Assembly (NCBI RefSeq): GCF_051201565.1
Contig: NZ_CP179200.1
Coordinates: forward strand, 900,001 to 932,000
DNA: 32,000 bases
DNA from: Pseudothioglobus sp. nBUS_23
GTDB lineage: Bacteria; Pseudomonadota; Gammaproteobacteria; PS1; Pseudothioglobaceae
Reading direction: 5' to 3'
The notes below the pieces were generated by a model. It had not been told where the DNA came from and ran no database searches. It saw nothing but the letters and a program-made list of their open reading frames with translations. This document shows, one piece after another, positions 1-32,000 of the stretch (its first letter is position 1; the number at the start of each line of letters is the position of its first letter). The translations under genes were made by a program, and so were the position numbers.

Positions 1-294
1 AATCCTGAGTTCGCCTTTTGGTTCGACCTTGCCCTCTCTGATTCTATCTTCTGAGCATTCGACACTTGTTAAGATATTTTTAACATCATCAAGATACTGT
101 TCGCCAGCCTCAGTTAAGTTTATATTCCTTGTAGTGCGGTTAAGTAGTCTTACTCCTAATGCAGATTCTAAGGTATTAATACGACGACTCACTGTTGCAG
201 CACTTGTGCTTAGTCTATCTGCAGCTAAATTAAAACTTCCTGCTTCAACCACAGCCTTAAATGTCTCTAAATCAGTAAAAGTATATTGTTTCAT
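1..294 (-). CDS. LysR-family transcriptional regulator, N-terminal winged-HTH part (gene continues beyond the window start)
   Basis: Absent from the ORF track because it has no stop inside the window. The reverse complement from ATG (294..292) reads MKQYTFTDLETFKAVVEAGSFNLAADRLSTSAATVSRRINTLESALGVRLLNRTTRNINLTEAGEQYLDDVKN..., the canonical LysR HTH signature. It is open for all 98 codons to the window edge. The listed + ORF 29..352 is its antisense shadow. Confidence 0.85.
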   Translation of the reverse strand, partial: MKQYTFTDLETFKAVVEAGSFNLAADRLSTSAATVSRRINTLESALGVRLLNRTTRNINLTEAGEQYLDDVKNILTSVECSEDRIREGKVEPKGELRI

Positions 295-296
295 AT

Positions 297-336
297 TATG
301 CAATAGTATATTAATAAAGTCGATATTTATTGCATA
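297..336. promoter_or_regulatory. Inverted repeat TATGCAATA-N22-TATTGCATA next to the LysR start codon; candidate LysR operator
   Basis: Perfect 9-bp arms at 297-305 and 328-336, 31 bp centre to centre (about 3 helical turns). It lies in the 169-bp divergent intergenic region between the LysR gene and the small ORF at 464. Confidence 0.3.
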
Positions 337-463
337 TTGTAAATCATTATAATTTTGTTTTCAATGACTCATCGCTATTTATCTGCAGAGGCGTAGCAAT
401 ATTTAGTCAGCCAGAACTATAAGTCAAAATCTGGCGTTTTTTTAATAAACTAAAGGAAGAATA

Positions 464-613
464 ATGGCTAATGTAAAAAAAGAAAATGGAACCTGTGGAT
501 GCGGAAGGTCACCCACTGGCGATTGTATCGGTTGGCATATGTTAACTGAAGAGGAATATGCATCAAAAACTGAGGCTGATAAAGAGGCTGTGTTTGAGCA
601 AAGTGAAAGCTAG
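464..613 (+). CDS. Small 49-aa Cys3-His protein of unknown function (CDGSH-like spacing)
   Basis: Below the ORF-track size cutoff. ATG at 464 is preceded by a strong SD (AAGGAAG, 453-459) and the stop is TAG 611-613. Translation: MANVKKENGTCGCGRSPTGDCIGWHMLTEEEYASKTEADKEAVFEQSES. A hairpin follows at 627-651. The gene is divergent from the LysR gene. Confidence 0.55.
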   Translation: MANVKKENGTCGCGRSPTGDCIGWHMLTEEEYASKTEADKEAVFEQSES

Positions 614-619
614 AATAGT

Positions 620-651
620 TAAAAATTGCAGCTCCTAACCACGGAGCTGCA
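620..651 (-). terminator. Intrinsic terminator of the minus-strand aminotransferase operon (its hairpin may also stop the + strand small ORF)
   Basis: 9-bp perfect stem TGCAGCTCC / GGAGCTGCA (627-635 / 643-651) with a 7-nt loop. On the minus-strand RNA it is followed by ATTTTTAA. It sits between convergent genes ending at 613 and 677. Confidence 0.6.
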
Positions 652-676
652 TACCATTAACACCAACAAGAATAAA

Positions 677-1912
677 TTATATTTGTTTTAAAGCACTAAT
701 GAGTTTGCTTACATCTTCATGATTATTGTAGTGAACCATGCTGGTTCTTACAACACCATCATCCACGTCTATACTCAGAGCCATTAAACATCTCCAGGCA
801 TAGAAATTATCATTCCTTGTTGCAATCCCATGCTTTACAAGCTCACTACTTAAATCTTTGGATGACTTGTTTTTCATGGTAAAGGCAATTGTTGGCGCTC
901 TATCTTTGCCAGTGATTGTTTTCTTGCCGATGAGTCTTATGTCACTTCTATTACTCAAGTAATCAAGAAGTGGATTTGCAATCTCCTTTTCATGTTCTGC
1001 AATTAATTCATTTACCTTATGAATTTTCTCTCTAATAGGAGGGTTTTCACCAGGGAAGTGGTGCTCAAAGAGGTTCATAAAGTATTCATAAACTCCAACT
1101 AAACATGAGAGCTCTTCATGATTTGGACCACCTGGATTAAGAGTGTAGGGCACATCACCCTCTAAAAACTCATGATTTTGATTAGGTAGTTGATTAAGAA
1201 TCTCTTTTTTTCCATACAAAAGACCTAAATGAGGCCCATACGTCTTATAAAGACTAAAAGCATAAAAATCAACGTCTAGGCTCTTTACATCTGGGAATCC
1301 ATGGGGAGCATAAGAGACACCATCTCCAACGATGAATGCATCGTATTGATGGACCAGTTCAGCGATTGATTTTAGATCGTTAATAGAGCCAACGATGTTA
1401 GAGCAATGAGTAACGGCAACAATCCTTGTTTTCTCAGATAGGAGTTCTTTAAGGTCATCCACATCAAGCTCGGCAGTATCGCTATTGGTTTGCCATTCTT
1501 TGACCACCATGCCGTGCTCGGCTAATCGTCTCCAGGCGCCAATGTTAGCCTCATGATCCTGGTTCGTAACAATAACCTCATCACCAGGCTTCAAGAGGCT
1601 TCTTATAGCATTGGATAAGACATACATGTTCATCGTTGTAGAGCTACCAATAATGATTTCATCGTTTCCAGCATTAATCATTTCAGCAAAATAATTAGTT
1701 GCTTTATCCATATTTTCTCCAGCTATAGCCGAGGTATCAAACTCTGCGTATGGCTGAACTTTAGTAGAGGTCATAAAATGATTTAAGCGCTCGATTACAG
1801 TAGATGGGACATAGCTTCCACCAGCATTTTCAAAAAAGGACCATTTGGCACTTAATGGATCATTAAAAGCTGGGAATTGTGTTCTTACATAATCAATGTC
1901 AAGTTTTGGCAT
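677..1912 (-). CDS. Class V PLP-dependent enzyme, cysteine desulfurase-like (NifS/SufS/CsdA fold) aminotransferase/lyase
   Basis: 411 aa. Motifs: HCSNIVG, PLP-lysine block FSLYKTYGPHLGLLYG, and a C-terminal block GIATRNDNFYAWRCLMAL...RTSMVHYNNHEDV that aligns by eye with SufS GIAVRTGHHCAMPLMAY...RASLAMYNTHEEV. SD AAGGAGA lies upstream, and the start is 18 nt after the aldolase-like gene. Confidence 0.85.
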   Translation of the reverse strand: MPKLDIDYVRTQFPAFNDPLSAKWSFFENAGGSYVPSTVIERLNHFMTSTKVQPYAEFDTSAIAGENMDKATNYFAEMINAGNDEIIIGSSTTMNMYVLSNAIRSLLKPGDEVIVTNQDHEANIGAWRRLAEHGMVVKEWQTNSDTAELDVDDLKELLSEKTRIVAVTHCSNIVGSINDLKSIAELVHQYDAFIVGDGVSYAPHGFPDVKSLDVDFYAFSLYKTYGPHLGLLYGKKEILNQLPNQNHEFLEGDVPYTLNPGGPNHEELSCLVGVYEYFMNLFEHHFPGENPPIREKIHKVNELIAEHEKEIANPLLDYLSNRSDIRLIGKKTITGKDRAPTIAFTMKNKSSKDLSSELVKHGIATRNDNFYAWRCLMALSIDVDDGVVRTSMVHYNNHEDVSKLISALKQI

Positions 1913-1930
1913 GATTTCTCCTTAAATCAA

Positions 1931-2656
1931 TTAATTTTTGTAATCGGGCTCTTCTTTATCTAATATTCTCTTGAGAGCATCAAAATGCAGTCCTGATGCA
2001 TCATAATCTTGCCACTGCTGTGCAGTTTTTTTGGCGACTTTGTGGCTAACTATATGAAGCTTTTGACCCGTTTGATAAGCTCCAATAAGTGTTTGACAAG
2101 ATTTTTCAAAGTAATATAATTCATCAAAAGCACTAGCAACTGTTTTAGCAGCAGTCAAAACGCCATGATTACCCATCAAAAGGACAGGGTTGTCACCAAG
2201 AAGCGTGCTCAATCGCTCAGCCTCTTTGCCTAAACCCATGCCACTGAAGTCTCTATCAATCGAGACCCTTTCATAAAATCGCATTGTGTTTTGATCGATA
2301 GGCTTCATTTCTTTGTCATCTAGCGAGGATAGTATGGTTGCATACTTCGGGTGAGCATGCAAAATACAACGCGCTTGAGGATTATTTCGATGAAGCGCAC
2401 TATGAATAGCCCAAGCCGTAGGATCAGGAGCATTAGGCTGATTCATCGTATCTTTGTTGTTGGCATCAATCATTATCAAGTCACTTGCTGATATTTCTGA
2501 GAAATGCATGCCTAAGGGATTTAAGAGAAATTTTGATCCGCTCTCATCAACCGCTAAACTAAAGTGGTTGGCTACAGCTTCGTGCATATTTAGCCTTGCG
2601 GCCCATCGAAAAGCAGCAGCAAGATCTTCTCGTTCTTGAGTTAAGTCATGATTCAT
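1931..2656 (-). CDS. Class II aldolase/adducin N-terminal domain family protein
   Basis: 241 aa. The metal-ligand style blocks ILHAHPKYAT and LMGNHGVLTAAKT are typical of the FucA/AraD/MtnB/adducin-head fold. Specific activity cannot be assigned. Confidence 0.8.
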   Translation of the reverse strand: MNHDLTQEREDLAAAFRWAARLNMHEAVANHFSLAVDESGSKFLLNPLGMHFSEISASDLIMIDANNKDTMNQPNAPDPTAWAIHSALHRNNPQARCILHAHPKYATILSSLDDKEMKPIDQNTMRFYERVSIDRDFSGMGLGKEAERLSTLLGDNPVLLMGNHGVLTAAKTVASAFDELYYFEKSCQTLIGAYQTGQKLHIVSHKVAKKTAQQWQDYDASGLHFDALKRILDKEEPDYKN

Positions 2657-2705
2657 ATTTGCTAAGTTTAACCTCTTAAATTAATGAAGGCAAAACAAAT
2701 GCAGA

Positions 2706-3428
2706 TTAGGCGTCAGGGTTTCCGATGGTTGTTGTGTAGCTAAACATATCAGCTCTGCCTGTTGTGATTCTAAACTCTACTAAGCCCTTGTCCTTAGCAT
2801 AGGAGTGTCGATTTAAAATAACGACTGGATCGCCTTTATTAATGTGAAGTATTTCAGCAATCTCGTCATCAGAGATGCCCGCTGTTAAAACTTCCTGTGA
2901 TGAGGTAATTTGTGTGTCGAATTGCTTAAGAATAACCGCATATAAGAGATCAGGAATGTGAATTGAGTGATCTTGCAAGCCTTCAACAACCTCAGCAACC
3001 CACCATGACTTTTCAACAATAATAGGACTTTTTTTATCGATATAGCCAAGCCTCTCAAGATAAATCACGTCATCTCCCTGATTGATTCCAAGCTGAAAGG
3101 CTATTTCTGCGGAGGCTTTTTGTTTAACTCGGACTGGAGTTGTTTTGAAGATACGTATTGATGAACCGTCTTGCTTTCCATAGCTAAAGAAATTAAAGAT
3201 ACTATTGTCAAATCCATGGTCTGAGACATAGGTTCCTTTTCCATGATGTCTGTAAAGCACTTTTTGATATTCTAGTTTGTCAATCGCTTTTCTTACCGTT
3301 CCTATACTGACATTTAGCTTATTTGAGAGTTGAGATTCAGAAGGAATCAAGTCACCAATTATGAGCTCACCACTATTAATTTGATTGTTAATAAAGTCGA
3401 TTACTTTTTGATAAAGTTTTTGTGTCAT
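2706..3428 (-). CDS. GntR-family transcriptional regulator, HutC subfamily (wHTH + UTRA effector domain)
   Basis: 240 aa. N-terminal LPSESQLSNKLNVSIGTVRKAIDKLEYQKVLYRHHGKGTYV is the GntR HTH signature, and the length and C-terminal half fit a UTRA domain. It is divergent from tctA. Confidence 0.9.
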   Translation of the reverse strand: MTQKLYQKVIDFINNQINSGELIIGDLIPSESQLSNKLNVSIGTVRKAIDKLEYQKVLYRHHGKGTYVSDHGFDNSIFNFFSYGKQDGSSIRIFKTTPVRVKQKASAEIAFQLGINQGDDVIYLERLGYIDKKSPIIVEKSWWVAEVVEGLQDHSIHIPDLLYAVILKQFDTQITSSQEVLTAGISDDEIAEILHINKGDPVVILNRHSYAKDKGLVEFRITTGRADMFSYTTTIGNPDA

Positions 3429-3550
3429 TATGATTAAGTAGTGATTTTTTGTTGAATATTTTAAATATTATTTTGGCTCTATTTATATTGATTTAATCAG
3501 TTATTTCTACACTTTGAATTTATTTTTTTCTGTGTAGTTAAATTTTTTTA

Positions 3551-3579
3551 TTGACAATTAAATATCGTAAGTGTAGCAT
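3551..3579 (+). promoter_or_regulatory. Sigma70-like promoter for the tctABC operon
   Basis: TTGACA (3551-3556), 17-nt spacer, TAGCAT (3574-3579). It lies about 70 nt upstream of the tctA ATG, and SD GAGGGG lies just before position 3648. Confidence 0.45.
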
Positions 3580-3584
3580 GCTTT

Positions 3585-3620
3585 ACTCATGTATATGAGT
3601 TTTTATAGTCATATATATGA
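3585..3620. promoter_or_regulatory. Two operator-like palindromes immediately downstream of the -10 box (candidate GntR/HutC binding sites)
   Basis: ACTCAT-GTAT-ATGAGT (3585-3600) and the perfect 12-bp palindrome TCATATATATGA (3609-3620). The core TGTATA resembles HutC-subfamily half-sites. Their position overlaps the predicted transcription start. Confidence 0.4.
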
Positions 3621-3647
3621 ATTAATATGTGTTATTGAGGGGACACA

Positions 3648-5129
3648 ATGGAATTCTTAAATTATTTTGATAATGTTTTTACTGTTTATCATATCGCACT
3701 TTTAGTTGGCGGTACATTTGCAGGCATCATTCTTGGCGCTCTCCCAGGGCTTAGTCCTACAATGTCAGTTGCTCTTCTAATCCCATTTACTTTTCATATG
3801 AAGCCTGAAAGTGGTTTAATTCTACTTGGCGCTATGTATACGGCAACAGTAGCTGGTGGTGCAATAAGTGCCATACTGGTTAACGTTCCGGGAGCCCCTG
3901 CTAATATAGCTACGGCAATGGATGGTCACAAAATGGCCCAGAGTGGTAAAGCCAAAGATGCTCTCCATTATTGTTTTATGAGTTCTTTTGTTGGCGGTAT
4001 TTTCGGTGTGTTCATTCTAATATTTTTTACACCTCCTCTCGCAGCATTGTCTCTTAAGTTTATGTCAACTGAGTTATTCTGGGTTGCTATTCTAGGAATC
4101 ACTATTATTGCTACTTTGGATTCAAAGTCAGTAATTAAAGGGTTGATATCTGGTTTGTTTGGGCTCATGCTTGCAACTATTGGGGAGCACCCTACAAGCG
4201 CTATGGAGCGATTTGTTTTTACTGATCACCTAGAAGGTGGAGTTCATATCGTTGTTGGTCTTATTGGCTTATTTGCGATGCCCCAAGTTTGGAATCTTTT
4301 AGAGAATTTTTATGGCCGTAAAAATGAAGTATTCTCTGCTACTGGTGACTCAACGTTAGCACAATCTTTTAGGCTAGTTTCTGGAAAAATTAAAGCCCTT
4401 TCAATAGGCTCTATTATAGGATCTGTAATTGGAATAATCCCTGGTGCAGGAGGTCAAATTGCAGGTATTGTTGCTTATGACCAATCTAAAAAAGTAAGCT
4501 CAAATAGATCGAACTATGGAAAGGGTGAGCCTGAGGCGATTATTGCTGCAGAGAGCGCTAATAACTCCATGGTAGGGCCTTCATTAATTCCACTTTTAAC
4601 CTTAAGTATTCCTGGAAGTCCAACTGCAGCGGTCCTGCTTGGTGGCTTGCTGATTCATGGAATCTTTCCAGGGCATGACATCTTTACAAAAAATACAGAG
4701 GTTGTTTGGACGTTTATTGATTCTTTAATCATTGCACAGATCTTGATGTTAATTATTGGACTTTTTTTAAGTCGCCATAGTAAGTGGATCATGAAAGTTC
4801 CAGACAACTATATGGCAGTTGGTATCTTACTATTAGCGGTATTTGGCACCTACAGCATACAGAATGACTATTCTGATGTTCTCATTATGTTTGTTTTGGG
4901 AACTATTATGTACTTTGGAGGTAAGGCTGGTTTCAGTCCTGTTCCTGTTGTACTTGGCTTAATTTTGGGCACAATGACCGAAGAAAAATTCCTTCTAGGT
5001 AATATGATAGGAAACGCAAAGGGTAGCTCCTTTCAACACTTTACCTCAGGAACAATTAACCTTATTCTAATAACATTATGTTTTGCCTCAATTGCTTATG
5101 GCATCTACTCTAGTCGAAAATCTAAATAG
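3648..5129 (+). CDS. tctA: Tripartite tricarboxylate transporter (TTT) large permease TctA
   Basis: 493 aa and polytopic. The N-terminus GGTFAGIILGALPGLSPTMSVALLIPFTF, IPGAGGQIAG and LTLSIPGSPTAAVLLG are typical TctA blocks. Confidence 0.9.
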   Translation: MEFLNYFDNVFTVYHIALLVGGTFAGIILGALPGLSPTMSVALLIPFTFHMKPESGLILLGAMYTATVAGGAISAILVNVPGAPANIATAMDGHKMAQSGKAKDALHYCFMSSFVGGIFGVFILIFFTPPLAALSLKFMSTELFWVAILGITIIATLDSKSVIKGLISGLFGLMLATIGEHPTSAMERFVFTDHLEGGVHIVVGLIGLFAMPQVWNLLENFYGRKNEVFSATGDSTLAQSFRLVSGKIKALSIGSIIGSVIGIIPGAGGQIAGIVAYDQSKKVSSNRSNYGKGEPEAIIAAESANNSMVGPSLIPLLTLSIPGSPTAAVLLGGLLIHGIFPGHDIFTKNTEVVWTFIDSLIIAQILMLIIGLFLSRHSKWIMKVPDNYMAVGILLLAVFGTYSIQNDYSDVLIMFVLGTIMYFGGKAGFSPVPVVLGLILGTMTEEKFLLGNMIGNAKGSSFQHFTSGTINLILITLCFASIAYGIYSSRKSK

Positions 5130-5133
5130 AATT

Positions 5134-5565
5134 ATGAATAGACCTTTTAAAATTTCTACAGTTCTAATCACTCTTTTCAGTGCATTCTTAGTTTATGCAT
5201 CTTTTGTCTTAGGAAATAGTGAAGATTACTTATTCCCAAGGCTTATCTCAGGAACAATTGCTGTGCTATCCCTAATGCTTTGGTTTGAAAAGGGCGATGC
5301 AGACAAATCAACTAATTTCAAGGACTTAATGCCAGGTGTTGCTATCGCAACCGCATTTATCCTGTCACTTAAAATATTAGGCTTTTATTTGGCCTCTATG
5401 ATCGTGTTCTTTACTCTTGTGATGTATTACAGCAAGCCTACAGAACCAAAAGACTTTTGGCGTGTGCTACTCATAAAACTGGGTGTCACCATTGTGTTCT
5501 CTCTCACACTTTATGCGTTGTTCACTCTGCTTTTAAAGGTTCGCACACCAGAAGGTTTGTTTTAA
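5134..5565 (+). CDS. tctB: TTT small membrane subunit TctB
   Basis: 143 aa with 4 predicted TM helices, lying between tctA and tctC. I place the start at ATG 5134 (MNRPFKISTV...), 4 nt after the tctA stop. The track start at 5083 would overlap tctA by 47 nt. Confidence 0.75.
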   Translation: MNRPFKISTVLITLFSAFLVYASFVLGNSEDYLFPRLISGTIAVLSLMLWFEKGDADKSTNFKDLMPGVAIATAFILSLKILGFYLASMIVFFTLVMYYSKPTEPKDFWRVLLIKLGVTIVFSLTLYALFTLLLKVRTPEGLF

Positions 5566-5580
5566 TAAAAAGGAGAAGAA

Positions 5581-6540
5581 ATGAAAATAGTAAATATTAC
5601 AAAAGTAGCCTTATTGGCAATTGCATCTTTGATGCTTATGCCAGCTCAGGCTGACTACCCTGATAAGCCAATTGGCGTCATGGTAGCTTATGGACCAGGA
5701 GGAGCAACTGACTTCCAAGCTAGGATTGCAACTCTCGCATCTGGAAAGGAAGGACTTATTGGCCAACCTATATACATCCTTAATAAGCCAGGCGCTGGCG
5801 GAAGAAAGGGTTGGAACTGGTTTGCTAGCGAAGCCTCACAAGATGGATATATGTTAGGCGCTTATAACGTGCCTCACTTTATTGCTCAGTCTATTGTGTT
5901 TGATACAAAATATAATATTGACAATCTTGAGCCCGTAGGTAACTGGGGTGCAGATCCTGCTGTATTAATCGTAGGAAAAGATAGTCCCTTTAATACAGTT
6001 GGAGAATTGCTAGCTCATGCAGAAGCAAATCCAGGAGCTGTAACAATCAGTGGTGCTGGAAAGTTTGTGGGTCATCACATCGCTTTCTTGCAGTTCGCAA
6101 AAGCATCAGGTGCTAATTTAACATACATACCTGCTTCAGGCGGTGTAGACGCACTTAGAATGGTTAAAGCTGGTGAGACAGTTGCCGGGTTTAATAATCT
6201 TTCTGACTCTGCAAGAAGTGCAGCTGATCTAAAGATTCTAGCGGTTGCTGACCTTACAAGACACGAGTACCTTCCTGATGTTCCTACATTAATGGAAAGT
6301 GGTGTCGATGTTGATGACTCTAGTGTTAACTTCCGTGGACTGATGGTTCCAGCAGGAACTCCTCAGGATGTTATTGATTACCTTGCTAGCAAGGTGCCTG
6401 ATATGTTTGGTGAAAAGAAGACAGTTGGTAAGATGAAATCAACTAATTCACCTGCAAGGATAATGACTAGACGAGAAGTTGTAAGCATGTGGAATGAAAG
6501 ACAGGTTTATTTAACTGAGCTTTTAGCTGGTCTTCAGTAA
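5581..6540 (+). CDS. tctC: TTT periplasmic substrate-binding protein (TctC/Bug family)
   Basis: 319 aa. It has a signal peptide ending AQA/DYPDKPI, the characteristic Bug-family mature N-terminus, and PGGATD and KPGAGG blocks. SD AAGGAG lies upstream. Confidence 0.9.
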   Translation: MKIVNITKVALLAIASLMLMPAQADYPDKPIGVMVAYGPGGATDFQARIATLASGKEGLIGQPIYILNKPGAGGRKGWNWFASEASQDGYMLGAYNVPHFIAQSIVFDTKYNIDNLEPVGNWGADPAVLIVGKDSPFNTVGELLAHAEANPGAVTISGAGKFVGHHIAFLQFAKASGANLTYIPASGGVDALRMVKAGETVAGFNNLSDSARSAADLKILAVADLTRHEYLPDVPTLMESGVDVDDSSVNFRGLMVPAGTPQDVIDYLASKVPDMFGEKKTVGKMKSTNSPARIMTRREVVSMWNERQVYLTELLAGLQ

Positions 6541-6566
6541 AGTCTATATATTTAAAATAAATATAG

Positions 6567-6600
6567 CTAGGGAGTGTTTTTCAACTCCCTAGTTTTTTTT
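6567..6600 (+). terminator. Rho-independent terminator after tctC
   Basis: 9-bp stem CTAGGGAGT / ACTCCCTAG (6567-6575 / 6584-6592), an 8-nt loop, then T8 (6593-6600). Confidence 0.8.
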
Positions 6601-6616
6601 CAAAAATTGATTCAAC

Positions 6617-9520
6617 ATGACTATCCAACATAAAACACTAATCGAGCAGCTCGTTTCAGATGCGAGAGACGCCCAAGAAATAATTAATCATTACTCTCAA
6701 GAACAGGTTGACGAATTAATTTTAGCAGTTGCCTGGGAGGTTATTCAGCCTGAAAACAACCAAGAGCTCTCTGAGATGGCGGTAAGCCAAACAGGTCTTG
6801 GAAATGTTGAGGATAAAAAGCGCAAAAATAGACGCAAAACTATTGGACTTTTAAGAGATTTAAAGGATGTCAAAACGGTCGGAATTATAGACGAGAATGT
6901 TCAAACTGGGATTATTGAAATTGCTAGGCCAGTTGGCGTTATAGGGGCTATTGTTCCGTCAACAAACCCTATTGCAACACCACTAAATAAAGTGATTAAT
7001 GCACTAAAGTGTAGAAACGCAATCATTCTAGCTCCATCCCCTAAAGGCGCCAAGGTCTGTTCAAGAGTTGTAGAATTAATACAAATTGCCTTAGTGCGTA
7101 TTGGAGCGCCAAAAAATATTGTCCAATCTTTGCTTGAACCGATTAGCAAAGAGGACACCAACGAATTATCTAATTTAGTTGATCTTATTGTAGCTACTGG
7201 ATCACAAAACAATATACAGCGAGCACTTCAAAGTGGAACGCCAACTCTCGGGGTAGGGGTTGGCAATGTTCCATCAATCATAGATGAGAGCGCGAATCTG
7301 GATGACGCTTCTCATAAAATTATGACTTCTAAAACATTTGACAATGCAACAAGCTGCTCTTCTGAGAATAGCATCGTTGTCCATGAAAAGGTCTATGACT
7401 CTATGATTAGTCGTCTCATTGAAGAGGGAGGCTCACTTTTGAATGGTGATGAGAAACTAAAACTTCAAGGCACCATGTGGAATGATAGAGGGGTGATTAA
7501 TCGTGATGTTATTGCAAAAAGAGCTGCTGAAATTGCTAAGCTAAGTGGCCTTAGTAGCAATCATCTTGATTCAAAATTTTTAATGGTTGAGGAGCAATAT
7601 ATTGGCTCAAGCTACCCATTCTCAATGGAAAAATTATCACCAGTTTTGACTGTTTACAAAGCCAAAGACTTTGATCATGCTGTCAACATCGCAAAGGACA
7701 TTCTGAATAATCAAGGCAGAGGACACTCCTGCAGTATCCACAGTCAAAATGAAGATAACATCTTTAAACTGGGCCAAGAGCTCCCAGTCTGCAGAATCAT
7801 CGTCAATCAAGCGCATTGCTTTGCAACCGGAGGCAACTTCGATAATGGACTGCCATTCTCGTTGTCGATGGGTTGTGGAACCTGGGGCAACAATGTTACC
7901 GATGAAAACTTAAATTATAAGCACTACCTGAATACTACCAAGATAGTTAAAACTATAAAAAATAATGAGCCCTCAGAAAAGGATATTTTTTCTAGTTACT
8001 GGAAAAAATATTCTCTTGAGCACTCAACAATCACCGAATTGGTCGATCAATTTGCAAATGAAACACCGAACAAAAACTATTTGATTGATGCAGACCTCGA
8101 TCTATATGTTACGTATAGCCAATTACAAAAAGATATTTCGAATCTAGGTGCTTATTTTGAAGAAAACAACATCAAAGCAAACGACAAGGTTGGTTTTATG
8201 CTTGATAACGGTTACGCCTCAACTTTATTGTTTATAGGTGCCATGTATCATGGTGTTGTCATTGTTCCATTAAATGTTTTAGCTGGCTCAAAGCAGATTA
8301 ATTACACAATTGATCACTCTGAATGTAAGCTTATCTTTTCATCAAATTTCTATATTTCAAAATTCAAAACTATTTTAGAATCATCAAATGCAAGAGTTGT
8401 TCAGTATAGCGGGATTGAGAGCCTTACTTTTGCAAAGCAAACAAGTGTCCATTTGACTCCTACTCAGCCTAATTCACCAGCAGTTTTGATTTATACTTCA
8501 GGAACAACAGGGGTCCCTAAGGGCGCTCTTTTATCTCACAAAAATGTGCTTTCAGGAGGAAGAAATACTGCACTTGCGCATGAGGTTGTTTCAACTGATA
8601 TCTCTTTTTGTGTTCTTCCTTTGTACCACATTAACGCTGAGATGGTATCGATTGCAAGCGCTCTTGTAAGCAACAGCTGCGTGGTCACAGTTGGAAAGTT
8701 TAGTGTCAGTAATTTCTGGCAAATTATTGAAAAATATCAGTGCACGTGGTTCAGCGTAGTTCCGACCATTATTAACTATCTTTTAAATGACGACTTTGAT
8801 GTTAAGACTTTGAATTTGAAGAATCTCCGCTTTGGGCGATCAGCATCAGCACCTTTGTCTCCAGAGGTTCACAAAAAATTTGAAAAAACCTTTAACATAA
8901 AGATTATTGAGACAATGGGTCTTACTGAAACAGCTGCTCAAATTCTTTCCAACCCACCTAGTGGAGGCAAGCATGGATCTGCAGGGAAGGCTTATGGAAA
9001 CGAAGTCAGAATCATTGATGATCAGGGGAATTATCTATCCGCTGGCACAACAGGAGAGTTGGTCATTAAGGGTGATAATGTGCTCTTAGAGTATTTCAAA
9101 AATGAGGAAGCTACAACTGGTGCTTTTAGCGAAGATGGCTATTTTTTAACTGGAGATCTCGGTGTCGAAGATGATGAAGGTTTCTTTTTTATTACCGGTA
9201 GAAAAAAAGAACTCATAATTAAAGGTGGCGAAAATATTTCTCCTAGAGAGATTGATGACACGCTTTATAAACATAATGCAGTCCTAGAAGCATGCACATT
9301 CGGTATTGAAGATGACAACTATGGCGAAGAAATATCGGCCTGTGTTTACTTGAAGGACGATCTTGTTGCCAATGAAGCAGAGCTTTTAGATTTATGTAAA
9401 GCAGATCTCGGAGAATACAAGACGCCCAGACAAATTATTTTTGTTGATGAGCCTTTACCAAAAGGTCCCTCTGGAAAAATTCAAAGACTTAAGATTGCAA
9501 GTCAATACAGAAGCGCTTAG
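6617..9520 (+). CDS. Bifunctional fusion: CoA-acylating aldehyde dehydrogenase (N-terminal ~450 aa) + AMP-forming acyl-CoA ligase (C-terminal ~500 aa)
   Basis: One uninterrupted 967-aa ORF. The N-terminal half has the AdhE-N/EutE/PduP-type block TSKTFDNATSCSSENSIVV with the catalytic Cys. The C-terminal half has the ANL motifs LIYTSGTTGVPKGALLSH, ETMGLTET, TGDLG, GRKKELIIKGGENISPREID and PKGPSGKIQR. Confidence 0.85.
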   Translation: MTIQHKTLIEQLVSDARDAQEIINHYSQEQVDELILAVAWEVIQPENNQELSEMAVSQTGLGNVEDKKRKNRRKTIGLLRDLKDVKTVGIIDENVQTGIIEIARPVGVIGAIVPSTNPIATPLNKVINALKCRNAIILAPSPKGAKVCSRVVELIQIALVRIGAPKNIVQSLLEPISKEDTNELSNLVDLIVATGSQNNIQRALQSGTPTLGVGVGNVPSIIDESANLDDASHKIMTSKTFDNATSCSSENSIVVHEKVYDSMISRLIEEGGSLLNGDEKLKLQGTMWNDRGVINRDVIAKRAAEIAKLSGLSSNHLDSKFLMVEEQYIGSSYPFSMEKLSPVLTVYKAKDFDHAVNIAKDILNNQGRGHSCSIHSQNEDNIFKLGQELPVCRIIVNQAHCFATGGNFDNGLPFSLSMGCGTWGNNVTDENLNYKHYLNTTKIVKTIKNNEPSEKDIFSSYWKKYSLEHSTITELVDQFANETPNKNYLIDADLDLYVTYSQLQKDISNLGAYFEENNIKANDKVGFMLDNGYASTLLFIGAMYHGVVIVPLNVLAGSKQINYTIDHSECKLIFSSNFYISKFKTILESSNARVVQYSGIESLTFAKQTSVHLTPTQPNSPAVLIYTSGTTGVPKGALLSHKNVLSGGRNTALAHEVVSTDISFCVLPLYHINAEMVSIASALVSNSCVVTVGKFSVSNFWQIIEKYQCTWFSVVPTIINYLLNDDFDVKTLNLKNLRFGRSASAPLSPEVHKKFEKTFNIKIIETMGLTETAAQILSNPPSGGKHGSAGKAYGNEVRIIDDQGNYLSAGTTGELVIKGDNVLLEYFKNEEATTGAFSEDGYFLTGDLGVEDDEGFFFITGRKKELIIKGGENISPREIDDTLYKHNAVLEACTFGIEDDNYGEEISACVYLKDDLVANEAELLDLCKADLGEYKTPRQIIFVDEPLPKGPSGKIQRLKIASQYRSA

Positions 9521-9599
9521 GCTAACAATCTAGTTCACTCAAGAGATCAAAGAATTTACATTTTCGGGTAAACTATGCTTATCGAAATGAGGTACGTTG

Positions 9600-10562
9600 A
9601 TGGCACTACTTGATGATTTAGCTCGCAAGGCTAAAATTAAAAATTCTCGAATTTTATTACCAGAATGCTCTGATCCAAGAGTCTTAGAAGCTGCCCATCT
9701 GATTTCGGAAAAAAATTTAGCTCAAATCGTACTTTTTGATGAAGAGACAGCATCTTCTTTAGGTGTAAGTTCAATCAACCTAAAAAACGAAGATTTGAGG
9801 CTCGAATATGCTCAAACATTGTTTGAGCTTAGAAAGCATAAAGGCGTCACTCTTGAATCCGCATTAGAAATGCTTTCAAGCCCCAGTGTTTGTGCTATGG
9901 TTGCATTGCATAGATCTGAGGTTGATGGCGTTGTCACCGGTGCGATCACTCCGAGCCAGGAAGTTTTGAGTAGCGCTCTCAGAATCATTGGAGTCTCTGA
10001 GAGTAGCAGTCTTGTTTCAAGTTTGTTTTTAATGGTTTTTGATAAAGACCACAAAAGATACGGCGAAAACTTAATTTTTACAGATTGCGCCATGAATATT
10101 TCGCCAAGCTCTGATGAACTTGCTGAGATTGCTTGTAACGCATATGAGACGGCCCAATCTTTTCTGGATGAAGATCCGAAGCTCGCAATGCTCTCTTTTT
10201 CTACTAATCAGAGCGCTAAGCATAGTGAGGTAGACAAAGTTAGGCAGGCCACTGAAATTGTAAGATCTAGGCTTCCAAGTGCCCAAATCATTGGAAATGT
10301 GCAGTTGGATGCAGCGCTTGATTCAGAGGTGCTAAAGATTAAAGACTCTGATTCCTCTTTTCCAACACCTGCCAATGTCTTTGTCTTTCCCAATCTAGAT
10401 GCAGGCAACATTGGTTACAAACTCGTTCAGCGATTCTCTGGAGCCAAAGCAATTGGCCCTATTCTTCAAGGGCTATCCAAGCCCGTGAATGATTTATCTA
10501 GAGGTTGCAGCGTTGATGAAATTGTGAATACAGTTGTTGTAACAGCGAACCAGGTTAAGTAG
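9600..10562 (+). CDS. pta: Phosphate acetyltransferase, short PTA_PTB-only type
   Basis: About 320 aa. Blocks: ILLPECSDPRVLEAA, FTDCAMNISP, FPNLDAGNIGYKLVQR and LSRGCSVDEIVNTVVVTA. I prefer ATG 9600 (GAGG SD 7 nt upstream) to the track's TTG at 9597. There is no terminator between it and the fusion gene. Confidence 0.85.
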   Translation: MALLDDLARKAKIKNSRILLPECSDPRVLEAAHLISEKNLAQIVLFDEETASSLGVSSINLKNEDLRLEYAQTLFELRKHKGVTLESALEMLSSPSVCAMVALHRSEVDGVVTGAITPSQEVLSSALRIIGVSESSSLVSSLFLMVFDKDHKRYGENLIFTDCAMNISPSSDELAEIACNAYETAQSFLDEDPKLAMLSFSTNQSAKHSEVDKVRQATEIVRSRLPSAQIIGNVQLDAALDSEVLKIKDSDSSFPTPANVFVFPNLDAGNIGYKLVQRFSGAKAIGPILQGLSKPVNDLSRGCSVDEIVNTVVVTANQVK

Positions 10563-10564
10563 GC

Positions 10565-12184
10565 TTACATTCCAATATAGTTTGGTCCACCTCCACCTTC
10601 GGGTGGCGTCCAGTTGATGTTTTGAGAGGGGTCTTTGATGTCACAAGTCTTACAGTGAAGACAGTTTTGAGCATTAATTTGAAAATAGTCTTCACCTTCC
10701 TTATCAATGATCTCATAAACGCCTGCAGGGCAATACCTCTGAGCTGGTTCATCAAAGAGCTCTTTGTTTCGAGTGAGAGGAATCGACGGGTCAGTCAGCT
10801 TAAGGTGAACAGGTTGATCTTCTTCGTGATTTGTTCCGGATAGGAACAAAGATGAAGTTATATCAAAACTAAGAACGTTGTCAGGAGCAGGGTACTCTTT
10901 CGCATAAAGAGGATTGTTTAGGTTCAAAGAATCACAATCTCTTTGCTCATCTTTAATCGTAAAAGGCAATGCGTTTCTAAAGATATTAGACTCGATAAAA
11001 TTGTATGCAGCACCCACATAAAAACCAAACTTATGCATTGCGGCACTAAAGTTTCTAGATTTATAGAGCTCCTGATAAAGAGAGCTGCCTTTGAACAAAT
11101 CATCAAAATCACAGATTTCTTCGTTGAGAATCTTATGGATATATTCTGCAGCAAGAATTCCTGACTGAAGAGCGCAATGACTACCCTTTATTTTGCTAGG
11201 ATTGAGTGTTCCAGCGTCACACCCAATAATCATCCCTCCATTAAAGTCCATCTTAACAAGAGAATTGATTCCACCCTTAGTGATAGCTCTAGCTCCATAT
11301 GAAACCCGCTTACCTGAATCTAAAAACTGTTTAATCTTTGGATGCTTCTTAAATTGTTGAAATTCTTGGAATGGGCTGTGACTTGGATTTGTATAGTTTA
11401 AATCAATAATCAAGCCTACTGCCACTCTCTTATTATCAAAATGATATAGAAAGCCACCACCAGTCGTCCCTTCATTTAATGGCCAACCCATTGTATGAAC
11501 GACATCTCCTGGGCTGTGATTATCATTATCTACTTCCCAGACTTCTTTAAAGCCAATAGCAAAGTGTTGTGGCGTTTTGCCTTCATCAAGATTAAACTCT
11601 CTGATTAATTGTTTTCCAAGATGACCTCTTGCACCTTCAGCAAAAATGGTCTGCTTAGCAAGAATGTCCATTCCAGGCGTGTAAGTTCCTTTTTGATTAC
11701 CTTCTTTATCAATTCCCATGTCGCCTGTGGATATTCCAATAACTCTGCCACTTTCATCTTTTAAGTAGCTTTGTGCAGGAAATCCTGGAAAGATATCAAC
11801 GCCTAACTCCATTGCTTTCTCTGAAATCCATTGGCAAAGCTCGCCTAAAGAAATAATATAGTTTCCTTTGTTGTGAAGGCTTTTAGGCATGAGCCATGAA
11901 GGCACTTTGATGCTTTTATTTTCTCCTGTTAACCAAAAGAGATCATCTTTTGCAACCGGAGTTTTAAGTGTGGGGCAATCTTTAGCGTCATCAGGAAAGA
12001 GATCAAAAAGTGTTTTAGGCTCAAAGACTGCACCTGAAAGAATATGAGAACCAATTTCAGATCCTTTTTCAAGAAGACAAACTGAAAGGTTGGGGTTGAG
12101 TTGTTTGAGTTTGCAAGCAGAAGCAAGACCAGAGGGTCCACCTCCAACTATCACTACATCATATTCAATAGATTCTCTTTCCAT
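10565..12184 (-). CDS. Electron-transfer flavoprotein:ubiquinone oxidoreductase (ETF-QO)
   Basis: 539 aa. It has an FAD fold (DVVIVGGGPSGL) and a C-terminal 4Fe-4S region (CPAGVYE...NAQNCLHCKTCDIKDP...NWTPPEGGGGPNY). Confidence 0.92.
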   Translation of the reverse strand: MERESIEYDVVIVGGGPSGLASACKLKQLNPNLSVCLLEKGSEIGSHILSGAVFEPKTLFDLFPDDAKDCPTLKTPVAKDDLFWLTGENKSIKVPSWLMPKSLHNKGNYIISLGELCQWISEKAMELGVDIFPGFPAQSYLKDESGRVIGISTGDMGIDKEGNQKGTYTPGMDILAKQTIFAEGARGHLGKQLIREFNLDEGKTPQHFAIGFKEVWEVDNDNHSPGDVVHTMGWPLNEGTTGGGFLYHFDNKRVAVGLIIDLNYTNPSHSPFQEFQQFKKHPKIKQFLDSGKRVSYGARAITKGGINSLVKMDFNGGMIIGCDAGTLNPSKIKGSHCALQSGILAAEYIHKILNEEICDFDDLFKGSSLYQELYKSRNFSAAMHKFGFYVGAAYNFIESNIFRNALPFTIKDEQRDCDSLNLNNPLYAKEYPAPDNVLSFDITSSLFLSGTNHEEDQPVHLKLTDPSIPLTRNKELFDEPAQRYCPAGVYEIIDKEGEDYFQINAQNCLHCKTCDIKDPSQNINWTPPEGGGGPNYIGM

Positions 12185-12195
12185 TAACTATTATT

Positions 12196-13122
12196 TTATA
12201 CCTGATAAGCGTTCAGCTCATTGAGAGCATCAAATAAATCCACTTGCCAAACTAAATCTGCCATTCTAGACATTGGAGCATCAGGGTCATTATTAATCAC
12301 CACGATAACTTGGGAGTCTTTCATGCCTGCAAGGTGCTGTATAGCCCCGGAAATACCAACTGCCAGATAGAGTTTTGGAGCAACAACTTTACCTGTTTGA
12401 CCAACCTGATAATCATTCGAGATAAAACCAGCATCTACTGCAGCTCTGGAAGCACCAACTGCTGCATCTAGTTTGTCAGCTAGCTGTTCAATCAGGGCAA
12501 AGTTTTCTTTAGAGCCAAGGCCTCTTCCACCAGATACTATTCGCTCTGCTGTGGTTAACTCAGGTCGCTCAGACTCAGACTCTTGTAAAGAAATAAACTC
12601 TGAATTAGATCCTGGCATTGAGGCAGAAATTGTTTCAACAGATGCTGAACCACCATCTCCAGAATGCTCAAAAGCAGTTGCTCTGACAGTCATTACAATT
12701 GTTTCGTCAGATGACTCAACCGTTGCCATAACGTTTCCAGCATAAAGAGGACGAACAAATGTATTATTCGATTTAATTTCACAGACGTCTGAAATTGGTT
12801 GAACATCCAAAAGGGCGCCTACACGAGGCAAAATATTTTTACTGTATGTTGAAGAACCTGAAATCAAGAAGCTATAGCCACTCATGACATCCGCGATAAG
12901 TTTGCTAGCCACTTCAACGTTAGCATTCTCAAGCGAATCATCCACAATCATCTTTACTGTATTGATTCCAGCGAGTGATGAAACAGACGAAGAATTCGAA
13001 GCGTCATTCGTAAGAACTATTGCATCAATTGTGTCCGACAGTTGAGAGGCGGCCGTGATAGCTGCTCTACTATTTGCGCTAACTTCTGAGCCATTAAGCT
13101 CAATTAATATGAGTGCTGACAT
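12196..13122 (-). CDS. etfA: Electron transfer flavoprotein alpha subunit
   Basis: 308 aa. The C-terminal FAD-binding block is [46 protein letters not shown]. Its start overlaps the etfB stop by 1 nt (TAATG). Confidence 0.92.
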
Positions 13123-13883
13123 TAAAGAACTCCCATTTGATTTAATTCATTAAATAGCTCTTCAGCAGAACTAATCTGCTTTGAAGCTCTGTCCTTAGTA
13201 CCAGACTCCTCAACGCTAACCACTTTAATTCGAGGAGCTGTATCTATTTCAAGACTTGATAGCTCAATTGTTTCTAGAGGTTTGGATCTGGCTTTCATGA
13301 TGTTGGGTAGTGAAGCATACCTAGGCTCGTTTAGTCGAAGATCAACAGTCACAATGGCAGGTAGATTTAGTTTTCTTGTTTCAATACCTGAATCTATTTC
13401 GCGACACACTTCAACGCTGCTAGCATCAGCGCTCAAATCAAACTTTGAAATGAAAGTGCCTAGAGAATAGTCAATCAATCCAGATAACATTTGCCCAGTT
13501 TGATTGTTATCATTGTCAACAGCTTGCTTGCCCATGATGACGAGTTGTGCTTCTTCTCGTTTAATAATATTTGCCAAAATCTTAGCAACATGAAGCGGCT
13601 GCAAGTCTAGTTCCGAGTCAGTCTTCACAAATATAGCGCGGTCAACACCCATCGCTAGTGCGGTTCTTAGAGTATCCACTGTCTTGTCAGTTCCAATGCT
13701 CACTGCAATTGTCTCTGATGCTGAGCCGCTTTCTTTTAATGTTAGGGCCTCTTCGACAGCAATTTCACAAAACGGATTCATCGCCATTTTGGCATTGGTT
13801 AAGTCGACTTGTTGAGTTTGGTTGTTAACTCTGGCTTGAGTGTAAGGGTCAAGAACTCTTTTAACTGGGATGATTATTTTCAT
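13122..13883 (-). CDS. etfB: Electron transfer flavoprotein beta subunit
   Basis: 253 aa. N-terminus MKIIIPVKRVLDPYTQ..., NPFCEIAVEEAL and MGKQAVDNDNNQTGQML are typical EtfB blocks. Confidence 0.92.
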   Translation of the reverse strand: MKIIIPVKRVLDPYTQARVNNQTQQVDLTNAKMAMNPFCEIAVEEALTLKESGSASETIAVSIGTDKTVDTLRTALAMGVDRAIFVKTDSELDLQPLHVAKILANIIKREEAQLVIMGKQAVDNDNNQTGQMLSGLIDYSLGTFISKFDLSADASSVEVCREIDSGIETRKLNLPAIVTVDLRLNEPRYASLPNIMKARSKPLETIELSSLEIDTAPRIKVVSVEESGTKDRASKQISSAEELFNELNQMGVL

Positions 13884-14013
13884 ATTAGATTATAAAATTC
13901 ATTACAAAACCCGCGAATAATACCATATTAAAAACTTTTGTCTATAAGTTGAAAACACTATTTTTAAGTGCAAATTATTCATAGCCTAATGGTTTGATTA
14001 TTATTGAGTATTT

Positions 14014-15468
14014 TCATTTTAAAGGAAATCTTAGTTTGGCCTCTGCGCCTTGCTGTATAAAGCGGTTTTGGAGACTTACTTCGCCGCCATGAAGCTTCAT
14101 TATCTTGCGAACAAATCTGAGTCCTAGGCCATTACCTCTAACTCCAGTATCTGGTCTTGAAACTGAGAAGAACCTTGTAAATAGTTTGTTGATGACTTGA
14201 GGTGGAATTCCTGGCCCATCATCTAAAAAAATGATTGAAATAGCAGCGTTTGTTTGAGATGCTTTAATGGTAATCGTTCCAGAAGAGGGGCTAAAGTCCA
14301 GAGCATTATTTACAATGTTTCCAATTGCTTGCTCAAGAAGAATTTTTTCGGCCTTGAGTGACGCACTTGAATTAATTTGAATATCGATCTTTAGCTCTTT
14401 ATCATCGATAGTTTTTTTGCGACTTGGCGCTTTTAAAACAGTATTAACAACTTCCCTGATATTTAATGTTTCAACGTTTTTGAGTGCCTCTCGACGCTCA
14501 ATCCTTGACAGGTCTAAGAGCCTATTTACTAATAAATCCATATGCTTATTTGATTCTAGAATGTTTTCAACAAAGCGCTTTCTTTGTTCATCCGACATTG
14601 GGCTTAAGAGGTTTTCAGCGGTAAGTTGTATACCTGTTATTGGGGTTCTTAGCTCGTGTGCAAGGGTGTCAATGTATTGCTCTACATCGTCCTTAAGCTC
14701 AACATCAGCTCGAGCATCTCTTATAGATCTGGCAAGCTTATTGAACTGATTATTAAGGTCAGGCATTAGAACATCTTCGCCACTAAAAAGGTTTGATGTA
14801 TATTTTTGAACTCTATTAATATTTCTTGATATTCGATAGCTACCTAAAAAACCAAAAAGCAAGGCAATAACGAATATATAGAAAATAAACCTCAAAAGAT
14901 AGTTCTCGCCCATTAGGTCGATTAGGGGTGCAACAACGACAACAGCGCCTAAAATTTCACCTTTGTCACCATAAATTGGATTGGAGGCATTTAAATATCT
15001 AGATTTAATGAAATACTCTATCACGGCGCCTCTAGCTTTTCGGCTACCTCGAGTCTCCTCAATAATGATATTGGTTGTATCTGAAACGCCACTGAGTGCA
15101 GACTCTACCTCATTAATATCTCTCATATCTGTACCCAGGGTCAGCCCTCTTGAGTCGAGGACTAAAAGGCCGTCCTTGTTAGTCACATAAATCGCAAGAT
15201 TTTCTAATTTTTGAGGGTTATTTTTATCAATTGTGTTTCGCTGAGAACGAAGATAGTTCACAATCAGAGTTTCAAAAGTTTCTAAATCAATCTCGCCATC
15301 TTTGTTGTTCTGCGAGGCAACTCGACTCATAAGACTAGAGACCTCAATCACTACCGATTTTGCAGACTCAAAGGTGGTTCTCTGGGCAAAAACCCATAGG
15401 AGGCTAGAAGTTACAATAAAGTAGAGAAGAAATAGTTTTGTACCAATATTGAGCCTAAAGCGCTTCAT
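14014..15468 (-). CDS. Two-component sensor histidine kinase (CreC-like)
   Basis: 484 aa with two TM segments flanking a periplasmic domain of about 170 aa. It has the H-box TLAHELRTPITGI and an HATPase_c domain (DDGPGIP, GLGLRFV). The dimerisation-region pattern (RFVENILESNKHMDLLVNRLLDLSRIERRE) resembles CreC from memory. It overlaps the regulator gene by 4 nt (ATGA). Confidence 0.85.
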   Translation of the reverse strand: MKRFRLNIGTKLFLLYFIVTSSLLWVFAQRTTFESAKSVVIEVSSLMSRVASQNNKDGEIDLETFETLIVNYLRSQRNTIDKNNPQKLENLAIYVTNKDGLLVLDSRGLTLGTDMRDINEVESALSGVSDTTNIIIEETRGSRKARGAVIEYFIKSRYLNASNPIYGDKGEILGAVVVVAPLIDLMGENYLLRFIFYIFVIALLFGFLGSYRISRNINRVQKYTSNLFSGEDVLMPDLNNQFNKLARSIRDARADVELKDDVEQYIDTLAHELRTPITGIQLTAENLLSPMSDEQRKRFVENILESNKHMDLLVNRLLDLSRIERREALKNVETLNIREVVNTVLKAPSRKKTIDDKELKIDIQINSSASLKAEKILLEQAIGNIVNNALDFSPSSGTITIKASQTNAAISIIFLDDGPGIPPQVINKLFTRFFSVSRPDTGVRGNGLGLRFVRKIMKLHGGEVSLQNRFIQQGAEAKLRFPLK

Positions 15469-16133
15469 TCAATAAGGCTGTATCCTATACCTCTATGAGT
15501 TTCAATGTATTCATTGTTTTCGTCTAACTCGTGAAGGCGTTTACGTATGGATTTGATGTGAGTATTTATGGTCTTAATATCTGAGCCATGAGGCCTATCC
15601 CAAATAATACTCATTAGATACTCTCTCGAATGAACTCTATTTGGGTTCTTGACAAGATGCGATAGTATTTTGTACTCTGCAGGGGTGAGAATTAAGTCTT
15701 GGTTTAAAAAGACAACTCGCTGCATAGCATGATTGATGCTGAACTTAGAGTCACCACTTTTAACTTCAGGCTTGACCATTCTGAGCTGAGCACGAACATG
15801 AGCGACCACGAGCCTCGGGCTTAGAGGTTTTGTTACGTAAGCATTTGCTCCTAGCCCTTCAAGCCCAAGAACCTGGTCTGATTCATCGTCTCTTGCAGAG
15901 ATAATGATGACAGGTATATTGGATTTTTCTCTAACTTTTCTGAGCAAATCAAAGCCACTCATATCTGGAAGTCCTACGTCTAGAAGAATGAGATCGACTT
16001 CATTGTCTTTGTGAAATTCAAGTGCATCCTTACCATTGTCATACCACTGACAATTAAAGGAATCTTTTTCGAGGATAAAGCAAATACTCTCTGCTATAGT
16101 TTTATCATCTTCTACTATCAGAATTGTTTGCAT
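15465..16133 (-). CDS. OmpR/PhoB-type response regulator (CreB-like)
   Basis: 222 aa. The receiver domain has LILLDVGLPDMSGFDL and the acidic pocket VEDD. The winged-helix output has TINTHIKSIRKRL...THRGIGYSL. Confidence 0.9.
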   Translation of the reverse strand: MQTILIVEDDKTIAESICFILEKDSFNCQWYDNGKDALEFHKDNEVDLILLDVGLPDMSGFDLLRKVREKSNIPVIIISARDDESDQVLGLEGLGANAYVTKPLSPRLVVAHVRAQLRMVKPEVKSGDSKFSINHAMQRVVFLNQDLILTPAEYKILSHLVKNPNRVHSREYLMSIIWDRPHGSDIKTINTHIKSIRKRLHELDENNEYIETHRGIGYSLIE

Positions 16134-16196
16134 AATAAACGTTTAAAAGTGTTATAAAAAAGAGCATTGTAAATCAAAACATTCTAAAAGAAAGAA

Positions 16197-16214
16197 TCTT
16201 CATTAAGTCTTCAT
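16197..16214. promoter_or_regulatory. Tandem direct repeat TCTTCAT-N4-TCTTCAT (TTCAT-N6-TTCAT), candidate response-regulator binding site
   Basis: Two exact 7-mers at 16197-16203 and 16208-16214, 11 bp start to start (one helical turn), 64-81 bp upstream of the response-regulator start codon. Confidence 0.35.
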
Positions 16215-16267
16215 CAAAACTCCATATAGAAAACATTTGACTACTCATTTAGCAGCCTATTATGTGC

Positions 16268-16408
16268 ATATTGTTTTAGTTTATTAGAGACTTATTTGGT
16301 AACTACTACCCCTTTAAGTTACTAATTAAACAGAGCGTTATCATTCTCTATGCATTAGCTTAGATTATACATAACCATTTTGTGAGTCTCTAATACCTAA
16401 AACAATAT
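16268..16408. repeat. 141-bp inverted-repeat element (24/25-nt terminal arms around a 92-nt core); MITE-like or structured RNA
   Basis: The left arm is ATATTGTTTTAG-TT-TATTAGAGACT (16268-16292). The reverse complement of the right arm (16385-16408) is ATATTGTTTTAG-G-TATTAGAGACT. That gives 23 matching positions with a single small bulge. The core holds an internal hairpin, TTGGTAACT/AGTTACTAA (16296-16304 / 16317-16325). Confidence 0.5.
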
Positions 16409-16485
16409 TTAGTTTATTTAAGTGTGATTTTTAAGAACCTCGAATACCTATGCCATTCTCTCTCCGTTTGGCTCTTGAGGTACTA

Positions 16486-16524
16486 GCTTTGGTTGGCAGG
16501 TTACTCCTACCGGCCAACCAAGGC
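16486..16524 (+). other. GC-rich 12-bp stem-loop in the leader region upstream of bcp
   Basis: GCTTTGGTTGGC (16486-16497), a 15-nt loop, then GCCAACCAAGGC (16513-24), with 11 Watson-Crick pairs and 1 G-U pair. No T-tract follows on either strand, so it is not a classical terminator. Confidence 0.4.
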
Positions 16525-16730
16525 AACTTAACAACAAAAATGAAAAAAACAATGACAAAAAATACGCTAAAAAAATCAACCATATCATATTGTAGAAGAA
16601 ACAATATTGATGAAAAGCAACTTTTAAAGGCTATGAACTGGTATCTAAGTGCAAAACAAAGCAGCAAAGATTACTCAGATATGGCTTCTTTCACAAAGTA
16701 ACAGATAGCTTAAATAAGATTTTTTTACAG

Positions 16731-17255
16731 ATGCGAAGATTCACAAAACAATTATTTGTTTCAGTCCTAACTTTGTCTATCTCTTTGTCTAGTTTTGCCT
16801 CACTCAGTGTTGGAAACCAAGCACCAAACTTTATCCTTAATGATCAAAACAATATTACTCATAACTTAAGCGACTATAGGGGAAGCTGGGTAATTTTGTA
16901 TTTTTATCCTAAAGATGACACGCCAGGTTGTACGACTCAAGCCTGTGATTTTAGAGATGCGGTTGAAAAAATTATTGCTAGCAGATCGACTGTGTTTGGC
17001 GTTAGTTTGGATAGTGTTGAATCCCACAAGCGTTTTGCTGAAAAAAATAATTTGCCTTTTTCGCTTCTCTCTGATGAAGGTGGCGTTGTATCCAAGGCCT
17101 ATGATTCGTTAAGCAACTTCATAAGTTTCAAGGCTTCCAAAAGAAATACTTTTATTATTGATCCTGAAGGAAATATCGCAAAAATATATCTATCGGTTAA
17201 GCCCAGCACTCATTCACAAATGGTTCTTAATGACTTAAATCAGCTTCAGAATTAA
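16731..17255 (+). CDS. bcp: Thiol peroxidase / peroxiredoxin Bcp (PrxQ type) with an N-terminal signal-peptide-like extension
   Basis: 174 aa. It has the signature WVILYFYPKDDTPGCTTQACDFRD. The first ~25 aa (MRRFTKQLFVSVLTLSISLSSFAS) look like a Sec signal peptide. Confidence 0.88.
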   Translation: MRRFTKQLFVSVLTLSISLSSFASLSVGNQAPNFILNDQNNITHNLSDYRGSWVILYFYPKDDTPGCTTQACDFRDAVEKIIASRSTVFGVSLDSVESHKRFAEKNNLPFSLLSDEGGVVSKAYDSLSNFISFKASKRNTFIIDPEGNIAKIYLSVKPSTHSQMVLNDLNQLQN

Positions 17256-17532
17256 TTCTATCTTCAATTAATTGAAGTTTAGCGCTTCTCGTCAATTTTT
17301 TTATAATCAGCTCTCTTTTTAGCGCCTCGCTTCTTGAGCCGCATTTTTCCTTATATACAAGCTTTAATGGAGATCTAGAGCGTGTATACTTCGCACCACC
17401 TGGGATTTCACCTCTGTGTTGTTTTAATCGATTATCTAAGTCATTAGTGATTCCACAATATAGTGATTGATCACCACATTCTAGAAGGTATATAGTCCAA
17501 TTTTTTTTAGGATTATCAATCATTAAAAACAT
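17227..17532 (-). CDS. GIY-YIG nuclease-domain protein (YhbQ/UPF0213-like)
   Basis: 101 aa. WTIYLLECGDQSLYCGITNDLDNRLKQHRG is the GIY-(x10)-YxG motif region, and the size matches YhbQ-type stand-alone domains. The 3' end overlaps the convergent bcp gene by 29 nt. Confidence 0.8.
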   Translation of the reverse strand: MFLMIDNPKKNWTIYLLECGDQSLYCGITNDLDNRLKQHRGEIPGGAKYTRSRSPLKLVYKEKCGSRSEALKRELIIKKLTRSAKLQLIEDRINSEADLSH

Positions 17533-17611
17533 TTTTGTATATTTTTAAATTAGAATCATAAATTGCTCTATAATTCGCGTTTTTTTAAAACCAATCTTTA
17601 GGCAATAGAAT

Positions 17612-18865
17612 ATGTTAACAGTTGTTATGCGAACAATTTGGCCTCTATTTCTAGGCATCCTTTTTATTGGACTGGGTAACGGTCTTCAAGGGACTCTGAG
17701 TAGCTGGAGAGCAGACTATGAAGGTTTTTCAGTTTTGACAACTGGATTGGTTATGTCGGGTTATTTCATAGGAGCCTTTGTGAGCTCTATGATTTCTCCA
17801 AAACAAATTAAAAAAACAGGGCAAATTCGAACTTATGCTGCCTATGCATCGATCGCATCAACAGCAATCCTTATGCAAATATTATTTATTGAGCCACCTG
17901 TTTGGTTTGTTTCTCGTTTTTTATCAGGATTTTGTATTGCTGGCATTATGATTATTGTGGAGGGTTGGCTTAACTCGATTTCTTCAAATGAAAATAGGGG
18001 TCAAATTTTCTCAATTCATATGGGTGTTGTTTGGGGTGGACTTGCTCTTGGTCAAGGCCTGTTTGCAATTGATGACCCTTCAGGCTTTCAGCTATTTCTT
18101 TTGGCCTCAATCTTGCTTTCAGTTTCGTTAATTCCCATCCTTTTAACGGAAATCAAAGCTCCAGATACTGAAGTGCAGGAGTCTCTTGGAATTGGTGCGT
18201 TATGGAAGGCTTCTCCATCAGGCTTAGTTACAATTGGAGTTTCAGGTCTTGCTTCCGCTGGTTTCTTTGGTGTCGGTACAATTTATGCCATTAAATCAGG
18301 ACTGAGCGTATCCGAAACTGCTCTGTTTATGACCTTATTTATTGGTTTTGGGGCAGCCTCTCAGTGGCCTCTTGGGTGGTTGTCTGATAAGATTGATCGT
18401 CGTAAAGTGATTTTACTTTGCTGTGCTTTGGTAACAGTGATCTGTATTTTGCTGTCATTATTTGAATTTTCAAAAACTGTTTTTCTGATTCTAAATGGAC
18501 TCATCGGGGCAAGCACGCTACCTTTATATTCTCTCGGTGTTGCTCAAACAAATGATCGCTTAAGGCCCAGTCAAATGGTCAGTGCAAGTGGAACCATTGT
18601 GTTGGTATATAGTGTCTTTGCATCATTAGGGCCGCTCTCAATGAGTTACTTTATTGACTTATTTGAAAGCTCAGGGTTTTTAATTTACCTGATTTTAGTT
18701 CACTTGCTGATTGCAGCTATTGTTTTTTCAATGATGTTTATTACTGATGATGTAGATGAGTCTGATCAAGCTAACTTCCAGGTGATGACGCAAAGGCCAA
18801 GCGTTGTTGGAATGGAGGTTATCGCTGAAGAGGCTTTGGAATCTCAACTGGATTCAGAGAATTAG
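17612..18865 (+). CDS. MFS transporter (12-TM), substrate unknown
   Basis: 417 aa, hydrophobic throughout, with an MFS-like loop motif WLSDKIDRRKV between TM8 and TM9 and an acidic C-terminal tail. Confidence 0.85.
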   Translation: MLTVVMRTIWPLFLGILFIGLGNGLQGTLSSWRADYEGFSVLTTGLVMSGYFIGAFVSSMISPKQIKKTGQIRTYAAYASIASTAILMQILFIEPPVWFVSRFLSGFCIAGIMIIVEGWLNSISSNENRGQIFSIHMGVVWGGLALGQGLFAIDDPSGFQLFLLASILLSVSLIPILLTEIKAPDTEVQESLGIGALWKASPSGLVTIGVSGLASAGFFGVGTIYAIKSGLSVSETALFMTLFIGFGAASQWPLGWLSDKIDRRKVILLCCALVTVICILLSLFEFSKTVFLILNGLIGASTLPLYSLGVAQTNDRLRPSQMVSASGTIVLVYSVFASLGPLSMSYFIDLFESSGFLIYLILVHLLIAAIVFSMMFITDDVDESDQANFQVMTQRPSVVGMEVIAEEALESQLDSEN

Positions 18866-18868
18866 TTG

Positions 18869-19483
18869 TTAGACGCTAGCTGGATTATCTAAATCGTGTC
18901 CTAAATCCTTAAGGTCTTGATAGCGATCACCAATTCTATGATGAGGTCTACCGCCAATTGAAGCACCCAGTGCAACTACAATTTCATCATCATTTGGTGC
19001 ATCTGGAATAGCCAGCTGAATAGTTAAGTAGTGAGACCGTCGTCCAGCATCATTCTTATCCATCAGTGGGATCATAATAGGAGCATTGGCACCAGCACGT
19101 GTGTTACAAAAAGAGAGGTAAGACTTAGCTCCCACCGCCTCCCGATAAAAATTGCCAAAACGAAGCGTATGGATAATGCCTGAGGCATGCTCAATTTCGC
19201 CTTTTAATCCCACAACCGCTGATTTTCCATAACCCTCAACATTTTCACCTGAGCCAGCCTCTTTTATAATCATAGAAGTAAGTAATTCTCCAAGACCTGG
19301 CGCAACATCTAAAATTCCTGGCTTAAGGTCATCAACAAATTTATTTGGACTGTGCAAGTCAACCCATGGGTTTTTAATGACTGCAAGGGCAGCAATTAGC
19401 TTGAGCGGCTTAGTAGCTTTTTTGTTACCCTCAACCATGGTTTCTTCAACATGTAAAAGCGTTTTTCTTATCTCTGCTGGCAT
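18869..19483 (-). CDS. Amino-acid-synthesis family protein (DUF1185 / AA_synth), function unknown
   Basis: 204 aa. The N-terminus IRKTLLHVEETMVEGNKKATKPLKLIAALAVIKNPW matches my recollection of the PF06684 family pattern. SD GGGAG lies upstream, 18 nt after the cupin gene. Confidence 0.7.
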   Translation of the reverse strand: MPAEIRKTLLHVEETMVEGNKKATKPLKLIAALAVIKNPWVDLHSPNKFVDDLKPGILDVAPGLGELLTSMIIKEAGSGENVEGYGKSAVVGLKGEIEHASGIIHTLRFGNFYREAVGAKSYLSFCNTRAGANAPIMIPLMDKNDAGRRSHYLTIQLAIPDAPNDDEIVVALGASIGGRPHHRIGDRYQDLKDLGHDLDNPASV

Positions 19484-19501
19484 TATCTGACTCCCTTGAG
19501 T

Positions 19502-19855
19502 TTAATCTTGATCAATGGCCTGATTGAGGCCTCTTTGAAAAACTACAATTAAAGCCCCAGTTTTGGAAGATGAGGAGTGCTTACTCCCAGGCTCAAAGGA
19601 AACAAATTCACCTTTTTTAAAGATAGTCCCATCAGCATCAATCAGTTCACCTTCAATCATTAAAAATTCTTCAAAGCCCATGTGCATGTGCGGTACGGTT
19701 TGAGCCCCTGGCTCCATTTTAAGGACATAACTTCCATGTCCACTTGTTTGATTGTAGCTTATGATGTGCCAGCTCATTTTTGGAACGGGTGAGCCATACC
19801 TGTCAAACGGCTTAAATTCTATATTGTGTATATCAATTACTTGTCTATCTTTCAT
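19502..19855 (-). CDS. Small cupin-domain protein (metal-binding motifs intact)
   Basis: 117 aa. Cupin motif 1 is PHMHMGFEEFLMIEG (HxH...E) and motif 2 is GEFVSFEPGSKH. Confidence 0.7.
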   Translation of the reverse strand: MKDRQVIDIHNIEFKPFDRYGSPVPKMSWHIISYNQTSGHGSYVLKMEPGAQTVPHMHMGFEEFLMIEGELIDADGTIFKKGEFVSFEPGSKHSSSSKTGALIVVFQRGLNQAIDQD

Positions 19856-19878
19856 GTTTTGGTAATAAATTGTTATTG

Positions 19879-20694
19879 TTAGATTTCAGATTGCAACCAA
19901 TTGTCTTCTGCATAATGACAATTTGAGTCTACCAGATGAATGCTGTAAGCTTGTCTCGACTTGTTTGAAGTATTCTCAGCGCTGTAGTGTGGCAGCTGTC
20001 CATGAAGAATAATAAGAGTTCCCGCTTTAACCTCTAAAAGGTCTAGCTCATGATCTGGCCAAGGACTTTCATCTAAAATTTCGAATTCTGTGCCGCCTGA
20101 TTGAGCCAACTTAAAGCGCTTTTTAAGAGGCAATGTATGACCTCCTGTCATAGCTTGAAGGCAGCCATTTTCAATGTTTGCATCCTCTAAAGCCATCCAG
20201 AAACCAATACAGCTCATTGGTGAGGTGTAAAGGAACGTTGAGTCTTGATGAAGCCCAACTTCGCCGCCTATATTGGGCTGCTTAAAAATGTGCATGGATT
20301 GAAGCTGTCTAGGCTTTTTTATACCAAGCTGCTTGCCCATCGAGGGTATATCAAGTGAATTGATGACTTTCTTGTATACAGGGTCTAAAGCATGCTGCGC
20401 ATGACCAATTTTATTAATTGATTGTTGTTTTGGAACTGTAAAGTTTCCACTGCTATCTATCGCCTTTTCTTCAAAGAAAAATCTAATCTGATTGCCAGAC
20501 TTTAGAAAATACTCATCGCTTGCTCTCTCTTGTTCGTTTGTAGTAAAGATGGAGCTTGTTGAGGTAGGGTCAAAATCATCAATCATATCTTTAGCTCGAT
20601 TGATAAGTAGTTTTCTCTGTTCTTTTTCGAGAAAATTCTCTACAACGAGATAGCCATCTTTATTGAATGAAGAAATTTGAGTTTGCGACAACAT
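19879..20694 (-). CDS. Fe(II)/2-oxoglutarate dioxygenase, phytanoyl-CoA dioxygenase (PhyH) family, PHYHD1-like
   Basis: 271 aa. It has the HxD facial triad in GLHQDSTF, a distal His in LHGQLPHYS and Arg in SRQAYSIH. The block YFLKSGNQIRFFFEE...SINKIGHAQHALDPVYK resembles the PHYHD1 subgroup from memory. Confidence 0.82.
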   Translation of the reverse strand: MLSQTQISSFNKDGYLVVENFLEKEQRKLLINRAKDMIDDFDPTSTSSIFTTNEQERASDEYFLKSGNQIRFFFEEKAIDSSGNFTVPKQQSINKIGHAQHALDPVYKKVINSLDIPSMGKQLGIKKPRQLQSMHIFKQPNIGGEVGLHQDSTFLYTSPMSCIGFWMALEDANIENGCLQAMTGGHTLPLKKRFKLAQSGGTEFEILDESPWPDHELDLLEVKAGTLIILHGQLPHYSAENTSNKSRQAYSIHLVDSNCHYAEDNWLQSEI

Positions 20695-20746
20695 GCCTAA
20701 TTTATGAATTGAAGAATATGATTCAAATTATATTAGTATTTAAAAA

Positions 20747-21826
20747 CTATGACACATAAGTTTTATAAACTCGACTTGTAATTTGAGTAAAAATTTCATA
20801 GGAGATTGTATCGCAATAATTTGCAACTTCGTCGATTGAAACGTTTGAACCAAAGAGCTCTAATCGATCTCCAATTTTTGGATTTTTAATTCCCGTTAAG
20901 TCTACGGTTATCATATCCATTGAGACTCTTCCAGCAAGTCTAGCAATACCACCATTAATAAATACAGGGGTGCCATCTTTTGCGCTTCTTGGGTAGCCAT
21001 CAGCGTATCCAATTGCAGCGACACCAATTAAAGTGTCCTGCTTGCAGACATACCTCCTGCCATATCCAATTTTATCTCCTGCTTTAAATTTTTTTAGAGA
21101 GATTAGTGAGGTTTCGAGCGTCATAGCTGGAGTTAAATTATTTAATGGCTCATTTAATGGAAATGGAGATGACCCATAAAGCATAATTCCAGGTCGAGTA
21201 TATGCACTGTGGCTATTATTCCATGCCATTATGGCGGCAGAATTCGCTAGTGATTGATCGTTTTGTTTGTTTCCAACGATATTGTTAAATTTGTCAATTT
21301 GAACCTCTGTAAAGGCGCTATCATGATTATCCGCACTAGAAAAATGTGTCATTAAAGTTATTTTATTTATATGGTCACAATTTTCTAAATCATTTATGAT
21401 TTTAGGAGATTCATCTTCTTTGAAACCCAGTCGACCCATTCCAGTGTCTATCTTGACAAAAATATTATATTTGTTAATTGGACTGCTTTCCAGAATCCAT
21501 TCAATTTGAAGGTTATTGCTGACCACCATCCAGAGCTCGTACTTGTCAACTAAGGCAAGCTCTGACTTTTCAAAAACCCCCTCTAAAAGTAAAATAGGTG
21601 TTCGAGAGATGCCTGCACTTTTTAATTCTAAAGCCTCTTCGATACATGCCACTCCAAAGCAATCCGCTAATGGCTCAAGATGACTGGCCACTTTGACTGC
21701 GCCATGTCCATATGCATTACCTTTAATTACAGCTATAGCTTTAGATTCTGGAGCTAATGATTTAGCATAAAGGTAGTTATTAGTAATTGCATTAAGATTA
21801 ATTGAGGCAACACAATTCCTAGCCAT
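20747..21826 (-). CDS. dadX: Alanine racemase (catabolic, DadX-type by context)
   Basis: 359 aa. The PLP-lysine motif is AVIKGNAYGHGA and the C-terminal block is GRVSMDMITVDLT. It overlaps the dadA stop by 8 nt. Confidence 0.9.
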   Translation of the reverse strand: MARNCVASINLNAITNNYLYAKSLAPESKAIAVIKGNAYGHGAVKVASHLEPLADCFGVACIEEALELKSAGISRTPILLLEGVFEKSELALVDKYELWMVVSNNLQIEWILESSPINKYNIFVKIDTGMGRLGFKEDESPKIINDLENCDHINKITLMTHFSSADNHDSAFTEVQIDKFNNIVGNKQNDQSLANSAAIMAWNNSHSAYTRPGIMLYGSSPFPLNEPLNNLTPAMTLETSLISLKKFKAGDKIGYGRRYVCKQDTLIGVAAIGYADGYPRSAKDGTPVFINGGIARLAGRVSMDMITVDLTGIKNPKIGDRLELFGSNVSIDEVANYCDTISYEIFTQITSRVYKTYVS

Positions 21827-23105
21827 GATTTTTTCTTATTTTGTTTGCAAAACTATAACGACTCATGTCTATACCTTCTGTAGAGATATCAGGATTAATA
21901 CCTGAGATCAGGTTTGCTATCAGTTTGCCAGAACCAGCGGACATTGTCCATCCGAGGGTTCCATGGCCAGTATTAAGAAATAAGTTAGCGAAGGGAGTGG
22001 GGCCTATAATAGGTGGACCATCAGGAGTGCTAGGACGAAAACCAGTCCAAAATTGAACATCTTCAGATGGGACATAACTTTTTGGAAATATCAAATCAAG
22101 CCCTCTCATCAATGAATCTAATGACTTTGTTCTCAAGTTTTTATCAAAATCCGTTAAATGAGCCATTCCAGCAACTCTTATTGTATCTCCAAGCCTTGTA
22201 ATTGCAATCTTATTCTTTTCATCCATAATGGTTGATTGAGGCGCATCTCCATCATTCAAAACTGGGAGAGTAATTGAATAACCTTTGACTGGATAAATGG
22301 GCGTTTGAATGCCTATTTTAGATAGAATTCTTGAAGAGTAGCTTCCGAGTGAAACTGAGTAGGCATCTGCATTAAATTCGCCTCGGTTTGTTGAAACTGA
22401 AGAAACCATATTATTGTTAATTTGTATCGATTTAATATCCGTATTGAGCTCAAAAGTAACACCCATTTCAACGCATTTTTTATAGATTTCATTAGAGAAC
22501 ATGAAACAATTTCCGGTAAAGTCGTCCTTGAAATGTATACCGCCTGCAAGCTTATTTTTTACATACTTGAGACCAGGTTCAGTTTTGACACAGTCTTCAG
22601 TACTCAGGAGTTCAGATTTGATATTGAACTTTTCTAAAATTGCAATATCTCTGTTTGATTTCTTAATCTCTTTTGTATCCCAAAAAAGTTGAAGAGACCC
22701 TTGCTTTCTTTGCTCATAATTAAAATCAAAATCGGACTCAATCTCGATTAATGCTTTTTGTGAGTATTTGGCGATTCTAAGCATGCGACTTTTATTGACT
22801 TCGTAGCTTCGAGCGTTGCAGTTTTTATACATGCGATATAAAAACTTGACAGTCTCAATACTCATGTTTGGATTAATGATGAGGGGAGAGCGACCAGTTA
22901 GAGTCCATTTCAGGATACTTAATGGAAGTCCGGGGCCAGCCCAAGGCGAAGTGAAGCCGTAAGATAGGCAGCCAGCATTGGCATGACTAGTCTCCATTGC
23001 AACGCTATTCTGGCGCTCAATAACAGTGACTTCATGCCCCTGTTTTGCTAAAAAATAAGCGGATGTGGTGCCGATTACTCCAGCACCCAAAACAACTACT
23101 TTCAT
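21819..23105 (-). CDS. dadA: D-amino acid dehydrogenase
   Basis: About 428 aa. It has the FAD Rossmann fold MKVVVLGAGVIGTTSAYFLAKQGHEVTVIER and the C-terminal block NTGHGTLGWTMSAGSG. I prefer ATG 23105 over the track's TTG at 23108. Confidence 0.9.
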   Translation of the reverse strand: MKVVVLGAGVIGTTSAYFLAKQGHEVTVIERQNSVAMETSHANAGCLSYGFTSPWAGPGLPLSILKWTLTGRSPLIINPNMSIETVKFLYRMYKNCNARSYEVNKSRMLRIAKYSQKALIEIESDFDFNYEQRKQGSLQLFWDTKEIKKSNRDIAILEKFNIKSELLSTEDCVKTEPGLKYVKNKLAGGIHFKDDFTGNCFMFSNEIYKKCVEMGVTFELNTDIKSIQINNNMVSSVSTNRGEFNADAYSVSLGSYSSRILSKIGIQTPIYPVKGYSITLPVLNDGDAPQSTIMDEKNKIAITRLGDTIRVAGMAHLTDFDKNLRTKSLDSLMRGLDLIFPKSYVPSEDVQFWTGFRPSTPDGPPIIGPTPFANLFLNTGHGTLGWTMSAGSGKLIANLISGINPDISTEGIDMSRYSFANKIRKNHG

Positions 23106-23373
23106 CAAATATATACTAGGTTAAAGCGCAAATTTTACCACCTGAAATGATTTATTTTATTCTTATAAATCTTCTTAAATGATAGATAATATTTTTTAAT
23201 TTCTTCTTATCAGTGATGCGATTGAAAGATGATTTTTATTATTCAAAAAAAATTAAATAAAATCATAGAATTATCATCCAAAATCATTTAGAATGAGAGT
23301 ATCAATAAGGTATATTCTTGCTAAAAAAAATTTACATTAAAATACCATTTTTTATCTTTTCTAGGAAGTCTCC

Positions 23374-24627
23374 ATGTTTAATAAAAATCTCACACTAAAT
23401 GACGTAGATTCTGCCATAGCAAATGTTGTTGCGGCAGAAGAAGCAAGACAAGAAGCGCATATCGAATTAATTGCATCTGAAAACTATACTTCACCTGCAG
23501 TCATGGCTTTACAAGGATCTCAACTTACTAATAAATATGCAGAAGGTTATCCTTCAAAGAGATACTATGGAGGTTGCGAACACGTTGATGTTGCTGAAGA
23601 CCTGGCAATAAGCCGTGCAAAAGAGCTTTTTGGCGCAGCCTATGCCAATGTTCAACCCCATTCTGGATCAACTGCTAACGCAGCTGTATTTCAAGCACTA
23701 TTAGTTCCTGGTGATACTATTTTAGGAATGAGTCTTGCACATGGAGGCCACTTGACGCATGGCGCAGGACCATCCTTTTCAGGTAAGCATTACAAGGCTT
23801 TTCAGTATGGTCTTGATGAAGATACGGGCGAAATTGATTATGACGAGGTTGAGAGATTAGCACTAGAACATAAACCAAAGATGGTGATTGCTGGATTCTC
23901 TGCTTATTCAAGAATTATTGATTGGCAGCGCTTTAGAGATATTGCTGATATGGTTGGAGCCTATCTTCTTGTTGATATGGCTCATGTAGCGGGTCTTATA
24001 GCTACTGGAGACTATCCATCACCCATTCAAATTGCTGATGTATGCACGACAACCACTCACAAGACTCTCAGGGGACCAAGAGGTGGATTAATCGTTGCAA
24101 GAGCGAATGAGGAAATTGAAAAAAAATTAAATTCTGCCATTTTTCCTGGTATTCAGGGAGGCCCATTGATGCATATTATTGCAGCAAAAGCGGTTGCTTT
24201 TAAAGAGGCAATGAGCGACGACTTTAAGTTATACCAAAAGCAAGTAGTTAAAAATGCAAGAGCAATGGCCAGTGTCTTTATGGAAAGGGGATACGATGTT
24301 GTCTCAGGTGGTACGGATAACCACGTATTTCTTGTTAGCTTTATTGAGCAAGGACTTACAGGAAAAGCAGTTGATGCAACCTTAGGCTCAGCCCACATAA
24401 CAGTCAACAAGAACTCTGTACCTAACGATCCTCAATCTCCATTCGTTACAAGCGGTATCAGGATTGGAACACCTGCAGCAACTACTCGTGGTTTTGGTGA
24501 AAGCGAGTGTAAAGATATTACTCATTGGATATGTGATATTTGTGATGACATCGAAAATCCAGCTGTTGTTAACGAAGTTAGAGCTAAAGTTGAAGAACTT
24601 TGTTCAAGATTTCCAGTCTATAAATAA
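23374..24627 (+). CDS. glyA: Serine hydroxymethyltransferase
   Basis: 417 aa. The motifs [30 protein letters not shown] and [14 protein letters not shown] (PLP lysine) are diagnostic. Confidence 0.97.
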
Positions 24628-24632
24628 TCTAA

Positions 24633-25085
24633 ATGCGCTGTCCTTTTTGTCAATCTGATGACACCAAGGTTTTAGATACAAGGCTACTTGATGATGGCTC
24701 TCAGGTTCGAAGAAGAAGAGAGTGTATTGCTTGTGGAGAAAGGCATTCTACGAGAGAGACAGTTGATTTAAATCTTCCTAGACTCATTAAGAGTGATGAT
24801 TCAAGGCAAACCTTTAGTGAAGACAAGCTTCGCTTGGGACTCTTGAAGGCCCTTGAAAAAAGACCTGTAGAAATTTCAAAAATAGAGACTGCAATCCAAA
24901 AAATTCAAAGAAGATTGATGGCACAAAATGACAGAGAAGTGCCGTCTTCAATTTTGGGTGAATGGGTTATGGAGGAGCTCAGAGCACTCGATGAAGTTGC
25001 ATACATTCGTTTTGCTTCAGTTTATAGACAATTCCAAGATATTGAGGCGTTCAAGAGTGAAATTGACAAATTAATGAATAAGTAA
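24633..25085 (+). CDS. nrdR: Transcriptional repressor NrdR (zinc ribbon + ATP-cone)
   Basis: 150 aa. MRCPFCQSDDTKVLDTR...RRRRECIACGERHSTRE is the NrdR zinc ribbon, and the ATP-cone follows. Confidence 0.97.
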   Translation: MRCPFCQSDDTKVLDTRLLDDGSQVRRRRECIACGERHSTRETVDLNLPRLIKSDDSRQTFSEDKLRLGLLKALEKRPVEISKIETAIQKIQRRLMAQNDREVPSSILGEWVMEELRALDEVAYIRFASVYRQFQDIEAFKSEIDKLMNK

Positions 25086-25089
25086 TCTT

Positions 25090-26451
25090 ATGGCAAAAGC
25101 TAAAGTCGAGTTTGTATGTCGAGAGTGTGGTGCTTCTCATCATCAATGGGCTGGTCAGTGTCTAGATTGCAAAGCATGGAACACGCTTGAAGAGATTGTC
25201 ATATCCCAGGCAACAGCTTCTAAGCCTGAGAGTCTTAAAGATCTTCCAGCATCTAAAGTTCAGCACCTGTCAGAAATTAAATCTCAAAACAAAGACAGAC
25301 TATCAACAGGACTCACTGAGCTAGATCGAACTCTTGGAGGAGGCCTCGTTGATGGATCAGTTGTCCTTATTGGTGGTGACCCTGGAATTGGCAAATCGAC
25401 ATTGATTCTTCAAGCCTTATCAACCCTAAATAAAGAAAACACAACACTCTATGTGAGCGGAGAAGAATCTGCAGAACAGGTGAGTGAGAGGGCAGTTAGA
25501 CTTGGAATCAAGGAAGATGTTCTTTTTATTGGTGAAACGCATTTAGAAAAAATTCTTAAACTTTCGAAAGATGTTCAGCCTAAAGTTATTGTTATTGACT
25601 CTATTCAAACCATGGTCACTGATTTATCTTCCTCAGCCCCTGGATCAGTAACTCAGGTTAGAGACTGTGCAGCACAGCTCACTCAATACGCTAAGCAAAC
25701 TAATACGGTATTACTCATGATTGGCCATGTAACAAAGGGTGGGGCGCTTGCGGGACCAAGAATACTGGAGCATATGGTTGATGCAGTTCTTTATTTTGAG
25801 GGGGATGCAGGTGGTCGATATCGAATCATTAGAGCAGTAAAAAATCGCTTTGGTGCAGTGAATGAAATCAGCGTATTCGCGATGGGTGAGAAGGGGCTTC
25901 AGCAAGTAAGCAATCCATCCTCAATTTTTTTATCAAATCAAGAAAATCCATCCTCAGGATCTATGGTGATGGTCACAAGAGAGGCCACAAGACCACTTTT
26001 AATTGAAATTCAAGCCCTTGTTGACCAATCTAACGGCACTCCTAAGCGAGTCAGTGTGGGTCTTGATCAGAACAGACTGGCTCTGCAGCTAGCTATTCTT
26101 CATAAACATTCTGGAATTTCAACATTTGACCAAGACGTCTTTATTAATGTGGTTGGAGGAATTAAGGTAAGCGAGACAGCATCAGACCTAGTTGTTATGC
26201 TTGCTATTGTTTCAAGCCTAAGAGATAAAGTAATTCCGAGTAATTGGATTGCGTTTGGTGAAGTAGGGTTGACGGGCGAAGTAAGGCCAGTCTATAACGC
26301 ACAAGAAAGGCTCTCTGAAGCTCAAAAGCAAGGATTTGAGGTTGCAATTATTCCTAAGGGTAACGCACCAAAGAATAACTTAAAAGGAATGAAAATTGTA
26401 CCGATAGGTTACTTATATCAAGCTATTCAATATTTGCTTGAAAATAGCTAA
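25090..26451 (+). CDS. radA: DNA repair protein RadA/Sms
   Basis: 453 aa. It has the zinc finger CRECGASHHQWAGQCLDCKAWNT, Walker A GGDPGIGKST, the RadA motif KNRFGAVNE and a Lon-protease-like C-terminal domain. Confidence 0.97.
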   Translation: MAKAKVEFVCRECGASHHQWAGQCLDCKAWNTLEEIVISQATASKPESLKDLPASKVQHLSEIKSQNKDRLSTGLTELDRTLGGGLVDGSVVLIGGDPGIGKSTLILQALSTLNKENTTLYVSGEESAEQVSERAVRLGIKEDVLFIGETHLEKILKLSKDVQPKVIVIDSIQTMVTDLSSSAPGSVTQVRDCAAQLTQYAKQTNTVLLMIGHVTKGGALAGPRILEHMVDAVLYFEGDAGGRYRIIRAVKNRFGAVNEISVFAMGEKGLQQVSNPSSIFLSNQENPSSGSMVMVTREATRPLLIEIQALVDQSNGTPKRVSVGLDQNRLALQLAILHKHSGISTFDQDVFINVVGGIKVSETASDLVVMLAIVSSLRDKVIPSNWIAFGEVGLTGEVRPVYNAQERLSEAQKQGFEVAIIPKGNAPKNNLKGMKIVPIGYLYQAIQYLLENS

Positions 26452-26455
26452 TTAT

Positions 26456-27049
26456 CTATAGATCAATTCCTTTTTGAGCTCTGATGTTAGCTCTAAAAGC
26501 GTGCTTTATATCTTCAACCTCGCTCACTGTATCTGAAATATCAATTAAGCCCTGACTGGCAGCTCTTCCAGTGATAACAACGTGTTGATCTTTTGGTCTA
26601 TTGATTAAGGCTTCCAATACATCAGACTCTTCAAGATATTTATAGTTAATCATGTAAGTGATTTCATCAAGAACTACAACTGCAATTTCTGGATTAGATA
26701 GAAATTGCTTTGCTTCATACCAAGTCGCAGTTGCTTTTATCTTATCTTGTTCCTTATCTTGAGTATCCCAAGTAAAGCCACTCTCCATATGAGCAGCAAT
26801 AATATTGGGGTGATTCTCCAAAAACAAGTCTTCTCCTGTTTGTTGGTCTCCTTTCAAGTAACGAACTAGCCCAACCTTCATGTCATAACCTAGGGCTCTG
26901 CAAATCATCCCCATTGCCGAGGATGATTTACCTTTGCCATTGCCTGTTAGAAGAACAATGATTCCCTTATCGATATTGGCTTGATCAATCCTAGAATCAA
27001 TATATTCCTTTTTGCGCTGCATACGCTTTTTATAACTACTTTCACTCAT
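26456..27049 (-). CDS. cobO: Cob(I)yrinic acid a,c-diamide / cob(I)alamin adenosyltransferase
   Basis: 197 aa. It has the P-loop LLTGNGKGKSSSAMG and the blocks VVLDEITY and VITGR typical of CobO/BtuR. It starts 22 nt downstream of the receptor gene. Confidence 0.9.
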   Translation of the reverse strand: MSESSYKKRMQRKKEYIDSRIDQANIDKGIIVLLTGNGKGKSSSAMGMICRALGYDMKVGLVRYLKGDQQTGEDLFLENHPNIIAAHMESGFTWDTQDKEQDKIKATATWYEAKQFLSNPEIAVVVLDEITYMINYKYLEESDVLEALINRPKDQHVVITGRAASQGLIDISDTVSEVEDIKHAFRANIRAQKGIDL

Positions 27050-27071
27050 ATTAATAACTCATCATACTTCA

Positions 27072-29069
27072 TTAAAATTTATAAGTAAGACCTGCTTTAA
27101 TATTTCTAGTCGAGTTATCTGGATATATAACATTATCTCTTAAACGAGTACCATAGCTATTTTCAAATAAGTTTTCAACATCGAAAGTAAAGCTTAGATC
27201 CTCATTGGGGTTGAAAGAAAAATTAAAGTTAGTTGAATTATATTCCGGCTGTTTTTTTGTAAATATATTTGCATAATCTTCTTGTGCAAAAGCCTCACTA
27301 CGATATTTTTGAGTGAGTGTCATATTAGTCTTATCACTAAAGCTGAAGATAACAGAGGCTGAGATATTATGCTTAGAGGTCATTGGATTAGTTTTTCCAT
27401 TAAGCGCTCCATTGCCTTTATCATCAGAATCTATCTTAGCAATTGTGTAGGCATAATTTAAATCGGTCGACCATTTAGGACTAAAAACATATTTATTTTG
27501 AAGCTCTAATCCTTGTTTGTGTGACTTATCAAGATTAAGATTTTCTCCCAAGCCCCAATTACCAGTACAATCTGAAGCTGCATTTGGCTTACATAAAAAC
27601 ATTTCATCTGTGATGTTCGATCTATAGATGGTTACCTTAGTCTTTGAATTTTCAGTTAGATGATTCAATCCAAGATTGAGCGTCTTACTTTTTGAAGGCT
27701 TCATAAAACCATTAAATGCTCCACTTGATGTGAAAAATCTATCAATTAACGGCGCTTGAAATGCCTGATTATAATTAGTAAATACAGTAATATTAGGAGT
27801 TAAATTTGTATTAACTCCTATGTCAAATGCATTTAAATTGTGCTTTCCAGTAAGTTTGGTTCCAACCTCTGGATCGTATGTATAATCCACTTTTTCATTT
27901 CGAGCTCCAATTGTAAAAATTAAATCATCGTTAGAATATTGAAGTTGGGAAAATATGCCTAAATTATCTTTTGATGTAGTATTTCGCGTACTTGCTGAAG
28001 TGGACTCAATTTTCCTTGCACCATCAAAAATTGATACCCCACTATCAATTTTAATATTATTATTTGAATACGTAAGCAAGTAATCCGAACTATCATAGTC
28101 ATAAACATAATTGTCAAGAGGAGGTGTTGACCAACTATATAAATTCTTACTTTCTTTATTGATACTGGATCTGTTAGTAGTGAATTTAAAATTCTCTCCC
28201 CAAATACGCTTTACTTTGAAATTTGTTGTATTAGATTCAGCGTCACGATAAGTATATCTGCTTCCTGAACCATTGCCAGCTGGGTCAGCATCGAATTGAT
28301 CATCAGTGAGATAATTTGGATATCTGATGTCAGAATTAGTTCTATATATATCTAGTGAAATCTCAGTTCCACCCTCAGTAGTGTAGGTTCCACCAATACT
28401 TGATTTGGTTTCTTCACCTTTATCTTTAATTCCATCAGTAGCAGCCTTATGAAAACCATCATGTTTAGAGTTATCTATAGAAATATTTAAGTCAATTTTT
28501 TCATCATTAATACCGACAGATGCAGAAGTCTGGGTGGTGCCATAATTGCCAGAAGTAGTTGATATTTTAGTCTGTATATTTTTTTTTGTATAGAAATGAA
28601 TTGCGCCTGCCATTGCGCTGTCACCATAAATGACTGATCCACTACCTTTAGTAATTTCGATTCTTTCGATATCATTAATGTTAATTCCAGCGATTTCTAG
28701 TCCACTGGTATCAATATTATTTAGCCTTCTGCCATTAAGGGTAGCAACAAGATTATGAGAACCAACTGTTAGACCATACCCGCGAGCTGAAATCTTCTTA
28801 GAAAACCTATTTCCACTTGAGGCAGCAAGAGATAGAGAGGTATTTTGTGATAAAAAATCGTAAATATTAGTAGCTTTCGAATTTTTTATATCATCCTGAG
28901 TATAGACTTCCGATGAGAAAGGAGCAAAGGTATCTACTTCATTAAAGTAATTTGAAGACAGCTCAGTAGGATTTAAAGTAATTTTGATTGGACCGATTAC
29001 AGCTTTTGAAGGCTGCGATAATACAAGTGCTGAAAAAGAGACAGCAAGAAATAATTTTTTATTAAACAT
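27072..29069 (-). CDS. TonB-dependent outer-membrane receptor, probable corrinoid (BtuB-like) transporter
   Basis: 665 aa. It has a signal peptide, a plug domain (DIERIEITKGSGSVIYGDSAMAGAIHFYTKK) and a beta-barrel ending in AGLTYKF with a terminal Phe. A cobalamin riboswitch sits in the 5' leader and cobO lies downstream. Confidence 0.85.
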   Translation of the reverse strand: MFNKKLFLAVSFSALVLSQPSKAVIGPIKITLNPTELSSNYFNEVDTFAPFSSEVYTQDDIKNSKATNIYDFLSQNTSLSLAASSGNRFSKKISARGYGLTVGSHNLVATLNGRRLNNIDTSGLEIAGININDIERIEITKGSGSVIYGDSAMAGAIHFYTKKNIQTKISTTSGNYGTTQTSASVGINDEKIDLNISIDNSKHDGFHKAATDGIKDKGEETKSSIGGTYTTEGGTEISLDIYRTNSDIRYPNYLTDDQFDADPAGNGSGSRYTYRDAESNTTNFKVKRIWGENFKFTTNRSSINKESKNLYSWSTPPLDNYVYDYDSSDYLLTYSNNNIKIDSGVSIFDGARKIESTSASTRNTTSKDNLGIFSQLQYSNDDLIFTIGARNEKVDYTYDPEVGTKLTGKHNLNAFDIGVNTNLTPNITVFTNYNQAFQAPLIDRFFTSSGAFNGFMKPSKSKTLNLGLNHLTENSKTKVTIYRSNITDEMFLCKPNAASDCTGNWGLGENLNLDKSHKQGLELQNKYVFSPKWSTDLNYAYTIAKIDSDDKGNGALNGKTNPMTSKHNISASVIFSFSDKTNMTLTQKYRSEAFAQEDYANIFTKKQPEYNSTNFNFSFNPNEDLSFTFDVENLFENSYGTRLRDNVIYPDNSTRNIKAGLTYKF

Positions 29070-29168
29070 TATGACCCCTAATAAATAAAATTAAAAGAGG
29101 GATTTAGAGAAAAAGGAATGCGCAAACAAGACCCTAACTCACCACCCATCGTAGTTTTAAGCTAAACA

Positions 29169-29252
29169 AAATTTGCGATGTATCGGACTGATTGAGAAAA
29201 ATACCGTTGCGAGGGCAGTGTTGGATTCACACCAACTTCCATCAACAAATTT
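29169..29252 (-). promoter_or_regulatory. Cobalamin riboswitch aptamer (compact form); the expression platform extends to the RBS at about 29075
   Basis: The minus-strand RNA reads ...AAAUUUGUUGAUGGAAGUUGGUGUGAAUCCAACACUGCCCUCGCAACGGUA...AAUCAGUCCGAUACAUCGCAAAUUU. It contains the conserved GGAAG-GGUG-GAAUCC-C-C-GCCC-CGC-AC-GUA core and a degenerate B12 box. P1 is formed by 29240-29252 with 29169-29180. Confidence 0.75.
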
Positions 29253-29398
29253 ATGTGAATTATATCTTTTTTTACTGACTGTGCAATAGTTAATTCTTGA
29301 ATTCTAATTGATCTTCCAGAAACTTAACATTAACAATACTTAAAGGGCAATAAGTCTTAGGTAAAATATGCCAAAAAGATTGAGTTAAATCTACACTT

Positions 29399-30478
29399 AT
29401 GAAAGGTAATTCGCTTGAAAACTTGAGATTACAGATTGATGAGCTGGACCAAAAGATTCAGCTTTTAATATCTGAGCGTGCTGATCTTGCTGCACAAGTT
29501 GCTCTAGTTAAACAAGAATCAAACACTCAAACTGCTTTTTATCGACCAGAGAGAGAGGCTGAGGTTTTAAGCCGAGTCATTCAGAGAAACAAAAGCTTAC
29601 TAAAGGACAAAGATATTGCGCTCATCTTTAGAGAGATTATGTCAGCGTGCCTTGCATTAGAGCAGCCATTAAAAATTGCTTTTCTTGGCCCAGAAGGAAC
29701 ATTTACTCAAGAAGCTGCCCTTAAGCACTTTGGTCACGGTGTCTCGCCATTAGATTGCGGGACAATCGATGAGATTTTCCATCAGGTTGAGACAGATAAC
29801 GCTCAATACGGTGTTGTTCCTATAGAGAACTCCTCTAATGGTGTGATTGGTACTTCTCTTGATATGCTCTATAGTCATGATTTAAATATTTGTGGTGAGG
29901 TTGAGATTGCTGTAGCGCATCACTTGATGATGCAAGACCAATCAAAGGAGATTCAAGTAATCTATGCTCATCAGCAAGCTCTGGATCAATGCCACAGGTG
30001 GCTTGCAAATCACTACCCAAATACTGAACTCAGGCCTGTAGCCTCTAATGCGTTAGCAGCAAGAATGGTTAAGGATGAGCCCAATGCAGCTGCTATTGCA
30101 TCAAAAGTTGCCTTAAATATTTATGGACTTCAAAGGGTTGCCAAAAACATTGAGGATAATGCAGGGAACGTGACTCGATTTATAGTCATTGGAAAGGACG
30201 CAGTTCCAAAAGGTGGTAATGACAAAACCTCTTTGCTAGTAGTTACAAAACATGAGTCAGGCGCGCTTTTTGATTTATTAGAGCCCTTCAAAGAAAACAA
30301 GATTAATATGCTTCAATTGGCAAGGCATCCAATCCCAGGAGTCAAATGGGAGTACCTCTTTTTTATTGATATTGAAGGGCATCAAGATGAAGATAACGTC
30401 AAACATGCCATCACAAAAATTGAATCTAGAGTTTCTAAGCTGGAGATACTTGGGTCCTACCCGGTTGCTGTTTTATGA
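29399..30478 (+). CDS. pheA: Bifunctional chorismate mutase / prephenate dehydratase (P-protein)
   Basis: 359 aa. It has an N-terminal CM_2 helix region (LRLQIDELDQKIQLLISERADLA), a PDT domain (IAFLGPEGTFTQEAA, NVTRFIVIG) and an ACT domain (WEYLFFIDIEGH). Confidence 0.92.
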   Translation: MKGNSLENLRLQIDELDQKIQLLISERADLAAQVALVKQESNTQTAFYRPEREAEVLSRVIQRNKSLLKDKDIALIFREIMSACLALEQPLKIAFLGPEGTFTQEAALKHFGHGVSPLDCGTIDEIFHQVETDNAQYGVVPIENSSNGVIGTSLDMLYSHDLNICGEVEIAVAHHLMMQDQSKEIQVIYAHQQALDQCHRWLANHYPNTELRPVASNALAARMVKDEPNAAAIASKVALNIYGLQRVAKNIEDNAGNVTRFIVIGKDAVPKGGNDKTSLLVVTKHESGALFDLLEPFKENKINMLQLARHPIPGVKWEYLFFIDIEGHQDEDNVKHAITKIESRVSKLEILGSYPVAVL

Positions 30479-31539
30479 ACGCCTGTGAATCAATCCTTGG
30501 CTTGAGTCCATATCAAGGAGGAAAGCCGATAGAAGAGCTTGCTAGGGAGCTTGGTCTTTCAAAAATTTCCAAATTGGCCTCGAATGAAAATCCACTAGGT
30601 GTTAGTCAGAAAGTGCAGAAAGCCATCAATGACTCTTTGTCCAATCTAAACCGCTACCCTGATGGCAACTGCTTTGAGCTAAAAGAAGCGATTGCTAAAA
30701 AACATGGAGTCTCATCAAGCATGGTCTCTTTAGGGAATGGCTCAAATGAGCTTTTGGAGCTCATAGCGAGGGTCTTTGTTTCAGAACACACTGACGAGGT
30801 CATTTTTTCTCAATATGCATTCGTTGTTTATCCTCTAGTGACTCAAGCCCTAGGGGCAACTGCTGTGGTTTCTCCTGCAAATGAATTTGGCCATGATTTA
30901 GATGCAATGCTGAGCCTAATATCTAATCAAACAAAGCTTATTTTTGTTGCTAATCCTAACAACCCAACTGGCACTCTTTTAAGTGATGAAGATGTTTATA
31001 GCTTTCTAAAACAAGTTCCTAGTAATATTCCAGTCGTTCTAGATCAAGCCTATTTTGAATACTTGAATATAGATGATCAAGCCATTGGCTGGCTCAATGA
31101 GTTTGAAAATCTTATTATCTCTCGAACCTTTTCAAAGGCCTATGGCCTTGCTGGGCTTCGTGTAGGGTACTCAATTTGTAGTGCACAAATTGCAGACTAC
31201 ATAAACAGAGTGCGGGAGCCATTTAATGTCAATCACACAGCCCAAATGGCTGCAATCGCTGCACTTGGTGACGATAAATACCTTTTAGACTCAGTAAAAA
31301 TGAACTCTGATGGCTATAACCAACTAGTGAAAGGCTTTGATGCGTGCAAATTAAACTACATCCCTTCTTACGCTAACTTTATAGCAGTAGAGTTTAAGGA
31401 CGCCATGAGCACTTATAACAATCTTCTCAAAGAAGGGGTTATAGTTCGCCCAGTTGAAATGAAGAATTACCTCAGGATCTCTATTGGTACTCCAAATGAA
31501 AACGACCATTTGCTTGAAGCGCTTGGAAAAGTCCTATGA
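30475..31539 (+). CDS. hisC: Histidinol-phosphate / aromatic aminotransferase (class II)
   Basis: 354 aa. Motifs: LASNENPLG, NPNNPTG and the PLP-lysine block SRTFSKAYGLAGLRVGY. It overlaps the pheA stop by 4 nt. Confidence 0.88.
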   Translation: MNACESILGLSPYQGGKPIEELARELGLSKISKLASNENPLGVSQKVQKAINDSLSNLNRYPDGNCFELKEAIAKKHGVSSSMVSLGNGSNELLELIARVFVSEHTDEVIFSQYAFVVYPLVTQALGATAVVSPANEFGHDLDAMLSLISNQTKLIFVANPNNPTGTLLSDEDVYSFLKQVPSNIPVVLDQAYFEYLNIDDQAIGWLNEFENLIISRTFSKAYGLAGLRVGYSICSAQIADYINRVREPFNVNHTAQMAAIAALGDDKYLLDSVKMNSDGYNQLVKGFDACKLNYIPSYANFIAVEFKDAMSTYNNLLKEGVIVRPVEMKNYLRISIGTPNENDHLLEALGKVL

Positions 31540-32000
31540 TTAACAAAATTACAATTATAGGTGTTGGACTAATCGGTGGCTCACTTGCACTAGCTCTCAA
31601 AGAGAGGAATTTAGCTAAAGTTGTCTTTGGTTATGGGAGAGACCAATCACGTCTTGAAGAAGCCCAAAAATCAAACATTATTGATACGTTCTCAACTAAT
31701 ATTAAAGAGGCTATCGATGAGGCTAATATTGTTGTCATTGCAACACCAGTGGGCACATTTAAGGACATTCTTAATCAAATTGAGCCGTTAATCTCAAGTA
31801 ATGTCATTATTACTGATGTAGGTAGCACTAAATCAAATATTGTTAATATTGTTAATGATGTTTTGAGAGATAAGTCAAGCTACTTTATTCCAGCGCACCC
31901 AATTGCTGGAAAGGAAAGAAGCGGCTTTGAAGTTAGTGATTCAAAGCTCTATGACGGAAAGAAGGTCATCATAACTCCGCAAGAAACGAATTCGCCTGAA
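31536..32000 (+). CDS. tyrA: Prephenate dehydrogenase (3' end beyond the window)
   Basis: Not in the ORF track (no stop in the window). The ATG at 31536 overlaps the hisC stop (ATGA). Translation MINKITIIGVGLIGGSLALALKERN...VIATPVGTF...ITDVGSTK...FIPAHPIAGKERSG shows the NAD-binding GxGxxG and the HPIAG motif. It is open for 155 codons to the window end. Confidence 0.88.
   Translation, partial: MINKITIIGVGLIGGSLALALKERNLAKVVFGYGRDQSRLEEAQKSNIIDTFSTNIKEAIDEANIVVIATPVGTFKDILNQIEPLISSNVIITDVGSTKSNIVNIVNDVLRDKSSYFIPAHPIAGKERSGFEVSDSKLYDGKKVIITPQETNSPE

What the first reader, a model, noticed from the sequence alone, without database searches (positions are those of the whole stretch)
677..10562. 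GntR-controlled locus (TTT importer + ALDH-ligase fusion + short Pta + aldolase-like/desulfurase-like pair): candidate undescribed organic-acid or organosulfonate pathway
Seen: a HutC-type GntR gene (2706-3428) heads a minus-strand operon with a class II aldolase-fold protein and a desulfurase-like class V PLP enzyme. It is divergent from tctA-tctB-tctC, the fusion gene and a 321-aa PTA_PTB-only phosphotransacetylase. There is no ackA. Established: short pta genes typically accompany acetyl-phosphate-releasing enzymes, such as xsc-pta in sulfoacetaldehyde cleavage. TTT systems import di- and tricarboxylates and, as SlcHFG in Roseovarius, sulfolactate. Inference: the locus imports a small dianionic acid and activates and reduces it to an aldehyde, and a C2 unit then enters metabolism as acetyl-P and then acetyl-CoA. 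Sulfoacetate is the best-fitting named substrate, given the SauS-SauT-like fusion plus Pta. However, the key ThDP enzyme Xsc and any sulfite exporter or oxidase are not in this window, so the substrate remains open. Malonate, phosphonoacetate or another C2-C4 acid are equally allowed by what I can see.
Basis: partly seen in the sequence, partly recalled or inferred. Interest (0 to 1): 0.72.

Follow-up and report, generated by a model that had tools for sequence, protein, structure and literature searches.

The report
Sulfoacetate uptake-and-breakdown operon, fused enzyme
This is most likely the already-described bacterial pathway for eating sulfoacetate, here in an abundant marine SUP05-relative with its two first enzymes fused into one protein, while the neighbouring aldolase-like/"desulfurase-like" gene pair is a separate module of unknown function.

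Summary
The plus-strand genes are not an undescribed pathway. They form the known sulfoacetate route: a SauXYZ-type TTT importer, SauT ligase, SauS reductase, then Xsc and Pta.

Supporting evidence:
- The ALDH half passes NCBI's SauS equivalog model (689 bits, cutoff 600) and fails the EutE model.
- The TctC protein is 59% identical to TctCs in roseobacter tctABC-sauS-sauT clusters.
- In a sister lineage the same operon, at the same ETF-QO anchor, reads tctABC-fusion-xsc-pta.
- In other relatives that pta closes a tpa-ald-xsc-pta taurine operon.

I did not find xsc in this genome's 32 kb window or in the 10 kb held beyond its left end.

New points are the single-polypeptide SauS-SauT fusion, which appears confined to this clade, a HutC-type regulator with a conserved CTCATATATATGAG operator, and the host, a Pseudothioglobus/Arctic96BD-19-type marine heterotroph.

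The aldolase-like/PLP pair is separable from the sulfoacetate module. Sister lineages have the module without the pair, and 21 metagenome loci have the pair without the module. The PLP enzyme lacks the desulfurase cysteine and most resembles the retro-aldolase Fgm3.

In eight loci that lack the sulfoacetate genes, the GntR DNA-binding domain is fused in frame to the aldolase-like protein.

The parts
3648..5129 (+). tctA: large permease of a SauXYZ-type tripartite tricarboxylate transporter (proposed sulfoacetate importer)
   Evidence: PF01970 at 431 bits. 54-55% identical to the TctA of roseobacter tctABC-sauS-sauT clusters. Syntenic in L002, L003 and L005-L010 and in L051.
5083..5565 (+). tctB: small membrane subunit. 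The real start is probably downstream of the listed TTG.
   Evidence: PF07331 at 49 bits over residues 28-156. The listed ORF overlaps tctA by 47 nt.
5581..6540 (+). tctC: periplasmic binding protein, candidate SauZ-type sulfoacetate receptor
   Evidence: PF03401. 58-59% identical to the Ruegeria and Tateyamaria TctCs that sit directly before sauS-sauT, but only 32% to the differently arranged Sulfitobacter one. Thousands of near-identical copies in marine metagenomes. The Bilophila SauZ binds sulfoacetate with Kd 0.13 uM (PMC10413351). I could not compare the two directly.
6617..9520 (+). sauS-sauT fusion, 967 aa. Residues ~1-465 (nt 6617-8011) are an acylating sulfoacetaldehyde dehydrogenase. 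[quoted passage not shown]
   Evidence: NF047625 SauS equivalog at 688.8 bits (cutoff 600); EutE at 359 (cutoff 620). 51% and 42% identical to the Paracoccus SauS and SauT that lie 5 kb from xsc-pta. Catalytic motifs present. Only one other co-linear full-length cluster representative among 1.84 billion.
9597..10562 (+). pta: phosphate acetyltransferase (acetyl-P to acetyl-CoA), the positional orthologue of the Xsc-linked pta
   Evidence: TIGR00651 at 337 bits (cutoff 311). No promoter- or terminator-like site in the 76-nt gap after the fusion. At the same ETF-QO anchor relatives have tpa-ald-xsc-pta, xsc|soeCBA-like|pta or fusion-xsc-pta. 53-59% identical to those Pta proteins.
2706..3428 (-). 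gntR: HutC-type (wHTH + UTRA) regulator, divergent from tctA, proposed repressor of the sulfoacetate operon
   Evidence: PF00392 plus PF07702. Present with the sulfoacetate genes in every lineage that has them, with or without the aldolase/PLP pair.
3551..3579 (+). promoter-like site for tctA (TTGACA-17-TAGCAT)
   Evidence: 10 of 12 consensus matches. The TTGACA and the -10 region are conserved in the 8-sequence intergenic alignment and in L051.
3586..3621 (+). two operator-like palindromes, CTCATGTATATGAG (3586-3599) and GTCATATATATGAA (3608-3621), between the -10 and tctA
   Evidence: These are the only two matches in the 32 kb window (0.15 expected by chance). Conserved across lineages although the alignment averages 57% column identity. 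Present in L051 and in the loci that lack the sulfoacetate genes.
1931..2656 (-). class II aldolase/adducin-fold protein (PRK07490 family), function unknown, first gene of a separate two-gene module
   Evidence: PF00596, and NF005689 at 366 bits. HxH and NHG metal-ligand-like motifs are visible in the sequence. Homologues at 50-60% identity sit in betaine/choline-type catabolic clusters. No terminator separates it from gntR.
677..1912 (-). class V PLP enzyme of the Fgm3/UstD-like 'cysteine desulfurase-like' family; not a cysteine desulfurase
   Evidence: Best solved relatives are Fgm3 (263 bits, full length) and UstD. The SufS catalytic Cys aligns to Tyr, while the PLP Lys and the K-x-Y tyrosine shared with Fgm3 are kept.
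627..651 (-). terminator-like hairpin ending the gntR-aldII-PLP transcription unit
   Evidence: Nine stem pairs, six of them G-C, followed by a T-run.

Best explanation
Two modules lie side by side.

Module 1 (2706-10562) takes up and catabolises sulfoacetate.
1. A SauXYZ-type TTT system (TctABC) imports sulfoacetate.
2. The C-terminal AMP-forming ligase domain of the 967-aa fusion makes sulfoacetyl-CoA.
3. The N-terminal acylating aldehyde dehydrogenase domain (Cys247) reduces it with NAD(P)H to sulfoacetaldehyde.
4. Xsc cleaves that to sulfite and acetyl phosphate. Xsc is encoded outside this window.
5. The co-transcribed Pta makes acetyl-CoA.
6. A divergent HutC-type GntR probably represses the operon by binding two CTCATATATATGAG-like palindromes just downstream of the tctA promoter. 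Sulfoacetate or a pathway intermediate would release it.

Shown here: gene identities, family assignments, synteny, the conserved operator, and xsc inside or next to the same operon in sister lineages. Inferred: the substrate, the direction of the pathway, repression and its effector, substrate channelling by the fusion, and the presence of xsc in this genome.

Module 2 (677-2656) is an aldolase-fold protein plus an Fgm3/UstD-like PLP enzyme. It rides on the gntR transcript but is evolutionarily independent of module 1. It most likely belongs to catabolism of some amino-acid or betaine-type compound through a C-C lyase step. Confidence in that function is low.
For: SauS assignment: NF047625 equivalog at 688.8 bits (cutoff 600), against EutE at 359 (cutoff 620).

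Ligase half: 42% identical to the SauT-position genes of Paracoccus and Caballeronia, against about 25-30% to other ligases.

Importer: TctC and TctA are 59% and 55% identical to those of roseobacter lacI-tctABC-sauS-sauT clusters. The TTT binding protein SauZ binds sulfoacetate, and its homologues neighbour SauT and SauS in alpha- and gamma-proteobacteria (PMC10413351).

Xsc in the clade:
- At least 7 shown metagenome scaffolds carry gntR|tctABC-fusion-xsc-pta|etfQO-etfAB-HK-RR. The xsc scores 1036 bits on TIGR03457 (cutoff 676) and that fusion scores 706 on the SauS model.
- In SAG loci L008 and L009, xsc ends about 5.5 kb from gntR.
- At the same anchor other relatives have tpa-ald-xsc-pta or xsc|soeCBA-like|pta.

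Regulation: operator and promoter are conserved. There is no terminator or promoter between the fusion and pta.

Modularity:
- L008, L009 and L051 have gntR plus the sulfoacetate genes without the pair.
- 8 + 1 + 12 metagenome loci have the pair without those genes.

PLP enzyme: it lacks the desulfurase Cys and is Fgm3-like.
Against: - xsc is absent from the window. The 10 kb held beyond its left end shows no ThDP-enzyme gene. I could not tie any Xsc protein to this genome's own lineage.
- No sulfite exporter or oxidase is in the window.
- I could not compare TctC directly with the characterised Bilophila SauZ.
- No curated SauT model appeared among the top 25 families listed of 148, so the ligase assignment rests on synteny and about 42% identity.
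- Nothing here is experimental.
- gntR, aldII and the PLP gene look co-transcribed, so some functional link between the modules cannot be excluded. In loci without the sulfoacetate genes the GntR HTH is fused to the aldolase-like protein beside pta, which points the same way.
Confidence: 0.8

Rival explanations
1. The aldolase-like protein and the PLP enzyme act in the same GntR-controlled pathway as the importer, the fusion and Pta, either processing sulfoacetaldehyde or a precursor of sulfoacetate, or replacing Xsc.
For: - The pair follows gntR on the same strand with 49- and 18-nt gaps. No terminator appears until 651-627.
- The arrangement is conserved in L002, L005-L007 and in 32 metagenome loci.
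- Relatives of the PLP enzyme make or break a C-C bond next to an aldehyde (Fgm3, UstD), so sulfoacetaldehyde is a conceivable partner.
- In loci without the sulfoacetate genes, the HTH-aldolase chimera still sits at the operator next to pta.
Against: - The sulfoacetate genes plus gntR occur without the pair in L008, L009 and L051.
- The pair occurs without tctABC or the fusion in 21 loci. Twelve of these sit next to an unrelated ALDH-GMC-MR/MLE-HIBADH-like operon.
- Outside the clade the two families do not co-occur and sit in other contexts: an amino-acid ABC transporter with dihydropyrimidinase, and choline/betaine clusters.
- Neither fold is known to yield acetyl phosphate, which Pta needs (my own knowledge).
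Confidence: 0.1
2. The operon handles a different small dianionic acid, such as malonate, 3-sulfopropanoate, sulfolactate or phosphonoacetate. It would activate and reduce that acid to the corresponding semialdehyde.
For: - The ligase half also scores 277 bits on a malonyl-CoA synthase subfamily model, below its 558 cutoff.
- Its solved relatives include oxalate- and malonate-CoA ligases.
- No binding or activity data exist for these proteins.
Against: - The ALDH half passes the SauS equivalog cutoff.
- xsc lies between the fusion and pta in a sister lineage. Xsc acts on sulfoacetaldehyde.
- The Bilophila SauZ rejects isethionate and 3-sulfopropanoate.
- No genes for malonate-semialdehyde or phosphonate metabolism lie nearby.
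Confidence: 0.05
3. This genome has no Xsc. The module then ends at sulfoacetaldehyde, which would be transaminated to taurine, reduced to isethionate or excreted, and pta would be a leftover.
For: - No xsc in the window, and no ThDP-enzyme gene on the 10 kb flank held.
- The region is a variable island with frequent gene loss.
Against: - pta is intact, conserved and apparently co-transcribed.
- Xsc is very common in low-GC contigs of this clade; one variant alone is indexed in 764 blocks of the collection.
- L008 and L009, whose operon also lacks an internal xsc, carry xsc 5.5 kb away.
Confidence: 0.07

Closest known systems
Cupriavidus necator H16 sulfoacetate pathway: sauSTU plus a regulator, with Xsc and Pta (Weinitschke et al. 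2010, as summarised in PMC10413351)
   Same: Same chemistry and enzyme families. [quoted passage not shown] The gene order is sauS before sauT.
   Different: - Here SauS and SauT are one polypeptide.
- The importer is a TTT system, not the MFS transporter SauU.
- The regulator is a HutC-type GntR. The Burkholderiaceae-type cluster I inspected (Caballeronia, L037) has an IclR-type regulator.
- pta is inside the operon.
Bilophila wadsworthia SauXYZ-SauS-SauCD cluster (Liu et al. 2023, PMC10413351)
   Same: A TTT importer whose TctC-family subunit binds sulfoacetate, and a SauS-type reductase.
   Different: Bilophila uses the ADP-forming ligase SauCD. It then reduces sulfoacetaldehyde to isethionate for cleavage by a glycyl-radical enzyme, so it has no Xsc/Pta branch. 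It is anaerobic.
'Hybrid' TTT + sauS + sauT clusters of roseobacters and sponge symbionts (PMC10413351 Fig. 6; PMC12625764)
   Same: Same gene order, tctA-tctB-tctC-sauS-sauT (Ruegeria L034, Tateyamaria L038). TctC is 59% identical.
   Different: There sauS and sauT are two genes; in the annotated Ruegeria locus (L034) their coordinates overlap by 4 nt. The regulator is LacI-type, and no pta is attached.
Taurine operon tauR-tpa-ald-xsc-pta
   Same: In relatives the pta at the same ETF-QO anchor is the last gene of this operon, so the window's pta is its positional orthologue.
   Different: In the window tpa-ald-xsc is replaced upstream of pta by the sulfoacetate module.
Fgm3 (fusaoctaxin pathway) and UstD (ustiloxin pathway): fungal 'desulfurase-like' PLP enzymes
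   Same: Full-length similarity to the 677-1912 protein. Both lack the desulfurase cysteine. The Lys-x-Tyr motif is shared with Fgm3.
   Different: Those are fungal secondary-metabolism enzymes. The bacterial TIGR01976 family has no assigned substrate. The neighbours here are an aldolase-fold protein and, nearby, a PhyH-type dioxygenase.

Membership tests
SauS (acylating sulfoacetaldehyde dehydrogenase) | Scores above the curated equivalog cutoff and better than the related EutE/PduP/AdhE models | tested here: met
   NF047625 at 688.8 bits (cutoff 600). EutE TIGR02518 at 359 (cutoff 620). AdhE at 402 (cutoff 951).
SauS (acylating sulfoacetaldehyde dehydrogenase) | Catalytic cysteine of acylating ALDHs | tested here: met
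   Cys247 in FDNATSCSSENS is invariant in an alignment with 6 SauS-position proteins.
SauS (acylating sulfoacetaldehyde dehydrogenase) | NAD(P)H-dependent reduction of sulfoacetyl-CoA | not testable with these tools
   Needs an enzyme assay.
SauT (AMP-forming sulfoacetate-CoA ligase) | ANL-superfamily ligase with core motifs, encoded next to sauS | tested here: met
   PF00501 plus PF13193. P-loop at 627 and A10 Lys motif at 948-954. Fused to SauS. 42% identical to the Paracoccus and Caballeronia genes in the sauT position.
SauT (AMP-forming sulfoacetate-CoA ligase) | Match to a curated SauT-specific model, or activity with sulfoacetate | tested here: inconclusive
   No SauT model among the top 25 families listed of 148; the best are generic acyl-CoA ligase models below their cutoffs. 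Activity is untested.
SauXYZ (TTT sulfoacetate importer) | TctA, TctB and TctC genes adjacent to sauS/sauT | tested here: met
   Same order as in Ruegeria and Tateyamaria.
SauXYZ (TTT sulfoacetate importer) | TctC closely related to the characterised SauZ (the UniRef50_Q165A0 group) and binds sulfoacetate | tested here: inconclusive
   59% identical to roseobacter TctCs in sauST clusters. Binding is untested.
Xsc-dependent C2-sulfonate pathway | xsc (TIGR03457) in the same genome | tested here: inconclusive
   Absent from the window, and no ThDP-enzyme gene on the flank held. Present in-operon in L051-type scaffolds, 5.5 kb away in L008/L009, and at the pta anchor in other relatives.
Xsc-dependent C2-sulfonate pathway | pta linked to the pathway genes | tested here: met
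   pta lies 76 nt after the fusion with no terminator between them.
HutC subfamily of GntR regulators | N-terminal GntR wHTH plus C-terminal UTRA domain | tested here: met
   PF00392 at residues 5-68 and PF07702 at 102-229.
Cysteine desulfurase (SufS/CsdA/IscS) | Persulfide-forming catalytic cysteine in the C-terminal loop (…HHC…) | tested here: not met
   The SufS Cys aligns with Tyr in 'NDNFYAWRC'. All desulfurase equivalog models score far below their cutoffs.
Fgm3/UstD-like PLP C-C lyases | Full-length similarity, the PLP lysine, and the tyrosine two residues after it that was proposed as general base in Fgm3 | tested here: met
   263 bits over residues 5-410 against 9x4u. 'LYKTYGPH' aligns with Fgm3 'WYKVYGPH'. 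The proposed role of the Tyr comes from bioRxiv 10.1101/2023.03.21.533663.
Fgm3/UstD-like PLP C-C lyases | Retro-aldol or decarboxylative aldol activity | not testable with these tools
   Needs an enzyme assay.
Class II aldolase/adducin fold | Pfam Aldolase_II domain with His metal ligands | tested here: met
   PF00596 at 148 bits. 'LHAHP' and 'GNHG' motifs are visible in the sequence. I did not check the ligands against a structure.

The most novel reading that the evidence does not exclude
Two readings the evidence does not exclude.

1. The SauS-SauT fusion is a dedicated channelling enzyme. It would pass sulfoacetyl-CoA directly from the ligase domain to the reductase domain, making sulfoacetate a significant and so far overlooked carbon and sulfite source for abundant marine SUP05-clade heterotrophs.

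2. The aldolase-fold protein is more than an enzyme. In eight related loci without the sulfoacetate genes it forms the C-terminal domain of a GntR-type regulator: 315 aa, in frame, under strong purifying selection, and sitting at the same operator next to pta. That would be a new GntR effector-domain class, or a 'trigger enzyme', tied to acetyl-phosphate or C2-sulfonate metabolism. Together with the Fgm3-like enzyme and nearby PhyH dioxygenases it would mark an undescribed catabolic route that hydroxylates a substrate and then cleaves it by a retro-aldol reaction.
Probability: 0.25. Interest if true: 0.65.

Novelty: new variant of a known kind. Interest (0 to 1): 0.4.

Why it matters
- Sulfoacetate rarely figures in marine organosulfur budgets, to my knowledge. 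This module sits in a globally abundant heterotrophic relative of SUP05. The search returned 3292 scored TctC homologues, and the 120 best are at least 82% identical and come from marine metagenomes. In relatives it lies next to genes for taurine catabolism and sulfite oxidation (sat, aprBA, a SoeABC-like trio). That suggests C2-sulfonates supply both acetyl-CoA and sulfite to this clade. No paper in the searched library links Thioglobus with sulfoacetate.
- The fusion is a ready-made construct for studying handling of sulfoacetyl-CoA.
- The presence/absence variants form a natural experiment on modular pathway gain and loss.
- For annotation, 'cysteine desulfurase-like' is a misleading name for the 677-1912 protein.

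Tried and rejected
1. In a Sulfitobacter plasmid a GntR gene and a class V PLP gene sit next to sauS-sauT, which looked like independent support for a link. Both are unrelated to the window proteins (BLASTP E = 2.5 and 0.3).
2. The homologue search with TctC returned only near-identical marine copies and could not reach the Bilophila SauZ. No supplementary sequences are held for that paper.
3. Literature searches for xsc, taurine or sulfoacetate in Thioglobus or Arctic96BD-19 gave nothing usable.
4. I tried to tie an Xsc protein to the window's own lineage through assembly accessions and contig lengths. This failed; all linked cases are sister lineages.
5. The aldolase-like and PLP families share none of the top-listed records in annotated plasmids, so no conserved pairing appears outside this clade.
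6. Weinitschke et al. 2010 (PMC2975148) is not held, so its details are cited only through PMC10413351.
7. I did not run structure prediction, because sequence-level family tests were decisive for the main question.

Full report
**Observation.** The ORF map matches the finding exactly. Pfam and NCBIfam confirm each assignment:
- 677-1912(-): a class V PLP 'cysteine desulfurase-like' protein.
- 1931-2656(-): a class II aldolase-fold protein.
- 2706-3428(-): a GntR with a UTRA domain, which is the HutC type.
- 3648-6540(+): tctA, tctB and tctC.
- 6617-9520(+): a 967-aa protein with an N-terminal aldehyde dehydrogenase and a C-terminal AMP-forming ligase.
- 9597-10562(+): a PTA_PTB-only Pta of 321 aa.

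No ackA, xsc or TauE-like gene is in the window. The rest of the window is ordinary chromosome: ETF-QO, etfAB, a CreBC-like two-component pair, dadA/dadX, glyA, nrdR, radA, pheA and hisC.

**Source organism.** The closest genomes are heterotrophic relatives of SUP05, namely Ca. Pseudothioglobus singularis and aerophilus, 'Ca. Thioglobus' MAGs and Arctic96BD-19 SAGs. The fusion protein is 72-89% identical in 11 of them. The window has about 38% GC.

**The plus-strand operon.**
- *Reductase half.* The ALDH half scores 688.8 bits on NCBI's equivalog model for acylating sulfoacetaldehyde dehydrogenase SauS (cutoff 600). It fails the EutE model (359 against 620) and the AdhE model. It is 51% identical to the SauS-position protein of a Paracoccus plasmid.
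- *Ligase half.* It is 42% identical to the adjacent SauT-position ligase of that plasmid. On that plasmid sauS-sauT-MFS lies 5 kb from xsc, a TauE-like gene, pta and a sulfite oxidase.
- *Active sites.* Both halves keep their catalytic motifs: Cys247, the P-loop at 627 and the A10 lysine motif at 948-954.
- *Importer.* TctC and TctA are 59% and 55% identical to those of the Ruegeria and Tateyamaria plasmid clusters, which are arranged lacI-tctA-tctB-tctC-sauS-sauT.

**What the literature already covers.**
- Liu et al. 2023 showed that a TTT system (SauXYZ) is the sulfoacetate importer of Bilophila. Its TctC-family subunit SauZ binds sulfoacetate with Kd 0.13 uM and does not bind isethionate or 3-sulfopropanoate.
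- The same paper reports that SauZ homologues in alpha- and gamma-proteobacteria are mostly flanked by SauT and SauS, with Xsc either nearby or elsewhere in the genome (PMC10413351).
- A 2025 study of sponge symbionts describes the same 'hybrid' TTT+sauST clusters (PMC12625764).

The pathway is therefore known, not undescribed.

**The missing Xsc.** Comparative data largely fill the gap.
1. In the SAG loci L008 and L009 the held DNA begins with the last 120 codons of a ThDP enzyme. That fragment scores 175-185 bits on the two Xsc models, against 57 for the next family, and is up to 85% identical to annotated Xsc proteins. It lies about 5.5 kb from gntR, in the order xsc-DUF924-…-aceK-aceA-iclR-gntR|tctABC-fusion-pta.
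2. Looking up one clade Xsc protein returned at least seven shown, independently assembled 58-74 kb scaffolds. They read gntR|tctA-tctB-tctC-fusion(968 aa)-xsc-pta|etfQO-etfA-etfB-HK-RR, which is the window's own flank. That xsc scores 1036 bits on TIGR03457 (cutoff 676), and that fusion scores 706 on the SauS model.
3. On the same scaffolds a second xsc copy, identical at all 1773 nucleotides, closes a tauR-like/tpa-like/ald/xsc cluster. It is followed by sat, aprB, aprA and a SoeABC-like trio.
4. In other relatives the same ETF-QO anchor holds tpa-ald-xsc-pta or xsc|soeCBA-like|pta. The window's Pta is 53-59% identical to these, against 40% to the Paracoccus Pta.

The pta at this anchor is thus the clade's Xsc partner, and the sulfoacetate module is a cassette sitting immediately upstream of it.

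I could not show xsc in the window's own genome. It is absent from the window, and no ThDP-enzyme gene appears on the 10 kb held beyond the left end, which carries LysR, panB, PhyH, psuG and others.

**Regulation.**
- The gntR-tctA spacer contains TTGACA-17-TAGCAT at 3551-3579.
- Two palindromes follow it: CTCATGTATATGAG (3586-3599) and GTCATATATATGAA (3608-3621).
- These are the only such sites in the 32 kb window, where 0.15 would be expected by chance.
- They are conserved across lineages whose spacers are otherwise only 57% identical on average, including the xsc-containing lineage.
- Their position downstream of the -10 fits repression.
- No promoter- or terminator-like site separates the fusion from pta.

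**What is new in module 1.**
- In every plasmid homologue I inspected, sauS and sauT are two genes; in the annotated Ruegeria locus (L034) their coordinates overlap by 4 nt.
- A scan of 1.84 billion 50%-identity cluster representatives found a single other co-linear full-length fusion (967 aa, 65% identical). The nearest unfused relatives are 53% (ligase) and 48-50% (ALDH) identical.
- The fusion therefore looks like an innovation of this clade. It probably arose by loss of the sauS stop codon. That origin, and any channelling of sulfoacetyl-CoA between the domains, are inferences.
- None of the four papers in the library that mention sulfoacetyl-CoA or its ligase was seen to describe a fusion, judging by their listings and the passages I read. 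None links Thioglobus with sulfoacetate.

**The minus-strand pair.**
- *PLP protein.* It is not a cysteine desulfurase. The SufS catalytic Cys aligns to Tyr, and all desulfurase equivalog models fail. Its best solved relatives are fungal. Fgm3 matches over the full length at 263 bits; it is a PLP enzyme reported to carry out a retro-aldol cleavage of a gamma-hydroxy amino acid. UstD is a decarboxylative aldolase. The window protein shares the Lys-x-Tyr motif with Fgm3.
- *Co-transcription.* gntR, the aldolase-like gene and the PLP gene look co-transcribed. The only terminator-like hairpin is at 651-627.
- *Independence.* The pair is nevertheless evolutionarily independent of the sulfoacetate genes. 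L008, L009 and the L051-type scaffolds have gntR plus the sulfoacetate genes without the pair.

A metagenome scan with the PLP protein returned 80 loci. The 53 loci with enough flanking sequence fall into four classes:

| Class | Arrangement | Loci |
|---|---|---|
| A | window arrangement | 32 |
| B | pair beside pta; no tctABC or fusion | 8 |
| C | pair beside pta; no gntR at all | 1 |
| D | pair divergent from an ALDH-GMC oxidoreductase-MR/MLE-HIBADH-like operon, with PhyH dioxygenases downstream | 12 |

- The class D gene set recurs around the aldolase-like homologue on a Paracoccus seriniphilus plasmid, in a betaine-type context.
- On other plasmids the PLP family sits with an amino-acid ABC transporter and a dihydropyrimidinase.

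I therefore reject the single-pathway reading. My best guess for the pair is a C-C lyase step in catabolism of an amino-acid or betaine-like compound, held with low confidence.

**An unexpected by-product.** In all eight class B loci the GntR winged-helix domain (about 68 residues) is fused in frame to the almost complete aldolase-like protein, giving a 315-aa protein.
- Pfam finds GntR at residues 5-68 and Aldolase_II at 85-264.
- The UTRA domain is gone.
- The operator is retained about 45 bp upstream (measured in L098), with pta divergent.
- The HTH-coding part shows dN/dS of about 0.03-0.2, with synonymous divergence of 0.19-2.5 and above 0.5 in all but one pair. This is an old, selected gene and not debris.
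- The chimeric alleles are scattered on a neighbour-joining tree of the PLP gene, which suggests recombination or repeated loss.

This is why I leave some probability on a functional tie between the aldolase-fold protein and the pta/C2-sulfonate system.

**Verdict.** The locus is a new variant of a known system, with fused enzymes, a GntR regulator and operator, a pta-anchored cassette and a marine SUP05-clade host. Interest is moderate.

Noticed in passing
L098:7029-7976 (also L089, L099, L112, L115, L117, L119, L124): In loci that lack tctABC and the fusion, the GntR wHTH is fused in frame to the aldolase-like protein, giving 315 aa with GntR and Aldolase_II domains. The operator is kept upstream with pta divergent. 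dN/dS in the HTH part is 0.03-0.2. It may be a new effector-domain class for GntR regulators.
   Followed up: partly
L051:9001-10773 and L052:9001-10773 (same 74-kb scaffold, 20 kb apart): Two xsc copies are identical at 1773 of 1773 nt, plus 27 nt upstream. One sits inside the sulfoacetate operon and one closes the taurine cluster. The same structure appears in at least seven shown scaffolds from separate assemblies, so it is a recent duplication or gene conversion.
   Followed up: partly
L052:1-19773 and L051:1-1897: A contiguous 'sulfonate island' in a sister lineage. It runs from a tauABC-like transporter through a DAO/GcvT-like dehydrogenase, a MocR (TauR-like) regulator, tpa-like, ald, xsc, sat, aprB and aprA to a SoeABC-like Mo-enzyme trio, then gntR and the sulfoacetate operon. 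This links sulfonate cleavage to sulfite oxidation.
   Followed up: partly
L129:1672-7153 and 9252-11534; L150 likewise: In 12 metagenome loci the aldolase-like/PLP pair is divergent from an ALDH-GMC oxidoreductase-MR/MLE-HIBADH-like (-OYE) operon and is followed by two PhyH dioxygenases and a GNAT. The same gene set surrounds the aldolase-like homologue on a Paracoccus seriniphilus plasmid (L042).
   Followed up: partly
window 29157-29265 (-): A cobalamin riboswitch (RF00174, 33.8 bits against a gathering score of 31.5) lies upstream of a TonB-dependent receptor (27072-29069) and cobA (26456-27049).
   Followed up: no
window 1-352: The listed plus-strand ORF 29-352 is probably spurious. In related loci (L002:2383-3261, L050:2061-2939) the opposite strand encodes a 292-aa LysR regulator whose 5' part runs off the window's left end. 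Some relatives also carry a small DoxX-like gene between it and the PLP gene, which the window lacks.
   Followed up: partly
L008:294-5798, L043-L045, L069-L075: In several lineages xsc is followed by DUF924, an HbpS-like gene, malate synthase G, an RraA-like gene, aceK, aceA and iclR. This places the glyoxylate shunt, which assimilates acetyl-CoA, directly beside the C2-sulfonate genes.
   Followed up: no
window 18869-20694 (-): Three consecutive ORFs (204, 117 and 271 aa) have no NCBIfam match at E <= 1e-10. I did not examine them further.
   Followed up: no

Follow-up and report, generated by a model that had tools for sequence, protein, structure and literature searches.

The window analysed here, a 32,000-nucleotide stretch of the genome of Pseudothioglobus sp. 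nBUS_23, carries an open reading frame of 967 codons plus stop (6617..9520; coordinates are on the + strand unless noted otherwise), with an ATG start and with Pfam and NCBIfam matches, which very probably encodes a bifunctional sulfoacetate-CoA ligase and acylating sulfoacetaldehyde dehydrogenase that acts in the pathway proposed below and goes back to a single fusion of sauS and sauT. The protein would most likely convert sulfoacetate to sulfoacetaldehyde with ATP, CoA and NAD(P)H. A preliminary description of the DNA had pointed to SauS/SauT chemistry by analogy, and the case is stronger than that: the N-terminal half scores over the cutoff of the SauS equivalog model, the C-terminal half groups with the ligases encoded downstream of sauS, and the same reading fits the neighbouring genes, namely the type of transporter and a phosphotransacetylase, as well as the presence of Xsc in relatives.

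Translation gives 967 aa without an internal stop, and all motifs quoted in the preliminary description, which had rightly reported one uninterrupted ORF, are present. A Pfam scan of the protein recovered Aldedh (aa 7-403, E 3e-30), AMP-binding (aa 477-827, E 4e-72) and AMP-binding_C (aa 878-954, E 5e-14), that is, PF00171 followed by PF00501 and PF13193, in the order that had been predicted. In the NCBI annotation, the protein is named for its aldehyde dehydrogenase (ALDH) partner only. It should be noted that an assembly or sequencing error could mimic a fusion of this kind, since there are 30 clearly split loci in which the two genes overlap by a few bases, and a one-base error would give exactly such an ORF. 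However, the best 120 database matches are all 967 aa long, are 98-100% identical to the window protein, and stem from independent ENA, JGI, Tara, Logan and NCBI assemblies, and thus from independent projects and technologies; one variant is present on 114 contigs, and more than 100 independent metagenome contigs keep the fusion. The single open frame across the junction was also found in 10 further loci with 64-89% identity to the window protein (nine species-representative genomes of GTDB from the Pseudothioglobus/Thioglobus lineage and one ENA metagenome contig), all of which are fused at the same point, and the frame persists although the sequence at the junction has diverged. The probability that a frameshift error, a caveat of the preliminary description, joined two genes is therefore negligible, and the 967-aa fusion is genuine. 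Together with the window, the 10 further loci make up a set of 11 fused loci.

The N-terminal half (aa 1-465; 6617..8011) belongs, by its sequence, to the SauS family of acylating sulfoacetaldehyde dehydrogenases. It matches the SauS equivalog model NF047625 (EC 1.2.1.81) with 688.8 bits versus a cutoff of 600, and the match spans residues 6-465, corresponding to model positions 3-462 of 464. The half is 46-59% identical to the stand-alone SauS proteins of split loci, and a consensus of 38 SauS sequences retains its catalytic-cysteine block, TSKTFDNATSCSSENS, with Cys247 (aa 237-252; 7325..7372), as SKTFDxATSCSSENS. Conversely, it lies far under the NCBIfam cutoffs of the acetaldehyde and AdhE models; the AdhE model PRK13805 reaches 401.9 bits versus a cutoff of 951, and with its ALDH part only. 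The match to solved AdhE chains is 277 bits.

[quoted passage not shown] The ANL motifs A3, A5, A7, A8 and A10 were all found, including the P-loop (A3) YTSGTTGVPKG (aa 626-636; 8492..8524), TGDLG at aa 845-849, the hinge/A8 motif GRKKELIIKGGENISPREID (aa 861-880; 9197..9256), and the A10 motif PKGPSGKIQR with the adenylation lysine (aa 948-957; 9458..9487). Over its full length, the half is 38-52% identical to the ligase encoded directly 3' of sauS in the 30 split loci, including those of four Cupriavidus species, and by this criterion it is the orthologue of the ligase that directly follows sauS in clusters of the sauRSTU type. The specificity for sulfoacetate would follow from this orthology, with about 41% identity to Cupriavidus SauT, and from the genomic context. 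There was no SauT model among the NCBIfam matches of this half, and its best matches (PRK06187, a long-chain-fatty-acid-CoA ligase subfamily, and others) were all under cutoff.

The lack of a curated SauT model leaves room for the alternative that the same two-step chemistry acts on another small anionic acid, such as malonate, oxalate, 3-sulfopropanoate or glycolate, and that the SauS match reflects mere family resemblance. The nearest solved relatives of the ligase half are oxalyl-CoA and malonyl-CoA synthetases, which act on small dianionic acids, a malonyl-CoA synthase subfamily is matched with 277 bits, albeit under cutoff, and relatives have genes for isocitrate lyase and malate synthase in the vicinity of the cluster. 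Nevertheless, this alternative is unlikely, because the N-terminal half exceeds the cutoff of the SauS equivalog while staying far from those of the acetaldehyde and AdhE families, both halves are orthologous to the sauS-sauT pair of Cupriavidus, a phosphotransacetylase gene lies downstream in every fused locus, which is sensible only if acetyl phosphate arises, as it does in the Xsc reaction, and Xsc is encoded next to or close to the cluster in two fused and 10 split loci.

The neighbouring genes accordingly bear on sulfoacetate as the probable substrate. Upstream of the fusion lie the genes of a tripartite tricarboxylate (TTT) transporter: TctA (3648..5129; PF01970, E 7e-129), the large membrane subunit, SauX-like and part of a presumed sulfoacetate importer; TctB (5083..5565; PF07331), the small membrane subunit; and TctC (5581..6540; PF03401), the periplasmic binding protein, which is SauZ-like by context. 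TctA is kept upstream in all fused loci for which sequence on that side is available, and the TctC copies adjoining the fusion in relatives are 75-98% identical, while those adjoining a split sauS-sauT pair show 75% identity in L002 and 58-60% in L023 and L025. Downstream follows pta (9597..10562; likely ATG start at 9600 after GAGG), encoding a phosphotransacetylase according to PRK09653 (345.6 bits versus 310) and TIGR00651 (337.3 versus 311.2) of NCBIfam. The operon TctABC-fusion-Pta is conserved: among the 11 fused loci, 10 have the gene directly 3' of the fusion, and in L001, xsc and a 520-aa ORF of the opposite strand intervene. A gene for a regulator of the GntR/HutC type (2706..3428, - strand; NCBIfam GntR-family matches), divergent from the operon and a candidate regulator of the cluster, has the same place in the fused loci L005, L008, L010 and L039, with 75-94% identity.

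A search for Xsc gave nothing in the 32-kb window or in the 10 kb that adjoin it on the left, and neither a protein search nor a look-up of clusters identified the copy of the window's own genome. Xsc adjoins the fusion in L001, is encoded about 10 kb upstream of it in L010, and in 10 of the 30 split loci is no more than 10 kb from sauS-sauT. On a 220-kb JGI contig with 95.2% DNA identity to the window, the fusion (99% aa identity) occurs together with Xsc, which is encoded 104 kb away within a complete taurine/Xsc/glyoxylate-shunt island, and judging from this 95%-identical population, the window's own genome can be expected to encode Xsc as well. In L010, the gap between Xsc and the cluster is occupied by genes for a DUF924 protein, a GlcG/HbpS-like protein, RraA, AceK, isocitrate lyase and an IclR regulator; SoeABC was not found between the two.

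The sequence of SauT, SauS and Xsc is an established route of sulfoacetate degradation (PMC10413351), and its operation here can be pictured as follows. The adjacent SauXYZ-like TctABC would import sulfoacetate, and the C-terminal ANL domain would adenylate it and transfer it to CoA, yielding sulfoacetyl-CoA, AMP and PPi. The N-terminal ALDH domain would then use NAD(P)H to reduce the thioester via a thiohemiacetal at Cys247, with the formation of sulfoacetaldehyde and the release of CoA. Xsc, encoded elsewhere in the genome, would cleave sulfoacetaldehyde to sulfite and acetyl phosphate, and the latter would be converted to acetyl-CoA by the co-transcribed Pta. The opposite direction, from sulfoacetaldehyde (for example, derived from taurine) via sulfoacetyl-CoA to sulfoacetate, has to be considered, as acylating ALDHs are reversible and SauS-like enzymes together with ADP-forming ligases have been proposed to run in this way in fermenters (PMC10413351). 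It is highly improbable for the fusion protein, because release of the acid with a gain of ATP is implausible for its ANL ligase, which forms AMP and PPi, and because the cluster encodes, in addition to Pta, a transporter for uptake that includes a periplasmic binding protein. The AMP-forming ligase thus argues for a degradative direction of the ligase/ALDH pair.

Comparison with known systems shows which features of the cluster are shared and which are not. SauS and SauT are encoded by the sauRSTU cluster of Cupriavidus necator H16 (Weinitschke et al. 2010, as cited in PMC10413351), and the two proteins agree with the fusion in enzyme families, gene order and the chemistry presumed for them. 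The adjacency of sauS and sauT in the order of the domains, stated in the preliminary description, was also seen in Cupriavidus pinatubonensis (L029), which has the sauRSTU layout with genes for an IclR regulator, SauS, SauT and an MFS protein. Both members of the pair in Cupriavidus species are orthologous to the halves of the fusion, with identities of 52-53% for SauS and 41-42% for SauT. However, SauS and SauT are separate in Cupriavidus, whereas they form one polypeptide with no linker in the window; furthermore, the window has a regulator of the GntR instead of the IclR type, TctABC instead of the MFS protein SauU as transporter, and, unlike sauRSTU, pta within the operon. In the SauXYZ-SauCD-SauS system of Bilophila wadsworthia, a TTT transporter adjoins an acylating sulfoacetaldehyde dehydrogenase and sulfoacetyl-CoA is the intermediate (PMC10413351), as proposed for the window, but the ligase SauCD is an ADP-forming enzyme of two subunits, the proteins are separate, and the route leads via isethionate and IseG and not via Xsc (PMC10413351). 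SauXYZ is the proposed sulfoacetate importer of the TTT type, and SauZ of Bilophila binds sulfoacetate with a Kd of 0.13 uM (PMC10413351). The genes for TctA, TctB and TctC adjoin sauS in the window as in SauXYZ, and its TctC is likened by context to SauZ (UniRef50_Q165A0 group). A layout like that of the window, but with separate genes, is shown by L002 and by marine and sponge-associated bacteria with TctABC-sauS-sauT clusters (PMC12625764).

The survey of relatives suggested in the preliminary description placed the 11 fused loci in one clade and the 30 clearly split loci elsewhere. In total, 34 loci contain sauS and an adjacent, unfused ligase gene in the same order, most of them with an ATGA overlap; 30 of these, from other Proteobacteria, were analysed in detail and are clearly split. 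Four split loci of high GC content (L022, L026, L036 and L053) showed long single ORFs, which turned out to be stop-free alternative frames, and frame-aware tblastn resolved two genes in each. The fused proteins are monophyletic in the trees of both halves, the half-trees are congruent, and the split L002 is the sister, with 59% (SauS) and 52% (SauT) identity as the nearest split relative and with a 14-nt overlap of sauS and sauT. Because of this monophyly in both trees, the sequences indicate that the fusion arose once, in an ancestor of the heterotrophic Pseudothioglobus/Thioglobus lineage.

The junction was defined with 11 fused loci aligned to 15 split ones. A linker had been described at nt ~7950-8020 (KTIKNNEPSEKDIFSSYWKKY), but stand-alone SauS proteins have this segment as their conserved C-terminal tail: the tail of the N-terminal half aligns with the ...IFGDYWxKFGK* of these proteins and includes the native helix at the C-terminus (aa 454-465). 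The junction proper comprises about five residues, SLEHS (aa 466-470; 8012..8026), the only ones that cannot be assigned to the conserved end of either parent; YKNS, PSTDS and SMGPS are found among the other fused proteins, with the frame kept despite the divergence. A single-base deletion in the stop/start overlap of a translationally coupled sauS-sauT pair would be enough to produce the fusion; it would deprive SauS of its last two to three residues and SauT of its Met, and would join the two without a linker. The event is an ordinary fusion of two translationally coupled neighbours within a single clade.

The coupling of the ancestral genes, together with an in-frame TTG nine codons past the junction, could also be taken to mean that the transcript still gives rise to two proteins, either through a further translation start near the junction or through proteolytic cleavage, with the same function as split sauS and sauT. 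This is very improbable, as the junction in the window lacks a Met, ATG, GTG or Shine-Dalgarno-like sequence, the frame is open and stop-free in 11 lineages that have diverged to 64% identity, and the AF2 model has a short 6-residue loop between two helices at the junction instead of a disordered, cleavable linker. The model places a helix at 454-465, and pLDDT drops at residues 461-470.

A bifunctional polypeptide of this composition appears to be restricted to the one family. Among the 1.84 billion cluster representatives searched, only P0121, the query's own family, matches both halves, and none of the solved structures has one chain that covers both. Longer or two-stretch matches that were inspected as further fusions were instead NRPS-like A-PCP-TE/C proteins, di-ligases and AdhE, and a haloarchaeal two-stretch match was a fusion of a luciferase-like monooxygenase, and not a ligase, with an ALDH. 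Carboxylic acid reductases (CAR; A-PCP-R) are likewise single polypeptides that contain an ANL domain and have the net reaction of an ATP- and NAD(P)H-dependent conversion of carboxylate to aldehyde, but in them a phosphopantetheine arm hands the acyl group over to a reductase of the SDR type, whereas the fusion would use free CoA and a reductase of the ALDH fold. The Pfam scan found only Aldedh, AMP-binding and AMP-binding_C in the fusion, and neither PP-binding nor NAD_binding_4 domains. AdhE shares the homologous N-terminal acylating ALDH domain, but its partner is an Fe-ADH that acts downstream of the ALDH step, whereas the ANL ligase of the fusion would act upstream of it; the same scan found no Fe-ADH domain (PF00465).

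The earlier statement that no characterised member is known agrees with the literature searched, which did not extend to Weinitschke et al. 2010 and in which no description or characterisation of the fusion was found; nor did any paper in it link sulfoacetate to the SUP05/Arctic96BD-19 (Pseudothioglobus) lineage. The chemistry and the pathway are already known, and the advance represented by the fusion is incremental unless channelling is demonstrated. Nevertheless, the fusion is a Rosetta-stone link that independently confirms that SauS has its functional partner in the ligase whose gene follows sauS, which matters because this ligase has no curated family model and the NCBI name covers only the other partner. 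In addition, it would place sulfoacetate catabolism in the heterotrophic SUP05/Arctic96BD-19 (Pseudothioglobus) group, an abundant lineage of the ocean, and it offers a natural one-polypeptide module of a ligase and an acylating ALDH, which synthetic pathways assemble from two separate enzymes (PMC8511477, PMC6298115).

Likely benefits of the fusion would be a constant 1:1 ratio of the two activities and their nearness to each other in handling a CoA thioester of high ATP cost. Channelling of the thioester between the halves is a possibility, and it is tempting, though doubtful, to see in the linker-less fusion a channelling machine in which the mobile C-terminal subdomain of the ligase feeds sulfoacetyl-CoA into the ALDH site of the same or a neighbouring subunit; AF2, run with an alignment of 23 sequences, gave good domain models, and with a pTM of 0.61 no usable inter-domain or tunnel information. 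If channelling were true, the costly thioester would be protected and streamlined oceanic bacteria could scavenge nanomolar sulfoacetate, the protein would be the first carboxylate reductase from nature that depends on CoA and consists of a single polypeptide, and it could serve as a template for engineered acid-to-aldehyde modules, for example, for the reduction of formate or glycolate.

A further observation concerns the spacer between tctC and the fusion gene, in which a terminator scan detected an 11-bp stem-loop followed by a T-run (6565..6602), resembling a terminator or attenuator. A stable hairpin of differing sequence is present in the same spacer in all nine of the fused loci examined, and it is followed by a T-run in the window, L001, L005 and L006.

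The SauS::SauT fusion is encoded on the plus strand at positions 6617-9520 by 967 codons, with an ATG start and no interruption, so that ORF listing and translation bear out the single frame of the preliminary description; the motifs quoted there are all present at the stated positions. A Pfam scan recovered the anticipated order of Aldedh (residues 7-403), AMP-binding (477-827) and AMP-binding_C (878-954), and found no further domains. The absence of a carrier domain and an SDR-type reductase rules out a carboxylic acid reductase, in agreement with the earlier claim of an architecture unlike that of A-PCP-R enzymes, and the absence of an iron alcohol dehydrogenase domain rules out AdhE.

That the ORF is an artefact, for example of an assembly frameshift, can be discounted almost completely, since the best 120 database matches, from independent ENA, JGI, Tara, Logan and NCBI assemblies, all have 967 aa (98-100% identity), and ten further fused loci exist. 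Nine of these, found by scanning one genome per GTDB species, have one open frame across the junction (72-89% identity; one, L007, is incomplete at its 5' end) and are named Ca. Pseudothioglobus singularis, Ca. Thioglobus sp., "uncultured Piscirickettsiaceae", uncultured Gammaproteobacteria or SCGC AAA007-O20; a more distant copy (64-65% identity) comes from an ENA contig of 686 kb. One variant of the protein was found on 114 contigs. The protein is a clean fusion, old within its clade and abundant in the environment.

The N-terminal half reaches 688.8 bits (residues 6-465; cutoff 600) on NCBIfam NF047625, a curated equivalog model of the acylating sulfoacetaldehyde dehydrogenase SauS, and falls far under the NCBIfam cutoffs for AdhE and acetaldehyde dehydrogenases; its nearest solved relatives are acetylating ALDH and succinyl-CoA reductase. 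The C-terminal half forms a complete ANL ligase. Its NCBIfam matches included no curated SauT model, and the best of them were below their cutoffs; its orthology was therefore tested through gene context. The best match to this half adjoins the best match to the N-terminal half in 34 genome loci of Beta-, Gamma- and Alphaproteobacteria (Cupriavidus, Pandoraea, Variovorax, Sulfuritalea, Rubrivivax, SAR116 and others), and in the 30 analysed in detail the ligase is a clearly separate gene whose start falls at the stop of the sauS homologue. The survey of relatives proposed earlier thus yields 30 clearly split loci from other Proteobacteria and fused copies in Pseudothioglobus/Thioglobus genomes. 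The order in Cupriavidus pinatubonensis (IclR regulator, SauS, ligase, MFS transporter) is that published for sauRSTU and agrees with the earlier statement that the Cupriavidus genes are adjacent in the order of the domains. For the ligase half, the closest relatives of solved structure are oxalyl-CoA synthetases and the malonyl-CoA synthetase MatB, whose substrates are small dianionic acids; no solved chain covering both halves was found. A different small acid as the substrate of the fusion appears unlikely.

Stand-alone SauS proteins end in (I/L)FGDYWxK(F/Y)GK followed by the stop, stand-alone ligases begin with M..(S)T(I/V)xxL(I/V)D, and the fusion reads DIFSSYWKKY-SLEHS-TITELVDQ. Because these ends and starts match either side of SLEHS, the stretch first regarded as a linker is instead the conserved C-terminal tail of SauS itself. 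About five residues are junction-specific, and these vary among the fused lineages. The AF2 model, with confident domains (mean pLDDT 84) but a pTM of only 0.61, shows the SauS tail as a helix (454-465) from which a loop of 6 residues leads to the ligase's first helix (472-482), and it is very unlikely that the one ORF yields two proteins, as the separate genes of the split loci do.

Most split loci have an ATGA overlap of sauS and the ligase gene. In L002, the nearest split relative, the ligase gene opens with an ATG 11 nt ahead of the sauS stop (TATGGATCTAAGTAA), and deletion of one G in this overlap would give KY-DLSNQTI..., the same architecture as the fusion; we infer that such a deletion could have been the mutational route. 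Neighbour-joining trees built for each half agree with one another: the fused proteins form one clade with L002 as its sister, which indicates that the fusion arose once. It is the kind of event expected for translationally coupled neighbour genes. In two betaproteobacterial MAGs, L053 (1530-1545) and L011 (11378-11447), sauS and sauT share one reading frame and are separated by a stop codon plus 12 nt and plus 66 nt, respectively, so that a stop-codon mutation or read-through would yield an independent fusion.

Among 1.84 billion cluster representatives, the only match across both halves was P0121, from the query's own family, and the next best were stand-alone ligases (53% identity) and SauS-like proteins (48-50%). 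Longer matches were not further fusions of this type, but NRPS-like proteins, di-ligases, AdhE and an unrelated monooxygenase::ALDH fusion. The fusion is the known SauS/SauT pair in a new fused form, here with a TTT transporter and Pta. Its NCBI name covers the N-terminal half alone, and JGI gives both generic functions. Neither a SauS-SauT fusion, of which the preliminary description knew no characterised member, nor a link between sulfoacetate and SUP05/Thioglobus is mentioned in the literature searched. The 971-aa database protein P0209, acidic and probably haloarchaeal, carries a SauS-like acylating ALDH (residues 511-961) behind an N-terminal region of about 500 residues that by eye resembled a luciferase-like monooxygenase, and would be a different, undescribed ALDH fusion.

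The best-supported explanation, and a likely one, is a five-step route predicted from sequence. Sulfoacetate would be imported by TctABC, the ligase half would form sulfoacetyl-AMP and then sulfoacetyl-CoA, the N-terminal half would use NAD(P)H and Cys247 to reduce the latter to sulfoacetaldehyde, freeing CoA, Xsc would release sulfite and acetyl phosphate, and Pta would convert this to acetyl-CoA. The ligase is AMP-forming, which would fix the direction, and operation in reverse is thus highly improbable. The domain order is the reverse of the reaction order because it follows the gene order sauS-sauT, and it leaves the rotating C-terminal subdomain of the ligase at the free end. The gain from fusion would be 1:1 stoichiometry and proximity, perhaps also channelling or stabilisation of the ligase, which is reportedly described as labile in the abstract of the 2010 sauRSTU study.

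Xsc, with which Pta is classically paired, occurs neither in the 32-kb window nor in the 10 kb to its left. In L001 it stands beside the fusion, with Pta after it; in L010 it is about 10 kb upstream of the fusion; and 10 of the 30 loci with split sauS-sauT have it at a distance of at most 10 kb. A 220,492-bp JGI contig, 95.2% identical to the window in DNA, carries a 99% identical fusion and, about 104 kb away, a complete island of TauABC, TauE, TauR, Tpa, Ald, Xsc, malate synthase, AceK and isocitrate lyase, so that the predicted pathway from sulfoacetate via acetyl-CoA to the glyoxylate shunt is complete in that population. In L010 (426-5939) and L089-L093 (11797-19785), too, Xsc and the sau cluster are separated or flanked by glyoxylate-shunt genes (isocitrate lyase, AceK and an IclR regulator, plus malate synthase G in L089-L093), which fits growth on the C2 unit freed from sulfonates. 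One lineage of Thioglobus sp. that lacks the sau module (L085-L088) shares the block of pta, ETF-QO, EtfAB and histidine kinase with window 9597-15468, and immediately upstream of its pta are TauABC, TauR, Tpa, Ald, Xsc and a sulfite dehydrogenase resembling SoeCBA; the site therefore holds alternative sulfonate modules between species.

The gene order in the window is GntR (minus strand), TctA, TctB, TctC, fusion and Pta (plus), and ETF-QO, EtfA and EtfB (minus). The TctABC-fusion-Pta block is kept in the fused loci with enough flanking sequence, except that in L001 a 520-aa ORF and xsc lie between fusion and pta. A TTT transporter beside sauS is the proposed sulfoacetate importer of Bilophila, whose SauZ binding protein has a Kd of 0.13 uM for sulfoacetate; SauZ homologues adjoin SauT and SauS in Alpha- and Gammaproteobacteria (PMC10413351, which also summarises the SauT/SauS pathway), and TTT-sauST clusters have been described in sponge symbionts (PMC12625764).

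The tctC-fusion spacer contains a stable stem-loop (window 6565-6602) in every fused locus examined (window, L001, L005, L006, L008, L009, L010, L012 and L039); its structure is kept, its stem sequences differ, and a T-run follows in four cases (window, L001, L005 and L006). The stem-loop may act as an intra-operon attenuator or mRNA-stabilising element that favours binding protein over enzyme. The pta start listed is TTG 9597; the next codon, ATG 9600, which has a GAGG 7 nt before it, is the likelier initiation codon. TctA of L001 (4270-5754) and Pta of L094 (5984-6947) are called as two or three fragments, probably assembly frameshift errors or incipient pseudogenes, next to intact fusion ORFs. 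Three small genes grouped at 18869-20694 (minus strand) encode an AA_synth (PF06684) protein, a cupin of the ChrR type and a PhyH-family dioxygenase; the stretch immediately left of the window (L084) has a second PhyH gene.
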